DNA of 64,000 nucleotides from contig CAYTIB010000114.1 of NCBI GenBank assembly GCA_964437725.1, positions 2,695 to 66,694 of the forward strand. Reading direction: 5' to 3'. This document shows positions 1 to 64,000 of this stretch, in pieces. The position numbers and the translations under genes are program-made. The notes beneath the pieces are model-generated. The model was not told where the DNA came from, ran no database searches, and worked only from the letters and a program-made list of their open reading frames with translations. Numbering within the stretch: position 1 is the stretch's first letter; every line of letters begins with the position of its first letter. The DNA is from an uncultured bacterium. Its GTDB lineage: Bacteria; UBA8248; JACPRG01; G963555815.

Positions 1-1658
1 CCATACTGAACAACTTCTCAATAGAAACGATGCGAGAAGGGGATGTCTTCTTGCACAATGATTCATACCTTTCGGAAGGGGGGATAGGCCACCTTCCGGA
101 TATTTGTAGCACCGTACCCATATTCTATGCGGGCCAGTTAGTGGCTTTCGCAGTGGTTTTTGGCCACCACGATGACATCGGTGGAATGGTTCCGGGAAGT
201 ATGCCTACCAGCGCAACGGAGATTTTTCAGGAAGGGATCATGATTCCCCCTATAAGGCTCTATGACGCGGGAGTTCTTAACAAAGCTGCCTATAGCATCC
301 TGTTTCGGAATTCGCGTCTGGAGGAACATCTTCGAGCAGACATTGATGCGGAGATTGGTGCTTGCCGGGCCGGGGCCGAACGGGTTGTTGAGCTTTTTAA
401 CCGTTATGGGAAGGAGGCGGTATTTGGCTGTTTTAACGCCCTACTCGATCGATGTGAGAAGGTTGTCTCACGAGAGTTGCTTTCAAAAATCCCTGACGGA
501 TCCTATGCCTGGGAAGATTTCGTAGAAAACGATGGTGTTACACCGGACCACGTTCACAAAATTCGTCTAACGGTCACCAAGGCGAAGGGTAGGCTTTTGC
601 TAGATTTTTCCGGCACAGATCCTCAGGCAAAGGGACCCATTAACTGGCCCGGAAATTACGCAGGGGGAAAATTTTTAAAAAAGTGGATTGGCCCAATACT
701 CCGAAATCTTGCTGATACACCTGAACGGGCAAACGAAATCGACATTAATGAAGGAGTGTGTCGGCTTATAGATGTCAAATTTCCTCCAGAAGGGTCATTG
801 ATCACCCCAAAATTTCCAGCTCCAACGAATATGATAATGTTCACCACCCTGCGTCTACTAGGCATTTTTTGTGCATGTTTAGCTAAAGCAGTCAAAGGTA
901 AGGTGCCGGCTGACCAGGAAACCATTCGGATTTGGGGACTGCATGGGATGGATAGCAGTGGAGAGCTGTTTATCTTTCGTGAGGTTCTGGGGGGTGGCTC
1001 AGGGGGGCGGCACTATGCAGATGGAGAGGATGTCATCCATATTGTCCCGAATTCACGAAATTTACCCGCCGAATTTTCTGAAACCCGCTATGCTGTCCGG
1101 GTCGATAGTCTTGGCTTATGCACTGACTCTGGTGGACCCGGAAAACGGCGAGGTGGCCTTGGGTACTTGAAAGAATTTATGGTTCTATGTGATGCGAGAG
1201 TTTTTTCCTTGGCAGATCGATCCAAGTTGGCGTGCTGGGGTGTGAACGGTGGAGAGGCAGGGGGAAATTACCAGATCATTCTTAACCCGGACACGAAAAA
1301 AGAATGCGTACTTCCCGCCTTATGTGACAATATTCGTGTTAAAAAAGGAGATCGAATTCGCGTTGTTACAACAGGTGGAGGAGGGTGGGGTGATCCCCTG
1401 GACCGGGAAATTGATAGGGTTCGGATGGATGTGGTCCAAGGAAAGGTGTCCCGAGAAGGAGCGGAGCGGGATTACGGTGTCGTAATTGGAAAGGGCGAGA
1501 GACACAGGGTTGATGTTGAGGCGACGGTCACTCTTCGTAAAAAGCTTAGGAAAAACCGAAAAAAGAAGTTAATAAATCGAGGTGAGTACTATGAAAAAGT
1601 TTTGGGGAAGAGGACGAACAATAATGTGTCTAAGAAAAAAGCTCTGATTGGACGTTAA
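1..1658 (+). CDS. Hydantoinase B/oxoprolinase family protein (HyuB-like), N-terminus cut by the window edge
   Basis: The frame is open from the window edge, with no stop in the codons upstream of the first Met at 30. Family hallmarks are EGDVFLHNDSY...GGIGHLPD near the start and TTGGGGWGDPLDR near the C-terminus. It ends in an unusual Lys/Arg-rich tail. Confidence 0.85.
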   Translation, partial: ILNNFSIETMREGDVFLHNDSYLSEGGIGHLPDICSTVPIFYAGQLVAFAVVFGHHDDIGGMVPGSMPTSATEIFQEGIMIPPIRLYDAGVLNKAAYSILFRNSRLEEHLRADIDAEIGACRAGAERVVELFNRYGKEAVFGCFNALLDRCEKVVSRELLSKIPDGSYAWEDFVENDGVTPDHVHKIRLTVTKAKGRLLLDFSGTDPQAKGPINWPGNYAGGKFLKKWIGPILRNLADTPERANEIDINEGVCRLIDVKFPPEGSLITPKFPAPTNMIMFTTLRLLGIFCACLAKAVKGKVPADQETIRIWGLHGMDSSGELFIFREVLGGGSGGRHYADGEDVIHIVPNSRNLPAEFSETRYAVRVDSLGLCTDSGGPGKRRGGLGYLKEFMVLCDARVFSLADRSKLACWGVNGGEAGGNYQIILNPDTKKECVLPALCDNIRVKKGDRIRVVTTGGGGWGDPLDREIDRVRMDVVQGKVSREGAERDYGVVIGKGERHRVDVEATVTLRKKLRKNRKKKLINRGEYYEKVLGKRTNNNVSKKKALIGR

Positions 1659-1828
1659 TTCCATTATGTGACTGTCGAAGTGTTTCCCTAAATGAACTTT
1701 TTCATTAGTTTCGTGTTTTCCTCTTTGAATTTTCAGGGCTAGATATTTACCTAGTCGTTACTCCCAATAGTCTCTGGAGTGGGTCAAACGAAATCGACCT
1801 GAATGTTCAGACAGAGTGGTGAACTGAA

Positions 1829-3157
1829 ATGGGTACAAAAGAGTTCCTTTCACTGATTTCGGAAGAGGCAGATAAGCGAAAGGATGAGGCCGTTCGGATG
1901 CGTCGAGATTTTCACCGCCATGCTGAACGCGGATGGCTAGAGTTTCGAACAAGTTCAATCCTTGCGTCTCGCTTGGAGTCCCTTGGGTATCAAGTTCAAA
2001 TTGGGTCACAAGTTATCGATAGTTGTTCGCAAATGGGTTTGCCTCCCAAGGAGGAAAGAGAAGAAGCGTTTCTCTGGGCTTTGGAACGGGGAGCAGAGGA
2101 AGAGTGGCTTTCGAAAATGCGAGGTGGGATTACCGGTGTAGTAGGAGTTTTAGAGAGTGACGAAGATGGTCCTACGGTTGCGATGAGATTTGATATCGAT
2201 GCCAATTCGAGTGAGGAGGCTCAGGACGAAAAACATTTACCCTTCCGAGATGGGTTTGCTTCTATCAATCCGGGTGTGATGCATAATTGTGGCCATGATG
2301 GACACGCTACAATCGGGATTTCTGTTGCTTCCCTCCTGGCAAGTAACAGAAATCTGTGGAGGGGTCGATTGAAGATTGTTTTCCAACCTGCTGAAGAGGG
2401 TGGACGTGGGGCTTTGCCTATGGTCGAAGCGGGCGTAGTCGATAACGTGGATTATTTTTTGGCTCCACATTTGGGAGTCCGTGCTAATCGGACAGGCAAA
2501 ATTGTGTGTGGCGCCAAAGGGTTTCAGGCAACAACAAAAATGGATGCCACGTTTCTCGGTCAAAGTGCCCACGCAGGACTCGAACCTGAATTAGGACGGA
2601 ATGCCTTGTCAGCGGCTGCAACGGCCCTGCTCCAACTTCAGGCTATACCGCGCAATAGTCAAGGTAATACGCGGGTTAATGTCGGGATGATGGAGGGGGG
2701 CTCCGGTCGGAACATTATTCCAGACAGGGCTTTGTTGAAGCTTGAGACTAGGGGTGAGACAGTATCACTTGATTCCTATATGGAAGGGCGTGCTCGTGAG
2801 ATTCTCGAGGCCAGTGCCGCTATGCATGGAGTAAGAGTGAATATCGAAAAAATGGGGCAGACTATCTCGGGAAGAAGTGATCCCGAGATGCAAAACCTTA
2901 TAGCCGAGGTAGCATCTGATATACCGGATTTTGACGATATCGTTCTGGAGGAAAACTTTGGAGCTGGGGATGATGCGGCTATCATGATGAATCGTGTTCA
3001 ACAGGATGGAGGGAAAGCTTCCTACATTGTTCTTGGGACGGAGTTACCTAGTGGTCACCATACCCCGTTTTTCGATTTCAACGAGGAGGTCTTAGTTTCC
3101 GGAACAAAACTTTTCTCTGCCGTAGTTTGCCGATTAACTCATGGTTTTGGCGAGTAG
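1829..3157 (+). CDS. M20D-family amidohydrolase (aminoacylase / hippurate-hydrolase-like)
   Basis: 442-aa ORF with M20 metal-binding motifs HNCGHDGH and FQPAEEGGRGA. It lies immediately downstream of the hyuB-like gene on the same strand. Confidence 0.8.
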   Translation: MGTKEFLSLISEEADKRKDEAVRMRRDFHRHAERGWLEFRTSSILASRLESLGYQVQIGSQVIDSCSQMGLPPKEEREEAFLWALERGAEEEWLSKMRGGITGVVGVLESDEDGPTVAMRFDIDANSSEEAQDEKHLPFRDGFASINPGVMHNCGHDGHATIGISVASLLASNRNLWRGRLKIVFQPAEEGGRGALPMVEAGVVDNVDYFLAPHLGVRANRTGKIVCGAKGFQATTKMDATFLGQSAHAGLEPELGRNALSAAATALLQLQAIPRNSQGNTRVNVGMMEGGSGRNIIPDRALLKLETRGETVSLDSYMEGRAREILEASAAMHGVRVNIEKMGQTISGRSDPEMQNLIAEVASDIPDFDDIVLEENFGAGDDAAIMMNRVQQDGGKASYIVLGTELPSGHHTPFFDFNEEVLVSGTKLFSAVVCRLTHGFGE

Positions 3158-3239
3158 TGCGCCATGAAACGTAGAAGGGATAACTCCTGTTTTAGGATTT
3201 CTCCCTCTCATTGGCCGGGGGCCTTCGTTTTGTGACTCC

Positions 3240-3277
3240 AAAAAAAGAAGGGGCTAGGCTCTTGTTGGCCTAACCCC
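3240..3277 (-). terminator. Rho-independent terminator downstream of tRNA-Asn
   Basis: On the minus strand a 10-bp stem (3268-3277 pairing with 3250-3259, one mismatch) and an 8-nt loop are followed by TTC plus a T7 run (complement of the A-run at 3240-3246). Confidence 0.7.
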
Positions 3278-3289
3278 CTCCCTGAAATT

Positions 3290-3365
3290 TGGCTCCCCGG
3301 GCCGGACTCGAACCAGCGACATGGTGGTTAACAGCCACCCGCTCTGCCAACTGAGCTACCGGGGA
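3290..3365 (-). tRNA. tRNA-Asn: tRNA-Asn (anticodon GTT), CCA encoded
   Basis: The reverse complement folds as a canonical 76-nt cloverleaf. Acceptor TCCCCGG/CCGGGGA, D-arm GCTC-AGTTGGCA-GAGC, anticodon arm GGTGG-CTGTTAA-CCACC (anticodon GTT), T-arm GCTGG-TTCGAGT-CCGGC, discriminator G, terminal CCA. Confidence 0.95.
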
Positions 3366-3503
3366 AAAATATTTCACAGATTCATTTTGATTCACGGCAA
3401 AAAAAGTGCCACCGAACGGGTTCTGGAGAATATGGCGTCTTCCCCAATCAAAGTCAAGGTAGCGAGCATCTCAAGCATACTGCTTCCCATGGCGAATATT
3501 AGG

Positions 3504-4532
3504 TTAGCTGCTATTCGATGGTAGATTGTTTCCTGTCGATTCTCGAATAATTTTCTGGACTGGATCCAAAACACGCGGAATGGCTTCCTCTAGTGGTCCA
3601 GGCACTCGGATGCCTGCAGCAAAGGGGTGTCCACCTCCACCAAGACCCATGGCGACTTCATTCACTCGTACCAGCCCCTTTGACCGCATGCTGACCCGGA
3701 TGATGTCGGAATCTAGTTCGATGAATAATATGCTCACCTGGACTCCATTAAGCATTCGCGGAAAATCTACGAAATCTTCTGTGTCCTGAGGTTTGGCACC
3801 TGCCTTCTTAAGTAATTCCTGAGTTACGACAATCCAACCAACCAGTCCATCCGAGGAAACTTTTAATTCGCTCAGGGTAAGTCCGAGTAGGTGTAGTCGA
3901 GCCGGATGTGTTGATTCGTAGATATTCGAGTACATGACATTTGGCTGAACGCCCACGCTTAATAGTTCTCCCGCGATTTGATGAGTCCTGACATTCGTGT
4001 TATTAAATCGAAATGAACCTGTGTCGGTCATTATCGCAGAGTAGATGGATTCGGCTACAGGCAAGGAAAGTGTGTGGCCGCAGGATTTGACAAGATCGAA
4101 GATAATCTCACCGGTTGCACAAGCACTATCGTTGATGATCTGTGGGTGGCCGAAGGGACCCTCGCTCGGATGATGATCGATGCAAAGGACGGGGAGCCCT
4201 GATTTTCGGGCTGCCTCGGTCATGGGTCCCATTCGTTCCCACTTGCCAAAGTCCAAAGCAATGATCAAGTCTACGTCCTGAGGGAAGGGATGATCAGGCC
4301 GAAACTCCTGGATGATTTCCTCGGTATCCAAGAACTTACAAAAAAAGGGCGTAGGTGAGCAGTTCATCACGGACGCTCTTCGCCCTTGCTCCCTGAGAAA
4401 CCCGTAAAGAGCCATTTCTGACCCAATCCCGTCGCAATCAGGGTTTACATGGGTTGTGATCAAGGGGTGCCTGTATTGGGCCAGTGTATCGCGAATAAGT
4501 ATGAGCTCGTCTTCGGACGTTCCTGAATTCAC
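3504..4532 (-). CDS. nrnA: DHH-family phosphoesterase, NrnA-like (oligoribonuclease / pAp phosphatase)
   Basis: 342 aa with DHH-family motifs HVNPDCDGIGS, IALDFG, CIDHH and the C-terminal DHHA1 motif GGGGHPFAAG. Confidence 0.8.
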   Translation of the reverse strand: MNSGTSEDELILIRDTLAQYRHPLITTHVNPDCDGIGSEMALYGFLREQGRRASVMNCSPTPFFCKFLDTEEIIQEFRPDHPFPQDVDLIIALDFGKWERMGPMTEAARKSGLPVLCIDHHPSEGPFGHPQIINDSACATGEIIFDLVKSCGHTLSLPVAESIYSAIMTDTGSFRFNNTNVRTHQIAGELLSVGVQPNVMYSNIYESTHPARLHLLGLTLSELKVSSDGLVGWIVVTQELLKKAGAKPQDTEDFVDFPRMLNGVQVSILFIELDSDIIRVSMRSKGLVRVNEVAMGLGGGGHPFAAGIRVPGPLEEAIPRVLDPVQKIIRESTGNNLPSNSS

Positions 4533-4533
4533 T

Positions 4534-5727
4534 TTATTGGCCAGGCTCTATTTCGGGTAGGTGATCTAATTGGGTCAGGACTCTTTCACGAATTTCCGCG
4601 GCTGAAAACAATTGACGTACAACTCGACCGTTCTCAATCAACTGGGTCAGAAGATCTACACGGCTTTCTCCCATTTTCTCGTGAGCTTCTTTTAAGGAAA
4701 TAATTTCATCCTTGAGTGTTTCTGGGTTTCGGAGAACCGTTTTCGCTCCTGAGCATTTGCCGCGTTTGGCGATCGGTTTATCATCGATTTCAACAATATC
4801 CATGGAAAAATCTACAACTGCCGCGCTACTAATACTTGTTCCCACACCGAAACCGTCAACGTAAGGGCGAAGATCGGATATCGCTGCTTCGTCAAGTCCA
4901 CCACTTACAAAAATTTGGATATCCTGGTGACCGCGAAGATCAAGCTCCCAACGGACTTCTTGAAGAATTTGGATGAAGTCGCCTCGGCGAGAGGACGGGG
5001 TATCCAGGCGAACAGCGGCTAAACGGTCTCCCAAAGCTTCTGCAACCCGAACAGCTTCAAATTTTTCATCGGCAAAGGTGTCAATAAGTGCGACGCGCTT
5101 TGCTTCAGGTTCAATGATCTCGTCGAATGCGTTCATAGCAGTGACCGTATCCCCCATTAGTAGCGTGAGAGTATGAGGGATAGTTCCGGAAGCTTGTAAG
5201 CCAATAATCTCACTACTCTTGACTGCTGCAACCCCGTCGCATCCGCCTATGTAGGCATTTCTCTCAACCATCGGAGAGATTGTTGGGTGAATTCGACGGG
5301 CACCAAACATGATCAAGGGAACTTGTATTGCGAGAATCCGACAACGTGCTCCCTTCGTAGCAATACCAGTTGCCTGACAAAGGTATCCTAAAATAGCTGT
5401 TTCGTAGATTCCAAAATCGGCATAGTCCCCTTCTATTTCCAACACGGGTTGAAATGGCCGGAAAATAGTTCCTTCTTCCATGCAGCGGACATTCACGGGA
5501 AGATTCCGGAACAAATCAACAGTTTCTTCCACTCCAGCCAAAACTGCCCATGGCCATCCGTTGGGGAAGGACTTTACAGCAAATTCGGCGCGGACCCGCT
5601 TTTCAATACCTTTGGCTTGTAGAATTTCAAGGGTTCGCTGGAAATAGATATCGGAAACTTGCCCTTCTTTGATTTCTTCATGGGTGGCCGTTTGGCGGAC
5701 GAGTTTGTCTGGATCAATGGGTGACAT
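4534..5727 (-). CDS. pncB: Nicotinate phosphoribosyltransferase (archaeal/short type)
   Basis: 397 aa alignable by eye to the type II phosphoribosyltransferase (NAPRTase/QPRTase) family (…YFQRT..IL…, RLDTPSSRRG, FVSGGLDE). Its stop is 1 nt before the nrnA-like start, which suggests an operon. Confidence 0.7.
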   Translation of the reverse strand: MSPIDPDKLVRQTATHEEIKEGQVSDIYFQRTLEILQAKGIEKRVRAEFAVKSFPNGWPWAVLAGVEETVDLFRNLPVNVRCMEEGTIFRPFQPVLEIEGDYADFGIYETAILGYLCQATGIATKGARCRILAIQVPLIMFGARRIHPTISPMVERNAYIGGCDGVAAVKSSEIIGLQASGTIPHTLTLLMGDTVTAMNAFDEIIEPEAKRVALIDTFADEKFEAVRVAEALGDRLAAVRLDTPSSRRGDFIQILQEVRWELDLRGHQDIQIFVSGGLDEAAISDLRPYVDGFGVGTSISSAAVVDFSMDIVEIDDKPIAKRGKCSGAKTVLRNPETLKDEIISLKEAHEKMGESRVDLLTQLIENGRVVRQLFSAAEIRERVLTQLDHLPEIEPGQ

Positions 5728-5767
5728 GATTTAAGGCTCGAATGGAGTCAAAGAAGTGGCAAGGAAA

Positions 5768-6226
5768 TCAGTTTTTATACTCTACGGGTTGCCACTCCAG
5801 GACCTCAAGAAGCTGCTCCATGTTCAGAGTCTGCTCCCGTCGGTTGTCGGTTGCCATCTCATAATGAGGAGAGTGGATTATGGACTTTGGGTCCGTAGGG
5901 CAGGCCTCTACGCAAAGCCCGCACCACATGCAACGAGTGAAATCGATAAGAAACTCCTTGGCACGTCGTTCTTTTCCCTGGCCGATTGGCTGAATGGTGA
6001 TACAGTCTGTGGGGCAAGCAATTTCGCACAATAGACAACCAATGCAATAAGCCTCTCCCTCGTCGTCCTTGGTGAGGGCGAGAACCCCGCGGGAGCGTTC
6101 AGGAAGCACGGGTCGCTCCACGGGATATTGAAGTGTGATGGGTTTTTTGAACAGATGTTTTAATGTGGTAGCTAGTCCTTTTCTGATGTCTCCCAGAAAC
6201 AGACTACTCAGGACTTTACTCAGCAT
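5768..6226 (-). CDS. NuoI-like 2x[4Fe-4S] ferredoxin (NADH-quinone oxidoreductase subunit I family)
   Basis: 152 aa with two CxxCxxCxxxCP motifs (CIGCLLCEIACP, CMWCGLCVEACP) and the NuoI-type N-terminus (…KKPITLQYPVERP…PERSRG). No other nuo genes are adjacent. Confidence 0.7.
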   Translation of the reverse strand: MLSKVLSSLFLGDIRKGLATTLKHLFKKPITLQYPVERPVLPERSRGVLALTKDDEGEAYCIGCLLCEIACPTDCITIQPIGQGKERRAKEFLIDFTRCMWCGLCVEACPTDPKSIIHSPHYEMATDNRREQTLNMEQLLEVLEWQPVEYKN

Positions 6227-6307
6227 GGAGTTTCTTCTCCCTCACCCAATCGGTCAAAATCTTGATCTTAAACTGTTCCTTCAAAGTATCCTAATTTCTC
6301 TGAGCTA

Positions 6308-7255
6308 TTAGGAGCTTATTGCGACGGTCTTTGCGTCGTGAAGAGATTCAATGTATTTCTCAGCTGCAACGGCAGCTGTGGTTGCATCCCCTACGGCTGT
6401 GGTTAACTGGCGGGCCACTTGAGTCCGAACGTCCCCAATGGCAAAGATCCCCGAAATATTAGTCATCATTGTCTCATCGGTTAGGTAGTAGCCGTTTTCA
6501 TCTTTTTCCAGATGGTCACGAACCAACCCGCTGTTAGGAGTAAACCCAATGAACACGAAAACACCACCTAGCTCCAACTCGCTCGATTCTCCAGTTTTGA
6601 CATTTTTGAGGCGAATGGACTTTACTTCCTTGTCGTCGCCAACGATTTCCTCAGCGACTGTATCCCATATAAATTCAATCTTTTCTTCTTTAAAGGCCCG
6701 TTCTTGAATGATTTTCTGGGCACGGAGTCGGTCTCGCCGGTGTACAATCAACACCTTGCTTCCGTACTTTGTAAGGAAAAGACCCTCCTCGACAGCGGCA
6801 TCGCCGCCGCCTACGACAGCAATAACCTGATCCTGGAAGAAAGCGCCATCGCAAATCGCGCAATAAGAAACCCCTTTTCCCCAGTATTCTTTTTCCCCGG
6901 GGATCTCCAGGTAAACGGGACTCCCACCGGCGGAAAGGATAACGACCTTCGATCTGTATTCATTCTCGTTTGTGCGTGTTACCCGATCCTCTCCATCGCA
7001 GTATACTTCTTCGACCTCCTCCATGCGAATTTCGGCGCCAAACTTCTTGCAATGATCTTCCATTTTTTGGGCCAGCTCTGGCCCCATGATATGTTCAAAC
7101 CCAGGATAATCTTCTACATCGCCTGTGTTAACAATTTGTCCTCCCGGGATTCCTTTCTCCAGGACAACAGTTTTCAGCTTGGCCCTGCCAGAATAAAGAC
7201 CCGCGCAACGCCCTGCCGGCCCTCCACCGACAACGACAATATCGACATTCTCCAT
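6308..7255 (-). CDS. trxB: Thioredoxin-disulfide reductase
   Basis: Motifs are GGGPAG (FAD), redox CAICDG, GGGDAAVEE plus HRRDRLRA (NADPH) and GDV near the C-terminus. ATG 7255 fits the family N-terminus. The ORF stays open to a GTG at 7312 that is preceded by AAGGGGGGG, so the start is ambiguous. Confidence 0.9.
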   Translation of the reverse strand: MENVDIVVVGGGPAGRCAGLYSGRAKLKTVVLEKGIPGGQIVNTGDVEDYPGFEHIMGPELAQKMEDHCKKFGAEIRMEEVEEVYCDGEDRVTRTNENEYRSKVVILSAGGSPVYLEIPGEKEYWGKGVSYCAICDGAFFQDQVIAVVGGGDAAVEEGLFLTKYGSKVLIVHRRDRLRAQKIIQERAFKEEKIEFIWDTVAEEIVGDDKEVKSIRLKNVKTGESSELELGGVFVFIGFTPNSGLVRDHLEKDENGYYLTDETMMTNISGIFAIGDVRTQVARQLTTAVGDATTAAVAAEKYIESLHDAKTVAISS

Positions 7256-7488
7256 CTTAGTTCCTAATGTGAGTCCTAAGGATATTAAACCTAGGAGCGG
7301 TCTGGAGGGCACCTTGTCCCCCCTTAGATACTACCAAATTCGAATATCGGAGCGGATAGCAGGATCTTCGTCTCTATGTTGAACGTTGAAGTAGAACTGA
7401 ATCCTGGAACTCCGAATTTCGTTAAATGATATGGGGGCTCAGAAGGTCTGTCAACGGGCGGTCCGGATGTCACCCTGACCTCCTGAGA

Positions 7489-8322
7489 TCAAAGCTTCCG
7501 GTATGTCTTTTGTAAGATGAGAGCATCTTCCTCGAGAATTGGACTTTCGCAAATCAGTAATCCGCCGGCTCCGAAATCACTTAAGGCTTTTAGGACCCCA
7601 TTGTAATTGAAGTTCGTTTCTTTAAGAATAACGTGATTTTTCTCACCTTTTGGACCATATTCGATACCTGAAATATGGATATGAAGATCCTTTAGGGCTG
7701 CTTTCCCAAGCGTAGCGTGAACCGATTCTAAAATATTGCAAAATTCATCGTAAGAATTTAATTCACCGGTGCCCCGGGCGTAGATATGAGAAAAATCGAT
7801 GCAGGGTTTTACACCTTTAACATCTTTTGCAAGTTTTAGGGTTTCTTCCAACGAACCAAACTGCGAACCTTTTCCTGTTGTTTCGGGGTCGAGGGAGACA
7901 CTAACCTTTTCTTTTCTCAGTTGGGCAGTTAGATCCTTTAAGTGTTTTCGAACCTTTGGGTAAACCTCTTTAGACGTTGCCCCCATGTAGAAAGCAGGGT
8001 GGAAGGCGACTCCCGTTGCCTGGAAACAATTTCCTATCCGAGCGGAGTTTAATATTCGTTCACGGCTAGCTTCAATTTTTTCGGGCTCCTTGGAATTCAA
8101 GTTGATCCAGTAGGGGCCATGAACGGAAAGAGCGACGTCGTTTTCCTTTGCAACCTTTCCAATCTCGAGAGCCGTAGCTTCTTTCATTCGAACACCCTGA
8201 ACAAATTCTACTTCCATACAATCCAGGCCCAACTCACGAATGCGTCGGACTCCATCGATTGTTCCCTTTCTCCCTCCAGAGCTTGATGGAACGCCGGCAG
8301 TACCGAATCGAAGTTCGCTCAT
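7489..8322 (-). CDS. nfo: Endonuclease IV family AP endonuclease (TIM-barrel, archaeal/Thermotoga-like type)
   Basis: 277 aa. The metal-ligand pattern parallels E. coli Nfo: HGPY, FHPA, LDPETTG (like IENTAG), CIDFSH (like CIDTCH), HIHISG, ICESP. Confidence 0.75.
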   Translation of the reverse strand: MSELRFGTAGVPSSSGGRKGTIDGVRRIRELGLDCMEVEFVQGVRMKEATALEIGKVAKENDVALSVHGPYWINLNSKEPEKIEASRERILNSARIGNCFQATGVAFHPAFYMGATSKEVYPKVRKHLKDLTAQLRKEKVSVSLDPETTGKGSQFGSLEETLKLAKDVKGVKPCIDFSHIYARGTGELNSYDEFCNILESVHATLGKAALKDLHIHISGIEYGPKGEKNHVILKETNFNYNGVLKALSDFGAGGLLICESPILEEDALILQKTYRKL

Positions 8323-8466
8323 AACGCCCTTTCATCATCATGTGCTGGGATAGTGTTGGTATTACAAAGGAAAATATACTCACGAAATTTTTCTTTTGCC
8401 AATCGTTTTGTGTCAGGTGTTAGATGTTTGTCTGGATTTGACGGAACCCTCCGAACCTTTGCTAAT

Positions 8467-9066
8467 TTAGCCTCCGGAGCGAATCCAGAGATTAAGGCGT
8501 TGCCAAAGAACACCTTTGCCTGACCCTTTGTCTGAGGAAAACAAAATTGGTTCATCCACCCTAAGTAATAATTCTTTCCTTACCTGCACCGCAGCGGTGG
8601 CCTGTTTTGATTTTGACAACTTGTCGGCTTTGGTTAAAACAACCAAGGTATCGATTCGTTTTGAGGTTAGCCAATTGAGCAAGCCTAGGTCCATTTCCAT
8701 CACACCTCGCCGAATATCCATAATTACGACAACACCTCGCAATTCTCGACGCTGTTCCAGGTATGTGTCGATCATGTTTTTCCAAGACACCCGAACTTGA
8801 TGGGGTACCTTAGCGTACCCGTAACCTGGCAAGTCAACGAACCGAAACTCTGAATTTCCTGACTGAATCCGAAAAAAGTTTAAGGTTCTTGTTTTACCTG
8901 GTGTGCCACTTGTTTTGACCAAGCCTTTCCTTCCCAGAAGGGTATTCATCATCGAGGATTTACCGACATTGGAACGACCTGCGAAGGCAACCTCTGGAAG
9001 TGAACCTCTGGGATAGTCTTTGAAATGGACTACTGATTTCTCGAACTCTGCTCTAGATATTTTCAA
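8467..9066 (-). CDS. engB: Ribosome-biogenesis GTPase EngB/YsxC/YihA
   Basis: 199 aa with G1 GRSNVGKSS, G3 DLPGYG and G4 TKADK. The layout is typical of EngB. Confidence 0.9.
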   Translation of the reverse strand: MKISRAEFEKSVVHFKDYPRGSLPEVAFAGRSNVGKSSMMNTLLGRKGLVKTSGTPGKTRTLNFFRIQSGNSEFRFVDLPGYGYAKVPHQVRVSWKNMIDTYLEQRRELRGVVVIMDIRRGVMEMDLGLLNWLTSKRIDTLVVLTKADKLSKSKQATAAVQVRKELLLRVDEPILFSSDKGSGKGVLWQRLNLWIRSGG

Positions 9067-9075
9067 TAGTGTTCC

Positions 9076-9858
9076 CTAAATCGACGCCTGCCGCTCGGAA
9101 AGAACAGCTTTGGCCAGTTGCGGTAAGATTTCCCCTGCTCGTCCTTTCAGAATAACATCAGCTTGTGCATCTAATGGGGTTTCTTCCTGGTTTAAAATGA
9201 TCAGGCGTGACCCACGAGATTTTGCCCTAGATGGTAAATTTGCAACGGGTTGGACAACGAGAGATGTCCCTACCACGAGGAAGACATCGGCGTTGTTCGC
9301 CCACTGGGTAGCCGGCTTCATAAGATTTGGCGGGATTCCTTCGCCGAAAAAAACAACATCCGTTTTTTGAATCCCACCACAATTCTGACAATAGGGGGGT
9401 AGCTCACCCCTAGCCACTCGTTCATTGACCGAATCTCTGCTTTCTCTATTGATACAATCAAGACATTTTACCCAGTGCGAGTTTCCGTGGATTTCAATAA
9501 GATCGCATTTTGGATAGCCTGCTTTTTGGTGCATGCCGTCAGTGTTCTGCGTAATGAGTTGGCGAATGGCTCCGCCTCTATGCAATTCCGCAAAAGCCTG
9601 CTGCCCTGCGTGAGGAAGCGCTTCCTTGTAACGTTTGTACATTTGAGGAGTTGTTTTCCAGTAGCGAATGCGCGACTCGATGTCATTCACATAGTATCGA
9701 TATGTAAAATCCTTTTGGTCCATGTGCGCCCAAATTCCTCCGGGCGATCGAAAATCGGGGATTCCGGATTCCGTGCTCAGGCCCGCACCAGTCATGGCTA
9801 CAGCGGATCGGCTTTCCGCCAATATCTTTGTAGCTTTTTGTAGTAACTTTGTTTTCAT
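9076..9858 (-). CDS. cobB: NAD-dependent protein deacylase, Sir2 family
   Basis: 260 aa with GAGLSTESGIPDFR, TQNTDGMH, catalytic HG, and Zn-ribbon cysteines (CLDC…CQNCGG). Confidence 0.9.
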   Translation of the reverse strand: MKTKLLQKATKILAESRSAVAMTGAGLSTESGIPDFRSPGGIWAHMDQKDFTYRYYVNDIESRIRYWKTTPQMYKRYKEALPHAGQQAFAELHRGGAIRQLITQNTDGMHQKAGYPKCDLIEIHGNSHWVKCLDCINRESRDSVNERVARGELPPYCQNCGGIQKTDVVFFGEGIPPNLMKPATQWANNADVFLVVGTSLVVQPVANLPSRAKSRGSRLIILNQEETPLDAQADVILKGRAGEILPQLAKAVLSERQASI

Positions 9859-9920
9859 GTCTCAGCTTGATTTGATAAGTTTAATCAAATGAGCGTGATT
9901 GTCCGTCATGCATACCCATG

Positions 9921-10940
9921 TTACAAAAAGAATATCCCTATCAGAATTAGGTACAACAAGTACGTGCCTACGAGAGCACTCCCTTGGGCTTTGCTGAGGT
10001 GGTTTCCCCGCAACCCGAATACCAGAAGTAATGAAACTATTAAAATAGAGAATGGGACATCAAGCACCCTTGTCTGAGTGACTATGGGTAATGGATTGGC
10101 CAGAGCGCTTACACCAATGACCCAAAAAATATCCAGTACGTTGGCGCCAAGAATATTTCCCAGACTTAAGTCGACGTTCCCCCGGATTATGGATGTGATT
10201 GCGAGTACAATCTCTGGAAGGGACGTACCAACGGCTACGATGGTCAAACCAATTATGAGCTCTGAGACTCCAGTGTACCGAGCTATTTGAGCTCCATTTT
10301 CCACCAAGAGGATGCATCCCACACTGACACAGCCGGCTCCAGCAATAAACCACAATATCGGAGAGAGCCAATCTTTTGGGGAAATCTTAGGAGGGGATTT
10401 GTCGAATTCCTTTTTTGTTGAGGACTGTTTCCAACTAAGGAAAAGAAATGCACATAGAGCGAGCGTAAAGATTATTCCAATAGTTTTTCCAATCTCCTGG
10501 CCAAGGGTTGCAATCGCCATTGCGATTGCTGCAGCAAGAGCACAAAGTCCTTGGAACTGAAAATTCTCTTTGGGAATGGGATATGACTTAATCATCGCGG
10601 CCAAACCCACAATTAATCCGATGTTGAAAAGGTAGGAACCCAACGCGTTTCCAACAGACATCAAGGTTTTTCCGGAGGAAGCCGCAATGAAGGAGGTTAA
10701 GAACTCTGGAAAGGTAGTAGCAAGACTTACAATGGTGGCACCTACTACCACTTTGGGGATATTTGCTGCTTTGGCAATAAAAATAGCTCCGGATTCAAAT
10801 TTTGTTGCCCCCCATACTACCAACATTGTCCCCAGGGAAAACAAAGTTAAGTTTGCAAAAAAACTTAGATCCAGAAAATAGGATTCCAACAGATAATCCT
10901 CAGGTTCGGTTCGTCCCTTTTTCGTGCGGGGACTCCTCAT
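9921..10940 (-). CDS. Ca2+/Na+ antiporter, CaCA (YrbG-like) family
   Basis: 339-aa polytopic membrane protein with the two alpha-repeat signatures (GTSLPE… GNILGAN and …GNALGS). Confidence 0.8.
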   Translation of the reverse strand: MRSPRTKKGRTEPEDYLLESYFLDLSFFANLTLFSLGTMLVVWGATKFESGAIFIAKAANIPKVVVGATIVSLATTFPEFLTSFIAASSGKTLMSVGNALGSYLFNIGLIVGLAAMIKSYPIPKENFQFQGLCALAAAIAMAIATLGQEIGKTIGIIFTLALCAFLFLSWKQSSTKKEFDKSPPKISPKDWLSPILWFIAGAGCVSVGCILLVENGAQIARYTGVSELIIGLTIVAVGTSLPEIVLAITSIIRGNVDLSLGNILGANVLDIFWVIGVSALANPLPIVTQTRVLDVPFSILIVSLLLVFGLRGNHLSKAQGSALVGTYLLYLILIGIFFL

Positions 10941-11348
10941 TTACGTAGCGAGAGTACCTAGGTTTTTTTCAGCGGGATAGCATGTAAGTCATTGAAATCA
11001 AAAGAATATTAAAATGTAACCACCGTATCACCAACTACGCCATTTTCTTACCATCGAACTAGGCAGATACATATCCTTAGGAATCATATTCTTTATCCTC
11101 AAATCCAACAACCCCCAATTATATGTATATGTTGGGTGCAGGCTGTGTGTATTGTATGGCTACCCTAAAATATTGGCTAGGCCCAAAACAAGAAGGCAGG
11201 GCGTACATTTAATTATTGCCAGTATCAATTTTTGAAACGAACCAACACCAACTGTCACCAATCGGGACCAGGGGGTTTAGGGCGAGAGCCCTGTGAACAT
11301 TGGGTGTGGAAAACCACCGGTATTTGGGTTGGATGATTTAGGATTAGT

Positions 11349-12062
11349 TTAGGATTGCGATTTGATATTTTGAGGCGCAATTAGGACGACAAACTCACCT
11401 TTAGGTTTTTTCTTAGTGATCTCTTTGGCGACTTCTTCTGCCGTACCGTGAAATTTTTCTTCATAAATTTTTGTCATCTCGCGGATAACGACGATCTGTC
11501 GCTCTCCTACCGTTTCTTGAAGTTCCTGGAGAAGCTTCTTAATCCGGTGGGGAGATTCGTAGAGGACAACCGTGCGAGACTCCATTCTAAGGTTTTCAAG
11601 CTGGCGGAGTCGTCGACCCGACTTGACAGGCAGAAATCCCTCGAAGGCGAATCGGTCGGTCGGTAGGCCACCGCACGACAAAGCAGCGATGACAGCCGAT
11701 GGGCCCGGAATTGGAACGACTGTCACCCCAGCCTCCACAGCACGTTTCACCAAATAATACCCCGGGTCGGAAATGCCAGGGGTTCCAGAATCCGTTACCA
11801 GTGCCACAGTGATTCCTTCATGCAGCTGCTGAAGCAAAGAAGGGGTCCGCGCTTCTTTATTATGATCGTGATAGCTTTCGAGCTTTTTCCCCGTAATTCC
11901 GTGTCTAGAGAGTAACTTTCGAGTGTGTCTGGTGTCCTCGGCTGCAATGAGATCTGCGGCTTCAAGGGTTTTTAGGGCCCTCAGGGTAATGTCTTCCAAG
12001 TTTCCTATGGGGGTGGCAACGACAAATAGTGTGCCAGTACCACCTTCTCCTCGAGCAATCAT
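11349..12062 (-). CDS. rsmI: 16S rRNA (cytidine1402-2'-O)-methyltransferase RsmI
   Basis: 237 aa with the tetrapyrrole-methylase fold signature (LFVVATPIGNLEDIT.RAL… AEDTR.T..LL… SDSGTPGISDPG). Confidence 0.9.
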   Translation of the reverse strand: MIARGEGGTGTLFVVATPIGNLEDITLRALKTLEAADLIAAEDTRHTRKLLSRHGITGKKLESYHDHNKEARTPSLLQQLHEGITVALVTDSGTPGISDPGYYLVKRAVEAGVTVVPIPGPSAVIAALSCGGLPTDRFAFEGFLPVKSGRRLRQLENLRMESRTVVLYESPHRIKKLLQELQETVGERQIVVIREMTKIYEEKFHGTAEEVAKEITKKKPKGEFVVLIAPQNIKSQS

Positions 12063-12242
12063 TTTGTCATTCTAAGCGACTAAAGGGTCTCTCGACGAGG
12101 GCTTCCAAGAATTTTAATCAATTCGCCCTTGTCTCCCATCTTAAATAGGATACTATGATGACGGAATATGATTTGTGCTTACAAGTCTCGTTCACAAAGC
12201 CTGATTAGCAAATGGTAACCTCTTTTGGGGAAGATGCGAGCT

Positions 12243-13307
12243 ATGAAGTTTTATGAACATCTGATTCGGCCTGCGTTGTTCACACTTTCTGCGGAGCGAG
12301 CACATGAAGTTGCAAAGCGAGTCCTTGGATTTGAAACTCCTTGGCGACAGCTTGCAGGTCGGTTTGAATTTTGTGATCGTCGACTGGAAACACGGGTGGG
12401 AGGTCTTCACCAGTCTAGTCCCATCGGTCTAACAGCAGGGTTAGATAAGGATGCTGAAGCCTTACCAGGTCTTTTCCACCTAGGCTTTGGTAGCCTCACT
12501 ATCGGAACTATTATGCCATCGGTCAGGAAGGGAAACCCCAAGCCTCGCATGGTGCGTCTTCCTGATCGGATGGCCGTTATCGATCATATGGGTCTGCCGT
12601 CAAAGGGCATAGAATATGGAGTGTCAAGGCTGAAATTGTTTCGTGATTGCCACCCAATAGGTCAGGGTCCTCCTGTTATCGTCAGTTTGGGTGGGCTTAC
12701 CATTGACGAACTTTTGACATCCCACCGATCTGTTGAGCCGCTATCGGATGCCATCGAATTTGATTTGACTTGTCCAAACGTTACTGAAAGAGGAGATTTC
12801 GAAACCGTTGACGGTATTGAACAATTTGTAAGGAGACTTGTTGATGTGCGGAGTAAGCCGTGCTTTTTTCGATTACCCCTTCGTCTTTCAGACGAGAATT
12901 GGCGCAAGTCTCTTGCCATCAGTGAGATTGTCATAAAGTATGGTATGGATGGAGTAACGCCAGCCGGTGGTGTTGCCATTGATGATGACCGTTTAGCTTT
13001 GAAAAAAGGTGCATTAGCGGGCAAGCCTCTCTTGGAGAATTCAATTCAGATTCTCCGGGATTTGAGGAGCGCATTTGGCGAGGAAATCGTGATACGTATT
13101 GCAGGGGGAGCGACGAGTGGTGAAGATGTTTTCAGAATGCTGGAAGCGGGTGCAGATGCCGTCAATGTTCTAACGGCTTTTATTTTTAGAGGTCCCGGTG
13201 CGGTGGCAGCCATGAACAGGGAGTTGATTGAAAAAATGGATTTAGAGGGAGTGGGATCCATCGGGGAAATCCGATCCCGGGCAACTTCTAAAGTACCCAG
13301 TTCTTGA
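12243..13307 (+). CDS. Dihydroorotate-dehydrogenase-like flavoenzyme, divergent paralog A
   Basis: DHOD-fold motifs are ERAHE N-terminal helix, GLTAGLDKD, GNPKPR, DLTCPNV and GGATSGEDV. The ORF opens at TTG 12225. ATG 12243 has GGGGAAG upstream, and ATG 12234 is also possible. Confidence 0.75.
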   Translation: MKFYEHLIRPALFTLSAERAHEVAKRVLGFETPWRQLAGRFEFCDRRLETRVGGLHQSSPIGLTAGLDKDAEALPGLFHLGFGSLTIGTIMPSVRKGNPKPRMVRLPDRMAVIDHMGLPSKGIEYGVSRLKLFRDCHPIGQGPPVIVSLGGLTIDELLTSHRSVEPLSDAIEFDLTCPNVTERGDFETVDGIEQFVRRLVDVRSKPCFFRLPLRLSDENWRKSLAISEIVIKYGMDGVTPAGGVAIDDDRLALKKGALAGKPLLENSIQILRDLRSAFGEEIVIRIAGGATSGEDVFRMLEAGADAVNVLTAFIFRGPGAVAAMNRELIEKMDLEGVGSIGEIRSRATSKVPSS

Positions 13308-13355
13308 CGCTAGTTTTTCTTGGTTTCCATAGTTTTAAGGCGAGAGAACTTTAGT

Positions 13356-14399
13356 ATGGGTTTTTACACTCGGACAGTTCGTCCTGTTCTTTTCGCACTA
13401 CCCGCTGAAAGTGCACATAACTTAGCCAAACGAGCTTTATCTTTCGAATTTCCTTGGCGTATTTTTGGGGAACAGCTGAAGGTTTTTAGCCCACGGTTGG
13501 AATGTGAGGTTGCAGGACTTTTCCAGCTTAGCCCGTTTGGTCTTACGGCAGGTTTCGATAAAGACGCCTTGGCCCTTCCAGGTCTTTCGCACCTCGGATT
13601 CGGAAGTGTTACTGTTGGGGCCATTTTGCCGAAGTATAGGGCGGGAAATCCGAAACCTCGTTTAGCTAGATGCCCAGCGGAAGCGGCGTTGGTCAACTGT
13701 ATGGGGCTCCCTTCTAAAGGTCTCGACTACGCTGTTAATAATCTTCAACGTTATCATGCAGTTCGTCCTGTTGATGGCCCGCCGATTATTGCGAATGTCG
13801 GAGGATTTTCCATCGATGAGATTCTGGCTACATTCAGAGCTACGGAACCATATGTGGACGCTGTTGAGTTGGATCTAACCTGTCCAAACGTGATGATGGA
13901 AGGAGAACTGTCAAAGCTTGAAGGTATCCGGTCCGCCATGGAGCAAGTAGTGGTGGAGAGGACCAAGCCGGTATTTACGAAGCTTCCATTACGAACGTCT
14001 GAAAAAGATTGGGGGAAAGCGATCGAAATGTCCATCGCTGCAGCCGAAGCAGGGTTGGATGGGATCACGGCTGCGGGGAATCTTCGTGTCCAGGACCAGC
14101 GGCTTTCAAAATCCGAAGCATCTTTGACTGGTCGACCGTGCTTCGAAAATACTTTGAAGGTCGTCCGCGAGTTGCGGGGGGCCATCGGTAGGCGTTTGGC
14201 AGTTCGAGTGTCCGGTGGGGTATCGTCCGGAGAGGATGTCTATCGTCTGCTGCAGGCTGGAGCAGATGCTGCAAATGCCTACACGTCATTTGTTTACCAT
14301 GGACCCTCAATTGCAGCCCGAATCAACCAGGAGTTACTTTTAAAGATGGATGAAGAAGGCGTGGGGTCTGTAAATGAGTTGAAAGAGTGGCGGTTTTGA
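13356..14399 (+). CDS. Dihydroorotate-dehydrogenase-like flavoenzyme, divergent paralog B
   Basis: Alignable end to end with paralog A (AESAHN, GLTAGFDKD, GNPKPR, DLTCPNV, GGVSSGEDV). ATG 13356 is preceded by AAGGCGAGAG. The ORF opens at 13320. Confidence 0.75.
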   Translation: MGFYTRTVRPVLFALPAESAHNLAKRALSFEFPWRIFGEQLKVFSPRLECEVAGLFQLSPFGLTAGFDKDALALPGLSHLGFGSVTVGAILPKYRAGNPKPRLARCPAEAALVNCMGLPSKGLDYAVNNLQRYHAVRPVDGPPIIANVGGFSIDEILATFRATEPYVDAVELDLTCPNVMMEGELSKLEGIRSAMEQVVVERTKPVFTKLPLRTSEKDWGKAIEMSIAAAEAGLDGITAAGNLRVQDQRLSKSEASLTGRPCFENTLKVVRELRGAIGRRLAVRVSGGVSSGEDVYRLLQAGADAANAYTSFVYHGPSIAARINQELLLKMDEEGVGSVNELKEWRF

Positions 14400-14525
14400 T
14401 CCAGCAAAGAGCCCTCATTCGGGTGCTAACCTGGTCTCTACCAGATCCCACATTTGTTGGATCTGGGCAGTGCCAACTTATCTGTGCGATAGAGATCCTT
14501 CATCCATTCTCGCGGGCTTTGTCCG

Positions 14526-15260
14526 ATGAATAGAAATATCCTTCGAATTTCACTTCCAATCTTACGCAAGTTGTTTTCGCTAGTTTATTCCAGCTCTCAC
14601 CCGAAAGGATTAAAGAAAGAGGATGCGGAATTTTTGAAAAAGCTTGATCTCGAGGGACGTACTGTCTATGACGTTGGTGCCTACAAGGGTTACTATAGTC
14701 TGTTTTTTGCCCGGGCGGTTGGGTCTCAGGGTCGGGTTATATCATTTGAACCACACCCCTTGAATTTTCAAAAATTGACGAAACGGATCAAGAGAAACCT
14801 GCTTGAAAATGTTGAAGTGCGCCAGATTGCCATAGGAAAAGAAAGTGGGCGGAGGGTATTAGCGTTTCGGATGTCTGGAACAGGAACGGCGAGTCTTCAA
14901 GAAGGTTTAAAGGGAAATATTTCCCGAGAAGGTGGGAGCCAAACTATTAATGTTGACGTGGACTCGTTAGATCATTTGATATCCGTCCAAAAATTGCCAC
15001 AACCGGATTTCATGAAGGTCGATGTCGAGGGTCTCGAGATGGAAGTTCTTTCGGGGATGAAGGGCACGTTAAAGCAGTACAAGCCAGAGCTACTCATTGA
15101 AATTCACGGGGCAGAACGAGAGAGCAAATTGAAAAATGCAGGGAAAATTGTCGATTTTCTAATAGATCAGAGATATTCCCTTCGACATGTTGAATCCAAT
15201 TTGGAAATTACCGCCAATAATTTTGAAATTGCTAGGGAAGGACATTTGTATTGTTTCTAG
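14526..15260 (+). CDS. FkbM-family SAM-dependent methyltransferase
   Basis: 244 aa with the SAM motif VYDVGAYKGYYS and FkbM-like downstream blocks (FEP.P.N…, DF.K.DVEG.E..VL.G). Confidence 0.7.
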   Translation: MNRNILRISLPILRKLFSLVYSSSHPKGLKKEDAEFLKKLDLEGRTVYDVGAYKGYYSLFFARAVGSQGRVISFEPHPLNFQKLTKRIKRNLLENVEVRQIAIGKESGRRVLAFRMSGTGTASLQEGLKGNISREGGSQTINVDVDSLDHLISVQKLPQPDFMKVDVEGLEMEVLSGMKGTLKQYKPELLIEIHGAERESKLKNAGKIVDFLIDQRYSLRHVESNLEITANNFEIAREGHLYCF

Positions 15261-15273
15261 CCTTTTTCTTAGG

Positions 15274-15303
15274 AAGATGGAGAGGGTTGTCCGCATCTTT
15301 TTT
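15274..15303 (+). terminator. Possible intrinsic terminator after the FkbM-like gene
   Basis: Stem AAGATG (15274-15279) pairs with CATCTT (15294-15299) and is followed by a T-run through 15303. The loop is long (14 nt), so this is a weak call. Confidence 0.35.
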
Positions 15304-15383
15304 GATAAATCCGGGCAACTCGAAATGCTCTGAAAGGGTTAGTCCAAATTTTAAATCATAGTTTGTTGCGTGAGATACCTTGA

Positions 15384-15875
15384 TCAATTTGGTGCGACAG
15401 ATGATGCGGCAATGTTCCAATCCTTCCACTCTTTGAATACTTTTTCTGCCTGCTCTTCGAGGACACCCCGAATGACCTGAATGGTTAGACCGCTCAATTC
15501 CACCACCCGCTCTATGGTGTAATCCTTTAAATCGTATCGTCCGCTAGAAAGCCGGCGAAGAACTTCTGGGCCGGCGCCAATGACAACCGTACTTACACCA
15601 GAATAAATTGCTGCTCCGGCACACATAGGGCAAGGATCACAGTTAGCGTACATTGTACAACCACGCATGTCGCCGGTGCCCAAAAATTGAGCGGCCTGGC
15701 GAATTGCATTCATCTCGGCGTGTGCTGTTGGGTCTTTTGTGGCTACTCCTGTACTTTTTCCCTTACCGATGACTTGATCATTTTTTACGATAATGCCGCC
15801 GTATGGTAAGAATCCATTTTGGACGCCGTCTTCAGCTTCCTGAATGGCCATGGCCATATATTTTGCATGGTCCAT
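15384..15875 (-). CDS. CDA-fold (cytidine/deoxycytidylate deaminase family) nucleobase deaminase, guanine-deaminase-like, copy 1 (most divergent)
   Basis: Zn motifs HAE and PCPMC are intact (…DPTAHAEMNAIR… TMYANCDPCPMCAGA…). ATG 15875 (MDHAKYMAMAI) is preceded by CGGAGAAA. The longer ORF to 15959 would overlap copy 2. Confidence 0.8.
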   Translation of the reverse strand: MDHAKYMAMAIQEAEDGVQNGFLPYGGIIVKNDQVIGKGKSTGVATKDPTAHAEMNAIRQAAQFLGTGDMRGCTMYANCDPCPMCAGAAIYSGVSTVVIGAGPEVLRRLSSGRYDLKDYTIERVVELSGLTIQVIRGVLEEQAEKVFKEWKDWNIAASSVAPN

Positions 15876-15903
15876 CAAGATTTTTCTCCGTATTTTGTAG
15901 TTT

Positions 15904-16407
15904 CTATTGACCGGACCGTAATACATTTGGAGAGACGATCGATAAATCACCAAATTCACGAAAAGCGACCTTAACCTCTTCTTCCAGTATTCCTGTCCGG
16001 ACCTCCATTTCGAAACCGGTTAACTTTAATAAATGGTCGATGTTGTACTTATTCAGATCGTAATACCCTCTGGACTCATTTAGTAACGTTTCCATACTGG
16101 CCCCGATGACGATGGCTTTAACCCCTGAGGCGACAGTTGCCCACGCGCACATAGGACAGGGGTGGCATGAAGTATAAAGTGTGCAATTGGTGAGTTTCGA
16201 GGTTTTAAGGTTTTTTGCAGCATTTCGAACTGCCTCGATCTCCGCGTGTGCAGTCGGATCCCCAGTCGAATTGACGACATTACGTCCTTGTCCCACTACA
16301 TTTCCGTCACGCACGACGATGGACCCAAATGGCCGATCACCAGATTGAACCGCAGCACGCATTTCCCCAATGGCCATAGCCATAAATTTTTCGTGGTCCG
16401 CTTCCAT
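15904..16407 (-). CDS. CDA-fold nucleobase deaminase, guanine-deaminase-like, copy 2
   Basis: MEADHEKFMAMAI… DPTAHAEIEAVR… TLYTSCHPCPMC. The sequence closely parallels the B. subtilis GuaD pattern (GPFGAVIV…DPTAHAE…LYTSCEPCPMC). Confidence 0.85.
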   Translation of the reverse strand: MEADHEKFMAMAIGEMRAAVQSGDRPFGSIVVRDGNVVGQGRNVVNSTGDPTAHAEIEAVRNAAKNLKTSKLTNCTLYTSCHPCPMCAWATVASGVKAIVIGASMETLLNESRGYYDLNKYNIDHLLKLTGFEMEVRTGILEEEVKVAFREFGDLSIVSPNVLRSGQ

Positions 16408-16456
16408 CCAAAATCTCCCGATTCGGACTCATTGTTTTTTCAAACGGAAATTCTGG

Positions 16457-16924
16457 TTAAGAAATCGACCAGTCGTATTCGGTGAGAGCCTGTTCAGCAT
16501 CGTCCTGAAGCACTCCCCGGGTGATTTCAAGGGATGCGTGCATCTGTTCGGCGAGGTTTTCTGCCGTATATGTTCTACCCGGCACATTTTGAACCTCCGC
16601 TAGTTTTGCGGATCGGGCCCCTATGAACAATCGCTCAATCTGAGCCATCATTATTGCTCCGGCACACATAGGACAGGGGTCGCAGGACGTATAAAGGGTA
16701 CAACCTGCCAAACTTGCAGTCTTCATGTTGACCGAAGCGTCACGAACTGCATTAACCTCCGCGTGTGTGGTTGGATCTCCAGAGGAGTTAACCACATTGA
16801 AGGCTCGTCCAACGATATTCCCATCGCGCACTACGACTGATCCAAAGGGTTGCTCACCATTTCGGAGCCCTTTACGAGCTTCTGCAATAGCCACAGCCAT
16901 AAACTTCTCATGTTCGGTGCTCAT
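16457..16924 (-). CDS. CDA-fold nucleobase deaminase, guanine-deaminase-like, copy 3
   Basis: MSTEHEKFMAVAI… DPTTHAEVNAVR… TLYTSCDPCPMC. Start ATG 16924 is chosen by alignment with copies 2 and 4 and the upstream GGGAAGGGAAGG. The ORF is open to 16939. Confidence 0.85.
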   Translation of the reverse strand: MSTEHEKFMAVAIAEARKGLRNGEQPFGSVVVRDGNIVGRAFNVVNSSGDPTTHAEVNAVRDASVNMKTASLAGCTLYTSCDPCPMCAGAIMMAQIERLFIGARSAKLAEVQNVPGRTYTAENLAEQMHASLEITRGVLQDDAEQALTEYDWSIS

Positions 16925-16954
16925 TCCTTCCCTTCCCATGTTTGAGGTAAAGCA

Positions 16955-17443
16955 TCAGGTTTGCCGAATTTTCGAATCTAGTATCCATTGGTATTTTGCT
17001 AGTACGAGTTCTGCTTCCTCCTGCAGGACACCCCAGATAACTTGGAGGTCCATTTTGTACATTTCAGCAAGCCGGTCGGGATTGTATGTTCGCTCGCCTG
17101 TCTGGCCTCTCAGTTTAACTAGTGTGCTGCCCCGGCCGGCAATAACTAATGTTCCTATCCTGGCGTTAAGGATAGCTCCGCAACACATCGGACAAGGTTC
17201 ACAAGAAGTATATAGAGTGCTGCCTTCGAGGTTCGGAGTTTTCAATCGTACGGAAGTCTCCCTAACTACTTTGGTTTCCGCGTGTGCAGTGGGGTCGAAC
17301 GAAGAATTGACGGTGTTGTAGGCACTTCCGATCACCTCGTCGTCCCGAACGATAGCACTTCCGAATGGGGCCTCCCCACCACTCAGACCCTTGCGGGATT
17401 CCTCGATGGCCATGGCCATAAACTTCTCATGGTTTTCACTCAT
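16955..17443 (-). CDS. CDA-fold nucleobase deaminase, guanine-deaminase-like, copy 4
   Basis: MSENHEKFMAMAI… DPTAHAETKVVR… TLYTSCEPCPMC. ATG 17443-17441 overlaps the TGA stop (17442-17440) of the upstream LLM gene as an ATGA coupling. Confidence 0.85.
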   Translation of the reverse strand: MSENHEKFMAMAIEESRKGLSGGEAPFGSAIVRDDEVIGSAYNTVNSSFDPTAHAETKVVRETSVRLKTPNLEGSTLYTSCEPCPMCCGAILNARIGTLVIAGRGSTLVKLRGQTGERTYNPDRLAEMYKMDLQVIWGVLQEEAELVLAKYQWILDSKIRQT

Positions 17444-18453
17444 GTTGGAGCTCCTTTTTCGCGATTCCATTGTTCTGCCACAAGTCTAAGAGCATGTTTT
17501 CGGCTCTCCGGGGACCCGCGAAGAGCCAGGATGGGAATTTCAAGTCCCGTCTTGAGGTATTCTGATATACGATCGGTTGCCATCTTCGGCGTACCTGTTA
17601 CCGTAAAGGCATGAACGATTTTCTCTGGCAAAAGACGGCGCATGGTTATCCAGTCTTCCTTGACAAGTGCATTATTAACCGCATCGATATCAAGATTCAC
17701 TCCAGTTAGTTCAAGATTTGTCCGTAATCCAGGATTTCGGAGCAAATAGCCGAGCCCCTTTTGCGCTTCAAGGAGAGCGTCTTCGTAATTTTCTGAAATA
17801 GAGGTCATTATTAGACTGGCATATGTGAAGTTCCCCCCATCATTCCCGCTTCTCTTTCGGCCAATCTCGGTTTGTTCCATGGCCCATTCGATGTACTGGG
17901 GTGATACGGATGCGGAGAAAACGACCCCGTCGGATACTTCTCCGGCAAGTTGGCACATCTTCTCGCCGATGGCCGCAAGATAAATAGGAATTGAGGGTCC
18001 TGGAATTTCGAAGTCAATGTGGGCTCCCTTGAGGCTCAAGGTCTCACCGGTGAACTCTACTCGGTTCCTTTTGGCATCCCAAATTTGTCGTATAGAGCAA
18101 ATCATATCCCGCATATGGGCTAGTGGTTTCTTTAAAGGGATCCCCATCTCACGTATCACCTGTGCATTGGCTGTTCCAGCACAGAGAGCTGTGCGGCCTG
18201 GAGCGTACTCCGCTAATGTTGCTACCCCCATCGCCCAAAAAAGGGGATGAGCAACGTAGGGACTAAGTGCGGTAGGTATGACGAGTGTGTTTTTTGTTTC
18301 TGCTAGAAAGGCGATCGATGAAGAAACGGCATCTCGATATCCTAGGTGTTGATCAGCCCAGATGGAATGAAAACCCGCCTCGTCGGCAATTCGGCACATA
18401 TCAACCATGTCGGAGAGCGAAATGCGTCCATCCAAATCGATACCAAGCTTCAT
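17440..18453 (-). CDS. LLM-class (luciferase-like) flavin/F420-dependent oxidoreductase, Mer-like
   Basis: 337 aa from ATG 18453, which has GGAGG 6 nt upstream. It has the typical LLM N-terminus (MKLGIDLDG…AGFHSIWADQHL…) and a TIM-barrel pattern resembling methylene-H4MPT reductase-type F420 enzymes. Confidence 0.75.
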   Translation of the reverse strand: MKLGIDLDGRISLSDMVDMCRIADEAGFHSIWADQHLGYRDAVSSSIAFLAETKNTLVIPTALSPYVAHPLFWAMGVATLAEYAPGRTALCAGTANAQVIREMGIPLKKPLAHMRDMICSIRQIWDAKRNRVEFTGETLSLKGAHIDFEIPGPSIPIYLAAIGEKMCQLAGEVSDGVVFSASVSPQYIEWAMEQTEIGRKRSGNDGGNFTYASLIMTSISENYEDALLEAQKGLGYLLRNPGLRTNLELTGVNLDIDAVNNALVKEDWITMRRLLPEKIVHAFTVTGTPKMATDRISEYLKTGLEIPILALRGSPESRKHALRLVAEQWNREKGAPT

Positions 18454-18600
18454 TGAAACCTCCAACCAAAAACAAAACTTGTCACCACTTAGTCCGGATA
18501 CCCTCAGACGGTATATGTGCAGCAAAATCCGATGAAAGCGCACCACAGATGACTCGAAAAGAGGAAATCCCTCTCTTCTGAATTCGGGTGGGCATTCCTT

Positions 18601-20907
18601 TTAGCCCCCGTTAGAGGTGATTCCCTTTGCCCGGATGGCTTGGAGCAGGTCCTGGGGTCGGATTGGAACCTTATGACAACGGATGCCTACTGCGTCGTGA
18701 ATTGCATTTGCAATTGCCGCAGCAACAGGATTTACAGGCCCTTCGGAGCAGCCTTTGGCCCCGAGCGGGCCGAGGGGGTCATCCGATTCAATGAAATCGT
18801 GGCGGATAGGTGGCATAGCTTCAGCCTTGGGGACGGCATAGTCGGCCAGGTTTCCGTTTACCGGTTGACCGTTCTCAAACACCATTTCCTCAAAATACGC
18901 CCATCCTAATCCTTGAGAAATGGCACCCTCCGTTTGGCTTTCAGCTCCGAGTGCGGATATGACTCTCCCTACATCGTCCACCGTGACGAATTCCAGAATA
19001 TCCACTTGACCGGTTTCTACATCCACTTCAACCTCGGCAATCTGCGCCACGAATTCATAGCCGGGGGCCACGTTACCATCCAGAAGCGGTGGCCGGATGG
19101 TTTCATTTTCAGCCTCGTAATGGCCGACGGCCATGACTGGGCCCTCATTATTTTGTTCCTTCTTGACAGCTTCTCCGATACTCATTCCCCGGTCAGGGGA
19201 TCCCTTAACGAAAATCCGGCCTTGTTCAAAAACAAGATCATCCGAGTCCACCTCGTACTCTTTGGACACGACGGCTGCAAGTTTCTTTTTCAGCTCCACT
19301 GCTGCCCGATGAACGGCGTTACCACCAATCATAGTGATTCGGCTTGCAAAGGACCCAAGAGTGTAAGGGGCGACATCGGTGTCTGGCTCGCACATGTCAA
19401 TATCTTTGACATCCACGCCGAGCTCTTCCGCAGCGAACATACTAAGAACTGTGGGTGCGCCTTGTCCGTTATCCCCTTCCCCAATGAGCAAACCGATTCG
19501 CCCGTCGTCGTGGGCGTGGAGAATCGCTGTGGAGCCTTCCCACCCTGCAATCACACGGTTTCCGCTTACGTGATTGGCGCATGCTAATCCAATACCTCGT
19601 CGGCGGGTTCCGGAGTCCGACTGACGGGTTTCCTCGCGTTTGCGTTTCCAATCAGTCATTTCTACAGCACGCTCGACGCATTCGGGAAGAGCATTTGTAA
19701 TTGCGTTCCACTTGTGAATCGAGAGCTCACCAGGGTTGAGCACATTTTGAAGACGTAGATCCGGAGGGTCGATATTCAACTGTTCAGCAAGCATGTCCAT
19801 CATGATTTCACCGGGAACCGTTGTTTGCGGTGTCCCAAATCCCCTAAATGCGCCCTTCGGAGGATTGTTGGTGTACATTAATTTTGCCTTCACGCCGCAG
19901 GCTTTCCATCGATAAAGTGATGGCCAACGGGTTACCATCGTATTGACGATACCCGGAGAGGCCCCAGCGTGCGCTCCACATTCTGCGACAATGTTCAGGG
20001 AATGCGCAGTGAGGGTTCCATTTTTCATGGCCCCGATTTTGAGTTGGACCTTTGCGGGCACCCGCATTCGTGTTGCCCCCCGAAAGGATTCAGTTCGGAG
20101 GTTTTCAAGCTTAACTGGACGACCAGACTTCAGGGCCAGTAGTCCGTTGATAAGAGCATTGGGATCATCAATTGATTTTCCACCGAAGGAGCCACCAACA
20201 TAAGGCTGAACCAGTCGAACCTTGGAAGTTTCCAGCCCCAACCCCATTGCGATCCTGTCTCTGCCAAGAAAAACTTTTAGGCAGGGGACATACATGACCA
20301 GCTTGTTTCCATCGGTTGGATCGGCAACGGTACAGTTTGGTTCGGTAAAGGCGTGATACTGTGTTTTTACTATAAATTCTTCTTCTAGAACGATATCGGA
20401 AGCTGCAAAGGTGGTTTCCAGGTTCTCACCTTTCTGAAAATCTAATTCGTGACAGATGTTATTTGGGGCCTCGTCGTGAATGAGAAGGGCGTTATCCGCC
20501 ATCGCGTCTTCGGGAGTGAGGTAGGCAGGAAGCGTTTCATACTCTACTTTTATGCGATCAATGGCTTCCTCGGCGATCTCCCGAGACACTGCGGCAACCG
20601 CCGCAACCTCGTGACCGATGAACCATACTTTGTTTATAGCGAGGGCGGTTTGATCTTTCCGTAATGTTCCAAATCCTGCACCCGGAGGGATGTCCTGACC
20701 AGTCACAATTGTCTTGACACCGGGAACCTTCAAGGCTTCAGAGGTGTCAATTTTCAGAATTCGCGCGTGAGAATGCACACTTCGCAATACCTTGCCATGC
20801 AGCAGACCCGGAAAATTCATATCTGTAGCAAACTTGGCTTGCCCCGATACCTTCACCGGGGACCCAACCATCGGGGTACGCGAACCTATCACTCTAAATG
20901 AACTCAT
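18601..20907 (-). CDS. Xanthine dehydrogenase/aldehyde oxidase family molybdopterin-binding large subunit
   Basis: 768 aa with the N-terminal a/b hammerhead (…RTPMVGSPVKVSGQAKFATDM…HGKVLRS.H.HA.I…), GGSFGGK, and the C-terminal GAKGCSEGP block containing the catalytic Glu position. No fused or adjacent 2Fe-2S or FAD subunit is present. Confidence 0.85.
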   Translation of the reverse strand: MSSFRVIGSRTPMVGSPVKVSGQAKFATDMNFPGLLHGKVLRSVHSHARILKIDTSEALKVPGVKTIVTGQDIPPGAGFGTLRKDQTALAINKVWFIGHEVAAVAAVSREIAEEAIDRIKVEYETLPAYLTPEDAMADNALLIHDEAPNNICHELDFQKGENLETTFAASDIVLEEEFIVKTQYHAFTEPNCTVADPTDGNKLVMYVPCLKVFLGRDRIAMGLGLETSKVRLVQPYVGGSFGGKSIDDPNALINGLLALKSGRPVKLENLRTESFRGATRMRVPAKVQLKIGAMKNGTLTAHSLNIVAECGAHAGASPGIVNTMVTRWPSLYRWKACGVKAKLMYTNNPPKGAFRGFGTPQTTVPGEIMMDMLAEQLNIDPPDLRLQNVLNPGELSIHKWNAITNALPECVERAVEMTDWKRKREETRQSDSGTRRRGIGLACANHVSGNRVIAGWEGSTAILHAHDDGRIGLLIGEGDNGQGAPTVLSMFAAEELGVDVKDIDMCEPDTDVAPYTLGSFASRITMIGGNAVHRAAVELKKKLAAVVSKEYEVDSDDLVFEQGRIFVKGSPDRGMSIGEAVKKEQNNEGPVMAVGHYEAENETIRPPLLDGNVAPGYEFVAQIAEVEVDVETGQVDILEFVTVDDVGRVISALGAESQTEGAISQGLGWAYFEEMVFENGQPVNGNLADYAVPKAEAMPPIRHDFIESDDPLGPLGAKGCSEGPVNPVAAAIANAIHDAVGIRCHKVPIRPQDLLQAIRAKGITSNGG

Positions 20908-21050
20908 GATTAACTCCTGTTAAACAAGGGGCCTCTTGGCGATTCCCGAATTCAAATGGACACCGCCCCCTATACATTGAAGGTTTGGGTACTACCCCAG
21001 CGTTTCCTCTGGTTTATTCAACAGACCTTATCATTGAAACAGGCGGTTGC

Positions 21051-21929
21051 TCAACTCCTTAGAAGCATGATCAGGACGACGCCGAGGACGATAGATGCGG
21101 TCCCGGCGTATGTCCTTCTCGTTATATTTTCTAAGTCTCCCAAAAAGAACGCCGCCATGGAGATAGATAAAAGCGGGGTAGCGCCGAGAATTGCCATGAC
21201 TCGCGAGACCTCTCCCAAAGAGATGGCAGAAAACAGAAAAAACAAGGTGACGGCAAGAGTGATTCCTGCGAGAAGGAAAAACCCCAATGCTCTGGTAGAA
21301 CAGACCAGCCGCATATTTTTTGGGAACATTTTATAGGTCATTCCAAGGACTATTAGGGCAGAAAATGTGGAAATCAAAATGGCTATGTGAGGGAGCGGGA
21401 TGACCGATAATCCGACCTTTCGGATAACAGCGGCTAGACCCCAGAAGAATCCTGCGGCCAGGGGAAGGATCGCTTCTCTCAACTTTAGTGGTGTTTCCCC
21501 TTTTGGGTGCATAATCACCCAAATTCCTCCAACGATCAGAACGGTGCCGACATACAAAGTCCAGTGGGGTCGTTCGCCCAAGAGCAGAACGCTGAGTATA
21601 ACTGAGAAGAGAGGATTTGAGCCCATCCCTATGGGGGCTGCTCGCCCAACTCCCAAGCGACTTAGAGCGATGTAGTACATCGTCATGGACAAGGCAGGGG
21701 AACTGATACCTCCCAGCAAAAACCAGAGCACACCCTTTTGTGACAAATCCGTCCATTGGACCCCAAGGGAGGCGCATACTCCAGTATAGGCAATTAAAAC
21801 GGTTAGGTTAATGACCACAGCGGCGACGTAGGGAGAGCCGGTTTGTAGCCCTTGACGGGTCAGAGTGCTCATAAACGACATGGCAAAGACAGCGATGAGA
21901 GCCAGGAAATCAGCGGGTATGGCTTGCAA
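21051..21929 (-). CDS. EamA/DMT-superfamily transporter, paralog 1
   Basis: 292 aa with about 10 predicted TM segments and duplicated EamA-type halves. It aligns over its full length with the next gene. Confidence 0.75.
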   Translation of the reverse strand: MQAIPADFLALIAVFAMSFMSTLTRQGLQTGSPYVAAVVINLTVLIAYTGVCASLGVQWTDLSQKGVLWFLLGGISSPALSMTMYYIALSRLGVGRAAPIGMGSNPLFSVILSVLLLGERPHWTLYVGTVLIVGGIWVIMHPKGETPLKLREAILPLAAGFFWGLAAVIRKVGLSVIPLPHIAILISTFSALIVLGMTYKMFPKNMRLVCSTRALGFFLLAGITLAVTLFFLFSAISLGEVSRVMAILGATPLLSISMAAFFLGDLENITRRTYAGTASIVLGVVLIMLLRS

Positions 21930-21980
21930 TTTGTATTTCCATTTAAAGGGAAAAGTATTCTAGTTGAAAAGAAAAGTGTG

Positions 21981-22868
21981 CTAGGTCCTGAGCAATGTAA
22001 TGATGATAATGCCTACTACAATGGCTACTGTACCTCCATAGGTTCTGGCGGTTATCCTTTCTAAATTTCCGAGGAATATGGCAGCCATGGCGATGGTTAA
22101 AAGCGGAATAATTCCCATTATAGACATCACCTTGGAAACCTGCCCCAAAGCGAGAGCGGAGTAAAGAAAATAAAGGGATGTGGCAAAGGCAATTCCCGCG
22201 CAAAGGAAGAACTTCGCGGCCTTCCGGGAGCACACAAGTCGTTTTCCTTTTGGGACAAACCAATATGTCAGGATTAAAAATGTTAAGGCTGTTGCCGCGG
22301 AGATGGCAATACCAACGTGAGGTAGTGAGATATAAGACAAGCCGATCTTCCGAAAAACAGAAGCCAATCCCCAGAAAAAGCCAGCGCTCAAAGGAATCAG
22401 GGATTCCTTCCACGTTAACGGTGGCAGACCTTTCGGTCTAGTAATCACCCAAATCCCACTGATGACTAAGATTGTTCCCAAGTATAAAGACCAATTTGGT
22501 CTCTCGCCCAAAAGTATGATCGCCAAAGTTACCGAGGCTAGAGGATTTGCACCCATAGCAATGGGAGCGGCTTGTGCGACGCCAAAACGACTTAGTCCAT
22601 AGTAGTAAATAGTCATCGAAAGGGCAGGGGAACTGATACCGGCTATCAGAAACCACATGACTCCGGTTAGCGGAAGTTTTGTCCATTGGACTCCTAGAAC
22701 AGTACAAACTACAAAATAAATAATTAGAACCGTTGTGTTCATTATGATTGCCGCCATGTAGGGGGATCCTGTTTGGAGACCCTGACGGTTCAAGACACTA
22801 AGGAAAGACATTGCAAAGGCAGCAAGAAGCGCAATGAAGGGTACTGGGATGGTTTGAATGAAGGACAA
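21981..22868 (-). CDS. EamA/DMT-superfamily transporter, paralog 2
   Basis: 295 aa. It shares blocks with paralog 1 (…RQGLQTGSPY.AA…, GISSPALSMT.YY..LSR.GV..AAPI.MG.NPL.SV…LLGERP.W.LY.GT.L…). Confidence 0.75.
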   Translation of the reverse strand: MSFIQTIPVPFIALLAAFAMSFLSVLNRQGLQTGSPYMAAIIMNTTVLIIYFVVCTVLGVQWTKLPLTGVMWFLIAGISSPALSMTIYYYGLSRFGVAQAAPIAMGANPLASVTLAIILLGERPNWSLYLGTILVISGIWVITRPKGLPPLTWKESLIPLSAGFFWGLASVFRKIGLSYISLPHVGIAISAATALTFLILTYWFVPKGKRLVCSRKAAKFFLCAGIAFATSLYFLYSALALGQVSKVMSIMGIIPLLTIAMAAIFLGNLERITARTYGGTVAIVVGIIIITLLRT

Positions 22869-22927
22869 GAGAAACCTTCCAGTCAGACGTAAGTGAAGTG
22901 GCGTTGCTTCTTTCGAGATGGCTATTA

Positions 22928-22944
22928 GCCGATTGCGAATCGGC
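22928..22944. promoter_or_regulatory. Perfect 7-3-7 palindrome upstream of the transporter/deaminase operon (candidate operator or hairpin)
   Basis: GCCGATT-GCG-AATCGGC lies about 60 nt upstream of the first EamA start (22868) in the 205-bp intergenic region. Confidence 0.25.
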
Positions 22945-23072
22945 AGTTAAGCTTCCAGGGGGTAGAAAGTCAATCCTGGTGTAAAGAAAGTATTATCGTA
23001 CGAAGGTCATTTTTTATTTGTACGTTGTCACTCAAACGGGCTAGTCAAAGCAAGTTTGAAACTTCGAAGTTT

Positions 23073-23543
23073 TTAAAAGGGCAAAGCTTCTGGATCTGTT
23101 GCCCAGGCGATTTTCCACCCATGATAGAAGTCCCCCTCTAAGCAAACGGTTGTAGCCTCCCGGAATGTAATGATGTCCCAGGCCTCGCTGCCCATCACCA
23201 ACTGAGACACCAGTTTGGATAGGAAGGGCAGGTGGCTAACAATCATCAGGGATTTTCCCAATTGAGCTACTTCGTCGGCAATGGGGGCGACTGGGTCCAT
23301 GGGGTTGAGTCCTTCACGTTCGCGCATGCAGGATACAGATTGAACCGAAGAACTCAGCCCCTTCGCTGTCTGAGCTGCTCTCAGTTTTTTACTGTGCCAG
23401 ATGGCGTAGACTGAGATCTCCTTTGCCTTTAAAAAGCGTGACATCACCTCGGCTTGTTCCCAACCCTTTGTTGCGAGAGGACGGTTGGAGTCTCGTTCTT
23501 CTGGTACGGCCTCGCCGTGTCTAACAAGGTAAAGATACATCAA
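23073..23543 (-). CDS. sixA: Phosphohistidine phosphatase SixA
   Basis: 156 aa with the histidine-phosphatase RHG motif at the N-terminus (YLVRHGEA), a later SHLP block, and overall colinearity with E. coli SixA. Confidence 0.8.
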   Translation of the reverse strand: MMYLYLVRHGEAVPEERDSNRPLATKGWEQAEVMSRFLKAKEISVYAIWHSKKLRAAQTAKGLSSSVQSVSCMREREGLNPMDPVAPIADEVAQLGKSLMIVSHLPFLSKLVSQLVMGSEAWDIITFREATTVCLEGDFYHGWKIAWATDPEALPF

Positions 23544-23725
23544 TGAATTCCTTATGCAGTGTTAGGTAACTCTAGTCATTTTGGAAACTCCGAGGTATTG
23601 TAACGAGAATTCCAATGAAAATCTGAAGTTTGTTAAACAGTCAGAGTGCCGGAGGGGTTTTCGATACCCTAGAACTTTTTTGAGTATAACCATTAGCCAT
23701 CGAACCATGAAAGGAGAATAAGCTA

Positions 23726-24799
23726 TTGAGTGGAAAAAACGATGCGCTTGCCGAGGTGATGGAAAGTAGCAAGGGGCGGATGATAGGGGATGGATTAGAA
23801 GCAGCTGATATTGATGAGATTCTAGATCGGTGTTCAGGCTGGGCGAACTGGTATGAGGTGGTAACCGGGATAGGAGATCGATATGAACAGCTAGCAGAAG
23901 AGCGTCTTGCCAACAGCTGCGGTATCTCCGCGGGCGTTTATTTTTGGCGAGCTTGTATGTACTACCACTACGCACAATTTTATATGTTTGAACGCCCAGA
24001 TTTGAGGGAAGCTGGCCAGAAAAAGAAGGTTGAGCTTTACGAACGAGCAGCACCTTTATTTTTCCCGCCTGCCGAACGTGTCGATATCCCATTCGAGGGA
24101 TTCACCATTCCCGGTTATTTTCGAAAACCCCGCGGTGTTGAAAAACCAAGGTGTGCTGTGTTGATTGGAGGTTTGGAGAGCACCAAAGAGGAAAGCTATT
24201 TTTTCGAGCACATGTGCCATGACCGAGGAATGGCAACATTTGCATTTGACGGTCCCGGTCAGGGCGAGATGTTTTTTCAGACGAAGATTCGGCCCGATTT
24301 TGAACGATTCACATCTGCGGTTTTGGATTATTTAGAGACTAGGGAGGATATCGATACATCAAGATTTGGTGTTTTAGGAAGAAGCTTTGGAGGTTATTAC
24401 GCACCGAGAAGTGCAGCCCATGACGGACGAATAGCTGTCTGCGTTTGCTGGGGTGTTTTGTATGAGCTTGAAACATACTGGTGGAATATGCACGATATCA
24501 CACGAAACGGATTTACTTATTGCGCTGGTGAAACAGATCCTGAGAAGGGAATGGAGACATTGAAGTGCATTAACCTCTCCGATTGTTCTGACAAGATTAC
24601 CTGCGCACTGTATCTTCAGCATGGCATGAAGGATGATTTAATTCCTTTTAATCAAGCCACCCGATTAGAGAAGGAAGCTGTGAACGCTAGGGAAATTGTT
24701 ACCCAGTATGAACCAGATGGTATTCATTGTTGCCACAACCTTTATCATTTAACTCGTTTGCCCATGGCCGATTACTTAGCTAAATACTTGGTTGACTAA
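23726..24799 (+). CDS. Alpha/beta hydrolase (FrsA / 2,6-dihydropseudooxynicotine-hydrolase-like architecture)
   Basis: 357 aa with an N-terminal helical region followed by an alpha/beta fold and the nucleophile elbow GRSFGG. The TTG start at 23726 is preceded by AAGGAG at 9-nt spacing. Confidence 0.55.
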   Translation: MSGKNDALAEVMESSKGRMIGDGLEAADIDEILDRCSGWANWYEVVTGIGDRYEQLAEERLANSCGISAGVYFWRACMYYHYAQFYMFERPDLREAGQKKKVELYERAAPLFFPPAERVDIPFEGFTIPGYFRKPRGVEKPRCAVLIGGLESTKEESYFFEHMCHDRGMATFAFDGPGQGEMFFQTKIRPDFERFTSAVLDYLETREDIDTSRFGVLGRSFGGYYAPRSAAHDGRIAVCVCWGVLYELETYWWNMHDITRNGFTYCAGETDPEKGMETLKCINLSDCSDKITCALYLQHGMKDDLIPFNQATRLEKEAVNAREIVTQYEPDGIHCCHNLYHLTRLPMADYLAKYLVD

Positions 24800-24893
24800 C
24801 GGAAGTTCAAGGAAAATTGGAAATAGCACGACGGTAGGGTCCGGTTATAGATGCGCCATTAAAGTGCAGCGATATGTTTGAGGGGAGCAGGAT

Positions 24894-26231
24894 TTGAGTG
24901 AAGTCCGTTTGATTTGTGAAAAAGCGCGCGAAGCATTCCTGAGTTTTTCTTCATTGGGTCTAGACGTGCGTAATGTGGCTCTGGAAGCAATGGCAGAGGC
25001 TTTGGATCGAGGAGCTAAAGAACTCTTAGCTGCCAATCAGGAGGATTGTCGTGACGCAGAGGAAGCAGTAAGCTCAGGTAACATGTCTCATGCTGTCTTC
25101 AAGCGTCTTTCTCTTGATATAAACAAACTTCAATCTATGGTGGATAATCTACACGCTGTTCGAGAACTAGATAATCCACTCGGTTCTTGCGATTACGCTT
25201 GTCGCTTGGACGATGGACTGGTGCTTCGCCGTGTAACCTGCCCTTTGGGAGTCGTTGCTGCAATTTTTGAAGCACGTCCTGATGCGATTTCCCAAATAGC
25301 TTCCCTTTGTATCAAGTCTGGTAATGCTGTCATCCTCAAAGGAGGAAAGGAGGCGCTACGGACGAATCGTACGACCGCCCGTATCCTGAAAGAAGCGGTT
25401 GCGTTGGCAGGTGTTCCATCTGATGCTCTGCAACTTTTGGAAGCCCGCGAAGAAGTTAGAGATTTGCTAGATATGGACGATCTCGTGGATTTGATTGTTC
25501 CACGAGGAGGCAATGCGTTTGTGCGATACATTCGAGAGAATACGCGCACGCCTGTGCTCGGACATGCAGACGGGATTTGCCACCTTTATGTGGATCGCGC
25601 TGTAGACCGATTTGAATCTTTTCAAACCGCGATTGCCATCGTTTTAGATGCCAAGACGAATTACCCAGCGGCATGCAATTCTGTTGAAACTATTTTGGTA
25701 CATGAAGAGGTGGCGATGGATTTCTTGCCTCTTATGATTTCAGCACTGGGGAAAGCAGGCGTCGAGGTCAGGGGATGTTCAAAGACCTGCCAAATCGTTT
25801 CCGACTTGGTTCCTGCAACAGATGATGATTGGGATACAGAGTTTCTGGATTTAATCGTTTCGGTTCGGATCGTAACGGATTTAACGGATGCTGTGGGGCA
25901 CATTAATCAACATGGTTCAAAACATACGGATGGGATCATAACGGAAGACAAAATAACAGCCGAGAGATTTTTGAATGGTGTAGACGCTTCGAGTGTTTTG
26001 TGGAACGCTTCAACCCGCTTTGCGGACGGATATCGTTACGGGTTGGGAGCTGAGGTTGGAATCAGCACCGAAAAGCTCCATGCACGTGGTCCAGTCGGAC
26101 TCGAGGGGTTGGTGACATATAAGTATCAAGTTGTCGGATCAGGTCATTGTGTTAATGATTACATGGGAGAGAATGCACGGGCTTTCCAACATGCTCCCCT
26201 ATCAAAAGATACCGATATTTTCTCACAATAA
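24894..26231 (+). CDS. proA: Glutamate-5-semialdehyde dehydrogenase (gamma-glutamyl phosphate reductase)
   Basis: 445 aa with ProA blocks (…PLGVV..IFEARP.…, ILKGGKEA, catalytic-Cys region …YPAACNS.ETILVH…, GSKHTD.I.TE). TTG start with GAGGGGAG upstream. Confidence 0.9.
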   Translation: MSEVRLICEKAREAFLSFSSLGLDVRNVALEAMAEALDRGAKELLAANQEDCRDAEEAVSSGNMSHAVFKRLSLDINKLQSMVDNLHAVRELDNPLGSCDYACRLDDGLVLRRVTCPLGVVAAIFEARPDAISQIASLCIKSGNAVILKGGKEALRTNRTTARILKEAVALAGVPSDALQLLEAREEVRDLLDMDDLVDLIVPRGGNAFVRYIRENTRTPVLGHADGICHLYVDRAVDRFESFQTAIAIVLDAKTNYPAACNSVETILVHEEVAMDFLPLMISALGKAGVEVRGCSKTCQIVSDLVPATDDDWDTEFLDLIVSVRIVTDLTDAVGHINQHGSKHTDGIITEDKITAERFLNGVDASSVLWNASTRFADGYRYGLGAEVGISTEKLHARGPVGLEGLVTYKYQVVGSGHCVNDYMGENARAFQHAPLSKDTDIFSQ

Positions 26232-26420
26232 AAGACCGTTGCCCGTTGAATGCACCTATTTGTCCAGGCGAGATTTTTGGGTTGGATTTCCCACGGTAAA
26301 GATATCGAGACCCCCCGTGTACCAAATACACCCTGGCCATGCCGCATCCTGAACAGACAAGAAAGTATGTGGGGGTTGACCTTTGGGAGTTTTGTTATTT
26401 AGTTCATCAATATATGGTGA

Positions 26421-26666
26421 TCAGCCGTCCTGCCCTTGCAGTCTTTCCTTTTTCCATTTTTTTTTCAGGTAATTTGTAATCAAAATTTCCATCATTTCTT
26501 CTGCGTCTTCTCGATCTTCTCCAATGCCGTAAAAATCCCGTTCGACGGCATTCTCGTCATTGTCCGCTTTCGCCGCTTCCTCGTATAGGTCAGCCCATAC
26601 TTCCCATTTTCCATCCCCTTCGGAAAACCTTATTTTAACGCGGCGTCCTAAGATATCTTTTTCCAC
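26421..26666 (-). CDS. Small acidic hypothetical protein (81 aa)
   Basis: The ORF has AAAGGA upstream. No family is recognised. It has an acidic core and a Lys-rich C-terminus. Confidence 0.4.
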   Translation of the reverse strand: MEKDILGRRVKIRFSEGDGKWEVWADLYEEAAKADNDENAVERDFYGIGEDREDAEEMMEILITNYLKKKWKKERLQGQDG

Positions 26667-26693
26667 GACCGTGTCCTTTCAGGGATTGAGAAC

Positions 26694-27227
26694 TCAAATT
26701 CCTGATGGAGTTTCACTTTTGGGTGCAAAGATATCCCCCGAGACCGCACGACAGGAGTCCGCGTTAGCTTTGACTACATGATCCACGGCAATGGCTAAGG
26801 TGTTCCTGTCGATGCCCATTTCCCGGGCGATATCTAATTGGTTGCGAGTACTAGATTCTGTTCCTCGGGTTATGCTGACGGCTAGTTGGATGAACAGCTC
26901 TTCACGGTTTGTCAACGGGCTGAGCTCTTCTGGATCTGAATATTGATTGCTCGATTCTTCGTCCCATCCAGTTGGAACATTGACATAAGCCCCCCTGCCA
27001 TTTTCCTCCATGTCTTGTCCGAAATCAGCTAAACGAACGTTGACGGCTTGTAGCCCTTGGGTGAATTGTGTCACCTCAAATTCGACGAGCTGATTTTCTT
27101 GTAAGCTAGCAAACTCAGTATCGTGTAGTTTCGAGCAATGGAAAAAAAGATCTTTTCCGCTGGATGTCTCAATAAATCCAAAGCCTCGACTTGTAACCAT
27201 TCGCTTGATTCGACCCGTTGGCATCAA
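26694..27227 (-). CDS. Cold-shock-domain protein with C-terminal extension (possible HTH)
   Basis: The N-terminal CSD carries RNP motifs (GRIKRMVTSRGFGFIE…DLFFH). The roughly 110-aa C-terminal extension contains an HTH-like stretch (TRNQLDIAREMGIDRNTLAIAVD). Confidence 0.7.
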   Translation of the reverse strand: MMPTGRIKRMVTSRGFGFIETSSGKDLFFHCSKLHDTEFASLQENQLVEFEVTQFTQGLQAVNVRLADFGQDMEENGRGAYVNVPTGWDEESSNQYSDPEELSPLTNREELFIQLAVSITRGTESSTRNQLDIAREMGIDRNTLAIAVDHVVKANADSCRAVSGDIFAPKSETPSGI

Positions 27228-27448
27228 GTACGTATCCTTTTACCTGGCCCTGGATGTAAAATGAATCAGGCGTTCCGTCCGCCAGTTGGACAGCCGTCTA
27301 TGAATCGTTCGACTTTCTGTCCGATCGGTGATTGAGATCCATTTCAGAAATTGATCGAAATTAAATGATTGAAAATGAAGCATCTATAAAATGTTACCTG
27401 ATCATTTTATTGGCAATCGACAGCCTGGCGGTTTCTATATGTTTTTTA

Positions 27449-27634
27449 CTATATTTCGAGGAGAGCTTTCTTTACGTTGAATAGTTTTCCATCTTCGTTC
27501 TGGATCAAGATGAGATCTCCCTCCCAATCTTGAATGACGGTAACTTCTTCTCCCTCACTAAATTCAACGGGCTCCGGATCACCATCCTTTCCCATTCTAA
27601 TATAAGCTGTGAAGTCCTCTTTGACCTTAGCCAT
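27449..27634 (-). CDS. Small hypothetical protein (61 aa)
   Basis: ATG 27634 is preceded by AGGAG at about 11 nt. The ORF is open to 27682. No family is recognised. Confidence 0.4.
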   Translation of the reverse strand: MAKVKEDFTAYIRMGKDGDPEPVEFSEGEEVTVIQDWEGDLILIQNEDGKLFNVKKALLEI

Positions 27635-27903
27635 TGTGGCGAATCTCCTGGTCAGCCGCCCGCATTTACGAACGTCCGACACTCCCTTGTGGTAGTGTGA
27701 AATAACTCAAATAATAGGTTGCCGAATCAAGATCCGAACGATAACCCCTTGGTTCCCTTTGCATTATATCCGACACAGCAAAATCGTCAATAATCTCTTC
27801 GAAATTTTTCCAGGCTCACAGCAGTTCATAGCACCTTGAGGACATGTTCCCAAACCAGTGGCCCTTCGGTCTTCAGGATTTTCGCCCATAACTTCAGACC
27901 TGT

Positions 27904-28767
27904 TTATTCCCTGTCGTTTTCATTGGAGTTCTTAGTTAAATTGGGATACTTGCGTTTTTCTGCAGGCCGATGCTTCCGTAGCGTCTCGATGAATTCAACC
28001 CCGTTTCCAATGATGGCCTGCCACAATTTTTCGCCCTTTTCCACATTGGCGACAGTTGGATCGCCGATGTGTGCTGGGGGAGTATAAAAGCTCTGATCGT
28101 CTGCAGTTATCGTTATTGGAATTTTGTCGCCGGATGCAAAATTGTCGTGGGAAAAAAACCGACTTTCAAAGTAAAGGTTTCCCCGGTGTTCGAAGGCCTT
28201 ATCCATTTGGACCATCTCGGGACGTTTGAATAGCATATGGGACGTTTCAAACTCACCGCCATGCTGCCCCGCGCCCGGATTCTCACAGACCTCTTTATGG
28301 GTTGAGGAAGCAATGATTAAAGGATCGTACAAAGCAAAAAAGGTTTCTGGATTTTCTTGTTTAATGGTTTTGCTTGCAATCCCAATTGCAGCGACGTTGG
28401 CTAGCCGGTGGCCATTGAAGGTGATAATGTTTTTAAATCCATGTTTTATGAGGCTGCGATAAATATCCTTAAGTAGATCGACTACTGTTTCTGGCCTAAG
28501 CGAAATCCCAGGTTTGTGCATGTGGTGCTGGGCGTCTCCAAACCAGCTTGGTGGTGTGCACAAGACATTCGCGGCCTTTGCTATCCCTTCCGAATAATCA
28601 ATAGCTTCGAACCCATCGACCCCAATGGGAAGATGTGGACCGTGTGGTTCGGTACTTCCAATAGGTACGATTACGATGTCTTCCTGTTCCAGGTATTCGG
28701 CAATCTCTTCCCAAGTAAGATCCTGCATCCAAATTGATTTGAGTTTCTTTTTCCGCGCGGTAGCCAT
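27904..28767 (-). CDS. Creatininase-family amidohydrolase
   Basis: Hallmark motif VPIGSTEPHGPHLP (family pattern GS.EQHGPHLP) plus a later GGEFETS block. ATG 28767 is preceded by AAAGGAG. The track start (TTG 28791) is less likely. Confidence 0.8.
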   Translation of the reverse strand: MATARKKKLKSIWMQDLTWEEIAEYLEQEDIVIVPIGSTEPHGPHLPIGVDGFEAIDYSEGIAKAANVLCTPPSWFGDAQHHMHKPGISLRPETVVDLLKDIYRSLIKHGFKNIITFNGHRLANVAAIGIASKTIKQENPETFFALYDPLIIASSTHKEVCENPGAGQHGGEFETSHMLFKRPEMVQMDKAFEHRGNLYFESRFFSHDNFASGDKIPITITADDQSFYTPPAHIGDPTVANVEKGEKLWQAIIGNGVEFIETLRKHRPAEKRKYPNLTKNSNENDRE

Positions 28768-29103
28768 GCGTTCTTTTCTCCTTTGCGACAAACGGTGTTT
28801 TGTCGTTGCGTTAGTAGAATATAGGCTAACTTTGTTCCTCAGAGATTATGCTGTAGTCTCGGTTGCTCGGATAGGTTCATTGCGAAATCGAGTCGTATGG
28901 GAATGAACCGGAGCGACAGCTTTTCTGCTTTTGTCGAATTTTCTCCGGGTGGGTATGGCAACTCACGGTTTGTACTTGAAGGTGTGTCGACATCGGTACC
29001 GCCACCTTCGCGGTTCCTGGGGGTTCAACGAGAATGTTCTCCCAGGTAGGTGATTTTCCCACCCTCTCACGGAGCAGAGATACCTCTTGCTGGTGAGAAG
29101 TGC

Positions 29104-29469
29104 TCAGTTCGTGAATTCGTTTTTAGCGTATTCCGAGCTTTCCATTTTTTCACCGAACTCCACTACCAGGTCTCGTATAAGGCGGTAGCGAGGTACGGGT
29201 TCCACGACCATCCCTTCCTCAAGCGGAATCTGACAGGAAAGGACAGATTTCCCATTAACTCGCATTTGACAAGTACGGCAATCTTCAATCCGGCACGACC
29301 ACCGGACGGCGAGCGAATGGTCAATCTCTTCTTGAATGTAGCGCAATGCATCGAGGACTTTAATGCCCTCCCACTTCGGGACGACAAACTCCTCTAAACG
29401 ACCTTCCGTCTCTCCTGCATCTGGATCCCGACGATATACCTTAAACCGCAATTTGGGGTCGCTCATCAA
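29104..29469 (-). CDS. SdhB/FrdB N-terminal-domain-only [2Fe-2S] protein
   Basis: 121 aa. The sequence …FKVYRRDPD…VLDALRYIQEE.DHSLA.RWSCRIEDCRTCQMRVNGKSVLSC…IRDLVVE matches the 2Fe-2S domain of SdhB (C-x4-C-x2-C-x11-C). It stops where the 4Fe-4S/3Fe-4S domain would begin, and it overlaps the 3' end of the flavoprotein gene. Confidence 0.7.
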   Translation of the reverse strand: MMSDPKLRFKVYRRDPDAGETEGRLEEFVVPKWEGIKVLDALRYIQEEIDHSLAVRWSCRIEDCRTCQMRVNGKSVLSCQIPLEEGMVVEPVPRYRLIRDLVVEFGEKMESSEYAKNEFTN

Positions 29470-31234
29470 TGACCTCCTTTGGATCGACCGTTGTGACCTT
29501 AAGCGGTTCCGTCCGGAGTTCTACGTCTCCCCCGTTGCCCCGCCGCAGATAGGTGTTTTTTAGCCAATTACTATTATCCATGGCTAGATAGTCATCTCGG
29601 TGATGATTCCCACGACTTTCCTTCCGCTCCAACGCAGCATGGGCAACCAGCATACAGGTGTCGAGCTGGCGGGGAAGGGTTATGGCCGTTGCCCATTCCC
29701 AATTGAAGGGTAACGCTTTGGACTTCATTTTAGCTTGTGGCAGTAACTCATTTTTCGCCTCAGCAAACCAATCTATAGCGGACTTCAGATCGGTCTCGTT
29801 TCGGATTACCCCTACCTTTTCCCACATGGTCTCTTGCATCTTCTGGCGGATTTTAATGGGACTCTCACCCTTCCCGTTCCCATCCGTCCAGCCAAAAACC
29901 CTCTCATGTTCCAGATCAATCTTGGCATCGGTAACCTTCGGTGCAGATGTATTGGCAGCGTAAGCTGCCGCTTCCCGTCCTGCCACGCGGCCAAAGGCAG
30001 CCACATGGGTGAGTGCGTTACCACCCAAACGGTTTGCACCATGAACACCGCCCTGGGTTTCGCCCGCCGCGTATAGTCCTTCGACATTTGTCATCATGTC
30101 CAAACCTGTTCGAACACCTCCGCCGGTGAAGTGAGATTTAGCACCCACCTCCATCGGCTCCTCGGAAAGATCAAATCCAACGCGCTCACAGCGAACGCGA
30201 TAGCTCTTTGGAACCGATTTTCCACCTTGGAACTTATCGAATTCATAAATGAGGATATCTTTTGGTACAGAGGTCAGATCCATATAACAGCCACCGTGAG
30301 GGGAGCCTCTGCCAGCCCGAACCTCACTGTAAATACCAAATGAGCGAACGTCCCGGGTTGTGTTCCATGCCCGTACGCCATCATATTTTGCGAGAAAGTT
30401 CTCGCCCTCTGAGTTTATGAATCGCCCGTGCTCTCGTATTTGGGGACGCCAACCTGGAAAATTGGTTATGGTGACATTGATGTGTGTGATCCTTGGATCC
30501 ACCTGAGAGGGGAGAAATTGAATAAATTCCATGTCGACCATGTCCGCGCCTACCTCATAGGCCATTCCATGGACATCTCCCCCGCACTCAACGGCGGTAG
30601 TAGTAAACCGCATAGGCCAGAGTGTGGCATATCCCCCTGCCGCCAGGATGACTGCTTTGGCTTTGAAAATTAGGAACTCACCGGTTTTCCAGTCTATGCC
30701 TGTTACGCCTCCGACCTTCCCATCTTCGACAAGGATGCTGGTAACCAGGATACTCTCCATCCATGGCACGTCTATCCGGTCGATCTCTCTTCGGAGTGCC
30801 CACATCATTCGCGGGCCCGTCATAAATCCATAGTGAACCGATCTTTTGCGAGAGTGGCCTCCAGGAGGCCAGACCAGGTCGAATTTTCCGTCTTTGTCTT
30901 TCCGAAACGTTTTGCCGCCGCCCCACTCATCCAATTCATGTAATGTTTCGGGAGATTCCTTGGCGTAGAGCTCAACAAGCGGCTGATCCGGCATGCAATA
31001 CCCACCAATAACAGTATCGCGAAAGTGCAGCTCCGGTGTATCATCGTCCCCGACTGCCCCTGTGCAAGTGTGGCCGGCTGTTATGGTTGCTCCACTGCGA
31101 CCAAAATTTCCTCGGTCCAGAATCAGAACCTTTGCCCCTCCCTTTTGAGCATGGATAGCTGCTTCAGCACCGGCGCCACCGGACCCTACAACAAGGACGT
31201 CCACATCGATAGTGCGCTGAGACTTTGAGTTCAA
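29441..31234 (-). CDS. Succinate dehydrogenase/fumarate reductase-family FAD flavoprotein (divergent)
   Basis: 597 aa with VVGSGGAGAEAA (FAD), SHFTGGG, GANRLGGNAL and ESRGNHHRDDY, all matching SdhA/FrdA blocks. RSGAT replaces RSHT (the covalent-FAD His) and QFLPS replaces QFHPT. Confidence 0.75.
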   Translation of the reverse strand: MNSKSQRTIDVDVLVVGSGGAGAEAAIHAQKGGAKVLILDRGNFGRSGATITAGHTCTGAVGDDDTPELHFRDTVIGGYCMPDQPLVELYAKESPETLHELDEWGGGKTFRKDKDGKFDLVWPPGGHSRKRSVHYGFMTGPRMMWALRREIDRIDVPWMESILVTSILVEDGKVGGVTGIDWKTGEFLIFKAKAVILAAGGYATLWPMRFTTTAVECGGDVHGMAYEVGADMVDMEFIQFLPSQVDPRITHINVTITNFPGWRPQIREHGRFINSEGENFLAKYDGVRAWNTTRDVRSFGIYSEVRAGRGSPHGGCYMDLTSVPKDILIYEFDKFQGGKSVPKSYRVRCERVGFDLSEEPMEVGAKSHFTGGGVRTGLDMMTNVEGLYAAGETQGGVHGANRLGGNALTHVAAFGRVAGREAAAYAANTSAPKVTDAKIDLEHERVFGWTDGNGKGESPIKIRQKMQETMWEKVGVIRNETDLKSAIDWFAEAKNELLPQAKMKSKALPFNWEWATAITLPRQLDTCMLVAHAALERKESRGNHHRDDYLAMDNSNWLKNTYLRRGNGGDVELRTEPLKVTTVDPKEVIDERPQIAV

Positions 31235-31394
31235 GTTATAGCCTCCACTTGAATGTAAGTTAAAAAAATTGCTTTGCCGATACGAAGAGATGCCTGTTGA
31301 GATCCCAGGGCTACTACCTCAGTTTTGACTATAATCGACTTGGAAGATTTTCACCGCAAGTTGATTATCCGGTTTTCACTTCCGGTCGTCTTGC

Positions 31395-31424
31395 TTGACG
31401 CCTTTTAAACGGCTCCGCTACTAT
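31395..31424 (+). promoter_or_regulatory. Candidate sigma70-type promoter upstream of kbl
   Basis: TTGACG (31395-31400), an 18-nt spacer, then TACTAT (31419-31424), about 130 nt upstream of the kbl ATG. This is a motif match only. Confidence 0.25.
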
Positions 31425-31553
31425 GGCCGTGTTTCCCTGTAAGACGACACGGAAAGTTATCATTCATGAACCCTTTGAGAGTGTCAAGAGGGATTCGTTG
31501 AATGGTAGCGGGTGGAATTAACGGACCTCTATACCTAGGGCGGATTTACTCCT

Positions 31554-32738
31554 ATGCTGAGTAGTTTATCTCAAAGGCTTCAAGCCAACCTGGAACAACT
31601 CGAAAAAGAGAAAAGGTATCGGACAGTTCCTATTTTGGAAACAGCCCAGAGCGCTCATGTTCGGATGAATGGGCGGGATGTCATCATGCTTTCCTCAAAC
31701 AACTATTTGGGGTTGGCAAATCATCCCAAATTAGTTGAAGCTGCGCAGGAAGGGCTTCGTCGCTATGGCTGTGGAACGGCTTCTGTACGATTTATCTGCG
31801 GAACTTTGGACATACACCGTGAGTTAGAGGCAAAAATTGCAGAATTCGTTGGCACGGAAGATGCGCTTCTTTATTCTTCCTGTGCGACTGCTAATGAGGG
31901 TTTAATTCCGGCATTGATGGGGGAGGGGGATCTGATTTGTAGCGATGTCCTTAACCACGCCAGTATTATAGATGGGATTCGTCTGAGTCGCGCCAATCGG
32001 CACATCTTCCCGCACCGAGATTTGCATTCACTGGAAGAAGGTTTGAAGGGAAATAAGGATGCCAATCTCAAAATGGTTGTAACAGATGGGGTTTTTAGCA
32101 TGGAGGGGAATTTGTCTCCTCTACCGGAGATGGCAGACTTAGCAGACCGTTATGGCGCATTCCTGGTGGTGGACGAATCCCACGCCCTCGGAGTTTTGGG
32201 TGATAGTGGAAGAGGGACGGCCGAACATCTTGGTGTTGAAGAGCGGGTCCAAATCCAGACGGGGACATTGGGTAAGTCTTTAGGTGGAGCGATGGGGGGA
32301 TATGTGGCAGGGAGCCGAGATCTTATCAATTTTTTAACCCAGAGCTCACGCCCTTACATTTTCTCAAATGCTTTGCCGCCTGCTGTTATATTTGTAGGTA
32401 TGGCCGCGCTTGAATTGATTCAAAAGGATCCGGGACCCCGGATTCGTCTCATGGAAAATACTGATTATTTTCGTAAAGAAATTGTTAGTTCCGGTTTTGA
32501 CATTATCAAGGGGTTTCACCCAATTGTTCCTGTCATGATCGGAGAAACCCCGAAAGCATTGGAGATGAGCGCAGCGCTCCTCGAGGATGGGATCTTCGTC
32601 ACTGGGTTTGGTTTTCCAGTTGTTCCAAAGGGTGAGGCACGTCTTCGGGTTCAGCTTTCTGCTGCCCATAACAGAGACGATCTTGACCGTTGTCTTGAGG
32701 TGTTCCGAAAGGTAGGGAAACAGCTTGGAATTGTCTGA
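31554..32738 (+). CDS. kbl: Glycine C-acetyltransferase (2-amino-3-ketobutyrate CoA ligase)
   Basis: 394 aa, nearly colinear with E. coli Kbl (NNYLGLANHP, SVRFICGT, ALNHASIIDG.RL, DGVFSM.G, GTLGKSLGGA, SRPY.FSN.L.P, YPVVPKG.AR.R.Q.SAAH). Confidence 0.9.
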   Translation: MLSSLSQRLQANLEQLEKEKRYRTVPILETAQSAHVRMNGRDVIMLSSNNYLGLANHPKLVEAAQEGLRRYGCGTASVRFICGTLDIHRELEAKIAEFVGTEDALLYSSCATANEGLIPALMGEGDLICSDVLNHASIIDGIRLSRANRHIFPHRDLHSLEEGLKGNKDANLKMVVTDGVFSMEGNLSPLPEMADLADRYGAFLVVDESHALGVLGDSGRGTAEHLGVEERVQIQTGTLGKSLGGAMGGYVAGSRDLINFLTQSSRPYIFSNALPPAVIFVGMAALELIQKDPGPRIRLMENTDYFRKEIVSSGFDIIKGFHPIVPVMIGETPKALEMSAALLEDGIFVTGFGFPVVPKGEARLRVQLSAAHNRDDLDRCLEVFRKVGKQLGIV

Positions 32739-32838
32739 GAAGGTATGTGGTCAGGAAATTTCTTAGTACGATGAAACTTTGGTAGCTTATAACGAATGAA
32801 TTGAAGGATTGGTTTTTCTGAAAGGGGGTATTGGATTG

Positions 32839-33735
32839 ATGGCCGATAAGCGCCGCGAACGGCAAGTTTACATTAACGGTAAGTTTTCTCCGGAGAGCAA
32901 GGCATCCATTTCGGTGTTCGATCATGGTCTCCTTTATGGGGATGGCATCTATGACACGATGTGCTCTTGGAACTACTCAATTTTCCGGCTCCAAGAGCAT
33001 ATTGATCGCCTCTATCGCTCTGCACATGCCATCAAGATAAAGATCCCATTGTCGAAAAAAAAATTCTCAGAGGCCGTCATTAATACAGTTCGTAAGTCGA
33101 AGTTGCGAAACGCTTATATCAAGTGTGTGGTAACGCGGGGTGTTGGACCTCAGCCTTTACTGGATCCCCGTGGGTGTACCCCCAACGTAATCATATTTTG
33201 TCGCCCATATATGTGGCTAGCAGGTTCAAGTAAAGGGAAAGGAATTCGATGCAAAATCACGCAAACGCGTCAGATTCCCAACGATGCTCTCAGTCGCCAG
33301 GTTAAGAACCTGAATTATATGAATTTTGTTCTAGCAAAGATTGAGGCCATCGAAACGGGATTTGACAATGCATTAATGCCAAACTTGTCAGGAGAAGTGC
33401 TTGAGGGGCCAGGGCTGAATTTTTTTATAGTTGAAAAGGGTGCTTTAGTTACTCCCCCAAAGGGAGAAATTCTGGAAGGCATCACGCGGACAGCCATTAT
33501 GGATATGGCAGTGGAGCTAGATATCTCTGTCGAAGAGAGGAGCCTGTCCCCGTATGATTGTTACACAGCTGACGAGGCGTTTTTTTGTAGCACGGCTGGG
33601 GGTGTGGTTCCCATAATAGACATCGATGGCAGAAAGATTGGCAATGGGGGAATGGGCCGTATTTCCTCTAAACTGGAGCGAACCTACTTTGAATGGTTGG
33701 ACGATGGACGAGATGGAACCAATGTCACAGGGTGA
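32839..33735 (+). CDS. Class IV (fold type IV) aminotransferase (BCAT / D-amino-acid aminotransferase-like)
   Basis: The N-terminal pattern …YINGKF.P….A.ISV.DHGLLYGDG.YDT… and later …EGITR… are typical of fold-type IV PLP enzymes. ATG 32839 has AAGGGGG upstream. The ORF is open from 32809. Confidence 0.75.
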   Translation: MADKRRERQVYINGKFSPESKASISVFDHGLLYGDGIYDTMCSWNYSIFRLQEHIDRLYRSAHAIKIKIPLSKKKFSEAVINTVRKSKLRNAYIKCVVTRGVGPQPLLDPRGCTPNVIIFCRPYMWLAGSSKGKGIRCKITQTRQIPNDALSRQVKNLNYMNFVLAKIEAIETGFDNALMPNLSGEVLEGPGLNFFIVEKGALVTPPKGEILEGITRTAIMDMAVELDISVEERSLSPYDCYTADEAFFCSTAGGVVPIIDIDGRKIGNGGMGRISSKLERTYFEWLDDGRDGTNVTG

Positions 33736-33903
33736 TTTTTGGGGGCAATTTTTTCCGATTAAGGCGCGAGTTAATGTAAGAGGCGGTTTTGATGGTCTAA
33801 CGGTTTTGTACTTTAGGTGTATTAGGCGATTCTCCGATGTAGAAGTTTCGAAGTGGGTTGTCCCATAACACACTAGGCTCAGGACTAAGAAAGGGAGGGG
33901 CTT

Positions 33904-34692
33904 ATGCCGGAGGCGTCGGTTAACGGTATTCAGCTTCATTATGAAATTCATGGTGAAGGGGATCCGGTTATGTTGATCACAGGTCTAGGTGGGTCTGGTA
34001 CGGGGTGGGGGCCGCAGGCGCAACTTTTTGGAAAAGATTACTTAACAGTTGTTCCAGATCACAGGGGAGCCGGCCAGTCGACTTTTGCCGAAGACGGCTA
34101 CACAATTGAACAACATGCTTCCGACATGGCTGAAACGCTTCGCAAAATAAATTGTGGCCCTGCTCACATCATAGGTTCATCCACAGGTGGAGCTATCGCC
34201 ACGGTGATGGCACTTGATGAGCCTGATGTTGTGCGCTCCATTGTTGTTTGTTCGTCGTGGGCAAAAACGGATAGCTATTTTCGCCATCAGTTCGAGACAC
34301 GCAAGTTGACGCTAGTTGACTCAGGTATTAGAGCAGCTCAGGAAGCGAATGCACTTTTCCTCTTTGCTCCGACCTATTTGCGTGATCATTACGACAAGGT
34401 TGAAGAATGGATCGAGATGATTTCTTCCATTCCAGCGGATGTCGACATAATGGTGAAGAGGATCGATATGATTATTGCTCACGATCAGCTAAATCGTCTT
34501 CCAGATATACAAATACCCTGTTTAGTTATAGTTGGAGAAGAGGACTTTTGTACTCCTCCCTACCTTTCGAGAGAATTGGCGAGCGTAATCCCCGGAGCGG
34601 AACTTGCTATCATGGAAGGAGGGCACTTCTTTTACAAAGAACGTCCAATGGAGTTCTACGGTCGTGTCCGAGAATTCCTTGAAAGCCAATAA
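33904..34692 (+). CDS. Alpha/beta hydrolase (RutD / 3-oxoadipate enol-lactonase-like)
   Basis: 262 aa. ITGLGGSGTGWGPQ resembles the RutD ISGLGGSGSYWLPQ block. Nucleophile elbow GSSTGG, C-terminal GGH. Confidence 0.65.
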   Translation: MPEASVNGIQLHYEIHGEGDPVMLITGLGGSGTGWGPQAQLFGKDYLTVVPDHRGAGQSTFAEDGYTIEQHASDMAETLRKINCGPAHIIGSSTGGAIATVMALDEPDVVRSIVVCSSWAKTDSYFRHQFETRKLTLVDSGIRAAQEANALFLFAPTYLRDHYDKVEEWIEMISSIPADVDIMVKRIDMIIAHDQLNRLPDIQIPCLVIVGEEDFCTPPYLSRELASVIPGAELAIMEGGHFFYKERPMEFYGRVREFLESQ

Positions 34693-34949
34693 AGACCCTG
34701 GATTTGAAGTGGGGTGGTAGTGGCAGATATTGGGACGGAAGCGCTGTGTCTAACAGACTTCTTACTGATGTCCGACTAGGTGGTTTTGGTCAGTAGGATA
34801 CTAAAGTAACAGATCGACCACGATTCCATTGAAGAAAGATGAAATTGCATAAATCAACACACTCTTAACTCTGTTTGAACGAGAAAATAAGGCTCTCTTC
34901 TTTTCTTCTGTCTTTGAGGTCGCGACTTGCAGGAAAGGGGGGTAACCAT

Positions 34950-36050
34950 GTGAGAACTTTTTTGTTGGGTACCGCCAACGGCGTTTGGCTTGCAGATGCC
35001 ACCCAGTGCGATCGAGTTGGTTTAGAGGGTGAGCGGGTTACGGTCATTGCCTCCTCCCCCGAGTCAAATGTCCTATATGCTGCAACGGCAAGCAGCCGTG
35101 TCTACAAGAGTGAAAACCAAGGACAAAGTTGGAATTTGCAATTTTACTCGGGAGACCCCCACAATCGATTTATGAGCCTTGCTGTCTCGCCTCATTTTCC
35201 GCATCCAGTCTTTGCAGGTACTTGGCCGGCGAAGATTTTTCGCTCTCTAGACGGACAGACATGGAATGAGGCGAAACGTTTTCTTGAAACGGAGGGATCC
35301 AAGTATTGGTGTTTTCCCCCACCTCCTCATGAACCTCGTCTAGTTTCTATCCTCTTTCATCACGGGAATCCGAATATTGTTTATGCAACTGTGGAGATGG
35401 GGGGTCTTATGAAAAGCCTGGATGGCGGAGAGACCTGGAAGTCGATGACCCATGAAGTCAACCGGGATACCCACGTGGTGGTTATACACCCCAAAGACCC
35501 GGAGACGCTTTATCTTACGACTGGGTTCGCGTCCGCTTTTCGTCCTGGTGTCTACTGGTCGCGAGATGGTGGAGGGTCATGGGAGTATCGATATCGAGAT
35601 ATGCACCCTATGTACACTTGGCGAATTTGCATAGACCCTGTTCGGCCGGAAGTGCTTCACTTGGTCGCCTATCCTTATGCGCCGAGCGATTGGCACATGC
35701 CGACTGGCACGGGCGGTACTGTGCTCCGGACCGAAGATGGGGGTGAGACTTGGACAAAGCCACATGACGGGACTCATCTGCCCTCTGTTAACTATTTTCC
35801 GAAGATCATGCCAGACTATGACTGTCCGGGGGCAGTCCTTTTTGGCTTATCACCTTATCTAAGGCCCTCCACCAATCCTAAGGATGATTTGCCATTGAAA
35901 TATTTTAATGTCGATGGTTTTGTTTCACCCAGTGTTGACTCGCCGACGGAGAAGGGACGTATTGTCCGCTCCGGTGAGGATGGAAAGAGTTGGGAAGTGG
36001 TTCTAGAAAATCTTCCTCCATTTCTCGATTTTTTGCCGCTTGATTCGTAA
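34950..36050 (+). CDS. BNR/Asp-box repeat beta-propeller protein
   Basis: Five Asp-box (S/T-x-D-G-G-x-T/S-W) repeats are present: SLDGQTW, SLDGGETW, SRDGGGSW, TEDGGETW, GEDGKSW. In-frame GTG 34950 is preceded by AGGAAAGGGGGG. The ORF is open from TTG 34875. Confidence 0.7.
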   Translation: MRTFLLGTANGVWLADATQCDRVGLEGERVTVIASSPESNVLYAATASSRVYKSENQGQSWNLQFYSGDPHNRFMSLAVSPHFPHPVFAGTWPAKIFRSLDGQTWNEAKRFLETEGSKYWCFPPPPHEPRLVSILFHHGNPNIVYATVEMGGLMKSLDGGETWKSMTHEVNRDTHVVVIHPKDPETLYLTTGFASAFRPGVYWSRDGGGSWEYRYRDMHPMYTWRICIDPVRPEVLHLVAYPYAPSDWHMPTGTGGTVLRTEDGGETWTKPHDGTHLPSVNYFPKIMPDYDCPGAVLFGLSPYLRPSTNPKDDLPLKYFNVDGFVSPSVDSPTEKGRIVRSGEDGKSWEVVLENLPPFLDFLPLDS

Positions 36051-36122
36051 GTGTTCTGCAATGCGAGAGATACCTACTAAAGGAAAAGTGCTGCGATTCT
36101 GAGTCCTAAGTTGGAGATAGAA

Positions 36123-37106
36123 ATGAGTCAGAGCGAAGAGTTGTTGAAGAAGTTCAAAGATGTGCCGCCCCCACATAAACCGGACTGGGAGACAAAGGGA
36201 GTCGATTTCCGTGTTCAGGAACCATGGGCAATTAATGAGAAATTTTTTATCAGTGCTGCTGTGGTTGGTAGCTTTGTAGGCAAGGATCAAAACCCAAAGC
36301 AGCCCACATTTCCCGAAGAGGTACAAGAAGCTTTTTTTGCTGCTATAGAGGCTGGTGCCTCGGGGATCCACGTACACGTTCGGGATTACGATGAAAAGCC
36401 CACAGCAAAGGCAGAAATCTACCATAAAGTTTTAGATCCAATCATTTCCAAATACGGAGACGATATCATTATCGATGGCGGGACAATGACCGGGCGCACC
36501 TTTGAGGAATGCATGATTCCGGTTACGGAGGGCCTGTTTGATCTTTGTATCGTTAATCCTACCTCGGGTTTGCTGGGAGATCGGTTGCGGGCGATGCGCC
36601 CTGTGACCATGCAGGCCCAAGCCGATTATTACAATGCGATGGGAGTTCGAAATATTATTGACGTCCATGAGGCATCGAGTATTTGGAATGCTAAGCGTCA
36701 CCTAATTGAGACGGGAGTTTTGAAGCCCCCATTTGTCTGGCATCTTTTACCGGGATTGCCAGGAACTCTTTATATGCCTAACGTGCGGGCGACATGGGAT
36801 GGGGTGACCTTTCTGGTGGATCGAATTCGAGAAATAGATCCTGATTCCATCATTATTGCTAGCGATGCAGGTCGAGCGTCGATTTATGGAACGGCCATCA
36901 ACCACCTTCTCGGTTTGCACCTTCGTGTTGGTATGGAAGACGTGCTCTACAAGTATCCGCACAGGAACGATTTGATTGAATCCACCGCGGAGGCAGTCCA
37001 CGAAGCCATTGAATTAGGAAATATGTTGGGTCGGGAACCCATGTCAGCTAAAGAATTTCGCGCTCTCGCCAATCTGGGAAGCCGCAGCGAGAGTGATGCC
37101 ACATAG
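36123..37106 (+). CDS. Beta-keto acid cleavage enzyme family (BKACE / DUF849, 3-keto-5-aminohexanoate cleavage enzyme-like)
   Basis: TIM-barrel pattern with the Zn-ligand block GASGIHVHVRD and a later …RVGMED… block characteristic of BKACE. ATG 36123 is preceded by GGAGA. Confidence 0.7.
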   Translation: MSQSEELLKKFKDVPPPHKPDWETKGVDFRVQEPWAINEKFFISAAVVGSFVGKDQNPKQPTFPEEVQEAFFAAIEAGASGIHVHVRDYDEKPTAKAEIYHKVLDPIISKYGDDIIIDGGTMTGRTFEECMIPVTEGLFDLCIVNPTSGLLGDRLRAMRPVTMQAQADYYNAMGVRNIIDVHEASSIWNAKRHLIETGVLKPPFVWHLLPGLPGTLYMPNVRATWDGVTFLVDRIREIDPDSIIIASDAGRASIYGTAINHLLGLHLRVGMEDVLYKYPHRNDLIESTAEAVHEAIELGNMLGREPMSAKEFRALANLGSRSESDAT

Positions 37107-37193
37107 TTGGCGGGTTGAAGTGGATCCTCTCGGGACGTGGTTTAGAGCGTGTAGGGGCCCAATTTCATAGAATAGACACTACCGATTTCAGGT

Positions 37194-37928
37194 TTGTCTG
37201 GGCGCTTTGCGTTTATCAAAAAACAAAAAATTACTAGGGGAGGGGTGAGGTTGGATACATCAGCTATGGGGATGCTTTTATCTCAAATGGAGTGTCCGGC
37301 TTCGTTGGAGGCCGATTTTCACAAATGGTATAACGATGAGCATATCCCGGAGCGGATGGCCGTTCCCGGATTTCTGAGTGCCGCGCGCTATGAAGTGGTC
37401 GGAAGGGGTCCGAGATTTCTCGCCCGCTACAATTTGAAGGATCTGAGTGCTCTGGATCACCCCGATTATGTAAAAGTAAAAAAGCATCAGTCTGAGGAAA
37501 CCGAAAAGATTCTCTCCTCAGTTTCTGTTTTCACCCGTTACCTTGCAACTGTCTGTTCGGTTCGTCGGCGGGAGGATGTTCCAGAACAACCTGGGGATTC
37601 TCCCTATATTGTGATTGATGCACTTAGCGTCCCCGAGGAAGCTCGGGAGGACCTGGTAAGTTGGTATGAGCAAGAGCTTGTGGACAACTTACTCAGTGTG
37701 GAGGGATGGTGGAGATGCTTACGACTCAGTGTTGTCTCTGGGGAACCTGAATCCTGGACTGATATTTTCATCCACGAGGTGGCTAGTCTTGAGGCGCTAG
37801 AGGCTCCTGAGAGGCAAGACTCGTGGGAGACGTCTTGGGCTCAACGTCTCCGCAGTCAGTCTTGTTTCGAAGCAAGGCAGACGATCCTCTATGAAAAATT
37901 TTTGGATTGGCAAACTCAAATTATGTAG
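37194..37928 (+). CDS. Hypothetical protein with two internally repeated ferredoxin-like (EthD/DABB-like) halves
   Basis: Two related segments are present: LEADFHKWYNDEHIPERMAVPGFLSAARYEVV and AREDLVSWYEQELVDNLLSVEGWWRCLRLSVV. The family is not firmly recognised and the start is uncertain (internal Met codons near 37260). Confidence 0.4.
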   Translation: MSGRFAFIKKQKITRGGVRLDTSAMGMLLSQMECPASLEADFHKWYNDEHIPERMAVPGFLSAARYEVVGRGPRFLARYNLKDLSALDHPDYVKVKKHQSEETEKILSSVSVFTRYLATVCSVRRREDVPEQPGDSPYIVIDALSVPEEAREDLVSWYEQELVDNLLSVEGWWRCLRLSVVSGEPESWTDIFIHEVASLEALEAPERQDSWETSWAQRLRSQSCFEARQTILYEKFLDWQTQIM

Positions 37929-37961
37929 AACCCCAATCTGGGGTCTCAGGGAGAAAAGCTG

Positions 37962-39164
37962 ATGACTTCGCTTGCCCTCACGAACATCGAATCCGTCATT
38001 TCCGGTTCACTCGAAACTGGGCTGATTGATGCAGACACCATTTTGGTTGAGGACGGTAGGATCAAGGAACTGGGACAGGGGTTGGATACTTCCGCTTGTG
38101 ACAGGATTTTAAATTGTGTCGGTACTACTGTTGCACCCGGCCTAATTGATGGACACCTCCACGTGGTTATTGGGGATTATACACCCCGACAAAAGACCGT
38201 CGGTTTTTTAGAAAGTTGGGTGCATGGGGGAGTTACCAGTGGTGTTTCTCCTAGCGAAGTCCATGCGCCGGGACGCCCTAAAGACCCTGTGGGTGTTAAG
38301 GCCTTGGCTATTGCTGCACACAAATGCTTCAGTCAATTTCGCCCGGGCGGGTTCAAGATGCATGCAGGTTCAGTAATTATTGAACCAGGGTTGGAGGAAA
38401 AAGACTTTAAAGAGATGGCGGCCGCGGGTGTCTGGCTTGCTAAAGTTGGTTTTGGAGATTTTGAAAACCAGGCGGATTGTGCGCCAATCGTTCGTATTGC
38501 TCAGCAATATGGTTTCAAAGTCCTTTGCCACACGGGTGGGGCTTCTATCCCTGGTAGTTCCCCGGTGATGGCCGAGGATCTTTTGGAGATCCGGCCAGAT
38601 ATAGCCGCTCACATCAACGGAGGCACGAAGGCCTTATCTGATGAAGGATTAGAACGGGTCATTCATGAAACGGATATCGATTTGCAAATATGCCAGTGCG
38701 GTAACTTGCGTAGCGCACTGCTCACCGTCGAGCGTTGCAAAGGGCTGGGCCAATTAGATCGAATCGATATTGCTAGCGACTCACCGTCTGGAACAGGAAT
38801 TTTACCGATGGGGGTAATCAAATCCATTGTCGAGCTTGCGTCTCTTGCCGACCTCAAAGCTCAAGAAGTTTGGGCACTGGGAAGCGGGACTCCAGCTAAG
38901 CATTGGGGGCTGAAGGATCAAGGTACGATTCAGGTGGGTGCCGCAGCGGATTTGGTTATCATGGACGCTCCATTGGGTTCTGTGGCAACAAATGCTTTGG
39001 AGGCAATCGAATTAGGAGACATTCCCGGGATTACAGGTGTTTTGATCGATGGCCGAGTTTGGGCTATGAAGAGTCGGAATACACCCGCTGCTACTCGATT
39101 TTGTGAATGGGAACGCGTGGGGTCTGGGGATTCTCCTAATGTGGCTGATCACCTGGGTTGGTAG
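37962..39164 (+). CDS. Metal-dependent amidohydrolase-superfamily protein (enamidase-like)
   Basis: 400 aa. The N-terminal beta-sandwich is followed by PGLIDGHLHVVIGDYTPRQ (HxH metal motif), with later H…H and D ligand positions typical of the amidohydrolase fold. Confidence 0.6.
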   Translation: MTSLALTNIESVISGSLETGLIDADTILVEDGRIKELGQGLDTSACDRILNCVGTTVAPGLIDGHLHVVIGDYTPRQKTVGFLESWVHGGVTSGVSPSEVHAPGRPKDPVGVKALAIAAHKCFSQFRPGGFKMHAGSVIIEPGLEEKDFKEMAAAGVWLAKVGFGDFENQADCAPIVRIAQQYGFKVLCHTGGASIPGSSPVMAEDLLEIRPDIAAHINGGTKALSDEGLERVIHETDIDLQICQCGNLRSALLTVERCKGLGQLDRIDIASDSPSGTGILPMGVIKSIVELASLADLKAQEVWALGSGTPAKHWGLKDQGTIQVGAAADLVIMDAPLGSVATNALEAIELGDIPGITGVLIDGRVWAMKSRNTPAATRFCEWERVGSGDSPNVADHLGW

Positions 39165-39409
39165 GGAGTATGATCAAGCAGTCAAGACTGAATTGACTAG
39201 GTTTTAATTTTCGCCCTACTTCCTTTTGCCAAACCCCCGGTTAGCCTTGTGGTACGGATGTTGCGAGGTTCCTTGCAACGTGGAAAGTGCCAGTTCTATT
39301 GATAATCATGGATCGTAAGCCAGGTAAATCAGCAAAATTGTAATTCAAGGGTGTTGTGGATACCCTTTTAGCTCAGTTTCACCGATACCCAAGGGAAAGG
39401 GGATGATAC

Positions 39410-40003
39410 ATGGCCTGGATTTGTACCGTTGATGAATCAAAGGCTGAGGGGCTTCTCAAGGAAAACTATGAAATTCTCAAGAAATCACGAGGGGATATTC
39501 CGAACGTCCACAAAGTCCATAGCATTAAGCCGGAGCTTATGGCGGCCTATCGTGAATTCGGATCTGCCGTAACCTTCGGTGCAACAAGTTTGGGAAGAGA
39601 ACGAGAGGAAATACTCGCCGTGGTTATCTCCGCGTTATTAGGGTGTAAGTACTGAACTGTTTCTCACGGAGAGTTTCTCTGTGATGTTACCTCAGGAGAT
39701 GCAAAATCTAAGGCTATTGCCCTGAAGGAAGATTATCGGAAAGCTGGTCTTACCCCAGCTGATCAAGCAATGGTGGAGTTCGCGGAGAAAATCACTCTCA
39801 AGCCTAGTACCATCGTCTGTTCGGATGTCGAAAATCTACGGACGCATGGATTCGACGATCGGGCCATTCTGGAAATTGTGACAGTTTCGGCCTATCGAAA
39901 TTACATTGCTCGTATAGCCAGTGCCTTGGGAGTAGAGGTTGACGAAAGTATATTTCGCAATGATCCGGAAGTGCGGGCCAGATTGGAAGAGGGACTAGCT
40001 TAG
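39410..40003 (+). CDS. AhpD/carboxymuconolactone-decarboxylase-like peroxidase-related selenoprotein (in-frame UGA = Sec at 39653-39655)
   Basis: Track ORFs 39410-39655 and 39770-40003 share a frame, and TGA 39653 is the only stop between them. Read-through gives 197 codons of continuous CMD/AhpD-like sequence with the TGA at the second Cys of the CxxC motif (GC-K-Y-U-TVSHG). A SECIS-like hairpin follows, and selA/selB are in the window. Confidence 0.8.
39664..39684 (+). promoter_or_regulatory. SECIS-like hairpin for the AhpD-like selenoprotein
   Basis: 8-bp stem (39664-39671 pairing with 39677-39684, one G.U) with apical loop AGUUU (39672-39676). The stem begins 9 nt after the UGA. Confidence 0.6.
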
Positions 40004-40089
40004 TGAGGATCGTCTGTTGTAGGTAAATCCCAAAAAATGAGCCCGTGGGCTTTTCGACGTAATTTGGAGGCTGACCTAAGGTTTGTTGC

Positions 40090-40401
40090 TCAGGGTCTTT
40101 TTTCCTTCTTGAGAGGGTGCTTAGCTCGGGCTTCTCCTTCCGCATGAAGTTTTGTGTCGTGTTCCCAAAGGATTTTTTCCATTGTTTTTCGAACTTCTTC
40201 TGCCTCTTCGGATATTTCTAGTGCTACGAGACACTTCAAGGATATTGAGAGTGCTTTGTAGTTGTAAGGGTATAAATTTGGGAGGGTAAGGTAGGCTTCG
40301 CGGGCCAATGCCAAGGCTTTTTCTGCATCACTGTTTTTGAGAGCAGAGTTTGAGGATTCTAAAAGCTCATGATGATGCTCCAGGTTTGGGTCAGTGTCCA
40401 T
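40090..40401 (-). CDS. Small helical (TPR-like) hypothetical protein
   Basis: 103-aa ORF. It is helical, carries an Ala/Leu repeat and has a basic tail. No family is recognised. Confidence 0.35.
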   Translation of the reverse strand: MDTDPNLEHHHELLESSNSALKNSDAEKALALAREAYLTLPNLYPYNYKALSISLKCLVALEISEEAEEVRKTMEKILWEHDTKLHAEGEARAKHPLKKEKRP

Positions 40402-40554
40402 TGTTTTTCCTCAATCTTTGGAAGTCCGTTCCCCTCTTTTTCGATTCGATAAAAATTGTGTAGCTAATCAAAAAAGATCATTCAAATGCAATTTGTAAAA
40501 GAGAATTCAATTACGCTAAACAGTTTCCTATGAATTAGGGTTTCCAGGTTTCCT

Positions 40555-41427
40555 TTATAGTGGGGCGGACTGGATGACTTCCTGCCATGCTAATAGGCGG
40601 TCCCTTTTTTGCTCGGCCCCGTTGGCATCATAATTTGCAATCAGATTTTGACACATGCGTGTGAGAATCGCCCTACTACCCGCCGGTTTTTCTAATTCAT
40701 TTTGGACGGAATGACCCATAGCACGGAGGAAAGCTAAGCATTCTTGGTGATTCATATTTCGTCCGCCATGGAAAGTGTCGATGTAGATGAATTCCATTTC
40801 TGTCCGCTCTCTTCGGAACCTGACTAAGAAATGGCCTGGGGCAGAGATTCCTTCAAGGGGCAATCCGATCCGTCGTGCAACCAAAAGATACAGCGAGGAC
40901 AAACTAATCGGAATTCCAAGTTTTCGGTCTAGCACGCAGTTTATATAGCTATTTTCAGGTTCTCGATACCCTTGGACATTTCCGCGAAATTCGGATTCGA
41001 AATGGAGATAGCGTTGGAAAACCTTGAGAGCTTCTATATCTTGGGCTCCCCGCAAAAGAGGGTCAATGTCAGCTGCCATCTCATCTAACTGCCTCCGGTA
41101 ATGGTCTTCATTAAAGTCTGGATATTCGAGCTGGGTAAGAAGAAACCAACCTTCCTCAAGGTCCGGTTCTGGCCCACCCGGGTCCACCCAACGGCGAAGA
41201 CGCCCCAGCATTGACTGCTCATGAATCTTCCCGAGTGTCTCTCGCGCTCGAAGTCGTACTATAGAATACTTACCCCCATCCGCTTCTCGCTGAAGCTGCC
41301 CAAGAATGTTTTCCCCTAGATTTAAAAGTTGTTTCTCAATTGATAACCAAACATGCGGATCTGGGTCACGCATCAATGAAATAAGCGCATCTATCGAGCT
41401 TCTGGATATTGTTTTTTTGTTTTTCAT
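40555..41427 (-). CDS. SirB1/UPF0162-type transglutaminase-like protein
   Basis: 290 aa. The core F.GN...Y.EPENSY.N.VLDRK.GIPISLS.LYLLVARR.GLPLEG...PGHFLVRF is the signature of the SirB1 N-terminal (transglutaminase-like) family. Confidence 0.7.
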   Translation of the reverse strand: MKNKKTISRSSIDALISLMRDPDPHVWLSIEKQLLNLGENILGQLQREADGGKYSIVRLRARETLGKIHEQSMLGRLRRWVDPGGPEPDLEEGWFLLTQLEYPDFNEDHYRRQLDEMAADIDPLLRGAQDIEALKVFQRYLHFESEFRGNVQGYREPENSYINCVLDRKLGIPISLSSLYLLVARRIGLPLEGISAPGHFLVRFRRERTEMEFIYIDTFHGGRNMNHQECLAFLRAMGHSVQNELEKPAGSRAILTRMCQNLIANYDANGAEQKRDRLLAWQEVIQSAPL

Positions 41428-41489
41428 TTTTTGATCCCCGATGGATCGTCAGGATACATTCTCCATCTTAACGTAATGTGTCCCTATAC

Positions 41490-41918
41490 TCACGGTTGGT
41501 GACCAATGGAAACAGGTCGGTTCAATTGTGGATTGCGCTCAGAATAGAGAATCTGGATCGTATCTCCTATTTTTGTATTCGTCCACTTTTCGTGTTTTGC
41601 AGAAGACTGGCCCTTTATAAACCTTCCTTTTTGTGTCTGGAAGCGGTAGATGATACGCGTTGCCATTGTCCCTGTAACATCTTGAAAAGGCTCTTTTGCA
41701 ATCACCCAACCTTCTGCCAAGACGGGGTACTCGTCAATTGGCTTTTGCCCGAAAAGTGGAAAGTACCAAAAATGGAGAGAAAGGGTGGCCGCTAGTATTA
41801 AGCCTGCTACAGAGCCGAATAGCAGCCGTCCACGACGGCTTAGTTTAGGGCTCGGTGCCCGTTTTTTTGTCACACGCCAATTCCGAATCGGATAATTGTT
41901 TTTGAAAGCGGCATACAA
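41490..41918 (-). CDS. DUF3592-like membrane protein
   Basis: 142 aa. One TM helix (LLFGSVAGLILAATLSLHFWYF) is followed by a beta-rich domain with a Y.F…G…G..I.ILYSERNP pattern. An antisense ORF (41478-41795) has no such features. Confidence 0.45.
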   Translation of the reverse strand: MYAAFKNNYPIRNWRVTKKRAPSPKLSRRGRLLFGSVAGLILAATLSLHFWYFPLFGQKPIDEYPVLAEGWVIAKEPFQDVTGTMATRIIYRFQTQKGRFIKGQSSAKHEKWTNTKIGDTIQILYSERNPQLNRPVSIGHQP

Positions 41919-42271
41919 GAGGAACTCAGCACTGGGCCCCGATTATAGCACGAGTAAATAAGGAAACGTGAGGAAGGGTATAAAGGTGACGCCCATGCGG
42001 TTTGCAGGGTTATTTCAGTTGGGGTGGGTGCCTCAGGCATGAATGTTCGCCTGTTTACAATAAGGTTTCCCTTTGGGGTGCAAGAGTTACCTAATATCTC
42101 AAAACGCTTTCTATGTATTTGAAGTGTAATCGGTTAAAGAACTTGCACTGTTGGAATTTCTTGACTTTTCGATGGTGCGGTGCTAAGTGACTAGTGGCTG
42201 CTCGGCAGTAGTAATCTTCCTTTGAACTGAAGATCACCTTTTTAAATTTTATCAACCGAGGTCCGAAATTA

Positions 42272-43021
42272 ATGTCCGGTCATTCAAAGTGGTCTAGCAT
42301 CAAGCACAAAAAGGCTGCGACCGACTCCAAAAGGGGCAAGATTTTTAGCAAGTTGATTAAGGAGATAACGGTCTCTGCTCGATTAGGCGGCAAGGATCCG
42401 GAAGGCAATCCGAGGCTTCGGACTGCCATTGCGACTGCTAAGAACGCCAATATGCCTCACGATAATATAGACCGAGCAATCCTCAAGGGTGCTGGTGAGC
42501 TTGAAGGCGTTACTTATGATGAGGTTACTTACGAAGGTTACGGTGCAGGGGGAGTTGCCGTATTGATACAGGTATTGACGGATAATCGAAACCGGACCGT
42601 TGCGGAGTTACGGCACATCTTTTCAAAATCTGGTGGAAATCTGGCTGAAGCCGGCTCGGTAGCTTGGATGTTCGAGAAAAAAGGAATTATCTTTGTGGCA
42701 TTGGAGAAGGTGATAGAGGATGAGTTGATGGAAATAGTTTTAGAGGCAGGTGCTGATGACCTTATTATGGAGGAGGATTATTTTGTCATCGCTACTTCGC
42801 CTGAGTTGCTCGAGGGTGTCCGTAATACTTTAATTGAACGAGGTATTGCAATTTATTCGGCGGAACAAACCATGGTTCCCCAGAGCCCACTCGCAATAAC
42901 AGGCGAAAAAGCTCGCAATGTTCTCACCCTGATGGATGTGCTCGATGACCATGATGATGTACAAAATGTCTATACGAACGCTGATATTCCCAACTCAATT
43001 GTAGAGGAAGTAGAAGCTTAG
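42272..43021 (+). CDS. yebC: YebC/PmpR-family transcriptional regulator
   Basis: 249 aa with the N-terminus MSGHSKWSSIKHKKAATDSKRGKIFSKLIKEI, the invariant YebC signature. Confidence 0.95.
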   Translation: MSGHSKWSSIKHKKAATDSKRGKIFSKLIKEITVSARLGGKDPEGNPRLRTAIATAKNANMPHDNIDRAILKGAGELEGVTYDEVTYEGYGAGGVAVLIQVLTDNRNRTVAELRHIFSKSGGNLAEAGSVAWMFEKKGIIFVALEKVIEDELMEIVLEAGADDLIMEEDYFVIATSPELLEGVRNTLIERGIAIYSAEQTMVPQSPLAITGEKARNVLTLMDVLDDHDDVQNVYTNADIPNSIVEEVEA

Positions 43022-43074
43022 CTTTCCACTTTCCCAATTACCTTTTGTTTCAATAAGAGCCAATTGGTTTTTTG

Positions 43075-44211
43075 TCACCCTGTAAATTCTAAAATTTCTA
43101 AGCCATCGAATCGATCCAATAAATAGATCAAACCGTCGGTGTCCATAAATACGTCGTTACTTTGGACCATTGTTTGGTCTTTGCCCGGTTCCGGGACAAA
43201 GTGCCCTACCTCCTGAGGTTTGTAGGGGTTGCTGATATCCAGTACTCGCATTCCGCCCGCAAACCAAGTTAGGGATAGGATGTTGTGTTCATACACTTGC
43301 TCTTGGGGCTGATGAGCACCGAACCATTCTCCACCGTCGAATTCGTGGTCTTGTTCACATGACCAGGTGGAAACTGGAATGGGATTGGTTTCATCTGTGA
43401 TGTCGACCATCCAAAACCAACCGTTGGGTTTGGAAGCAAGTCTGTCACCGATATCTTCGTCCGTGGCAGCCATAAATCGACGGCCCTTCAAGTCGTGAGG
43501 GATGGGAAGCGCTGTGTGGGTTGGACAGACATAAGGAGGGCTCCAGTCCAAGTGGCTGACCATTTTGGGTTGACTCATGTCTGCAATATCCAAAATCACA
43601 AATCCACCCAACCAATAACTGACGTAGAGTCGGTTACCAAGTTTGAGTGGGTGATGGCATTTGTGTTGGGTACCTTCCCATGTGGGAGTTTCTCCGCCGT
43701 CCACCCATTGCCCTGGCATCCACCAGCGTCCGACTTCTTCGGGGTTCTCCGGATTGTTTAAATCAGCAATCAGGACAATGTTTCCTAAGTACCCCTCCAT
43801 GAAGGGAGAGAAATAAGCGTAGCGGCCATCAAAGTCGAAACGGTGAACGCCCCCCTCCGCAGTTTGGAAAAGAGCGATCTCTTTGGGTTTAGTGGGATCA
43901 GAAACGTCATACACCTTGAGGCCGGCACCATTACCGGGTCCGTTTCCGTAGTTTTCAACGTTGGTAAGCATGATCCCATCATGCACACGCACTTTATGGG
44001 TGTGAACACCTTCAGGAATTTGTATATGTGAAAGTGTCCGTATGTTCTTTGGATCGGAGACGTCTAAGATTGTAGTTCCATGGGGTGCTTTCATGTGGCC
44101 AATATAGGCTCGCTTATCAACGACTGTAACTTGACCACCGCCTGGGATATCGATCCGTCCGATTCGTTGGACGTTTTTTGAGCTTCCATGAAATTGCTTA
44201 TATTTTGACAT
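43075..44211 (-). CDS. LVIVD-repeat beta-propeller protein
   Basis: Repeated blocks GLKVYDVSDPTKP, GFVILDIADMSQP, GMRVLDISNPYKP and GLEILEF match the LVIVD repeat pattern. Confidence 0.65.
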   Translation of the reverse strand: MSKYKQFHGSSKNVQRIGRIDIPGGGQVTVVDKRAYIGHMKAPHGTTILDVSDPKNIRTLSHIQIPEGVHTHKVRVHDGIMLTNVENYGNGPGNGAGLKVYDVSDPTKPKEIALFQTAEGGVHRFDFDGRYAYFSPFMEGYLGNIVLIADLNNPENPEEVGRWWMPGQWVDGGETPTWEGTQHKCHHPLKLGNRLYVSYWLGGFVILDIADMSQPKMVSHLDWSPPYVCPTHTALPIPHDLKGRRFMAATDEDIGDRLASKPNGWFWMVDITDETNPIPVSTWSCEQDHEFDGGEWFGAHQPQEQVYEHNILSLTWFAGGMRVLDISNPYKPQEVGHFVPEPGKDQTMVQSNDVFMDTDGLIYLLDRFDGLEILEFTG

Positions 44212-44398
44212 TACTTAAGTCCTCTCGAATTTTGTACTGTCCTGTATTTTAACATGCACAACGGAGTATGAAGGGAAATCGGGATCTTGAGCCTTTTATA
44301 CACCCGCAATTCATTGCGGGAAAGAACAGAAGGTAGCTGTCTAAACGAAGTGAAATTAAAAACCTTTCGTTAGGCTTTCGAGTTTTCAGCAATTCAAG

Positions 44399-45049
44399 CT
44401 AGTGTGGGCGGAGCTTAACAATTTTTTCCCAGGGGATAGCACCTTCCCTGATCAGAACAGGTTCCTTCTTTCGCACGTCGACCATTGTCGATGGTAAGCC
44501 ACCTGGTGTTTCCCCTGCCTCGAGAACCAGATCTAGGTGCTCCCCTATGTTGCGAATAACATCCTCTGGAGTTTTTGGAGGGTTTGTTCCCGAATAATTT
44601 GCACTCGTTGCAGTTAAGGGGACTTTTGCTTGACGCGTGACTTCAGCAGCTAGCCGACACCCTGGTACGCGAACGCTTACGCCGTTTCCTTCACCCAAAA
44701 CTCCCTTTGGCAGATTCTGCTTTGCGTCCAGAATTAGACTGAGGGGTCCTGGCCAAAATTCCTCTATGAGTGTCACGGCGAATGGAGGGATATTTGTCGT
44801 AACCATCTCGATCATGTTTCTGTCGGCCAATAGAAGGCCTAACGGTTTTCCATCGGGTCTTCCTTTCGCCGCGAGGACTCGATCCACTGCGTTCCGATTT
44901 AGGCCGTTGGCAGCAAGAGCGTAGAAGGTTTCTGTTGGCAGGCCAACGAGCCCCACCTTTTTTATGATCCTCGCTGCTTCTGTTACGGTGGAGGAATTTG
45001 GATTGTCCGGATCGACAGTAATCCTTTGTATTCCAGAGGGTTTTGGCAT
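44399..45049 (-). CDS. tsaC: L-threonylcarbamoyladenylate synthase (YrdC/TsaC domain)
   Basis: YrdC-domain blocks are VGLPTETFYALAAN, …K.RP..KPL…, and LTATSANYSG. ATG 45049 is preceded by GGAGA. The ORF is open to 45142. Confidence 0.8.
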   Translation of the reverse strand: MPKPSGIQRITVDPDNPNSSTVTEAARIIKKVGLVGLPTETFYALAANGLNRNAVDRVLAAKGRPDGKPLGLLLADRNMIEMVTTNIPPFAVTLIEEFWPGPLSLILDAKQNLPKGVLGEGNGVSVRVPGCRLAAEVTRQAKVPLTATSANYSGTNPPKTPEDVIRNIGEHLDLVLEAGETPGGLPSTMVDVRKKEPVLIREGAIPWEKIVKLRPH

Positions 45050-45265
45050 CAAGGAAGATCTCCGATGACTGCTAAAGATTAGCTGTCGATCTGAATTCTT
45101 GACAAAGAAATAATGGGCCCTAGTTAGCACGCAAGAGATCATGAGTCAATGGGAAGTAGAAGACACAATCGGATTTTCAACCGAATACAAGCTTGACTTC
45201 ATGAAAGGCTCCCTCCTATTCTCAGAAATTATGAAATCTGTGAATATTCAGACAATGAGCTGTGG

Positions 45266-46678
45266 ATGAAAAAATCTATGGATCTGTTTGAAGACGATGA
45301 CTCGGCAGAATTAGAGTTTCGATCCTCAGGGCATTCTTTTTTTGATGAGAGGGAAGGGGTTGCTGATAGTCAGGAGCCCTTCCGTCCCCTTGCAGATCGA
45401 ATGCGTGCGGATTGTCTGAAAGATTTCCTCGGGCAGGATCATGTTCTCGGCCCTGGGCAGGTTCTGCGCCGAATTGTGGAAGTAGATGAGCCGACCTCTA
45501 TCATTCTCTGGGGGCCTCCCGGGTCGGGTAAAACTACCCTTGCCCATATCATTGCGAAGAGGACAGATGCTAATTTCATCTCTTTCAGTGCAGTCCTGGG
45601 TGGGGTGAAAGAATTACGAGACATTGTCAAAGTTGCTCAGAAAGCGCAGAAGGTTCAGCGCCGGCGGACTGTTCTATTCGTTGACGAGATTCATCGGTTC
45701 AACAAAGCTCAGCAGGATGCTTTCCTTCCTCACGTTGAGTGTGGGTTGATCACTCTAATTGGAGCCACTACAGAAAATCCATCTTTCGAAGTCAATTCGT
45801 CGCTACTTTCGCGGTGCCAGGTATTTGTTTTGGAAGGATTGACAGTTGGTCAGATTCGGGAATTGCTTTGCCGTGCGTTAGTGGATCAAAAAGGACTTGC
45901 GTCGCTCCGGGTGAAAATTGAAGAAGATGCCTTGGAACATCTATCAAAGATGTCTAATGGTGATGCCCGAATTTCTCTTAATGCGCTGGAAATGGCCACC
46001 CTTGCTGCAAAACCGGACTCGGAGGGGTGGCGTCATGTTTCATTGTCCGACGCTGAAGATGCTCTTCAACGACGCGTCCCTCTTTATGATCGTGCGGGCG
46101 AAGAACACTTCAATATTATTTCAGCCTTTCACAAAAGTCTTCGGGGCAGCGATCCTGATGCTTCTCTTTACTGGCTAGCCCGAATGATCGAAGCGGGTGA
46201 GGATCCACTATACGTAGCCAGAAGGATGGTTCGTTTTGCCTCAGAGGATATAGGTGTGGCGGATCCAAATGCTCTGTCGCAAGCTGTTGCAGCCAAGGAG
46301 GCCTTTCACTTTATCGGTCCACCGGAGGGATACCTGGCTTTGGCCCAAGCGGCCGTATATCTTGCCGTTGCCCCAAAGAGCAACGCCGTCTATCGTGCAT
46401 ATACGAACGCCGTTCGGGATGTGAAGGAAACTATAAATGAGCCAGTCCCACATCATATCCGAAATGCACCCACTCGGTTGATGTCTAAACTAGGGTACGG
46501 GAAAGGGTATCAATATGCCCATGATAACGAAGATGGTTTTACTCCCGGTCAGACTTATCTTCCGAAGAACCTGGACGGTCGAATTTACTACCACCCGACT
46601 AATCGGGGTTTTGAGACGACCGTTGCCGAGCGCCTTGCTCATTGGAGGGATCTGGTGAAAAAAGATCAGAGTTCTTGA
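45266..46678 (+). CDS. rarA: Replication-associated recombination protein A (AAA+ ATPase)
   Basis: 470 aa with Walker A GPPGSGKTT, Walker B LFVDEIHRFNK, GATTENPSFEV, and the C-terminal MgsA domain (HFN.ISAFHKS.RGSDPDA.LYW.ARM…GYGKGYQYAHD). Confidence 0.95.
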   Translation: MKKSMDLFEDDDSAELEFRSSGHSFFDEREGVADSQEPFRPLADRMRADCLKDFLGQDHVLGPGQVLRRIVEVDEPTSIILWGPPGSGKTTLAHIIAKRTDANFISFSAVLGGVKELRDIVKVAQKAQKVQRRRTVLFVDEIHRFNKAQQDAFLPHVECGLITLIGATTENPSFEVNSSLLSRCQVFVLEGLTVGQIRELLCRALVDQKGLASLRVKIEEDALEHLSKMSNGDARISLNALEMATLAAKPDSEGWRHVSLSDAEDALQRRVPLYDRAGEEHFNIISAFHKSLRGSDPDASLYWLARMIEAGEDPLYVARRMVRFASEDIGVADPNALSQAVAAKEAFHFIGPPEGYLALAQAAVYLAVAPKSNAVYRAYTNAVRDVKETINEPVPHHIRNAPTRLMSKLGYGKGYQYAHDNEDGFTPGQTYLPKNLDGRIYYHPTNRGFETTVAERLAHWRDLVKKDQSS

Positions 46679-46805
46679 CGGAAAATCAATCACCTTAGTG
46701 CAACGCTCTGATCGATGGATCTATGCGGATCAGCTTATTTGGTATGCCTGAATCGTGGTAATATTCCAACTGAGCCAATGGTTTTCCGACTTGGAGATTG
46801 CTTAG

Positions 46806-47477
46806 ATGGCCGCAATGGATTCGCGAAGTTTTGTTCAGCATTTGCAAAATGTTTATACAGAGGCTGTATCCGATCGGCGTTTTATATATGCGGAGTGGTT
46901 CAAGCAAAAGGGTGATAGGCTTCGGGAAGCTTATCGGCAGTTGGCGTGTGCCTACTGGGCTAGCTCGGAAGTACATGCAAAGGCTCAGGCACGATTTGAA
47001 CAAGTTCTACGAATCGACACCAAAATCAAGTTGGCTCGTCAAGTTTGGGAGGAAGCCCGGCATTGCAAGGATGTTACTCGTCTGCTCAAAGAATCATTCA
47101 GGGAAAATTTTAAAGCTGATGACTACGAACCGGTACCTGAACTGACGAAATGTTTTTATGATTACTATGGGAACATTGATGACGTGGGTGGTTATTTTGC
47201 CGCGCATAACATGGCAGGAGAACGTACGGCTCTTCTTATGCTTGAAGAGGCCGCCGTATTTGCTAGGGCGGAGAGCATGGGGAGCCTGGCTCGGTTTGCG
47301 GAGAAAGTTATACCCGAGGAACGCCTTCATGTTCGTTTAGGTGAGGAAATTGTGGGAGAATTCGCCGTCGATGAAGATACACAAGAAAGGTTGGAGGAAC
47401 ACTTTAAAAAGGGACTAGAAGCTCATTGGAATTACACAGAGGGGGTTTATCAGAAAATTACCAGTCTAAATGGGTGA
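46806..47477 (+). CDS. Ferritin-like di-iron-carboxylate-type protein, paralog 1 (first ligand Glu substituted)
   Basis: 223 aa. Helix-bundle pattern with WEEARH and PEERLH (two ExxH) and AGERTAL. The position aligned to the first Glu of paralog 2 (LACAEY) is Tyr (LACAYW). Confidence 0.55.
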   Translation: MAAMDSRSFVQHLQNVYTEAVSDRRFIYAEWFKQKGDRLREAYRQLACAYWASSEVHAKAQARFEQVLRIDTKIKLARQVWEEARHCKDVTRLLKESFRENFKADDYEPVPELTKCFYDYYGNIDDVGGYFAAHNMAGERTALLMLEEAAVFARAESMGSLARFAEKVIPEERLHVRLGEEIVGEFAVDEDTQERLEEHFKKGLEAHWNYTEGVYQKITSLNG

Positions 47478-47579
47478 TACATGTTTCCTTTTGCAAAAGT
47501 CGCTATTAACATCTTATAGATGCGGGCCGAAGAGAGAACAAATAGGCTCAAAGATAGGCTATATGAGGAGAGGTGGTCG

Positions 47580-48257
47580 ATGACACCGAAAGAATTTGTC
47601 CAGCACCTTCGGAAAGTTTACGACGAAACGATCTCGGAGCGGACATTCGTCTATGCCGAATGGTTCAAGGAAACGGGGGAACCTCTTCGGGAAGCTTATC
47701 GCCAGCTTGCCTGTGCAGAGTATGCTAGTTCCTGGGTCCATTCGACATTGTTGGAACGCTTTCCTGAGCTTGAACTCGATCTTAAAATCAAGGTTGCGCG
47801 ACAAGTTTGGGAGGAGGCGCGTCATAGTAAGGATGTGAAATCTCTTCTCAAGGAGGCGTTTGACGAAGACTTCGCGATGCAGGATTTCACTCCTGTGAAG
47901 GAATTGACGGATTGCTTTTATGGCTATTACGCGGACATAGATGATCCCGGTGCTTATTTTGCTGCGCACAATGCAGCGGGTGAGCGAACTGCATTGCGGA
48001 TGTTAGAAAAAGTTAGTGCCTATGCCCGCGAGGTAGGGATGCATAGCCTAGCGCGGGTGGCTGAGAAGATTGTCCCGGAGGAGCGCTTTCACGTTCGATT
48101 GGGTGAGCAAGTGGTTGAAAAATTTGCGACAACTGAAGAACGCCAGAAGAAACTAGAGGAATACTTCCGGTCGGGTTTAGATGCGCACTGGAATTATACG
48201 GAAGGGGTGTATCGGAAAATCAACTCCATGAAGAGTACTGAGGACGTTACTGCCTGA
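47580..48257 (+). CDS. Ferritin-like di-iron-carboxylate-type protein, paralog 2 (full E…ExxH…E…ExxH set)
   Basis: LACAEYAS, WEEARH, AGERTAL and PEERFH give the classical di-iron ligand spacing. ATG 47580 is preceded by GAGGAGAGG. The ORF is open from 47520. Confidence 0.55.
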   Translation: MTPKEFVQHLRKVYDETISERTFVYAEWFKETGEPLREAYRQLACAEYASSWVHSTLLERFPELELDLKIKVARQVWEEARHSKDVKSLLKEAFDEDFAMQDFTPVKELTDCFYGYYADIDDPGAYFAAHNAAGERTALRMLEKVSAYAREVGMHSLARVAEKIVPEERFHVRLGEQVVEKFATTEERQKKLEEYFRSGLDAHWNYTEGVYRKINSMKSTEDVTA

Positions 48258-48286
48258 TTTTGGCAGATTTGGGAGGATCAAGAGGC

Positions 48287-48556
48287 ATGGCCCGAATTGT
48301 CGCAATTGAATCCATCCAGGCCTGGGTGTCGGATAAGCTGCACCTTGAAATTTACAAAAGAGAAGCAGCTGACCTTGGAAGACTCGGTCCAAATGAGGAT
48401 CCTCCACTGACTTGGAAGGAGATTTTCCAAAAGGCCGTAGAGGAAGGCAGCCTTACGCCCGAGGAAGTTCCCTATTGGCTAGGAATCGCGACCAAAGGCG
48501 AAGGTGAGGGCAATGTTGAAGATATTGAGCAAGACTATGAAGCTATCCATGTATAG
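48287..48556 (+). CDS. Small acidic hypothetical protein (89 aa)
   Basis: ATG 48287 is preceded by GGGAGGA and lies 30 nt after the stop of the di-iron paralog 2 gene. No family is recognised. Confidence 0.45.
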   Translation: MARIVAIESIQAWVSDKLHLEIYKREAADLGRLGPNEDPPLTWKEIFQKAVEEGSLTPEEVPYWLGIATKGEGEGNVEDIEQDYEAIHV

Positions 48557-48592
48557 CCCTCAGAGTTGCTTTCTTGATTAGGGGTTAGCGAA

Positions 48593-48898
48593 TTGGTGAA
48601 GACCACCAAAGAAATTTGCGAAAATTACTACAACCTTTTTCTCCAGATGGATGATGGTGAGTGGGAAAAAGTGGACCGTCAACTGGCTGGTGATTACACA
48701 CCCGATGAAGTTGAAGCTATTCAGAAAGATTTTGTCGCATTTACACAGTTTGTTTGGTCGAATTTCATCGGCCTCAAATTGGAGTTTGAGGATCCTATCA
48801 TCGAACGAATCATTGCAGCACATGGCTCTGGTGTTTTGGATCAGTTAGATGTTAGTCAGGAGAGCCTGGAAGCTTTGAGGCTCGATTCCACTGGTTAA
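48593..48898 (+). CDS. Small acidic hypothetical protein (101 aa)
   Basis: The ORF follows the previous gene by 37 nt on the same strand (TTG/GTG start at 48593/48596). No family is recognised. Confidence 0.4.
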   Translation: MVKTTKEICENYYNLFLQMDDGEWEKVDRQLAGDYTPDEVEAIQKDFVAFTQFVWSNFIGLKLEFEDPIIERIIAAHGSGVLDQLDVSQESLEALRLDSTG

Positions 48899-48952
48899 CC
48901 CGTTTTATTTATTGCAGATTTCGCAAGTTCCCCATAGACCGTGATATGTAAG

Positions 48953-49966
48953 TTATTGGCCCAGCACTTCTGCAACATCAACAGCACGGCCTTCTTCCGC
49001 TGAACGAGTAGCTGCCACTACTACCGCTAGTGCATTTAAGCCTTCTTCCCCTCCAGTCTCGGGTTTTGATTGAGTTCTGATGCAGTCCGCAAAATGCTCC
49101 AGTTCGTCCTTTACAATGTCCACACCGGGGTATGGTACAGCGACGCGGGCTTCGTCCGTTTCCTTATGGTAGAGACCTTCATACCGATCGTAAAAAAGGT
49201 TACCCATGGTGCTGTAAACGTTGACAAAGTAAGTCCAACGGGGACTAGCAAAGTTACTTCCCACATATCCTTGAACCCCAGACTCGAACTCTACAATGGT
49301 ACTTGTCACATCAGGAATTTCAGCTTTCGTCACCTTTTTTCCCATAAAGGAGGACACCCGAGAAATTGGTCCACCGAGATAATTTAAGGTATCCACGTGG
49401 TGGACACCTAGTTGTGTCAAGGCCCCAGCAGGACTTTCTCCTTTATACCAAAGCCAATCATCCTCCTTGACGGTTATTCCTAGTGGACTGGAGATGTTTG
49501 CATCAATCATCACGAGTTCGCCGAGTTTACCGTTTTCAATCCATTCCTTCTGGACGCGGTGTCCACCGAGGCGCCTTGAGCTGTGGCCGACCATCAGTAT
49601 AATTTCCGCCTTTTTACAGGCGGCAATTACCCGATGACTCTCTTTAATGTCATTTGTGATGGGTTTTTCAACAAACACGTGTTTCCCAGCTTCTGCGGCG
49701 AGAACGGATAGAATTGTGTGAGCGTTGTTCGGGGCGGAAATAATGACCCCTTCAATGTCCTCTCGTCTCAGAATCTCTTCATATGAAGATACCATGTCTA
49801 TTTTATGCTTTTTTGCGCACACCTCCCTTTTTTCTAAGGAACGACTAAAACCCGCAGCAATTTCGATTTTTTCGCTCTTTGCAGCGGCATTTATCAGAAG
49901 TTCACTCCACCTTCCCAGTCCAATCTGTGCAACACGTACTACCCCATTTGATTCTGCTGTTCCCAT
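48953..49966 (-). CDS. Gfo/Idh/MocA-family NAD(P)-dependent oxidoreductase
   Basis: 337 aa with an N-terminal Rossmann motif (VAQIGLGRWS…), the EKP block (VFVEKPI), and a C-terminal alpha/beta domain typical of the family. Confidence 0.8.
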   Translation of the reverse strand: MGTAESNGVVRVAQIGLGRWSELLINAAAKSEKIEIAAGFSRSLEKREVCAKKHKIDMVSSYEEILRREDIEGVIISAPNNAHTILSVLAAEAGKHVFVEKPITNDIKESHRVIAACKKAEIILMVGHSSRRLGGHRVQKEWIENGKLGELVMIDANISSPLGITVKEDDWLWYKGESPAGALTQLGVHHVDTLNYLGGPISRVSSFMGKKVTKAEIPDVTSTIVEFESGVQGYVGSNFASPRWTYFVNVYSTMGNLFYDRYEGLYHKETDEARVAVPYPGVDIVKDELEHFADCIRTQSKPETGGEEGLNALAVVVAATRSAEEGRAVDVAEVLGQ

Positions 49967-50012
49967 CCTCGCTCCTCAATCTGAACCTTCCTTGGGTTTT
50001 TGAAAATGAGAT

Positions 50013-51062
50013 TTATCCGGAAGAAGATGTCTCACCTCTCAGGTGATCATAGCTAACGACTGTAATGGGTTCTTCTCGTCCCTGGCGTAAAAGTTTTATG
50101 CCTTTATCAGGGGTCGTAATACACCCGATCGGCGTAAGGACTGTTCCGGTTTCCTGAAAAACGCGTGTAGCCAGGTTTTCCGACTCATCCGCTCTAGCGG
50201 TCAGAAGTAACTCGTAATCCTCTCCCCCTTGAAGGGCTAATGTGATTGGATCGCGATTCCATGATTTGGCAACGCTTCGTAGGGCATCTGAAATAGGAAA
50301 CTGCTCACAATGAAGAAGAACTCCGGTGTTGCTAGCCTGGCAAAGGTGTGAAACATCTCCGGAGATACCGTCACTTAAATCGATCATTGCTGTTGCCATC
50401 TTAGATCTTGAAATGGATTGTCCCTCAAGGACGCGGGGAGTTGGTAGGAGAAATGCGTCGACAAGGGGTTTGATGTTGCTAGAAAGGGCCTCGGTTTTCT
50501 CCAGTTTTTTCGGTTCACTATCGTATAAGAGCCGAAAACCTGCCGTTGCATCTCCAAGCGTACCCGTGACCATCAGAACATCACCGGGCTGTGCTCCCGA
50601 TCGGAGAAGGGTAAGGCTTGGATCCGACTCTCCCAACAAATGCACGTCTAAGACCATTGCATTGGCTGAGCGCGAAATATTTCCACCCACAATAGTCGTT
50701 TGGTGTTTCTCACCCTCCTCTCTGAGTCCATCGTAGATACTTTCCAGATATTCTGTTGGCGTTCCCTCGTGAATAGCGATGGAGATTAGCGCATACTTTG
50801 GGTAGCCGCCCATGGCAGCAATGTCGCTGATATTAATGGCCAACGCTTTTTGTCCGAGTTGCTTGGGGGTAGCGTGCTTTTGGAGGAAATGTTCGCCTTC
50901 AACCATCGCATCACTTGTTGCCAACACACAGCGACCCTGGGTGAAGGCTAGCCCCGCACAGTCATCCCCATTTGGGAATATAATCCCTTCGCTAGTCTGT
51001 GGCCCGAGGCGTTTTTTTAAACGGCTTATTAGGCCAAACTCTCCAATGTCTGATAAATGCAC
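50013..51062 (-). CDS. thiL: Thiamine-monophosphate kinase
   Basis: 349 aa. AIR-synthase-related fold with the ThiL N-terminus (IGEFGLISRLKKRL…GDDCA…, …DISD.AAMGG.P…GGN.S…). Confidence 0.8.
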   Translation of the reverse strand: MHLSDIGEFGLISRLKKRLGPQTSEGIIFPNGDDCAGLAFTQGRCVLATSDAMVEGEHFLQKHATPKQLGQKALAINISDIAAMGGYPKYALISIAIHEGTPTEYLESIYDGLREEGEKHQTTIVGGNISRSANAMVLDVHLLGESDPSLTLLRSGAQPGDVLMVTGTLGDATAGFRLLYDSEPKKLEKTEALSSNIKPLVDAFLLPTPRVLEGQSISRSKMATAMIDLSDGISGDVSHLCQASNTGVLLHCEQFPISDALRSVAKSWNRDPITLALQGGEDYELLLTARADESENLATRVFQETGTVLTPIGCITTPDKGIKLLRQGREEPITVVSYDHLRGETSSSG

Positions 51063-51205
51063 GTGCCGAATCTCCTATCGACGAAACAAAATCTTCAACA
51101 TAGGTAGCATAACGCTTGAACATCATCATTGTCTCGTCAACAATGTTCTTTTGAAGAAGGCGTGTATTGTGAAGTGCGAGTGAATTTAGTGAGGAAACTC
51201 GATCT

Positions 51206-52381
51206 TTGATTAGTAAAGACATGCTCCATTTTCAGCAAGAGGCACGAAAATTCCACCGGATCGGACGATGGATAGGCTTGTTGCGAATAGCCCTGGTATT
51301 TCTCTTTCTTGGATTTTTTTTAGTCTCAGGTTTTTCCATGAAATTGGAAGATTGGATACGCAGCATTGTTGTAAACCCTTGGGGGGTGCTAGCTATTTAT
51401 CTTTTTGTATTGCAGTTAGGGATCGAAATACTTAACTTCCCCATGGACTTTCTAAGTGGTTATCGGTTGGCGCATCGTTTCGGTGTTTCCCATCAGGCTT
51501 TTTCAGCCTGGCTAGGGGATCATATTAAGGCATCGACCATACAATTCGCGCTAGTTATTGCAGGTTTTGAAATTTTATATTGGCTGATGCGAGAATCGAG
51601 CCAAACTCTTTTTCCCTGGTGGGCGGGATTGGGGTTTCTTTTGTTTCTCTTGGTTAGCTGTTGGCTGACTCCCGTAATGTTGTTGCCAGCTTTTTTTAGA
51701 GTTCAGCCAGTTCTTGATGGTGGGCTTGAGAAAAAGCTAACGGAGTTGGCGTGTCAATCCGGGACAAAAATTCAGGGAATTTTTCAATATGATCTCAGTC
51801 GAAAAAGTCGAACTGCAAATGCAGCGCTAATCGGGTTAGGTAAAACACGGCGAATATTACTCAGCGATAATCTTTTGAGAGAGTTCACCCAAAGTGAAAT
51901 CTCCGTTGTTCTTGCTCATGAGATTGCTCACCACAAAAAACGTCACATCTTGAAACTTATTTTTATCCAGACGTTGTTGGGTGTAGGAACGTGCTACTTG
52001 GTCTATTTCTTGTTAAGAGTTCTCGGCTCTCCCCTAGGAATCTTACATCCGACGGATCCCTCTGGGTTGCCTCTTTTTCTTGTGATTTTAGTCGTTGGCG
52101 GATTTTTGATTTCCCCACTCGGACACTGGATATCCAGGCGGATGGAACGTGGATGTGATAGTTACGCACTAGAACTGACTCAGGATCCAATTTCATTTTT
52201 GTCTGCTATGCGTAAGCTCTCGCGTTTTAATTTAGCGGAAGAATCTCCATCTCGCTGGGTGGAACTGCTTTTTTATAGTCATCCGCCAATATCCCGGCGC
52301 CTCGAACATGGAGAGCGTTTCAGACGCGAACAACTTGGACTTTCTGTGGAAATGTCTATGCGAGATGACAATTCCAAGTAA
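51206..52381 (+). CDS. M48-family (Ste24/HtpX-like) membrane zinc metalloprotease
   Basis: 391 aa, polytopic, with HExxH (LAHEIAHHKK) and a downstream E in …SRRMERGCD…, plus the C-terminal HPP..RR motif. The start is ambiguous (TTG 51206 or ATG 51221). Confidence 0.8.
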   Translation: MISKDMLHFQQEARKFHRIGRWIGLLRIALVFLFLGFFLVSGFSMKLEDWIRSIVVNPWGVLAIYLFVLQLGIEILNFPMDFLSGYRLAHRFGVSHQAFSAWLGDHIKASTIQFALVIAGFEILYWLMRESSQTLFPWWAGLGFLLFLLVSCWLTPVMLLPAFFRVQPVLDGGLEKKLTELACQSGTKIQGIFQYDLSRKSRTANAALIGLGKTRRILLSDNLLREFTQSEISVVLAHEIAHHKKRHILKLIFIQTLLGVGTCYLVYFLLRVLGSPLGILHPTDPSGLPLFLVILVVGGFLISPLGHWISRRMERGCDSYALELTQDPISFLSAMRKLSRFNLAEESPSRWVELLFYSHPPISRRLEHGERFRREQLGLSVEMSMRDDNSK

Positions 52382-52528
52382 CATGAAAAAGCGCGATATT
52401 GCGCCTCCCGGAATGAACTATTCAACTAATAATTAAGTAAGATTGTTATGATTTCTTGGGTATGGTGAAAGATTATATGTAACTGCCTTCATACTCGTCC
52501 GGGAAATACTGTTTCGGGAGATTTGAAA

Positions 52529-53212
52529 ATGTTCGATAGAAACCATTTTTTGCCCAGACCTCCTGGTCCCCTTTTTGGTCTTTGGTCCTGGAGGTACTTA
52601 AATAAATTCAAGACCTTAAAGTTGGTAAGTAGTAAGAGGGTTAAATCGTTTTATGAAAAATTCAAAAATCTCTATCCACCTGGGTCGAAGTTCCCAACGG
52701 TTGAGCTGAAAACCTCAGATGGACATGTGGTCAAAACCTCAGATTTTCTTGGCAAAAAACATTTCGTTCTTTTTACAGGGGCGATCACTTGACCACCATT
52801 CCGGCGACAGTTGTTGCCTATGGAAGAATTGAAAACGAAATATATGGGAAGAGACGTAGAATTCTTTGCAATGTATGTTCGCGAACCGCATGCTGGCGAA
52901 AATTGGTTTAAACAATTTCGTAATCACGAAAGTTATGAGCATAAACGCGAGGTTGCTGAGGAGTTGGTCCAAATCAAAAATTTGACGATTGCTGTTCTCG
53001 TGGACAGAATTGACGAGAAATACCACGGGTTACTTGGAAATTTGCCGAATTTCTGCTATGTGGTGAACAAACAAGGGTTTGTGGAATACAAGGCGACCTG
53101 GTTACTTGCTGATGCGGTAGATGAGGTTTTAGCGGAGATGGTAACCAGGGACGACCCTACTCAGCCTATCAAAAAAACATTGGACACCTCAGGCGTTGGA
53201 ACGGAAATCTGA
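52529..53212 (+). CDS. Iodothyronine-deiodinase-like thioredoxin-fold selenoprotein (in-frame UGA = Sec at 52790-52792)
   Basis: Track ORFs 52523-52792 and 52811-53212 share a frame, and TGA 52790 is the only stop. Read-through gives …HFVLFTGAIT-U-PPFRRQL…VEFFAMYVREPHAGENW…. This matches the deiodinase active-site signature (FGS.T-U-PPF … F..IYI.EAH..DGW). A SECIS-like hairpin follows. ATG 52529 is preceded by GGGAGA. Confidence 0.85.
52796..52823 (+). promoter_or_regulatory. SECIS-like hairpin for the deiodinase-like selenoprotein
   Basis: Inner 6-bp stem 52803-52808 / 52813-52818 (one G.U) with apical loop AGUU (52809-52812). Outer stem CCAT/ATGG at 52796-52799 / 52820-52823. The loop lies about 17-20 nt after the UGA. 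Confidence 0.6.
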
Positions 53213-53251
53213 TTTATTTAGTAGTTTTTACTGTCTGATATACACGAATTT

Positions 53252-55177
53252 TTATTTTTTGCGGAGTACCCGATTGTCACCGACACGCATAGTGAAACGA
53301 GTCGAGTCAAGATGCTCAAGTAACGGAATCGCATGCTTTCTTGTAATACCGAGCAAGTCCCGGAACCCTGACGCGGAGATCTCATTTTTCTCTTTAAGAA
53401 ATGTTGTCAAAGAATCTTTTATGCTTTCCAGGGTTTCTTGGTGATAAAGCAAGTCGTCCTTTACCCGAATCAAAATTCCTTCGCTGACCAGAACCTGAAT
53501 AATTTCTCGGTCTTTCTTATTTGTAATTCCGAGTTTTTCACAGGCCTCGTCAAGCTTCGGGGGTTGATATCCGGACCCTCGGTATAATTGGTCAATTTCA
53601 TCACGTAGTTTGAGCTGATCAGCGACCAGGCTGACTTCATGGCTTGCAAGTCTCACGATTTCCCCGTCGACCACGACCCCCGTTTTCCCGACTTCTTTCA
53701 AAAGGGTTCCAAAAACCTTTTCTGGCACATTTGGAAGGCGGCTTCGAAGCTCTTCCTTTGGGAGCCCTGGGCGGAGGGGGTTCTCGCGGTGAAAATGGTC
53801 AAGGTAGTCATGGACCGTGGATTGTAATATCCCTAAGGCCTCCTGATGGACTGACCATCCTGACGGACTATCGACCCAGATGACTGTACCTTCCTTTTCG
53901 AAATTAGCCAATATCTCTATCAGGTCTTTACGCCCGGTTGCGGTTCGAGGAAGAAGGTCGCATTGAGGTATCCCACTAGACCCTGCCTCATGTAGGAAGA
54001 GACGCACTCGGGCGGCATCATCGGCTTTGTCCAATGCCTCAAACCGTTTCGAAACTTCCGGTCGCATTCGCCGGTGTTTGGGAGGATGACTATCAAGGAT
54101 TTTTCCTCCACTGATGGTGGTAACGGGTGAGTATGACCGAAGTACATAGCGATCTTCCGGACGAACCACGACCGGTCGCTCCAGGCGAAATTGTGCGTAT
54201 CCAGATTCCCCCGGTTGAAGGCGGTCCGTTCCGATTAATGCTACCCTTCCGATGGCCTCAACGGTCCCCTGATGAAAGCGTATTCGATCCCGATTTTTTA
54301 GAGGTCTCGGTGAATTAGGCAGGTGTTGCAGGGTCGCGTCGACCATATAGGAAGGTGCTAAGCTATCTGGGGCAGCCAGGACATCACCTCGCTCCACAGT
54401 CTCTTTGTCTTGTCCTTGGAGATTGATAGCTGTGCGCTGCCCGGCAGTTGCTTCTTTGACATTTTCCCCGTGTACCTGAAGACCTCGTACTCGGGCAGTG
54501 ATGTTCTTTGGATGGAGTATGACTCGCTCATCTAGGTGGACTCTACCGGAAAACAAAGTTCCTGTTACAACCATACCAAATCCTCGCATTGTAAATACAC
54601 GGTCGATAGGAAGGCGAAAGGGGCTGTCCTCATTCCTAACCCCAACATCAGCTGCCCGTATTGCAAGGGCGGATCTGATAGCATCCACGCCCTCACCCGT
54701 TTGTGAGGAGACCGGGATGATGGGCTTATTCTCTAGAAAAGAGTCACTAAGAAATTCATGTACATCTTCCGTTACCAGCTCCAGCCATTCCTCATCGACC
54801 AGATCCTTTTTCGTCAGCGCCACAATGCCATCTCGAATATCGAGTAGTTGGCAGATTGCAAGATGTTCACGCGTTTGTGGCATTACCCCCTCGTCGGCCG
54901 CTATCACAAACATAACTAGATCGATTCCCCCAGCTCCTGCCAACATATTCCGAACAAAACGTTCGTGACCGGGAACGTCGACTACTCCGGCCCGGACGTT
55001 GCCCGGTAGGTCTAGGGAAGCGAACCCCAGGTCGATCGTAATCCCTCTCTCCTTTTCTTCTTTGAGGCGGTCCGTGTTTACACCCGTCAAAGCTTGCACA
55101 AGTGCAGTTTTTCCATGATCGATGTGACCGGCAGTACCTAGAACGACCTGTTTCAAGGCAATCTCCGTTGGATGCAC
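53252..55177 (-). CDS. selB: Selenocysteine-specific translation elongation factor SelB
   Basis: 641 aa with an EF-Tu-like GTPase ([23 protein letters not shown]) followed by long C-terminal winged-helix domains typical of bacterial SelB. It lies immediately downstream of selA. Confidence 0.9.
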
Positions 55178-55201
55178 CGGCTGGAATGAAGGGGAGAAAT
55201 C

Positions 55202-56629
55202 CTAACGTGCCAGCTCTTCGCTTATAGATTCGAGGGCAGCCAGAATATCATGCTCTTCGTTTTGGAAGACAGTTCGCAAATCTAAGAGAAGCAGATCCTC
55301 TTGAATCCGACCAATAATAGGAGGATCAAAGGAGCGGAGTTGCGCTTCGGTTTTCTTGATATCTATTTTCGATATGGGATCTGGACTTATAGCGATGAGT
55401 GCCGTTGGGATTTCCTCTGTTGGCAGAGTTCCACCGCCTGCGCGAGAGCTCCCCGAGATGACACTAGGTCGGAGTTGCTTTGTGGCACGGGTAGAAAGCT
55501 TGGACAAGAGAGAGACCGCACGGTCCCGGACATCTGCTTCAGTTGTCGATAGAAAAGCGATGCTCGGTATTTTGTCAGTTACAGATTGTGGATCCAAATG
55601 TGCCAAAAGGGTTTCTTCGAGAATTGACAAGGACAGCTTATCAAGACGCAAAGCCCTCATTAGCGGGTGCTCTTTTGCTAGATCTGTACATTTGCGATCT
55701 CCTGCAAAAATACCTGCTTGGGGTCCACCGAGAAGTTTATCACCACTGAAAGTGACGAGGTTGGCTCCCTGCCCGAGAATGTCTGATGGGGTTTTCTCCT
55801 TTATGACTCCCAACTTTTTGAGATTCGTTATGTATCCACTTCCTAAGTTCACCATGAAAGGGATCTTATGCTTTCGGCCAAGCTGTGCAAGATCTCGAAT
55901 GCTGACCTCCTCTGTAAACCCCACGATACGGTAATTGCTAGTGTGAACTTTCAACAAAAGGGCAGTGTTTTCCCCTATGGCGTTTGCGTAGTCCATTAGG
56001 CGGGTTTTGTTGGTAGTACCCACTTCATGAAGAATGGCGCCACTTTGTCGCATTACTTCCGGAATGCGAAATCCTCCTCCAATTTCGACCAGTTCACCCC
56101 GAGAGACTATTACTTCTTTTCCTGTGGCTAAAGCCGCAAGGCAAAGTAGGACGGCTCCAGCATTATTATTTACAGCCCCAGCGGATTCTGCTCCGGTTAG
56201 TCGTTGCACTAGCTGCTCAATGGCGGAATCCCGTTGGCCTCTTTTGCCATTTTCTAGATCGAACTCCAGGTTGGAATAGCCTCCGGCGACTTCTGTAGCT
56301 CGCTTCAAGATATCGGTTCCTAAAGGGGCCCTCCCGAGATTTGTATGGAGGACTACACCGCTTGCGTTTACCACTTTCCGAAGTTTTGGCGTCAGAGTTT
56401 CCTGGAGCCGGACCAGTGCTTCGTTTGCGATCTTTTCCGGAGACATATCGATCTCTGATGTGTCTTGAGCTTCGAGAATTGTTTTTCGGTGGTGGGCTAG
56501 TGTTTCGCGCACGCAGTCAGTTGCAGTTTTTTCCGGAAGATCATGGATAGGTTTCTTACGTAGAACTTGAAGTACTTCATCAACAGAGGGTAGTTCCTGG
56601 AGCTCTTTTTGTGTTCCTTTTTTTTTCAT
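55202..56629 (-). CDS. selA: L-seryl-tRNA(Sec) selenium transferase SelA
   Basis: 475 aa with SelA blocks (…VVNASGVVLHTNLGRAPL…, NNNAGAVLL, the PLP-Lys region FSGDKLLGGPQAG). ATG is followed by an A9 run. Confidence 0.9.
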   Translation of the reverse strand: MKKKGTQKELQELPSVDEVLQVLRKKPIHDLPEKTATDCVRETLAHHRKTILEAQDTSEIDMSPEKIANEALVRLQETLTPKLRKVVNASGVVLHTNLGRAPLGTDILKRATEVAGGYSNLEFDLENGKRGQRDSAIEQLVQRLTGAESAGAVNNNAGAVLLCLAALATGKEVIVSRGELVEIGGGFRIPEVMRQSGAILHEVGTTNKTRLMDYANAIGENTALLLKVHTSNYRIVGFTEEVSIRDLAQLGRKHKIPFMVNLGSGYITNLKKLGVIKEKTPSDILGQGANLVTFSGDKLLGGPQAGIFAGDRKCTDLAKEHPLMRALRLDKLSLSILEETLLAHLDPQSVTDKIPSIAFLSTTEADVRDRAVSLLSKLSTRATKQLRPSVISGSSRAGGGTLPTEEIPTALIAISPDPISKIDIKKTEAQLRSFDPPIIGRIQEDLLLLDLRTVFQNEEHDILAALESISEELAR

Positions 56630-56789
56630 TCAGATCCGTCCAAAATAGATGTCTAAGCCGGGTGCGAATTCTCTTACCAAAAACCATGAAAATCAGAAGC
56701 CCTGTTTGATTTTCCTGTGGGGGTTCTAAACCTTATGAATTTATTTTCCGCGGTGCTCAAGGGAAATTGTTTGTTCTCGTTTGAGTTAG

Positions 56790-58304
56790 TCACCTTCTAG
56801 GCCGATCCGTCGCAGGTTCTCGGTTGTCTCGCCGACTTATCCAGATGGAAGCGCCTGCAAGAATAGCCAGCCAGACCCAGCCCAAAGTAACTACCGCTGA
56901 CCATGGATAACCTCCGTAGGGTTTTTTTAGATCCTCGGACAAATTGAGCCCGATAATTAAAGCTAGGATAACTGGTACCAGGACCATTACACCGAAATCC
57001 CAACGGCGAGTCAGTTGAATGTTTTTGTCTTGGTTTAGATGATCCCGCACATACCGCGGCTTAAGAATATAGCCGACGAGAACAGCTTCTAAAATGCCAA
57101 CTACAACAAGTCCGTAGTTTGTAATGAACCGATCTACAATGTCCAACCAGAACAGGCCGCCCCCCGTTGTAAAGACCAAACTCAGCAGAAATCCAATGCT
57201 GCAGAGCATTGACACGGCACGACGGCGATTCATGTGGAATTTGTCCAAGAGTGCTGCTACAAATGCCTCGGTCAGCGAAATAGCTGAGCTCAGCCCCGCA
57301 AGGGCCAAGGCCAGGAAGAAGATCGCTCCAAAAAGAGGACGCAAAGCGGGAAGTTTGTTGATTGCCTCAGGGTAAGCAACAAAAGCTAATCCTACACTTT
57401 GTTTTACAACTTCGCCTACAGGTTTCCCAACCACGGCGGACATGTAGCCTAAGGTGGCGAAGATAGCAAATCCTGCAAATATCGCAAATAAGCTGTCCCC
57501 CAATCCAATTGCAAAGGAAGAGCGTCCGACCGGCTTATTTTTTGGGAGATAACTTGCGAAAGCAATCATGATGCCAAATCCGAGACTCATGCTAAAGAAG
57601 ATTTGTGCGTAAGCATCAATCCAGACTTTTGGACGTTTTAAGGCAGCAAAATCGGGGGTTAGGTACGCCCGGATTCCGGAACCGGCTCCTTCCAAAGTCA
57701 GACTCCAGAATACAAGGATTGCGATAAGTATGATCAGGACAGGCATGAATATTTTGTTGGCCAACTCTACCCCTCGACGCACTTCGCGTGAGGTGATTGC
57801 CCAGGTTGCTCCCCAAACTACAACAGTTCCGATAAGAATAGGCCAACGGAAACCACCCAATTCAGATGGTCCTGATGTTTGTCCAAGAAACTCCTGGCTG
57901 AAGAATGTTCCTGGATTCGGTCCCCAGCCTAAACTGAAGGCATACACAAAGTAATCAACAGTCCAGCCGATAACAACGCAGTAGTAGGGATTCACACCGA
58001 ACATTCCAATGAACAGTGCCCACCATCCCACCCATTCCCAACCTTTACCTGCTTTAGCAAGGGCCAGGGGTGCGCTTTTTCGGGTTCGGTGCCCTAGACC
58101 AAATTCAAGAAGTAACAGGGGAATGCCAACAGTGATCAAGGCAACCGCATAGGGGATTAAAAATGCGCCCCCGCCGTTGTTGTACGCCGTATAAGGGAAG
58201 CGCCAAATGTTTCCCAAACCTACTGCGGATCCCATAGCAGCCAGTATGAAACCCGAGCGGCTTCCCCAAGTATCACGGTTTGGCGGCTCGCTGAACTCTG
58301 GCAC
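56790..58304 (-). CDS. Neurotransmitter:sodium symporter (NSS/SNF) family transporter
   Basis: 504 aa, about 12 TM, with the N-terminal signature W.SR.GFILAA.GSAVGLGNIWRFPY. Confidence 0.9.
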   Translation of the reverse strand: MPEFSEPPNRDTWGSRSGFILAAMGSAVGLGNIWRFPYTAYNNGGGAFLIPYAVALITVGIPLLLLEFGLGHRTRKSAPLALAKAGKGWEWVGWWALFIGMFGVNPYYCVVIGWTVDYFVYAFSLGWGPNPGTFFSQEFLGQTSGPSELGGFRWPILIGTVVVWGATWAITSREVRRGVELANKIFMPVLIILIAILVFWSLTLEGAGSGIRAYLTPDFAALKRPKVWIDAYAQIFFSMSLGFGIMIAFASYLPKNKPVGRSSFAIGLGDSLFAIFAGFAIFATLGYMSAVVGKPVGEVVKQSVGLAFVAYPEAINKLPALRPLFGAIFFLALALAGLSSAISLTEAFVAALLDKFHMNRRRAVSMLCSIGFLLSLVFTTGGGLFWLDIVDRFITNYGLVVVGILEAVLVGYILKPRYVRDHLNQDKNIQLTRRWDFGVMVLVPVILALIIGLNLSEDLKKPYGGYPWSAVVTLGWVWLAILAGASIWISRRDNREPATDRPRR

Positions 58305-58607
58305 GGAGTTTCTCCTTCCTGTGGAGGAAATGGTGGTAATTTTATCATGATTTGTGGGGCATCTCGGGAGGGTTTTAACCTTTCATGCCGACATCTTGTA
58401 ATTTCTGCTCGGAACCCGCCCTGGTTGCAAGTGATAATGTGCTTATGAAATTGAGATATTTTTAATATTGGTTCTTTTGCATCTTCACTTCTGCGCTAGC
58501 CAAGAATGGGTACACAGAGGGTTCCGGTAAAGTCGTGAAGAAATGATATCCTGAGAACTCACTCCTTGTCGTGTGTTTCACTGGTGATAGCTGTAATCTA
58601 TTAAAAT

Positions 58608-59846
58608 TTAATCAGTAAATGTTTTATATGCAAACATCGTCAGTATTTGAGTAGCCTTAAGTAGTTGGTCTACAGAAATGCGTTCATTAGCCGTATGCGC
58701 CTCCGAGAAGTCCCCTGGGCCGAATACGACGGCCGGGATCCCGGCAGGAGGGAAGAGACGTGCATCTGTTCCAGCAACGTATCCCTGAGGTTTCTGCTTT
58801 GACCCGAGAATCTCAGAGGCGGAATTGAGAAGACGTTGAACATGTGGATTCTGGGGGTCTGTTTCAAAGTGGGGCATGCTCATCAATATTTCGACTTGCG
58901 CGTTAATTTCTAGGTCTTCAATCCGTAATTCGTTAATTATGGAGACAATCTCGTCCCGGATGGCCTCCGGCGTTTCGTCGGGGAGCATTCTTCGGTCCAT
59001 GATCATTTCGCAGTGGTCTGGGACCATATTTGGCTTTACGCCACCTTGGATGATCGCTACGTTTGCAACAGGGGAAGGTAGATAGGGATGACTTCGACGT
59101 TTTAAAGCGGGAAGGTAGTGTTTGTGAATTGCATTGATTATTAGACTCATTTTGTGAATCGAGTTAATTCCAGCATGATCAGCGATGCTACTGTGGGCTG
59201 ACTCCCCTTGAACGGTGATTTTGAAATGTGCTCCTCCCCTGTGTGCAATTACAATTCCGCACTCTGTTTGTTCACCGACAACGGCAAAATCGACATCATC
59301 CAGTAAGCCGGAATCGATAGCATGCTGTGTGCCAGCGGGATCGGCAGTTTCCTCGCAGGATGCAAAACACAAAACCAGATTTCCCCGCCACTCGTTTTTT
59401 CTTGCGGCTAGAATCTCGGCTACGCTTAACATCACCGCGATATCATTTTTGACGTCACAAGCCCCACGACCGTACACATAACCATTTTCTAGTGAACCGC
59501 CGAAGGGATCCTTTGTCCAATTCGCTGGATCACCAGGAGGAACTGTGTCGATGTGAGCGTGAAAACAGAGTGTAATGCCTGGCCCCTTCTTTCCACTTAG
59601 TCTACCTATAAAGTTTGGGCTCTCCTGACGTTGAGTTACCTCCATCACCTCAAAGCCCATGGCACGCATTCGGCGTGCACAATACTCTCCCATTTTCCGC
59701 TCAGAACCCGTGGGGCTTGGAATCCGAATGGTTTCTCTAAGAGTATTAACGAGAGAATCGACTTTAACCTCGTTGAGCCACACTTGAGCAGTATTCATAA
59801 CTTCGCCAATAGGGTTTTGGTAGGTTCGGAATTTATTGTCTTCCAT
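58608..59846 (-). CDS. M20-family metallopeptidase (ArgE/DapE/ACY1-like deacylase)
   Basis: 412 aa with HIDTVP, GRGACDVK, CEETA and a C-terminal H ligand region. Its first 19 nt lie inside the left 21-bp direct repeat. Confidence 0.8.
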   Translation of the reverse strand: MEDNKFRTYQNPIGEVMNTAQVWLNEVKVDSLVNTLRETIRIPSPTGSERKMGEYCARRMRAMGFEVMEVTQRQESPNFIGRLSGKKGPGITLCFHAHIDTVPPGDPANWTKDPFGGSLENGYVYGRGACDVKNDIAVMLSVAEILAARKNEWRGNLVLCFASCEETADPAGTQHAIDSGLLDDVDFAVVGEQTECGIVIAHRGGAHFKITVQGESAHSSIADHAGINSIHKMSLIINAIHKHYLPALKRRSHPYLPSPVANVAIIQGGVKPNMVPDHCEMIMDRRMLPDETPEAIRDEIVSIINELRIEDLEINAQVEILMSMPHFETDPQNPHVQRLLNSASEILGSKQKPQGYVAGTDARLFPPAGIPAVVFGPGDFSEAHTANERISVDQLLKATQILTMFAYKTFTD

Positions 59847-59848
59847 TA
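59828..59848. repeat. 21-bp perfect direct repeat, left copy (GGAATTTATTGTCTTCCATTA)
   Basis: Identical 21-mer to 62887-62907. It covers the ATG and the first codons (MEDNKF) of the M20 peptidase gene on the minus strand. Confidence 0.95.
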
Positions 59849-60301
59849 AGATGCATACTTCCTTACCCCCTTATATTACAGGGATTGACAGAGAAGGTAC
59901 AGGATCTACCTACACATCCATCCACCCACACCACGGAAAGAACCCCCTTGCTTCGCACCTATTTTGCTAGCTTTCAAAGCGTTTCCTGCGCCGTAGTAAT
60001 CTGCATATCTGGTGAATGTGTTCTTTACCATGGGCTCCTCCCTCAAGACTTCCGGAATTATTCTCTCGAAGAAAGTGAAAGGGGCCTACCTTGACATTCG
60101 TGAGACCGAAGGCCATATACAGCGCGATGTTTCTCGCGATCGCACGACATGCTTCCGGGCAATCGTAAGCACCCTATCCCGAGATAATTCTGAAAATTCC
60201 CGTCTCATCCAGGTGCGTGTGGAAAGAGGCGAAACGCCATGACGCGTCCGCTCGCCCTACTGGGCGCGCGGACGTTGTGACCCACTGAGGACTTCCATTT
60301 C

Positions 60302-61546
60302 ATGACCCACCGCTCCTTCATCGATCTCGGCGTGGCCGCGCCCCTTCGGCGTGCCCTGAAAACCGAGAACTATATCAACCCCACGCCGATCCAGGTACGA
60401 GCGATCCCGCTGCTTCTCGCCGAGAAAGACTTGATCGGCATTGCCCAGACCGGTACCGGCAAGACCGCGGCCTTCGCACTGCCGATCCTGCAGCAGCTCT
60501 CCGAGAGGCGCGAACGTGCCGTCCCCTGTGTTGCCCGTGCCCTCATTCTGTCGCCGACGCGCGAACTGGCACTCCAGATTGGAGACAGCTTAAAAACCTA
60601 CGGGCGACATCTTGGGCTTCGTCAGGCCGTCATAATGGGCGGTGTCGGGCAACATTCTCAGGTTCGGGCGCTTGCCCGCAGGGTCGACATCCTAATCGCC
60701 ACCCCAGGACGTTTGCTCGACCTGCTTAGTCAGGGCCACGTCCGACTCAACAAGGTGTCCTTTCTCGTTTTGGATGAAGCCGATCGCATGTTGGACATGG
60801 GCTTCATCCCGGATGTGCGAAAGATCATCGGAGCCCTGCCGAAGCAGCGTCAGTCGATGCTGTTTTCGGCGACGATGCCCCCGGATGTTGTGCATCTGGC
60901 CCGCGAGATCCTCCGTGAACCCGTTCGCGTCGAGGTCTCGCCGAAAACCGTGACCGTGGAACGGATCGACCAGAGAGTCTTCTTCGTCGGGAAAGGCAAC
61001 AAGCGCGCCCTGTTGGCCAGGTTGTTGTTGGACCCAGCGTTGGCCCGAGTCCTCGTCTTTACGCGCACCAAGCGCGGCGCCAACCGGGTGGCTGAGCAGC
61101 TCAGCAGAGCAGGCGTTGCGACTGAGGCGCTCCACGGCAACAAGTCCCAGAACGCTCGCCAGCTTGCCCTGAAGAAGTTCCGAACGGGTCGCTCGCGGGT
61201 CCTCGTCGCCACGGATGTTGCTTCGCGGGGGATCGACGTGGAGGACGTGACCCACGTTATCAACTACGAAGTTCCGGACCTGCCGGAGAGCTACGTCCAC
61301 CGTGTCGGCCGGACAGCCCGAGCAGGCGCTGAGGGCATCGCGCTCTCCTTCTGCGATCCGACTGAGCGCGCCTACCTCCGCAATATCGAGAGGCTGACGA
61401 AGCGCCCCATCGCCGTTGTCGAGAGTCGGCCGATTGATAACGAGAGCGGGTCCCCCCCGCGAGCCACGCCCTCGAGGCCGGCTCTGTCCGCTGCACCTAG
61501 ACGCCGCCGGCGCTCCCGAGGCGTTCAAGCGCGCCGAGCGGTGTGA
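60302..61546 (+). CDS. rhlE: DEAD-box ATP-dependent RNA helicase (RhlE-like)
   Basis: 414 aa with a Q-motif region, AQTGTGKT, PTRELA, DEAD, SAT, HRVGRTARAG and an Arg-rich C-terminal tail. Conspicuously GC-rich. Confidence 0.9.
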   Translation: MTHRSFIDLGVAAPLRRALKTENYINPTPIQVRAIPLLLAEKDLIGIAQTGTGKTAAFALPILQQLSERRERAVPCVARALILSPTRELALQIGDSLKTYGRHLGLRQAVIMGGVGQHSQVRALARRVDILIATPGRLLDLLSQGHVRLNKVSFLVLDEADRMLDMGFIPDVRKIIGALPKQRQSMLFSATMPPDVVHLAREILREPVRVEVSPKTVTVERIDQRVFFVGKGNKRALLARLLLDPALARVLVFTRTKRGANRVAEQLSRAGVATEALHGNKSQNARQLALKKFRTGRSRVLVATDVASRGIDVEDVTHVINYEVPDLPESYVHRVGRTARAGAEGIALSFCDPTERAYLRNIERLTKRPIAVVESRPIDNESGSPPRATPSRPALSAAPRRRRRSRGVQARRAV

Positions 61547-61571
61547 CCTGCCGGATTAGAGAGAGGTTTTC

Positions 61572-62660
61572 TTGACGGAACGAAAGATCGGATTTCCTGC
61601 CCGGGGCGAGTTCAACAGAACCGTGAGAAAGCGCGTGGAGCAGTATTTCACAGAGCACGGTTTTGCCAAGACGGGAAATTGGCGCATGCCGTTAAAAACG
61701 GCAATCATTCTACCATTGCTGCCGGCCTTTTATGTCCTCTTGGTGTTCTTTTCCTCATCGCCTCTCATGGCCGCGATCATAGCTTTCTGTATTGCGCAGG
61801 GGCTCGTGCTCATCGCTTTCAACATCATGCACGACAGCAACCACGGAAGCTATTCGAAAAGCGGCAAAATCAATCGCGTGTTGAGCTTCTCGATGGAGAT
61901 GATCGGAGGCAGCCATCTTCTGTGGCGGCAGAAGCACAACGTCCTGCATCACACCTACACCAATATCAATGAGATGGACAGTGACCTCCACACAGGCGGC
62001 CTGCTCCGTTTAAGCCCGGAGCAGGATTGGAGACCCTGGCATCGCCTTCAACACCTGTATGCTTTCCCGATCTACACCCTGTTGTCGCTGTCGTGGGTCA
62101 CCTACTCCGATTTCAGTAAGCTCTTTTCCGGCCGCATCGGACAATATCGGTTGCGCAAGGCGTCTCCTTCGGAAATGACCACGTTCTTTCTGGGCAAGGC
62201 TTCTTACTTCGGCTACACTCTCGTTCTGCCGCTCCTGTTCCATCCGGTCTTACACGTACTAATCGCATTTGTGGGAATCCATCTGCTGATGGGGTTTACG
62301 CTTTCCATCACCTTTCAACTGGCGCATACCTTGGAAGGGGCGACTTTTCCTAGGCCGGACACGGACACCGGCAGCATCGAAAACGAATGGGCCATTCATC
62401 AGGTCGAAACCACCGCAAACTTCGCACCGAAGAACAAGGTGGCCGTTTGGTATCTGGGAGGGTTGAATTACCAAATCGAGCACCATCTCTTTTCAGAAAT
62501 ATGCCATATTCATTACCCGGCAATCAGCGGAATCGTGAAGCAGACCTGCCGGGATTATTCCATCGACTATGTTAGCTATCCGACGCTCCGCTCCGCCATC
62601 GGCGCCCACTACCGATTTCTCAAAACACTCGGAAAAAGCCCCGCCCTTGTGCATCCTTAG
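61572..62660 (+). CDS. Membrane fatty-acid desaturase, front-end (DesD/delta-6-like) type without cytochrome b5 domain
   Basis: 362 aa with three His boxes, HDSNHG, HNVLHH and QIEHHLF. The Q in box 3 is typical of front-end desaturases. TTG start 26 nt after the helicase stop. Confidence 0.85.
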   Translation: MTERKIGFPARGEFNRTVRKRVEQYFTEHGFAKTGNWRMPLKTAIILPLLPAFYVLLVFFSSSPLMAAIIAFCIAQGLVLIAFNIMHDSNHGSYSKSGKINRVLSFSMEMIGGSHLLWRQKHNVLHHTYTNINEMDSDLHTGGLLRLSPEQDWRPWHRLQHLYAFPIYTLLSLSWVTYSDFSKLFSGRIGQYRLRKASPSEMTTFFLGKASYFGYTLVLPLLFHPVLHVLIAFVGIHLLMGFTLSITFQLAHTLEGATFPRPDTDTGSIENEWAIHQVETTANFAPKNKVAVWYLGGLNYQIEHHLFSEICHIHYPAISGIVKQTCRDYSIDYVSYPTLRSAIGAHYRFLKTLGKSPALVHP

Positions 62661-62886
62661 GGTATGGAAAAATGTAAAGGGATTCGCACTCCTGAATCTC
62701 TTCCAAAGTTCCTCATGGAAGTCAGGTAGATAACCCACACATTTACCCACACCCACCAGATACAAAACCGTCATATGACGTTTCTGGACGCTTTGGGGCA
62801 AAACCTAGCTAACTGCTCGATTGGGTATGGGGATACGGGGGATAAAGCCAGTGTTAGCAGGGTCTGACAGATACTCCGCAAAAGGG

Positions 62887-62907
62887 GGAATTTATTGTCT
62901 TCCATTA
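62887..62907. repeat. 21-bp perfect direct repeat, right copy (GGAATTTATTGTCTTCCATTA)
   Basis: Identical to 59828-59848. Here it is intergenic. On the minus strand it would start only a 44-codon ORF (MEDNKFPLLRS…). Confidence 0.95.
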
Positions 62908-63116
62908 TGACCTAATGGCATCGCCCTGTCTTTTGAGGTTGTAAACTTCCTTACTGTTCTCAAAGTTCATGGGCTGTTGACAGTCGATTCTGCCTGCTTC
63001 AAAAGCATATGGCTTGACGGCTTTATTTCAGCATGGTGAGATTGCCTATTCTACCTTCCGGGTAGATTTTACTTGAGTTTGCTAGCATTGAACTCTCACA
63101 GGTTGTCGAAAAGAAT

Positions 63117-64000
63117 ATGACTCGACGTATAGTTGGAATTCTCGGAATTGTGCTGCCGCTGTTTCTGCTATTACTGAATCCCCCACTAAAACTTCCTCCG
63201 CATGGTCTTAAGATTCTTGCCATGGTCATATTTGCGATTTGTTTTTTTGTTTCAGAGATTATTCCGCTCAGTGTAACCGGATTGTTGCTTCTCCTCTTTT
63301 TTACTCTGTCCGGCGTAGTCTCGCCAAGTGTGGCGTTCTCCGGGTTTACAACGCCTGCCCTTTGGTTGGTGTTCGCTGCCTATCTATTAGGAGGGGGAAT
63401 GCTTCAAACTGGGCTTGCTCGAAGAATGGCTTTTGCCATCGTGCGTGTGTTTGGCAATCGGTTTGATCGAATTGTCCAAGGATTTTGTTTAATTGGATTT
63501 ATCTTGAACTTTCTCATTCCTTCTGGAAACGCCCGTGTCGCCTTGCTCATTCCCATAGCACTGGAAATCCAGGATGCTTTTGGTCTAAAGCTCAAGTCTA
63601 GAGGTTCTGCTGCTCTGATTCTTGCAACGACTCTCTCTGCTTTTTTCCCGGGGTTTGCCCTGCTTACTGCGAACGTGCCGAATTTAGTGCACATTGGAGT
63701 CATTGAGTCAGTTGGAGGCCTAAACATTTCTTACGGCCTGTGGGCTTATTTACATCTTCCGGTCCTTGGCATTGCGCGGTTGGTGTTGATTTATGGGGTA
63801 GTTCGAATTTTTATCTGGCCCAAATCGCTACCTACTCTTCAGAGTGATTTTCTGTCTGGTTATAGCACTGATCGGCTAACTCTAAATGAGAAAAAGATGA
63901 TTGTTTTTCTTGTTATTGCGGTTGGACTTTGGGCGACAGATTTCTTGCACGGCGTCAAACCGGCTTGGGTTGGTTTATCGATTGCTCTAGTTGCTATGCT
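63117..64000 (+). CDS. DASS/SLC13-type (ArsB/NhaD permease superfamily) anion transporter, C-terminus beyond the window
   Basis: The frame is open from ATG 63117 to the window end, so it is absent from the ORF track because there is no stop. Hand translation gives MTRRIVGILGIVLPLFLLLL…LKILAMVIFAICFFVSEIIPLSVTGLL…PSGNARVALLIPIA…, typical of DASS-family permeases. Confidence 0.65.
   Translation, partial: MTRRIVGILGIVLPLFLLLLNPPLKLPPHGLKILAMVIFAICFFVSEIIPLSVTGLLLLLFFTLSGVVSPSVAFSGFTTPALWLVFAAYLLGGGMLQTGLARRMAFAIVRVFGNRFDRIVQGFCLIGFILNFLIPSGNARVALLIPIALEIQDAFGLKLKSRGSAALILATTLSAFFPGFALLTANVPNLVHIGVIESVGGLNISYGLWAYLHLPVLGIARLVLIYGVVRIFIWPKSLPTLQSDFLSGYSTDRLTLNEKKMIVFLVIAVGLWATDFLHGVKPAWVGLSIALVAM

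What the first reader, a model, noticed from the sequence alone, without database searches (positions are those of the whole stretch)
12225..14399. Tandem divergent DHOD-like paralogs mixing class-2 and class-1 hallmarks
**Seen in the sequence**
- Two adjacent, same-strand genes of about 350 aa (12243-13307 and 13356-14399) are mutually alignable.
- Both have a class-2-style N-terminal extension and blocks (…RP.LF.L.AE.AH…, GLTAG(L/F)DKD, GNPKPR) like E. coli PyrD.
- Their catalytic-loop motif is DLTCPNV, that is Cys where class-2 enzymes have Ser (NISSPNT) and Asp where both classes have the first Asn.
- They also carry a class-1-like GG..SGEDV block.
- Paralog A additionally has DHMG where the family has N.MG, and FFRLP where the family has a Lys (VKL/IAP). 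Paralog B keeps NCMG and FTKLP.
- The ATN-TT / N-S-x-G-N region reads VTPAGG in A and ITAAGN in B.

**Established knowledge**
- Class-2 DHODs use Ser as the catalytic base and quinone as the acceptor.
- Class-1 DHODs use Cys.
- The conserved Asn residues bind the dihydroorotate ring and carboxylate.

**Inference**
- These are unlikely to be a redundant pair of canonical PyrD enzymes.
- They may be a heteromeric or neofunctionalised flavoenzyme acting on another cyclic amide or dihydropyrimidine-like substrate, which fits the N-heterocycle theme of the window.
Basis: partly seen in the sequence, partly recalled or inferred. Interest (0 to 1): 0.6.

Follow-up and report, generated by a model that had tools for sequence, protein, structure and literature searches.

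The report
Tandem remodelled DHOD-like flavoenzyme pair
Two adjacent genes that annotation would call quinone-type dihydroorotate dehydrogenase belong to a large, apparently unstudied branch of that enzyme family with a cysteine base and a rebuilt substrate pocket, so they probably oxidise some other ring or acid compound rather than make pyrimidines.

Summary
Genes A (12243-13307) and B (13356-14399) are 48% identical. Both are full-length class-2-type DHOD folds (pLDDT 95, TM about 0.85 to human DHODH). Both read DLTCPNV in the catalytic loop.

In E. coli PyrD numbering:
- A carries N111D, N139S, N172D, S175C, K217R, N246G and T247G.
- B carries N172D, S175C, N246G and T247N.
- Both keep K66, N177 and the quinone-site residues H19 and R102.
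- Both score below every curated PyrD cut-off.

The "class-1-like GG..SGEDV" hallmark is wrong, because rat class-2 DHODH has the same block.

A, B and a third copy C (another contig) form one clade. That clade sits inside a group of about 100 protein clusters with a Cys base and varied pockets, separate from canonical class 2. I found no paper on it. In unrelated lineages its members lie in transporter-linked catabolic clusters (Asp/Glu-racemase-like, isochorismatase, Mo-hydroxylase, UbiD or ThDP decarboxylases). The A-B tandem is kept under purifying selection in six lineages.

Four related genomes also carry an ordinary class-1B pyrD-pyrK. This assembly has lost it through a 1.6-kb deletion and keeps only a catabolic-context class-1B paralog.

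Best reading (about 0.6): two non-redundant, quinone-linked dehydrogenases for DHO-like carboxylated substrates. A heteromer was not tested. The scan had already met this Cys-type branch on other DNA.

The parts
12243..13307 (+). Paralog A, 354 aa. It is a class-2-type DHOD-fold flavoenzyme with a Cys base and the most remodelled pocket: N111D, N139S, N172D, S175C, K217R, N246G, T247G, Y318L (E. coli numbering).
   Evidence: AF2 pLDDT is 94.9. Foldseek gives TM 0.82-0.86 to human DHODH. The same signature appears in seven orthologues. dN/dS is 0.05-0.2. The ATG at 12243 is preferred over the TTG at 12225 because homologues start at MKFY/MGFY.
13356..14399 (+). Paralog B, 347 aa. Same fold, with a pocket closer to DHOD: it keeps N111, N139, K217 and N177, and carries N172D, S175C, N246G and T247N.
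   Evidence: AF2 pLDDT is 95.4. Foldseek gives TM 0.84-0.88 to human, H. pylori and M. tuberculosis class-2 DHODH. dN/dS is 0.05-0.2.
12063..12242 (.). Intergenic region between divergent rsmI (11349-12062, minus strand) and gene A. It is the presumed promoter region of the A-B unit.
   Evidence: The consensus promoter scan was not informative. The rsmI / A-B arrangement is conserved in L012, L013, L015 and L016.
13308..13355 (+). 48-bp A-B spacer with a purine-rich stretch (AAGGCGAGAG) ahead of the B start codon. No terminator-like site lies here, which is consistent with co-transcription.
   Evidence: Co-transcription is inferred, not shown.
14526..15260 (+). FkbM-family methyltransferase, 127 bp downstream on the same strand. 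It is a possible third gene of the unit.
   Evidence: Pfam Methyltransf_21 86 bits and TIGR01444 116 bits. It is kept directly after B in genera g1 and g2 (L012, L015, L016). It is absent after B in L013 and L041.
15384..18546 (-). Convergent neighbours: four CDA-fold deaminases and a Mer-like LLM oxidoreductase. This is a recurrent neighbour of the A-B pair and not shown to be one pathway with it.
   Evidence: The same arrangement is seen in L005 and L012 and, without FkbM, in the more distant L041. It is not adjacent in genera g2 and g4.

Best explanation
A and B are two old, individually conserved paralogs of a Cys-type, pocket-remodelled branch of class-2 (membrane- and quinone-linked, FMN) dihydroorotate dehydrogenase.

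Proposed mechanism (inferred):
- Each binds FMN in the TIM barrel.
- The conserved Lys66 and backbone amides hold a substrate carboxylate.
- Cys175 removes the proton on the adjacent carbon while a hydride goes to flavin N5. This makes (or, run backwards, reduces) a C=C bond conjugated to the carboxylate.
- The reduced flavin is re-oxidised by a quinone through the retained N-terminal helical tunnel (His19, Arg102).

The residues that read the pyrimidine ring of dihydroorotate are replaced, and differently in A and B. The substrates are therefore most likely two different DHO-like carboxylated cyclic amides or dicarboxylates from the organism's very large heterocycle and aromatic-acid catabolic repertoire, not dihydroorotate. 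The enzymes are not redundant with each other.

Shown: fold, motifs, residue replacements, clade membership, purifying selection, conserved tandem arrangement, and coexistence with an ordinary pyrD-pyrK in relatives.
Inferred: FMN use, quinone use, reaction type, and non-DHO substrate.
For: Fold and motifs:
- Both are full-length class-2 folds with the N-terminal helices.
- K66, N177, H19, R102 and the glycine-rich FMN-phosphate motifs are kept in all members.

Departure from PyrD:
- Both are below every PyrD equivalog cut-off (best 190 and 201 against 267).
- N172D and N246G occur in both, plus N111D, N139S and K217R in A.
- 51 of 98 class-2-conserved positions are changed.

Phylogeny:
- A+B+C+P0015-17 form one clade (SH-aLRT 100). 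It lies within a 100-row Cys-type group separate from canonical class 2. A is sister to B.

Selection and conservation:
- Both genes are under purifying selection.
- The tandem is kept in six lineages.
- A's D111+R217 pair recurs independently in a 19-row clade of stand-alone enzymes (AU p = 0.003).

Pyrimidine synthesis is covered elsewhere:
- Relatives G003, G004, G005 and G008 carry A-B together with a class-1B pyrD-pyrK beside hemA. That pair has all Asn residues intact, and its PyrK passes NF000796. It is the only DHO_dh in the two 2.1-Mb genomes that lack A-B.

Contexts of clade members in other lineages are catabolic and transporter-linked:
- Amdase / Asp-Glu-racemase adjacent in 3.
- Isochorismatase in 2.
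- Mo-hydroxylase in 3.
- UbiD or split ThDP decarboxylase in 2.
- Transporters in 6 of 10.
- Copy C and a g2 paralog sit beside UbiD, an NMT1 binding protein and a TRZ/ATZ amidohydrolase.
Against: - No substrate is identified and no enzyme of the whole branch has been assayed.
- A-B itself has no transporter or committed catabolic gene in its own conserved unit, only an FkbM methyltransferase.
- Neighbourhood to LLM and Mo-hydroxylase genes is weak evidence in this genome. There is a 37% chance of such a gene within 5 kb.
- In this very assembly the lineage's housekeeping pyrD-pyrK is deleted, while pyrE and pyrF are present. One of the four remaining DHO_dh proteins must therefore supply DHOD activity unless pyrimidines are salvaged.
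- All four share Asp at position 172. One of them still passes a curated PyrD cut-off, so N172D alone does not exclude DHO.
- B has an Asn one residue after the lost N246, which might compensate.
- Support for the 100-row group is only SH-aLRT 85 on a quick tree.
Confidence: 0.6

Rival explanations
1. At least one copy (most likely B) is still a working quinone-dependent dihydroorotate dehydrogenase. It would be a Cys-type isozyme with an unusual pocket that backs up or replaces the class-1B enzyme.
For: - B keeps K66, N111, N139, N177, K217 and a catalytic base, and has an Asn at position 247.
- Bona fide-scoring class-2 proteins with a Cys base exist.
- Asp at position 172 is also found in the class-1B-like paralog that passes PRK07259.
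- This assembly has lost the housekeeping pyrD-pyrK but keeps pyrE and pyrF.
Against: - Scores are 66-180 bits below the cut-offs of all class-2 equivalogs.
- N246 is Gly in every member of the clade, and the class-2 MGFNN and PNTPGL lid and proton-relay motifs are gone.
- There are three copies per genome.
- The pair is absent from the two small genomes of the family and from the 44 genomes of the phylum outside the window's own family.
- It coexists with an ordinary pyrD-pyrK in four genomes.
- The class-1B-like paralog on contig C66 is a better candidate for residual DHOD activity.
Confidence: 0.17
2. A and B form an obligate heteromer. B would be the catalytic subunit and A a degenerate, regulatory or structural partner, or the two would share electron transfer.
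For: - A-type and B-type genes were always found adjacent, in that order, in all six lineages examined, and never seen alone.
- A carries more replacements of catalytic-site residues than B.
Against: - A keeps Cys175, N177, K66 and the FMN motifs and evolves as slowly as B.
- Its D111+R217 signature defines a separate clade of single-copy enzymes in catabolic operons, so it looks like a specificity change and not decay.
- No heteromeric class-2 DHOD is known to me.
- No tool here could model a complex.
Confidence: 0.13
3. A-B-FkbM is a small biosynthetic unit that dehydrogenates and then methylates a ring compound (a cofactor, signal or natural product). It would not be a catabolic pair.
For: An FkbM-family methyltransferase follows B on the same strand, at 80-130 bp, in genera g1 and g2.
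Against: - FkbM is missing after B in L013 and L041, where the pair is otherwise intact.
- No other biosynthetic genes are conserved nearby.
- Relatives of the clade sit in catabolic contexts.
Confidence: 0.07

Closest known systems
Class 2 quinone-dependent dihydroorotate dehydrogenase (E. coli PyrD, PDB 1F76; human DHODH, PDB 1D3G/1D3H; TIGR01036, NF003652)
   Same: - Same length and fold, including the N-terminal helical quinone-tunnel domain (TM 0.82-0.88).
- H19, R102, K66, N177, the GNPxPR block and the FMN-phosphate glycine motifs are kept.
- These are the nearest sequences in the PDB (E about 1e-36).
   Different: - Cys instead of the Ser175 base.
- N172D and N246G in both, plus N111D, N139S and K217R in A.
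- The lid and proton-relay motifs are replaced.
- 51 of 98 conserved positions are changed.
- Scores fall below all curated cut-offs.
- They form a separate clade.
Class 1A/1B DHOD (Lactococcus lactis DHODA, PDB 1DOR; DHODB PyrD-PyrK, PDB 1EP1)
   Same: Cysteine catalytic base in an xLxCPN loop. Class 1A also has Ser at the position equivalent to N139, as A does.
   Different: - Class 1 lacks the N-terminal extension and is cytosolic.
- It uses fumarate, or NAD+ through PyrK.
- The tree puts A and B with class 2 (SH-aLRT 99), and class-1 models score only 74-93 bits.
Uncharacterised DHOD/DPD-superfamily dehydrogenases X1 and X2 of Barba et al. 2013 (PMC4016543)
   Same: DHOD-family paralogs of unknown substrate that lie in heterocycle-catabolic neighbourhoods.
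   Different: X1 and X2 branch from class 1B / PreA, not from class 2. That paper shows DHODases type 2 as a single subtree and names no new family within it.
Cys-type DHOD-like branch noted earlier in this scan on other DNA (e1-4819065, e1-4031730)
   Same: The same kind of class-2-like Cys-type paralog in catabolic clusters, with a split ThDP enzyme or with an NMT1-isochorismatase-ABC operon. I saw both architectures independently.
   Different: Those are single genes of other subclades in soil bacteria. Here there is a conserved tandem of two diverged copies (plus a third) in a marine Nitrospinota-labelled lineage.

Membership tests
Class 2 DHOD (PyrD, quinone-dependent) | DHO_dh TIM-barrel fold with FMN-binding motifs | tested here: met
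   PF01180 scores 149 and 157 bits. AF2 pLDDT is 95 and Foldseek TM is 0.82-0.88 to class-2 structures.
Class 2 DHOD (PyrD, quinone-dependent) | N-terminal two-helix domain with the quinone-site His and Arg (E. coli H19 and R102) | tested here: met
   Helices at residues 2-41 in both models. H19 and R102 are invariant in the alignment.
Class 2 DHOD (PyrD, quinone-dependent) | Serine catalytic base (E. coli S175) | tested here: not met
   Cys in A, B and C. Note that a few proteins that score as true class 2 also carry Cys.
Class 2 DHOD (PyrD, quinone-dependent) | Four orotate-binding Asn residues (N111, N172, N177, N246) plus T247 | tested here: not met
   A keeps only N177. B keeps N111 and N177. 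T247 becomes G in A and N in B.
Class 2 DHOD (PyrD, quinone-dependent) | Score above the curated equivalog cut-off (TIGR01036, NF0036xx) | tested here: not met
   Best scores are 190 (A) and 201 (B) against 267. TIGR01036 gives 173 and 151 against 200.
Class 2 DHOD (PyrD, quinone-dependent) | Dihydroorotate:quinone oxidoreductase activity, or complementation of a pyrD mutant | not testable with these tools
   Needs enzyme assays or complementation in an E. coli K-12 pyrD deletion.
Class 1 DHOD (1A / 1B) | Cysteine base, no N-terminal extension, and (for 1B) an adjacent PyrK subunit | tested here: not met
   The Cys is present, but so is the extension, and no PyrK lies nearby. Class-1 models score 74-93 bits against cut-offs of 269-301. 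The tree groups A and B with class 2.
Dihydropyrimidine dehydrogenase PreA | Score above the NF006183 cut-off, with a Fe-S domain or a PreT partner | tested here: not met
   About 18.6 bits for each against a cut-off of 335. No ferredoxin domain or partner is present.
Undescribed Cys-type, remodelled-pocket class-2-like clade | Class-2 architecture with an E-x-x-L-x-C-P-N loop, and non-Asn residues at positions 172 and 246 | tested here: met
   Site table of 120 homologues. A, B and C fall in a 23-row clade with SH-aLRT 100.
Undescribed Cys-type, remodelled-pocket class-2-like clade | Monophyly of the whole group apart from canonical class 2 | tested here: inconclusive
   SH-aLRT is 85 for the 100-row group on a quick IQ-TREE run. 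The sample was drawn from hits to B only.

The most novel reading that the evidence does not exclude
The Cys-type branch would be a new enzyme class. Its members would be respiratory-chain-linked dehydrogenases or reductases that do for many heterocyclic or dicarboxylic acids what DHOD does for dihydroorotate. They would feed decarboxylases (UbiD, ThDP) and ring-opening amidases. In this lineage, A and B would work as an obligate pair (a heterodimer, or two successive or stereo-complementary steps) tied to the neighbouring deaminase array.
Probability: 0.2. Interest if true: 0.75.

Novelty: new variant of a known kind. Interest (0 to 1): 0.55.

Why it matters
- Automatic pipelines name these proteins 'dihydroorotate dehydrogenase 2', which would wrongly credit genomes with a quinone-dependent pyrimidine step.
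- If the branch really couples oxidation of other ring carboxylates to the quinone pool, it is an unassigned reaction type in the breakdown of nitrogen heterocycles and carboxyl-rich organic matter. The organisms concerned carry dozens of Mo-hydroxylases and UbiD decarboxylases.
- The natural series of pocket variants on one scaffold gives a ready-made system for studying how DHOD specificity is encoded. It includes a coupled Asn-to-Asp and Lys-to-Arg change that arose twice.

Tried and rejected
- Promoter and terminator consensus scans around the pair gave nothing above shuffles.
- Rfam found only a tRNA in the window.
- Six literature searches found no paper on class-2-derived DHOD paralogs with another function. 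Barba 2013 describes only class-1-derived families.
- I first took the class-1B gene on contig C66 as 'the canonical pyrD', and then assumed the lineage's hemA-linked pyrD was lost at a contig break. Both were wrong. C66 sits in a ten-gene catabolic operon. The hemA-linked pyrD-pyrK is cleanly deleted inside a 16-kb contig.
- I first counted UbiD, LLM and Mo-hydroxylase neighbours as strong context. I then found these families are so expanded here that adjacency within this lineage is weak.
- The MqnA family (futalosine route to menaquinone) gave no hit. I did not pursue quinone type further.
No transcript or read-level check of co-transcription or of the pyrD-pyrK deletion was therefore possible.
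Full report
**1. Observation**

The window has two same-strand ORFs, A (12243-13307, 354 aa) and B (13356-14399, 347 aa). They align end to end at 48% identity, E = 9e-130. Both match Pfam DHO_dh (149 and 157 bits). Their nearest solved relatives are rat and human mitochondrial DHODH (E about 1e-36).

The E. coli sequence needed two corrections and the L. lactis sequence was exact. I then used them to number an alignment of 130 sequences.
- Both genes read DLTCPNV, that is N172D and S175C.
- A reads DHMG (N111D), FFRLP (K217R) and VTPAGG (N246G, T247G).
- B keeps NCMG and FTKLP and reads ITAAGN (N246G, T247N).
- A also has N139S and Y318L.
- All copies keep K66, N177 and the class-2 quinone-site residues H19 and R102.

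One item is wrong. GG..SGEDV is not a class-1 mark, because rat class-2 DHODH reads GVGGVSSGQD at the same place.

**2. Fold**

AlphaFold2 models built on an 80-sequence alignment are confident: B has pLDDT 95.4 and A has 94.9, both with pTM 0.93. Foldseek returns only class-2 DHODHs at the top (human, rat, H. pylori, M. tuberculosis). TM is 0.82-0.88 over about 360 columns, so the N-terminal helices are included.

**3. Not ordinary PyrD**

- All ten class-2 equivalog models of NCBIfam score A and B below cut-off. The best is NF003652 at 190 and 201 against 267. TIGR01036 gives 173 and 151 against 200.
- Of 98 positions that are at least 90% conserved in 22 canonical class-2 sequences, 51 differ in A and/or B. 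These include the MGFNN and PNTPGL loops around the active site.
- Two caveats apply. Metagenomic proteins with every Asn intact but SCPN instead of SSPN score 481 bits on NF003652, so Cys alone does not disqualify. Asp at position 172 also occurs in this genome's class-1B-like paralog, which passes PRK07259 at 335 against 269.

**4. Where they belong**

A search with B found three tiers:
- a close clade at 50-77% identity;
- a large set at 35-44% identity whose loops read E[IV]xLxCPN;
- canonical N[IV]SSPNT class-2 proteins at 32-34% identity.

In an IQ-TREE (LG+C20, quick search) rooted on class 1, canonical class 2 (24 rows) separates from a 100-row group with remodelled pockets (SH-aLRT 85). 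That group has at least eight subclades, each with its own signature. A, B, a third copy C on contig C84, and a P0015-17 type form one clade (SH-aLRT 100). A is sister to B, and C is nested within B.

A's paired change N111D + K217R also defines a separate 19-row clade. An AU test rejects joining the two (p = 0.003, with the group named after seeing the tree). So the Asp/Arg pair arose twice, which suggests a coupled specificity change and not decay.

Public records call these proteins 'dihydroorotate dehydrogenase 2' or 'hypothetical protein', from MAGs labelled Nitrospinota and Desulfatiglandales.

**5. Conservation of the pair**

The A-B tandem, divergent from rsmI, is present in five of the seven genomes of the window's family (three genera). 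It is also present on two metagenome contigs, one of them (L041) carrying the most basal B-type. It is absent from the two 2.1-Mb genomes of the family and from the 44 other genomes of the phylum at E <= 1e-60. Pairwise dN/dS is 0.05-0.2 for both genes wherever dS is not saturated. An FkbM-family methyltransferase follows B in two genera but not in L013 or L041.

**6. Is there another DHOD?**

The family's ordinary enzyme is a class-1B PyrD (ELNLSCPN, all Asn residues present). Its PyrK passes NF000796 (235 against 224). The pair lies beside hemA. It is the only DHO_dh in the two small genomes and coexists with A-B in four others.

In this assembly, however, contig C68 (16.3 kb) lacks about 1.6 kb relative to the genus-mate. 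All of that pyrD and most of pyrK are gone, leaving a frameshifted 3' remnant at C68:11743-11962. pyrE and pyrF are present.

The remaining class-1 enzyme is on contig C66. It has a PyrK-like partner and lies inside a ten-gene co-directional operon with CoA-transferase III, an amidohydrolase, ECH, an HMGL-like protein, LLM, Amidohydro_2, a ThDP enzyme and a BhcC-like aldolase. The answer is less clean than a simple 'canonical pyrD present'. It keeps alive the rival that one of the Asp172 proteins still turns over dihydroorotate.

**7. Context and function**

Ten contexts of clade members from other lineages are mostly catabolic and transporter-linked:
- An Amdase / Asp-Glu-racemase-like gene lies directly beside the DHOD-like gene in three.
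- Isochorismatase-family hydrolases occur in two.
- Mo-hydroxylase subunits occur in three.
- UbiD+UbiX occur in one and a split ThDP enzyme in another.
- TRAP, ABC, MFS or TctC transport genes occur in six.
- Three contexts were uninformative.

Copy C is divergent from a TRZ/ATZ-type aminohydrolase and close to an NMT1-type binding protein, UbiD and a Mer-like LLM. The same holds in the genus-mate, where C carries a TAG. A g2 paralog lies directly after UbiD, with NMT1, PhzF, a Mo-hydroxylase and a ThDP enzyme nearby.

Inside this lineage such neighbours carry little weight. The 2.97-Mb assembly holds 56 Mo-hydroxylase large subunits, 32 UbiD, 31 LLM and 19 NMT1 genes, which gives a 37% chance that one lies within 5 kb of any point. 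More telling is that the array of CDA-fold deaminases plus LLM lies convergent to A-B in genus g1 and again in the distant L041. In g2 and g4 it is elsewhere.

**8. Reading**

The retained carboxylate-binding Lys, the Cys base, N177, the FMN motifs and the quinone tunnel argue for DHOD-type chemistry coupled to the quinone pool. That chemistry is abstraction of the proton next to a carbonyl and transfer of a hydride from the carboxylate-bearing carbon to FMN. The replaced ring-reading residues argue for substrates other than dihydroorotate, and for different substrates for A and B. I put this at about 0.6. The rivals are:
- a residual or alternative DHOD, most likely B (0.17);
- an obligate A-B heteromer (0.13, untested);
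- a biosynthetic A-B-FkbM unit (0.07).

**9. Novelty**

I found no publication on class-2-derived DHOD paralogs with another role. Barba et al. 2013 describe only class-1-derived X1 and X2. Earlier notes of this scan had already met the same Cys-type branch on other DNA (e1-4819065 and e1-4031730). I saw their architectures independently. The finding is therefore a new variant of a known enzyme kind. It is of moderate interest, and the tandem, doubly diverged arrangement is its particular feature.

Noticed in passing
G000 contig C68:11700-11962 (outside the window): The lineage's housekeeping class-1B pyrD and most of pyrK, next to hemA, are cleanly deleted relative to the genus-mate genome (about 1.6 kb). 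A frameshifted 3' remnant of pyrK is left. pyrE and pyrF are still present.
   Followed up: partly
G000 contig C66:11072-25639 (L001 covers 13972-17799): A second class-1B PyrD-like gene (loop ELDLSCPN, passes the PRK07259 cut-off) with a PyrK-like partner lies inside a ten-gene co-directional operon. The other genes are two CoA-transferase III genes, an amidohydrolase, ECH, an HMGL-like gene, LLM, Amidohydro_2, a ThDP enzyme and a BhcC-like aldolase. It looks catabolic, of the orotate-reductase type.
   Followed up: partly
G000 whole genome: Extreme gene-family expansions in a 2.97-Mb assembly: 56 Mo-hydroxylase large-subunit matches, 32 UbiD, 31 luciferase-like (LLM) and 19 NMT1/THI5-type binding proteins.
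   Followed up: partly
G000 contig C84:9101-10162 (L020): A third DHOD-like copy C (61% identical to B, DLTCPNV) lies divergent from a TRZ/ATZ-type aminohydrolase and near NMT1, UbiD and a Mer-like LLM. Its orthologue in the complete genus-mate genome carries an in-frame TAG.
   Followed up: partly
Proteins P0097, P0103, P0111 (metagenomic): These class-2 DHODs have every orotate-binding Asn intact but a Cys (VSCPNV) in place of the catalytic Ser. They score 481 bits on NF003652. Ser-to-Cys exchange therefore happens within apparently genuine class-2 enzymes.
   Followed up: partly
Alignment positions E. coli 111 and 217; clades of A-type and P0035/P0037-type: Asn111-to-Asp and Lys217-to-Arg always occur together, in two clades that an AU test keeps apart (p = 0.003). 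This suggests a compensating pair in the active site.
   Followed up: partly
L040 (P0082 context) and L009 (P0037 context): D111/R217-type DHOD-like genes sit between an isochorismatase-family hydrolase and an Asp/Glu-racemase (maleate-isomerase-like) gene. Three-subunit Mo-hydroxylase and NMT1 genes lie next to them. The layout recalls the last steps of nicotinate or picolinate degradation.
   Followed up: no
window 27904-28791 and 29441-31234: A creatininase-family amidohydrolase and an SdhA/NadB-like flavoprotein lie further along the window. A creatininase-family gene also appears in the P0027 DHOD-like operon.
   Followed up: no

What the first reader, a model, noticed from the sequence alone, without database searches (positions are those of the whole stretch)
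15384..17470. Four tandem, apparently all-active guanine-deaminase-like CDA-fold deaminases
**Seen in the sequence**
- Four consecutive minus-strand genes of about 155-167 aa occupy 15384-15875, 15904-16407, 16457-16924 and 16955-17443, separated by only 16-50 nt.
- They align end to end (M..HEKFMA.AI.E.R.G…PFGS..VRD..V.G…N.V…DPT.HAE…VR…LYTSC.PCPMC…I.G…Y……GVL.EEA).
- All four retain the Zn/catalytic motifs HAE and PCxxC. Roughly half of the positions are identical between neighbours by eye, and copy 1 is the most divergent (LPYGG, YANCDPC).

**Established knowledge**
- The core is nearly superimposable on B. subtilis guanine deaminase GuaD (GPFGAVIV…DPTAHAE…LYTSCEPCPMC). That family also includes TadA, yeast-type cytosine deaminase, and enzymes acting on ammeline and pterins. 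These enzymes act as domain-swapped dimers.

**Inference**
- A four-fold array with every active site preserved suggests either sub-functionalised specificities for several amino-heterocycles, sequential deamination of a poly-amino substrate, or hetero-oligomers.
- I do not recognise a described pathway that uses four such paralogs in a row.
Basis: partly seen in the sequence, partly recalled or inferred. Interest (0 to 1): 0.72.

Follow-up and report, generated by a model that had tools for sequence, protein, structure and literature searches.

The report
Conserved four-gene deaminase array in Nitrospinota
Four old, individually conserved copies of a zinc deaminase sit in a row behind a probably F420-dependent reductase gene in marine Nitrospinota bacteria. 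They most likely strip ammonia from several different nitrogen-ring compounds, belong to an uncharacterised branch next to guanine deaminase, and have no known pathway.

Summary
Four minus-strand CDA-fold deaminase genes (155-167 aa, gaps of 28-49 nt) all keep the HAE and PCxxC motifs.

- **Age and selection:** they are ancient paralogs (39-53% identical) forming four orthologous clades in a fixed order, and each is under purifying selection (dN/dS 0.05-0.16).
- **Conservation:** arrays of 3-4 recur in independent Nitrospinota assemblies. 78 of 80 ordinary deaminase loci hold one copy.
- **Operon partner:** the first copy overlaps (ATGA) the stop codon of a Mer-like, probably F420-dependent LLM oxidoreductase. 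This LLM-deaminase pair persists even where only one deaminase exists.

"Guanine-deaminase-like" holds only for the core (44% identity to B. subtilis GuaD over 104 columns). The GFDD motif, the swapped C-terminal Tyr lid and GuaD-clade membership are absent. TadA thresholds are also not met. The clade is a rare sister group of GuaD/GSDA.

Ten of 25 clade-discriminating positions lie in active-site loops, and copy 1 replaces the conserved substrate-contact Asn.

Best reading (0.5): substrate-diverged small-molecule aminohydrolases in an operon that breaks down nitrogen heterocycles. Heterodimers (c1·c2, c3·c4) remain a live rival. The substrates are unknown.

The parts
15384..15875 (-). Deaminase copy c1 (163 aa), last gene of the operon and the most divergent copy. 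Its pocket is remodelled: LPYGG, Asn43->Ser, and YANC in place of YTSC.
   Evidence: PF00383 E 2.8e-24. The c1 clade has 99% bootstrap support. dN/dS 0.105 against L088.
15904..16407 (-). Deaminase copy c2 (167 aa), with His before the zinc motif (SCHPCPMC). It shares an 8-residue insertion (RYDLxDY type) with c1.
   Evidence: PF00383 E 1.4e-25. AF2 model pLDDT 91.5. The clade has 84% support. dN/dS 0.134.
16457..16924 (-). Deaminase copy c3 (155 aa), the short form without the insertion.
   Evidence: PF00383 E 5.3e-27. The clade has 74% support. dN/dS 0.159.
16955..17443 (-). Deaminase copy c4 (162 aa), first deaminase of the operon. Clade-specific residues are Ser75, Glu82 and Trp138. Its start codon overlaps the LLM stop codon (ATGA).
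   Evidence: PF00383 E 3e-25. The ATGA overlap and the AAAGGAG motif are read. The clade has 100% support. dN/dS 0.052.
17440..18453 (-). Mer-like LLM (luciferase-like) oxidoreductase of 337 aa, probably F420-dependent, co-transcribed with the array. The ORF could extend to the GTG at 18546, but orthologs start at MKLGID.
   Evidence: PF00296 E 6e-46. The best NCBIfam hits are Mer and other F420-dependent LLM families, all below cutoff. The best PDB match is Mer 1z69, E 4.8e-33. Orthologs precede deaminases in L001, L002, L003-5, L088, L094 and L092.
18601..20907 (-). Molybdenum-hydroxylase large subunit (xanthine-dehydrogenase family, 768 aa) upstream on the same strand. It is syntenic in all array loci, but variable genes are inserted between it and the LLM in relatives.
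   Evidence: PF01315, PF02738 and PF20256. It is closest to 4-hydroxybenzoyl-CoA reductase alpha and XdhA, below cutoffs. Synteny is shown.
21051..22868 (-). Two tandem EamA-family transporters (21051-21929 and 21981-22868, 62% identical), syntenic with the array.
12225..14399 (+). Two tandem class-2 DHODH-like flavoenzyme genes (12225-13307 and 13320-14399, 48% identical), below the PyrD equivalog cutoffs. An ortholog of the second also sits next to a deaminase pair in L098.
   Evidence: PF01180. NCBIfam scores are 190-201 bits against a cutoff of 267. The L098 DHO_dh is 65% identical to the second copy.
14526..15260 (+). FkbM-family methyltransferase between the DHODH-like pair and the array. 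It is syntenic in L001 and L088. A functional link was not tested.

Best explanation
**What it is.** The array encodes four long-separated, individually maintained paralogs of an uncharacterised subgroup of COG0590 zinc deaminases. So far this subgroup has been seen only in Nitrospinota-labelled or unlabelled metagenomic contigs.

**Operon.** The four genes are transcribed as one operon behind a Mer-like, probably F420-dependent LLM oxidoreductase. The first deaminase appears translationally coupled to it.

**Likely mechanism.** Each copy most likely acts as a soluble small-molecule aminohydrolase. A zinc-bound water, activated by the HAE glutamate, replaces an exocyclic amino group on an amidine-type carbon of an imported nitrogen heterocycle with oxygen and releases ammonia. 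Pyrimidine-like free bases or cyclic amidines are favoured as substrates.

**Why four copies.** The copies have diverged in their pockets, so together they cover several related substrates, or successive amino groups of one substrate.

**Rest of the pathway.** The LLM, the DHODH-like flavoenzymes and the molybdenum hydroxylase would carry out the ring redox steps of the same catabolic or nitrogen-scavenging route.

**Shown:** gene structure, operon signals, age, fixed order, purifying selection, intact catalytic motifs, family placement, pocket-loop divergence and gene linkages.

**Inferred:** small-molecule substrates, different specificities, F420 use and the pathway role.
For: 1. **Catalytic competence.** H54, E56, C84 and C87 are invariant in 41 clade members. 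dN/dS is 0.05-0.16 for every copy, similar to the LLM (0.074) and the Mo subunit (0.047).
2. **Ancient ordered array.** There are four orthologous clades (bootstrap 99, 84, 74, 100) with the order LLM-c4-c3-c2-c1 kept in L001 and L088.
3. **Birth-and-death of copies.** Copy number is 1 (L092/L093), 3 (L003, L004), at least 3 (L094) or 4. The fourth copy in L002 (its counterpart is also present in L094) is an independent c3 duplicate, and L098 carries an independent pair of c2-like copies. This fits expansion of substrate range better than a complex of fixed composition.
4. **Pocket divergence.** 10 of 25 clade-discriminating positions lie in the three active-site loops (positions 25, 27, 29, 43, 45, 75, 79, 80, 82). 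These include the equivalents of bGD F26 and N42 and of yCD N51. The roles of these residues are taken from PMC9081823.
5. **Small molecule rather than nucleic acid.** TadA equivalog scores are 76-86 bits against a cutoff of 150. The zinc motif is the free-base type SCxPCPMC. The pI is 5.0-5.8 with a non-basic tail, like bGD and yCD and unlike E. coli TadA (pI 7.1, tail +4). The nearest characterised clade is GuaD/GSDA.
6. **Metabolic context.** The LLM ortholog (66%) is kept next to a single deaminase in L092. A DHODH-like ortholog (65%) lies next to a deaminase pair in L098. Other members neighbour NMT1-type binding proteins, an amidase or a cyclase/formamidase-type hydrolase. More distant LLM relatives sit in clusters for uptake and catabolism of small nitrogenous compounds.
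7. **F420 is plausible.** 15 of the LLM's 16 NCBIfam hits are F420-type families, the best PDB hit is Mer, and F420 biosynthesis genes are reported in Nitrospinae genomes (PMC8498797).
Against: - No substrate has been identified, and nothing here measures activity.
- c1 lacks the otherwise near-invariant substrate-contact Asn and was never seen without c2. It could be a partner subunit rather than an independent enzyme.
- Fixed gene order and tight spacing also fit a hetero-oligomer. Fused two-domain CDA proteins exist elsewhere.
- The Mo large subunit has no adjacent FeS or FAD subunit genes. Variable genes (Amidohydro_2, a PIN toxin-antitoxin pair, TIR) are inserted between it and the LLM in relatives, so its link to the array is weaker.
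- LLM orthologs at 55-59% identity have no deaminase next to them.
- Support for monophyly of the whole superclade is low (26%).
- F420 dependence is inferred from family similarity only.
Confidence: 0.5

Rival explanations
1. **Obligate hetero-oligomer.** The paralogs pair as heterodimers: c1 with c2 (both carry the 8-residue insertion) and c3 with c4. CDA-type active sites lie at the dimer interface, so one subunit could shape or close the other's pocket. The array would then encode one or two composite enzymes rather than four independent ones.
For: - The order is fixed, the gaps are 28-49 nt, each gene has its own Shine-Dalgarno-like motif, and c4 is coupled to the LLM.
- c1 has lost the conserved Asn but is under purifying selection, and it was never found without c2.
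- c1 and c2 share one insertion state, and c3 and c4 share the other.
- Natural fusions of two CDA domains exist in the wider family, some with one dead domain that still supplies the C-terminal Tyr.
- bGD and NE0047 rely on inter-subunit contacts (PMC9081823).
Against: - All four copies keep the catalytic Glu and the zinc ligands. This differs from the ADAT2/ADAT3 pattern and from the fusions with one dead domain.
- c2-like and c3-like proteins occur alone (L092, L096, L097), so they can work without partners.
- c4 is absent from the three-copy arrays and is replaced by an independent c3 duplicate in L002; L094 carries the same c3 duplicate.
- No interface or co-evolution test could be run.
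Confidence: 0.25
2. **Guanine or guanosine deaminase isozymes.** The copies feed xanthine to the neighbouring xanthine-dehydrogenase-family enzyme, making this a purine catabolic cluster.
For: - GuaD and GSDA are the best sequence matches for the core and form the sister clade.
- A Mo-hydroxylase large subunit of the XDH family lies upstream.
- c1 and c2 keep an Asp four residues before a conserved Tyr. This could correspond to bGD D114...Y118 (my reading of the alignment; the MAFFT alignment with bGD does not align these motifs).
Against: - The GFDD and YWAR motifs and the C-terminal Tyr lid are absent in all copies.
- Alignment to bGD ends at column 109.
- The copies lie outside the GuaD group, which has 96% support without them.
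- c3 and c4 lack the second acid that the review calls a guanine-deaminase hallmark.
- c1 lacks the Asn that binds O6.
- The Mo subunit scores below the XdhA cutoff and is closest to 4-hydroxybenzoyl-CoA reductase.
- Four isozymes for a single substrate would be unexplained.
Confidence: 0.1
3. **Nucleic-acid deaminases.** The copies are TadA-like tRNA or DNA editors, or an anti-phage deaminase system.
For: - The C-terminal half aligns at full length only with TadA-type proteins and NE0047.
- Foldseek ranks TadA structures first.
- TIR and PIN toxin-antitoxin genes are inserted nearby in L002-L005.
Against: - TadA equivalog scores are about half the cutoff.
- The proteins are acidic and lack the basic C-terminal helix of TadA.
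- PADLOC gives only a motif-level hit to a dCTP deaminase.
- The TIR and PIN genes are variable insertions, absent from the window, L001 and L088.
- The stable neighbours are metabolic enzymes and transporters.
Confidence: 0.05
4. **Artefact or decaying duplicates.** The array is a misassembled repeat, or a set of recent duplications drifting towards pseudogenes.
For: None found.
Against: - Paralogs are only 39-53% identical, with saturated dS.
- There are no long DNA repeats.
- The same array is found in independent assemblies.
- dN/dS is 0.05-0.16.
Confidence: 0.01

Closest known systems
Bacillus subtilis guanine deaminase GuaD (PDB 1WKQ/1TIY)
   Same: CDA fold. HAE and SCxPCPMC motifs. 44% identity over the 104-column core. 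Stacking Phe and Asn are kept in c2-c4. Acidic soluble protein. Sister clade in the tree.
   Different: No GGPFGA extra Gly, no YWAR, no AGFDD, and no domain-swapped C-terminal arm ending in Tyr156. The structural match covers only 126 columns at TM 0.63.
Arabidopsis guanosine deaminase GSDA (PDB 7DBF)
   Same: Best profile hit for the core (E 1.8e-36). Foldseek TM 0.75. Groups with GuaD as the sister clade.
   Different: GSDA keeps the GFDD motif. The confident profile alignment stops at about position 108, before it.
Nitrosomonas europaea NE0047 guanine/8-azaguanine deaminase (PDB 2G84, 4HRQ)
   Same: Not domain-swapped. Best structural superposition of the c2 model (TM 0.80, rmsd 2.2 Å over 158 columns). 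The sequence alignment runs through the C-terminal half.
   Different: NE0047 is about 30 residues longer, with an N-terminal beta-sandwich (PMC9081823). The copies here start directly at helix 1. Sequence similarity is weak (E 8.9e-15 with the profile). Whether its second shuttle E143 has an equivalent could not be settled.
Bacterial tRNA adenosine deaminase TadA (E. coli 1Z3A, S. aureus 2B3J)
   Same: Same strand-helix C-terminal topology (GVLxxEA... helix). Top Foldseek matches. Full-length profile alignment.
   Different: Below the equivalog cutoff (76-86 against 150). SCxPCPMC in place of TLEPCxMC. No basic RNA-binding tail. Farther away in the tree.
Yeast cytosine deaminase Fcy1 (PDB 1UAQ)
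   Same: Small free-base enzyme whose C-terminal helix seals the pocket. The family profile aligns through the last strand and helix to F144. The family has a near-invariant Trp just after that helix, which recalls W152.
   Different: 26% identity. The alignment ends before W152/D155/I156, and no acidic residue follows the Trp. It is the outgroup in the tree.
ADAT2/ADAT3 and fused two-domain CDA proteins (heteromer precedents)
   Same: Paralogous CDA domains pair up to form one enzyme. Fused two-domain relatives were found here.
   Different: In ADAT3 (labelled 'probable inactive' in PDB 7NZ7) and in several of the fusions, one domain has lost catalytic residues. Here all four copies keep them. 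The fused proteins are only 35-40% identical to c1.

Membership tests
CDA-fold zinc deaminase superfamily (Pfam PF00383; COG0590-type nucleoside/nucleobase deaminases) | H(C)xE and PCxxC zinc/catalytic motifs, and a score above the Pfam gathering cutoff | tested here: met
   All four copies score 85-94 bits against a cutoff of 25. H, E and both Cys are invariant in 41 clade members.
CDA-fold zinc deaminase superfamily (Pfam PF00383; COG0590-type nucleoside/nucleobase deaminases) | Alpha/beta/alpha deaminase fold | tested here: met
   The c2 AF2 model has pLDDT 91.5. Foldseek gives probability 1.00 to TadA, GSDA and NE0047 at TM 0.75-0.80. Only c2 was modelled.
B. subtilis-type guanine deaminase (GuaD) | Second acidic proton shuttle in the GFDD motif (D114) | tested here: not met
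   No GFDD in any copy. c3 and c4 have xPRTY or GERTY at that place. c1 and c2 have an Asp in R/YYDLxxY that might be equivalent, but this is unproven.
B. subtilis-type guanine deaminase (GuaD) | Domain-swapped C-terminal arm and lid ending in Tyr156 | tested here: not met
   hhalign stops at column 109. The tails end in [YFW]xDW... and not in a terminal Tyr. The 1wkq match covers 126 columns at TM 0.63.
B. subtilis-type guanine deaminase (GuaD) | Conserved Asn (N42) and stacking Phe (F26) | tested here: inconclusive
   Present in c2, c3 and c4. c1 has Ser and Tyr in all its orthologs.
B. subtilis-type guanine deaminase (GuaD) | Falls inside the GuaD clade in a phylogeny | tested here: not met
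   The GuaD group (bGD plus sequences annotated as guanine deaminase) has 96% bootstrap support without any array copy.
NE0047-type guanine deaminase | N-terminal beta-sandwich extension, second Glu (E143) and an essential C-terminal loop | tested here: inconclusive
   The extension is absent: the copies are 155-167 aa against 197, and alignments start at NE0047 residue 32-34. The E143 equivalent could not be mapped because no residue-level alignment was obtained (one search found nothing).
tRNA adenosine(34) deaminase TadA | NCBIfam NF008113 equivalog cutoff (150 bits) | tested here: not met
   Scores are 76.3, 77.9, 86.5 and 78.7 bits.
tRNA adenosine(34) deaminase TadA | Extended basic C-terminal helix that binds RNA | tested here: not met
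   The last 20 residues carry net charge 0, 0, -4 and 0, against +4 in E. coli TadA. The pI is 5.0-5.8 against 7.1. The feature is taken from PMC9081823.
Yeast-type cytosine deaminase (Fcy1) | C-terminal helix residues W152, D155 and I156 sealing a cytosine-sized pocket | tested here: inconclusive
   The profile aligns to F144 only. A near-invariant Trp follows the last helix, but no acidic residue follows it.
ADAT2/ADAT3-type heterodimeric deaminase | One catalytic subunit paired with one subunit that lacks the catalytic Glu | tested here: not met
   All four copies and all their orthologs keep HAE.
ADAT2/ADAT3-type heterodimeric deaminase | Physical heterodimer of paralogs | not testable with these tools
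   No multimer prediction or interaction data were available.
F420-dependent methylene-H4MPT reductase Mer (for the coupled LLM) | NCBIfam Mer equivalog cutoffs (276 and 348.7 bits) | tested here: not met
   Scores are 161.8 and 141.2 bits. It is Mer-like but not Mer. F420 binding was not tested.

The most novel reading that the evidence does not exclude
The LLM and the three or four deaminases form one F420-dependent machine, possibly with defined heterodimers. It strips several amino groups in sequence from a poly-amino nitrogen heterocycle (a triaminopyrimidine-, pterin- or triazine-like compound or a cyclic amidine) and reduces the ring. This would be an undescribed route by which marine Nitrospinota mine ammonia from dissolved organic nitrogen. 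It would be the first physiological role for F420 in this phylum and a new input to reciprocal feeding between nitrifiers.
Probability: 0.12. Interest if true: 0.8.

Novelty: new variant of a known kind. Interest (0 to 1): 0.55.

Why it matters
- **An unassigned enzyme group.** COG0590 deaminases are routinely auto-annotated as 'TadA', 'guanine deaminase' or 'nucleoside deaminase', and the relatives here carry all three labels. This locus shows a coherent, strongly conserved subgroup that fits none of them. Its defining residues are now listed for experimental follow-up.
- **A natural experiment in specificity.** A stable ordered array of active paralogs could show how CDA-fold pockets, or dimer partners, diversify.
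- **A possible role for F420 in Nitrospinota.** The 2021 F420 review states that no experimental study has examined the cofactor's role in this phylum or the others it lists alongside it (PMC8498797). The coupling to a Mer-like LLM gives a concrete operon to test.
- **Marine nitrogen cycling.** If the substrates are dissolved organic nitrogen heterocycles, the operon bears on how marine nitrite oxidisers and their relatives obtain reduced nitrogen.

Tried and rejected
- **Species-genome scan with the four-copy alignment.** The degenerate patterns pulled in about 600 generic deaminases (Bacteroidales and others, ~35% identical). No array relative was found, and the best hit was 45% (L008). The loci were useful only as a background control.
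- **Promoter and terminator scan.** Hit counts were at or below the shuffle expectation, so it was uninformative for this organism.
- **PDB search with the C-terminal 80 residues of c2.** No real hit, so NE0047 E143 and bGD D114 could not be mapped residue by residue.
- **PADLOC.** No defence-system match.
- **L096.** Its LLM looked like another LLM-deaminase link, but it is not an ortholog (no BLAST hit at E<=1e-5 to the other LLMs), so it was not counted.
- **Literature searches.** Nothing on this array was found.
- **First bootstrap attempt.** It timed out and was redone with numpy distances.
- **Ideas considered and dropped:**
  - Recent duplication or relaxed selection is contradicted.
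  - Misassembly is contradicted.
  - Thiamine-pyrimidine salvage, suggested by the NMT1/THI5-type binding proteins, is chemically unsupported, because a CDA deaminase would destroy HMP.
  - Ectoine-like cyclic amidines, suggested by the OCD and creatinase neighbours of distant LLMs, are kept only as a loose lead.

Full report
**1. Observation**

The window carries four consecutive minus-strand ORFs at 15384-15875 (c1, 163 aa), 15904-16407 (c2, 167 aa), 16457-16924 (c3, 155 aa) and 16955-17443 (c4, 162 aa).
- Each has a Shine-Dalgarno-like motif a few bases upstream of the stated start.
- The c4 ATG overlaps the stop codon of the upstream gene (ACATGAGTG, an ATGA overlap). Orthologs in other contigs start at the same place, so the shorter coordinates are the real genes.
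- The gaps are 28, 49 and 30 nt.
- All four match PF00383 and PF14437 at E 1e-22 to 1e-27, and all keep HAE and PCPMC.
- Pairwise identity is 39-53%.

**2. Real, old and selected**
- At the DNA level the copies share only stretches of <=56 nt at 61-84% identity, at the motif-coding sites. A collapsed or expanded repeat is therefore excluded.
- The same arrangement occurs in independent assemblies:
  - a 5.17 Mb contig (L001, four copies);
  - a 1.5 Mb contig (L002, four copies);
  - an 18 kb and a 7.9 kb contig (L088, L089, four copies);
  - several shorter contigs with three copies (L003, L004) and L094 with at least three; L005 shows two before its contig ends.
- Trees place the copies in four orthologous clades with bootstrap support c1 99, c2 84, c3 74 and c4 100. 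Orthologs are 62-90% identical and paralogs 37-56%.
- The gene order LLM-c4-c3-c2-c1 is conserved in L001 and L088.
- Against the close relative L088 (dS 0.27-0.48), dN/dS is 0.052 (c4), 0.159 (c3), 0.134 (c2) and 0.105 (c1). The flanking LLM (0.074) and Mo subunit (0.047) are comparable.

**3. Unusual and rare**
- An HMM of the family was run on 80 loci around ordinary members of the wider family. It found a single deaminase in 78 and a weak second hit in 2. Arrays were found only in relatives of this locus.
- An exhaustive phmmer search with c1 against 1.84 billion representatives gave 12,543 hits at E<=1e-3 but only 7 at E<=1e-30. There was only one other full-length c1-type cluster.
- Named members of the related clusters are all 'Nitrospinota bacterium' MAG proteins, for both the deaminase and the LLM.
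- The species-representative genome scan found nothing closer than 45%.

**4. Family placement**

The four proteins are not TadA, scoring 76-86 bits against an NCBIfam cutoff of 150.

Their N-terminal core is closest to guanosine and guanine deaminases:
- profile E 1.8e-36 to GSDA and 1e-34 to B. subtilis GuaD;
- 44% identity to GuaD over 104 columns (the reference sequence was verified).

Every such alignment stops at about position 108. In a joint alignment, genuine GuaD-type sequences share GGPFGA, PCPMCLGAIYWAR, AGFDD and a C-terminal Tyr, and all four clades lack these.

The C-terminal half aligns only with TadA-type proteins and NE0047, and through the last strand and helix of yeast cytosine deaminase (sequence verified). 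Taken alone, it matches no solved structure.

The c2 model is confident (pLDDT 91.5). It superposes about equally on TadA, GSDA and NE0047 (TM 0.75-0.80), and poorly on the domain-swapped GuaD (TM 0.63 over 126 columns).

In a bootstrapped tree with verified references, the whole superclade is sister to the GuaD/GSDA group. That group has 96% support without any array copy. The superclade is farther from TadA and yCD. Support for the superclade itself is low (26%).

The review PMC9081823 gives the hallmarks used here:
- guanine deaminases need two acidic shuttles, a conserved Asn and a C-terminal lid;
- TadA has an extended RNA-binding C-terminal helix;
- yCD seals a small pocket with W152/D155/I156;
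- COG0590 contains several uncharacterised groups.

This clade is best described as one such group.

**5. Divergence between the copies**

Twenty-five alignment positions are conserved within clades but differ between them. Ten of them lie in the three active-site loops.
- **c1** carries Tyr for the stacking Phe, Gly29, Ser for the near-invariant Asn (bGD N42, yCD N51), Gly45 and Ala-Asn for Thr-Ser before the zinc motif.
- **c2** has His before PCPMC.
- **c4** has Ser75, Glu82 and Trp138.
- **c1 and c2** share an 8-residue insertion (RYDLxDY) that c3 and c4 lack.
- All copies are acidic (pI 5.0-5.8) with non-basic tails. This resembles GuaD (5.2) and yCD (5.7), not E. coli TadA (7.1, tail +4) (TadA sequence verified).

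**6. Context**

Immediately upstream, and overlapping c4, is a 337-aa LLM.
- Its best NCBIfam hits are Mer and other F420-dependent LLM families, all below cutoff.
- Its best solved relative is Mer (E 4.8e-33).
- The LLM orthogroup is small and sharply bounded: identity runs from 93 down to 55% and then drops to 37%.
- Members at 65% identity or more always precede deaminases, including L092/L093, where there is a single c2-like deaminase.
- The 55-59% members instead sit with an NMT1-type ABC uptake system and an ornithine-cyclodeaminase-family gene.
- The nearest outgroup lies among opine dehydrogenases and creatinase/M24 hydrolases.

Further upstream are a Mo-hydroxylase large subunit and two EamA transporters. 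They are syntenic in all array loci, with variable insertions between the Mo gene and the LLM.

Downstream, across an FkbM methyltransferase, are two DHODH-like genes that score below the PyrD cutoffs. A 65% ortholog of the second lies next to an independent pair of c2-like deaminases in L098.

Other single-copy relatives neighbour NMT1-type binding proteins (L092, L096, L097), an amidase (L096), a cyclase/formamidase-type hydrolase (L090) or beta-hydroxyacid-dehydrogenase-family genes (L008, L090).

F420 biosynthesis genes are reported in Nitrospinae genomes (PMC8498797).

**7. Interpretation**

*Shown:* a four-gene, single-strand, tightly spaced set of catalytically intact, anciently diverged paralogs, individually under selection. 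They are coupled to a Mer-like LLM in a neighbourhood of heterocycle redox enzymes and transporters.

*Inferred (confidence 0.5):* they are small-molecule aminohydrolases whose pockets have diverged to cover several amino-N-heterocycles or cyclic amidines, or successive amino groups of one compound. They release ammonia, and the LLM and the DHODH-like and Mo enzymes handle the ring redox chemistry.

The pattern of repeated independent duplication and loss (1, 3 or 4 copies; c3' in L002 and L094; the pair in L098) fits expansion of substrate range better than a fixed complex.

The main rival (0.25) is heterodimer formation (c1·c2, c3·c4).
- For it: the fixed order, c1's remodelled pocket and its strict co-occurrence with c2, the shared insertion states, and fused two-domain CDA proteins found in the exhaustive search.
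- Against it: catalytic residues are retained in all copies, and c2- and c3-like genes occur alone.

Guanine-deaminase isozymes (0.1), nucleic-acid editing or defence (0.05) and artefact (0.01) are disfavoured by the membership tests above and by PADLOC.

**8. Novelty and limits**

Each protein is a new member of a known superfamily. The conserved ordered array of active paralogs, coupled to a Mer-like LLM, was not found in the held library.

Not established:
- the substrates;
- the oligomeric state;
- the LLM cofactor;
- whether the Mo enzyme belongs to the same pathway;
- whether these genomes also carry canonical tadA and guaD genes. Only local loci could be read.

Noticed in passing
window 12225-14399, 15384-17443, 21051-22868: Three neighbouring gene families are each tandemly duplicated: DHODH-like x2 (48% identical), deaminase x4 and EamA transporter x2 (62% identical). 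The duplicates are conserved in L001 and L088. This suggests parallel handling of two or more related substrates across the whole island.
   Followed up: partly
proteins P0168-P0175, P0179, P0181, P0183, P0186: Some 270-450 aa proteins carry two fused CDA deaminase domains. In several, an active GuaD-like N-domain (HAE, PCPMC, GFDD) is fused to a degenerate C-domain (TATAE, EPDVMS, zinc ligands lost) that still ends in the GuaD-type C-terminal Tyr. This looks like an intramolecular mimic of the domain-swapped GuaD dimer. In others both domains are intact.
   Followed up: partly
L002 5703-7631; L003 7816-8217; L004 2679-3080; L005 4135-4536; L001 6660-7544: The gap between the Mo-hydroxylase gene and the LLM is an insertion hotspot. 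It holds a PIN/PSK toxin-antitoxin pair plus a TIR-domain gene in L002, a TIR-domain gene in L003-L005, and an Amidohydro_2 gene in L001. Nothing is inserted in the window or in L088.
   Followed up: no
L100 (GCA_046758845.1, the same MAG as L093): This Nitrospinota MAG has a second LLM paralog (59% identical to the window's). It lies in a cluster with hydantoinase A, an NMT1 binding protein, an ABC permease and an ornithine-cyclodeaminase-family gene. Next to that is a molybdopterin oxidoreductase / NrfD / 4Fe-4S / multihaem cytochrome c cluster.
   Followed up: no
window 30-3157, 27904-28791, 58608-59846: The window is rich in C-N hydrolases for small nitrogenous compounds: hydantoinase B/oxoprolinase (cut at the window start), two M20 peptidase-family genes and a creatininase-family gene. 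This is consistent with a lifestyle that scavenges organic nitrogen.
   Followed up: no
window 53252-56629: The selenocysteine machinery genes SelB (53252-55177) and SelA (55202-56629) are present, so the organism makes selenoproteins.
   Followed up: no
window 60001-62000: A local GC peak (0.594 against about 0.47-0.50 elsewhere) coincides with a DEAD-box helicase gene (60302-61546) that carries long antisense ORFs. It is followed by a fatty-acid desaturase gene. Nothing unusual was found beyond the composition.
   Followed up: partly
window 18601-20907: The xanthine-dehydrogenase-family Mo subunit has no FeS or FAD subunit genes within 10 kb, here or in L001, L002 or L088. Its closest curated family is 4-hydroxybenzoyl-CoA reductase alpha rather than XdhA, and both score below cutoff.
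   Followed up: partly
L090 1704-2562; L091: In the sister clade (P0011-P0015, 169 aa), a single deaminase overlaps the start of a PF04199 'putative cyclase' (arylformamidase-type, HxGTHxDxPxH) gene. This is another tight pairing of a deaminase with a hydrolase.
   Followed up: no

What the first reader, a model, noticed from the sequence alone, without database searches (positions are those of the whole stretch)
15384..22944. Uncharacterised 9-gene operon: 2 EamA transporters, Mo-hydroxylase, LLM/F420 reductase, 4 deaminases
**Seen in the sequence**
- Nine co-directional minus-strand genes with short gaps run from 22868 to 15384.
- The order is two paralogous EamA/DMT permeases, a xanthine-dehydrogenase-family molybdopterin subunit, an LLM-class oxidoreductase whose TGA overlaps the ATG of the first deaminase (ATGA at 17440-17443), then four CDA-fold deaminases.
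- A perfect 17-bp palindrome lies in the upstream intergenic region (22928-22944).
- The FkbM gene downstream is convergent.

**Established knowledge**
- Mo-hydroxylases hydroxylate N-heterocycles such as purines, nicotinate, pterins and quinolines.
- LLM/F420 enzymes reduce or oxygenate heterocycles.
- CDA-fold enzymes hydrolytically deaminate amino-heterocycles.

**Inference**
- The operon looks like a self-contained import, hydroxylation, reduction and deamination route for an aminated N-heterocycle, possibly a purine, pterin or aminopyrimidine-like dissolved organic nitrogen compound.
- I cannot match the composition to a described pathway.
Basis: inference. Interest (0 to 1): 0.65.

Follow-up and report, generated by a model that had tools for sequence, protein, structure and literature searches.

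The report
Uncharacterised deaminase-rich heterocycle gene cluster
A real but eight-gene (not nine-gene) cluster, conserved only in a narrow group of uncultured marine Nitrospinota-like bacteria, combines transporters, a lone molybdenum-enzyme subunit, a reductase and four specialised deaminases. It probably strips nitrogen from purine- or pterin-like ring compounds, and it is built from two separable modules rather than one self-contained operon.

Summary
**Observation: mostly confirmed.**
- All family assignments hold: two EamA permeases, an XDH-family Mo subunit, a Mer-like LLM oxidoreductase and four CDA-fold deaminases.
- The ATGA overlap between the LLM and the first deaminase is real, and the FkbM gene is convergent.
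- There are eight genes, not nine.
- The "perfect 17-bp palindrome" is a 7+3+7 inverted repeat and is not conserved in relatives.

**Interpretation: partly supported.**
- The gene order recurs in about ten related metagenomic loci with 64-93% protein identity, all Nitrospinota/Tectomicrobia-labelled or unnamed MAGs.
- The cluster splits into two modules.
  - Module A is EamA(1-2) plus Mo.
  - Module B is the LLM coupled to 3-4 deaminases.
- In relatives the Mo-LLM spacer holds toxin-antitoxin, TIR, AbiE or transposase insertions, or an extra Amidohydro_2 gene.
- In one MAG the two modules lie on different contigs.
- The Mo subunit has no [2Fe-2S] or FAD partner in the window, and no [2Fe-2S] partner in the 417 kb of window plus related loci, so the route is not self-contained.
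- The four deaminases form conserved orthologous classes with different active-site residues, which suggests different substrates.
- No component passes any curated functional-family cutoff, and I found no described pathway that matches.

**Most likely function:** uptake and nitrogen release from amino-substituted N-heterocycles of purine or pteridine type. The substrate is unknown.

**Scores:** moderate interest; a new variant of a known kind.

The parts
21981..22868 (-). EamA/DMT permease 1 (295 aa, TTG start)
   Evidence: Pfam PF00892, 2 repeats, E 2.7e-26. The TTG start context CTTG.CCTTC is invariant in 4 loci. Orthologs are 57-75% identical in L001-L006, L010 and L025.
21051..21929 (-). 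EamA/DMT permease 2 (292 aa), a 62% identical paralog of permease 1
   Evidence: Pfam PF00892, E 8.3e-29. Paralogy shown. Absent from L005, so relatives carry one or two copies.
18601..20907 (-). Xanthine-dehydrogenase-family molybdopterin-binding catalytic subunit (768 aa). It is a local orphan with no FeS or FAD subunit gene nearby.
   Evidence: Pfam PF01315 + PF02738 + PF20256. Best PDB match is 4-hydroxybenzoyl-CoA reductase alpha, 1rm6_A, E 5.8e-125, collinear over residues 6-761. All NCBIfam equivalogs are below cutoff. No 2x[2Fe-2S] motif in the window or 25 loci.
17440..18453 (-). Mer-like luciferase-like (LLM) oxidoreductase, 337 aa from ATG 18453 (the longest ORF reaches 18546)
   Evidence: Pfam PF00296, E 6e-46. 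All 10 PDB matches are F420-dependent LLM enzymes; the best is Mer 1z69, E 4.8e-33. Mer equivalog models score below cutoff. Apart from two short fragments (<=118 aa), a single representative reaches >=50% identity among 1.84 billion representatives. The GGAGG ribosome-binding site and the ortholog N-terminus MKLGIDLDGR support the start.
16955..17443 (-). Deaminase D1 (162 aa), CDA fold. Its start overlaps the LLM stop (ATGA).
   Evidence: Pfam PF00383, E 3.4e-25. HAE and PCPMC motifs present. Overlap shown. The LLM-D1 overlap or a gap of about 15-75 nt is kept in relatives.
16457..16924 (-). Deaminase D2 (155 aa), 53% identical to D1
   Evidence: Pfam PF00383, E 5.9e-27. Best PDB matches over core residues 6-106 are plant guanosine deaminase 7dbf (4.6e-24), Bdellovibrio dCyd deaminase, B. 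subtilis GuaD and TadA.
15904..16407 (-). Deaminase D3 (167 aa), the class with SCHPCPMC and GRGRN.VNS
   Evidence: Pfam. The orthologous class is conserved in L002, L005, L006, L010, L011, L012, L016 and L017. A single-copy D3-like homolog occurs in a Rokubacteria contig.
15384..15875 (-). Deaminase D4 (163 aa from ATG 15875). This class has PYGG in place of PFGS, and Ser in place of the ring-binding Asn.
   Evidence: Pfam. The class-specific substitutions are conserved in every ortholog. The AlphaFold model has pLDDT 93.9. Foldseek best matches are guanosine deaminase and TadA at TM 0.77-0.80.
22965..22973 (-). TTGACTTTC, an invariant -35-like motif about 100 nt upstream of EamA1; candidate promoter element
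   Evidence: Invariant in the alignment of 4 loci. Found once, at the same relative position, in the window and in L001-L006 and L010, and nowhere else in the loci. Its function is inferred, not shown.
22928..22944 (.).
   Evidence: Arms GCCGATT / AATCGGC with a 3-nt spacer. Not conserved in L005, L002 or L006. The folding energy of the leader is not unusual, z = -0.48. Probably not a functional part.

Best explanation
This is a lineage-restricted, two-module gene cluster of uncultured marine Nitrospinota/Tectomicrobia-like bacteria. It most likely takes up amino-substituted N-heterocyclic bases (purine- or pteridine-type) and releases their nitrogen.

**Module A**
- It encodes one or two DMT/EamA permeases and the catalytic molybdopterin subunit of a xanthine-dehydrogenase-family hydroxylase.
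- That subunit must borrow its [2Fe-2S] and FAD electron-transfer subunits from genes elsewhere in the genome.

**Module B**
- It encodes a Mer-like LLM oxidoreductase, probably an F420- or flavin-dependent C=N reductase.
- The LLM is translationally coupled to three or four diverged guanine/guanosine-deaminase-like zinc deaminases.
- The differing active-site residues suggest that each deaminase removes a different exocyclic amino group, or acts on a different member of a substrate family.

**Shown**
- Gene content and family membership.
- Conservation of gene order, and the modular architecture.
- Orthologous deaminase classes with intact catalytic motifs.

**Inferred**
- The substrate class and the direction of transport.
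- The cofactor of the LLM.
- That the two modules serve one pathway.
For: **Family assignments**
- Pfam assigns all eight proteins to the stated families.

**Conserved order**
- The order EamA-(EamA)-Mo-[variable]-LLM-deaminases recurs in the window and in L002, L005, L006 and L010.
- L016, L018 and L019 are cut off upstream but also show Mo followed by the LLM.
- This holds even though GC content ranges from 0.47 to 0.65.
- In all, 8 of the 9 loci in which the region upstream of the LLM is visible have the Mo gene there.

**LLM-deaminase coupling**
- Deaminases directly follow the LLM in all 10 loci in which the downstream region is visible.
- The LLM and D1 overlap by ATGA.

**Deaminases**
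- All four keep HAE and PCxxC.
- They form conserved orthologous classes with class-specific pocket changes.
  - D1-D3 keep the Asn 11 residues before the HAE histidine.
  - D4 always has Ser at that position, plus PYGG.
  - The second deaminase in L002, L006 and L016 has Ala there.
- Their nearest solved relatives are guanosine and guanine deaminases and TadA.
- All four are acidic, pI 5.0-5.8.

**LLM**
- Every PDB match is an F420-dependent LLM, and the closest is Mer, which reduces a pterin-bound iminium.
- More distant LLM relatives sit next to ketimine-reductase-like or opine-dehydrogenase-like genes and NMT1-type ABC transporters.

**Mo subunit**
- It keeps the catalytic Glu context (AKGCSEG, against AKEASEG in HcrA).
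- It has GAFRGFG where HcrA has GAMRGHG.
- A MocA cytidylyltransferase (190 bits, cutoff 186) lies next to a paralogous Mo subunit recovered from two of the same samples as the related loci. The lineage therefore probably makes the MCD cofactor.

**Accessory genes**
- The closest relatives insert an Amidohydro_2 gene (decarboxylase/hydrolase family) between Mo and LLM on the same strand.
Against: - No [2Fe-2S] subunit for the Mo protein was found anywhere in the window or the related loci, and no FAD subunit appears in the annotations available.
- The neighbouring sixA and FrsA-like genes are conserved in the same loci. The adjacency of the two modules could therefore be inherited microsynteny rather than functional coupling.
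- The Mo-LLM spacer is an insertion hot spot in relatives.
- In MAG GCA_046758845.1 the Mo and LLM modules are on separate contigs.
- Strain variants L001 and L003 show no LLM-deaminase module within 6-10 kb downstream of Mo.
- Single-copy homologs of the D1 and D3 classes occur elsewhere without an LLM of this family or a Mo gene.
- EamA proteins are often exporters, so the transport direction is unknown.
- No cofactor or substrate was tested.
Confidence: 0.45

Rival explanations
1. The eight genes are not one pathway. They are two or three unrelated units: a transporter pair with an orphan CoxL-like gene, and an LLM-deaminase operon. They sit side by side only because this lineage has inherited the local gene order, as it has for the housekeeping neighbours.
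For: - sixA passes its equivalog cutoff, and the FrsA-like gene is 83-89% identical across loci. Both are conserved beside the cluster in the same loci.
- Mobile and defence genes have repeatedly inserted between Mo and LLM.
- The modules are unlinked in GCA_046758845.1.
- L001 and L003 keep EamA-EamA-Mo but have transposases instead of the LLM-deaminase module downstream.
- Genomes of related lineages carry many CoxL-family genes of unknown substrate (PMC8941161).
Against: - The outer flanks differ between loci while the block from EamA to the deaminases stays together.
  - Upstream: ProA, NAD_binding_2 or epimerase.
  - Downstream: FkbM/DHODH-like genes, or a 651-aa protein with UbiD.
- The adjacency survives a shift from 47% to 65% GC.
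- Both modules are present in the one MAG where they are unlinked.
- The chemistries are mutually compatible.
Confidence: 0.3
2. The LLM-deaminase module cleans up or salvages damaged or non-canonical bases, rather than serving as a nutritional catabolic route. It would resemble the mycobacterial CDA-fold enzyme Msd, which removes mutagenic bases. The permeases would export the products.
For: - CDA-fold base deaminases with such roles exist (PMC11963756, listed; Msd structures 5xko/8wlv are among the PDB matches).
- Many EamA proteins are exporters (general knowledge).
- There is no regulator or ring-opening enzyme in the window's cluster.
Against: - Msd-type structures are much weaker matches (E about 1e-10) than guanosine or guanine deaminases.
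- Four specialised paralogs plus a Mo hydroxylase is more machinery than housekeeping would be expected to need.
- The surrounding genome is rich in genes for nitrogen-rich small molecules: creatininase, hydantoinase B, M20 peptidases and amidohydrolases.
Confidence: 0.1
3. The deaminase array belongs to an anti-phage defence island, acting by nucleotide- or nucleic-acid-targeting deamination.
For: - In relatives, TIR_2, PIN/PSK toxin-antitoxin and AbiEii genes lie immediately upstream of the LLM.
- There are weak matches of D2-D4 to the zinc motif of the PADLOC dCTP deaminase model.
Against: - The PADLOC matches cover only about 45 residues around the zinc site (E 1e-9 to 1e-6), and D1 has none.
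- The window and L018 lack these defence genes at the junction. L005 and L010 carry an Amidohydro_2 gene there instead.
- The defence genes vary between strains, while the cluster is fixed.
- The deaminases are small, acidic, stand-alone enzymes of the GuaD/GSDA type.
Confidence: 0.03

Closest known systems
Bacterial purine-catabolic clusters (for example the Bacillus subtilis puc/guaD system and E. coli xdhABC with ygf genes)
   Same: - They combine a base transporter, a xanthine-dehydrogenase-family Mo hydroxylase and a guanine deaminase.
- The B. subtilis GuaD is CDA-fold, and it is among the best PDB matches of D2.
- XdhA and PucD models are the 2nd to 4th best NCBIfam hits of the Mo subunit.
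   Different: - The Mo subunit scores far below the XdhA/PucD cutoffs (519 against 780; 451 against 784).
- There are no FeS or FAD subunits, and no uricase, allantoinase or other downstream genes.
- There are four deaminases instead of one, plus a Mer-like LLM that the purine pathway does not use.
- The transporters are DMT rather than NCS2 family.
4-Hydroxybenzoyl-CoA reductase alpha subunit (HcrA, PDB 1rm6)
   Same: It is the best structural-database and NCBIfam match, collinear over the whole length.
   Different: - The score of 561.6 is well below the 994.55 cutoff.
- The active-site loop reads GAFRGFG rather than GAMRGHG.
- There are no HcrB/HcrC genes and no aromatic-CoA pathway genes nearby.
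F420-dependent methylenetetrahydromethanopterin reductase (Mer, PDB 1z69, 8qpl)
   Same: It is the closest solved relative of the LLM, aligned over about 310 residues. Both are LLM TIM-barrel proteins. Mer reduces a pterin-linked iminium, a chemistry that fits N-heterocycles.
   Different: - Scores are 141-162 bits against cutoffs of 349 and 276.
- The host is a bacterium, not a methanogen.
- The cofactor is unknown.
- The genomic partners are deaminases.
CDA-fold guanine/guanosine deaminases (B. subtilis GuaD 1wkq, Arabidopsis GSDA 7dbf, Nitrosomonas NE0047 2g84) and TadA
   Same: - They share the fold, the HAE/PCxxC zinc site and the PFG motif, at about 30-45% core identity.
- The ring-binding Asn is kept in D1-D3.
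   Different: - The sequence match stops at about residue 106, and the C-terminal roughly 50 residues differ in sequence from any solved relative.
- Foldseek TM is only 0.77-0.80.
- TadA model scores are 77-87 against a cutoff of 150.
- D4 replaces the Asn with Ser.
- They occur as an array of 3-4 diverged paralogs.

Membership tests
Xanthine dehydrogenase / CO dehydrogenase family, Mo-binding large subunit | a/b-hammerhead domain plus the two molybdopterin-cofactor-binding domains, over the full length | tested here: met
   PF01315, PF02738 and PF20256 all score far above their gathering thresholds. The protein is collinear with 1rm6_A over residues 6-761.
Xanthine dehydrogenase family holoenzyme | A 2x[2Fe-2S] small subunit, usually with an FAD subunit, encoded with the Mo subunit | tested here: not met
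   No C-x4-C-x2-C...C-x2-C-x(25-40)-C-x-C motif in any frame of the window or of 25 related loci (417 kb); the positive control was detected. No such Pfam domain in the window ORFs of at least 150 aa. The partners may be encoded elsewhere in the genome.
4-Hydroxybenzoyl-CoA reductase alpha (TIGR03194) | Score at or above the curated equivalog cutoff | tested here: not met
   561.6 bits against a cutoff of 994.55.
Xanthine dehydrogenase XdhA / PucD (NF043082, NF007426, TIGR03196) | Score at or above the curated equivalog cutoff | tested here: not met
   519.5 against 780; 497.5 against 916; 451 against 783.65.
Luciferase-like (LLM) oxidoreductase superfamily | PF00296 TIM-barrel domain over the full length | tested here: met
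   E 6e-46, covering profile positions 20-312 of 314.
F420-dependent methylene-H4MPT reductase Mer (TIGR03555 / NF002619) | Score at or above the curated cutoff | tested here: not met
   141.2 against 348.7; 161.8 against 276.
F420-dependent LLM enzymes | Binds coenzyme F420, and the organism synthesises F420 | not testable with these tools
   All PDB and NCBIfam top hits are F420 enzymes.
CDA-superfamily zinc deaminase | H(C)AE and PCxxC zinc and catalytic motifs on the CDA fold | tested here: met
   Both motifs are invariant in D1-D4 and all orthologs. PF00383 scores above cutoff. The AlphaFold model of D4 has pLDDT 93.9 and matches GSDA/TadA.
tRNA adenosine(34) deaminase TadA (NF008113) | Score at or above the curated cutoff | tested here: not met
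   76.8-86.6 bits against a cutoff of 150. The proteins are acidic.
CDA-fold guanine/guanosine deaminase | Substrate-binding residues, including the ring-binding Asn and the C-terminal determinants | tested here: inconclusive
   The Asn at -11 from the HAE histidine is kept in D1-D3 but is Ser in D4 and Ala in some second-position paralogs. The C-terminal third does not align in sequence to GuaD or GSDA.
EamA/DMT transporter | Two EamA repeats (10 transmembrane segments) | tested here: met
   Two PF00892 stretches in each protein.
Single operon (one transcription unit of all eight genes) | Co-transcription without internal promoters or terminators | tested here: inconclusive
   - All genes are on one strand and the gaps are at most 147 nt.
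- No consensus terminator or promoter falls in an intergenic gap. The spacer folds are not unusual, z = -1.2 and -1.7.
- In L002, L006 and L016, opposite-strand genes lie between Mo and LLM, so that junction is not obligatorily co-transcribed.
- Transcript data are needed.
Known anti-phage defence systems (PADLOC) | Match to a defence-system protein model | tested here: not met
   Only short zinc-motif matches to the dCTP deaminase model and a weak generic oxidoreductase hit.

The most novel reading that the evidence does not exclude
The cluster encodes an undescribed pathway by which deep-sea heterotrophic Nitrospinota-like bacteria mineralise pteridines or poly-aminated purine/pteridine bases from dissolved organic nitrogen.
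- A DMT permease imports the substrate.
- A Mo hydroxylase, using electron-transfer subunits encoded elsewhere, oxidises the ring.
- A Mer-like F420/flavin enzyme reduces a ring C=N bond.
- Four specialised GuaD-like deaminases each remove a different exocyclic amine.
- In sister genomes an Amidohydro_2 decarboxylase handles carboxylated forms such as pterin-6-carboxylate.
Probability: 0.2. Interest if true: 0.65.

Novelty: new variant of a known kind. Interest (0 to 1): 0.4.

Why it matters
- If the reading is right, this would be a first handle on how an abundant but uncultured marine lineage harvests nitrogen from heterocyclic bases.
- It would add a new functional subfamily of small CDA-fold base deaminases with a distinct C-terminal region. 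Such enzymes are also raw material for base-editor engineering.
- It would assign a substrate class to one of the many CoxL-family Mo subunits whose substrates are unknown (PMC8941161).
- It is also a clear example of a Mo catalytic subunit encoded away from its electron-transfer partners. That matters for anyone inferring pathway completeness from gene neighbourhoods.

Tried and rejected
- **FeS/FAD partner subunits.** A motif scan of six-frame translations (with a positive control) and Pfam annotation of the window ORFs of at least 150 aa found none.
- **The palindrome as an operator.** It is imperfect and not conserved.
- **Defence-system hypothesis.** The PADLOC scan was negative.
- **A wider neighbourhood census.** The genome and metagenome scans with the LLM returned only 4 + 3 loci. 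An exhaustive HMMER search showed that the LLM subfamily collapses to one full-length 50%-identity representative. A large EFI-GNT-style statistic is therefore not possible.
- **The Rokubacteria D3-like locus.** It also has an LLM nearby, but that LLM is unrelated to the window's (BLASTP E 0.21), so I did not count it as synteny.
- **Single-copy D1-like homologs** (L014, L015) show no shared context.
- **The radical-SAM gene near Mo in L016 and L025.** It is not MoaA or CofG/H by NCBIfam.
- **Literature.** Five full-text searches found no description of this gene combination.
- **Rfam and tRNA scans.** Nothing was found in the cluster.
- **RNA folding of the intergenic spacers.** It gave no significant structure. 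One AU-rich 9-bp hairpin at 18556-18578 after the Mo gene lacks a U-tail.

Full report
**1. Observation**

The minus strand between 22868 and 15384 carries eight consecutive ORFs, not nine.

| Gene | Coordinates (minus strand) | Family |
|---|---|---|
| EamA1 | 22868-21981 | EamA/DMT permease |
| EamA2 | 21929-21051 | EamA/DMT permease, 62% identical to EamA1 |
| Mo | 20907-18601 | Ald_Xan_dh_C + MoCoBD_1 + MoCoBD_2 |
| LLM | 18453-17440 | Bac_luciferase |
| D1 | 17443-16955 | dCMP_cyt_deam_1 |
| D2 | 16924-16457 | dCMP_cyt_deam_1 |
| D3 | 16407-15904 | dCMP_cyt_deam_1 |
| D4 | 15875-15384 | dCMP_cyt_deam_1 |

- The starts follow ribosome-binding-site context and ortholog N-termini.
- The D1 ATG overlaps the LLM TGA (ATGA) exactly as reported.
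- The gaps are about 51 nt (EamA1-EamA2), 143 nt (EamA2-Mo), 147 nt (Mo-LLM) and about 30-50 nt between the deaminases.
- FkbM (14526-15260, + strand) is convergent.
- The "perfect 17-bp palindrome" is a 7+3+7 inverted repeat. It is absent from the homologous leaders of three relatives.
- The invariant element in those leaders is TTGACTTTC at 22973-22965. It resembles a -35 box.
- Consensus scans place no promoter or terminator in any intergenic gap. The spacers do not fold unusually well.

**2. Organism and relatives**

- Close homologs of the Mo and LLM proteins come only from metagenome-assembled genomes. Where these are named, they are Nitrospinota or Candidatus Tectomicrobia, and they come mostly from marine assemblies.
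- The window has 47-48% GC, while all related loci have 58-65% GC. The proteins are nevertheless 64-93% identical, so the relatives are well diverged at the DNA level.

**3. Synteny**

I collected loci through the Mo, LLM and deaminase proteins and re-annotated them with tblastn.

| Locus | Arrangement |
|---|---|
| Window | EamA-EamA-Mo-LLM-D1-D2-D3-D4 |
| L010 | Same, plus an Amidohydro_2 gene between Mo and LLM and an extra gene without Pfam match after D4 |
| L005 | As L010, but EamA2 is missing |
| L002, L006 | EamA-EamA-Mo, then 2-6 kb of insertions, then LLM and four deaminases |
| L016 | Cut off upstream: Mo C-terminal end, then 7.5 kb of insertions, then LLM and four deaminases |
| L018, L019 | Mo followed by LLM on short contigs; L019 has TIR_2 in between |
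| L012, L017 | Cut off upstream; LLM with three deaminases visible (L017 ends shortly after the third) |

- The insertions in L002, L006 and L016 include PIN/PSK toxin-antitoxin genes, AbiEii, TIR_2, transposases and a radical-SAM gene. Some of these lie on the opposite strand.
- In all, 8 of the 9 loci in which the region upstream of the LLM is visible have Mo there.
- Deaminases follow the LLM in all 10 loci in which the downstream region is visible.
- There are two kinds of exception.
  - In MAG GCA_046758845.1 the EamA-Mo genes sit on one contig, followed by DUF4282, DUF1326, PpoB2 and a radical-SAM gene (L025). The LLM and a D3-like deaminase sit on another contig, preceded by an ADP-ribosylglycohydrolase-like gene and a 230-aa ORF (L011).
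  - Strain variants L001 and L003 carry the same Mo protein as L002, but have transposases and no LLM-deaminase module within 6-10 kb downstream.
- The cluster is therefore real and conserved, but it consists of two separable modules joined at an insertion hot spot.
- The neighbouring sixA gene passes its equivalog cutoff, and the FrsA-like gene is conserved in the same loci. Part of the adjacency may thus be inherited microsynteny. The outer flanks do differ between loci.

**4. Mo subunit**

- It is a full-length member of the xanthine dehydrogenase family.
- It is closest to 4-hydroxybenzoyl-CoA reductase alpha (1rm6_A, E 5.8e-125). The next solved relative has E 2e-77.
- It scores far below the curated cutoffs for HcrA, XdhA, PucD, CoxL and the other equivalogs.
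- The alignment keeps the catalytic glutamate context. It shows GAFRGFG where HcrA has GAMRGHG. From memory, this loop resembles that of xanthine dehydrogenases; I did not test that here.
- No gene for the obligatory 2x[2Fe-2S] subunit occurs in the window or in any of the 25 fetched loci, 417 kb in all, with the positive control detected.
- Pfam annotation of the window's ORFs of at least 150 aa found no FAD or FeS subunit.
- A second orphan Mo subunit (45% identical) occurs in two of the same samples as the related loci. It sits next to a bona fide MocA cytidylyltransferase and a CinA/MoCF gene, again without partner subunits.
- Related sponge-associated lineages are reported to carry many CoxL-family genes of unknown substrate (PMC8941161).
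- The cluster is therefore not self-contained. The Mo subunit must rely on partners encoded elsewhere.

**5. LLM**

- All ten PDB matches are F420-dependent LLM enzymes, and Mer is the best. The top NCBIfam hits are Mer and F420 families, all below cutoff.
- In an exhaustive search of 1.84 billion representatives, the only full-length match at or above 50% identity is one 55% representative. Two short fragments (<=118 aa) also exceed 50%, and every other match is at most 42% identical. This is a lineage-specific subfamily.
- A 59% paralog in the same MAG lies beside an SbnB/ornithine-cyclodeaminase-like gene and an NMT1 ABC transporter.
- A 35% homolog lies beside an octopine-dehydrogenase-like gene and an NMT1 ABC transporter.
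- Taken with Mer chemistry, this points to reduction of C=N bonds in nitrogenous small molecules. That is an inference. The cofactor is untested.

**6. Deaminases**

- D1-D4 are 39-53% identical to each other. All keep HAE and PCPMC.
- The best solved relatives are Arabidopsis guanosine deaminase, a Bdellovibrio deoxycytidine deaminase, B. subtilis guanine deaminase and TadA. Their scores are nearly equal, and the sequence match covers only the core residues 6-106.
- A confident AlphaFold model of D4 (pLDDT 93.9) matches the same group at TM 0.77-0.80.
- TadA model scores are half the cutoff. All four proteins are acidic.
- Across loci the paralogs fall into conserved orthologous classes with class-specific pocket residues.
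  - D1-D3 keep the Asn 11 residues before the HAE histidine. From established structures of this clade, that is the ring-binding Asn.
  - D4 always has Ser at that position, with PYGG instead of PFGS.
  - The second deaminase of L002, L006 and L016 has Ala there.
  - D3 has SCHPCPMC.
- This pattern is what subfunctionalisation toward different substrates or successive deamination steps would produce.
- Copy number varies: four in most loci, three in L012, and at least one in L011.
- Single-copy D1-like and D3-like homologs occur elsewhere in unrelated contexts.

**7. Interpretation**

- The best-supported reading is a lineage-restricted system for amino-substituted N-heterocyclic bases. It combines transport, Mo-dependent hydroxylation, C=N reduction and multiple hydrolytic deaminations.
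- A pteridine substrate would link all three enzyme types.
  - Mer acts on a pterin.
  - GuaD-type enzymes act on the 2-amino-4-oxopyrimidine ring that pterins share with guanine.
  - Xanthine dehydrogenases oxidise pterins.
- The Amidohydro_2 gene in the closest relatives belongs to a family rich in heteroaromatic decarboxylases, which would also fit. This specific guess is inference only.
- The main rival is that the two modules are functionally independent neighbours.
- A defence role is unlikely.
- No paper in the searchable library describes this combination.

**8. Verdict**

The gene count and the palindrome were wrong, and everything else was right.
The cluster is conserved and uncharacterised, and the chemistry is plausible. 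It is modular, it is not self-contained, and it is not necessarily one operon.
- It is a new variant of a known kind of system, an N-heterocycle utilisation cluster, and is of moderate interest.

Noticed in passing
L002:12320-18034, L006:7759-10000, L016:718-8269, L019:483-1027 (equivalent to window 18454-18600): In relatives the Mo-LLM spacer is an insertion hot spot. It carries a 161-aa TIR_2 protein immediately upstream of the LLM, PIN/PSK toxin-antitoxin pairs, AbiEii, transposases and a radical-SAM gene. The window has only 147 nt there.
   Followed up: partly
L005:4635-5519 and 9067-9948; L010:8653-9570 and 13352-14182: The closest relatives (Mo 86-87% identical) carry two extra same-strand genes that the window lacks: an Amidohydro_2 family protein between Mo and LLM, and a 276-293 aa protein without Pfam or NCBIfam match after D4. 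tblastn finds neither in the window.
   Followed up: partly
window 12225-13307 and 13320-14399 (+): Two tandem class-2 dihydroorotate-dehydrogenase-like paralogs both score below the curated PyrD cutoffs (173 and 151 bits against 200). They lie next to the cluster in the window, L005 and L010, but not in L006 or L016. They might act on another dihydro-heterocycle.
   Followed up: partly
L022-L024:8001-10304: A second orphan xanthine-dehydrogenase-family Mo subunit (45% identical) occurs in two of the same samples as the related loci. It lies beside a MocA molybdenum-cofactor cytidylyltransferase (passes its cutoff) and a CinA/MoCF gene, again without FeS or FAD subunits.
   Followed up: partly
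whole window compared with loci L001-L025: The window has 47-48% GC while every related locus has 58-65% GC. The encoded proteins are nevertheless 64-93% identical, so the window's genome has undergone a strong compositional shift.
   Followed up: no
L007:2442-4493, L009:1454-3566: More distant homologs of the LLM (59% and 35% identical) sit next to SbnB/ornithine-cyclodeaminase-like or octopine-dehydrogenase-like genes and NMT1-type ABC transporters. This hints that the wider LLM family acts on imine or opine-like nitrogen compounds.
   Followed up: partly
window 50013-51062, 53252-55177, 55202-56629 (-): Selenocysteine machinery is present: a SelD-like AIRS-domain protein, SelB and SelA. An SNF-family transporter lies at 56790-58304.
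   Followed up: no
window 30-1658, 27904-28791, 1829-3157, 37962-39164, 58608-59846: The window holds many genes for nitrogen-rich small molecules: hydantoinase B, creatininase, two M20 peptidases and an amidohydrolase. This is consistent with a heterotroph that scavenges organic nitrogen.
   Followed up: no
window 60001-62000: A local GC spike (0.594 against about 0.47) coincides with a DEAD-box helicase ORF at 60302-61546.
   Followed up: no
L004 compared with L005: Two contigs encode the identical Mo protein P0002. In L004 the Amidohydro_2, LLM, deaminase, DHODH and RsmI genes are broken into fragments, while in L005 they are intact. This looks like frameshift errors in the L004 assembly rather than pseudogenes.
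   Followed up: no
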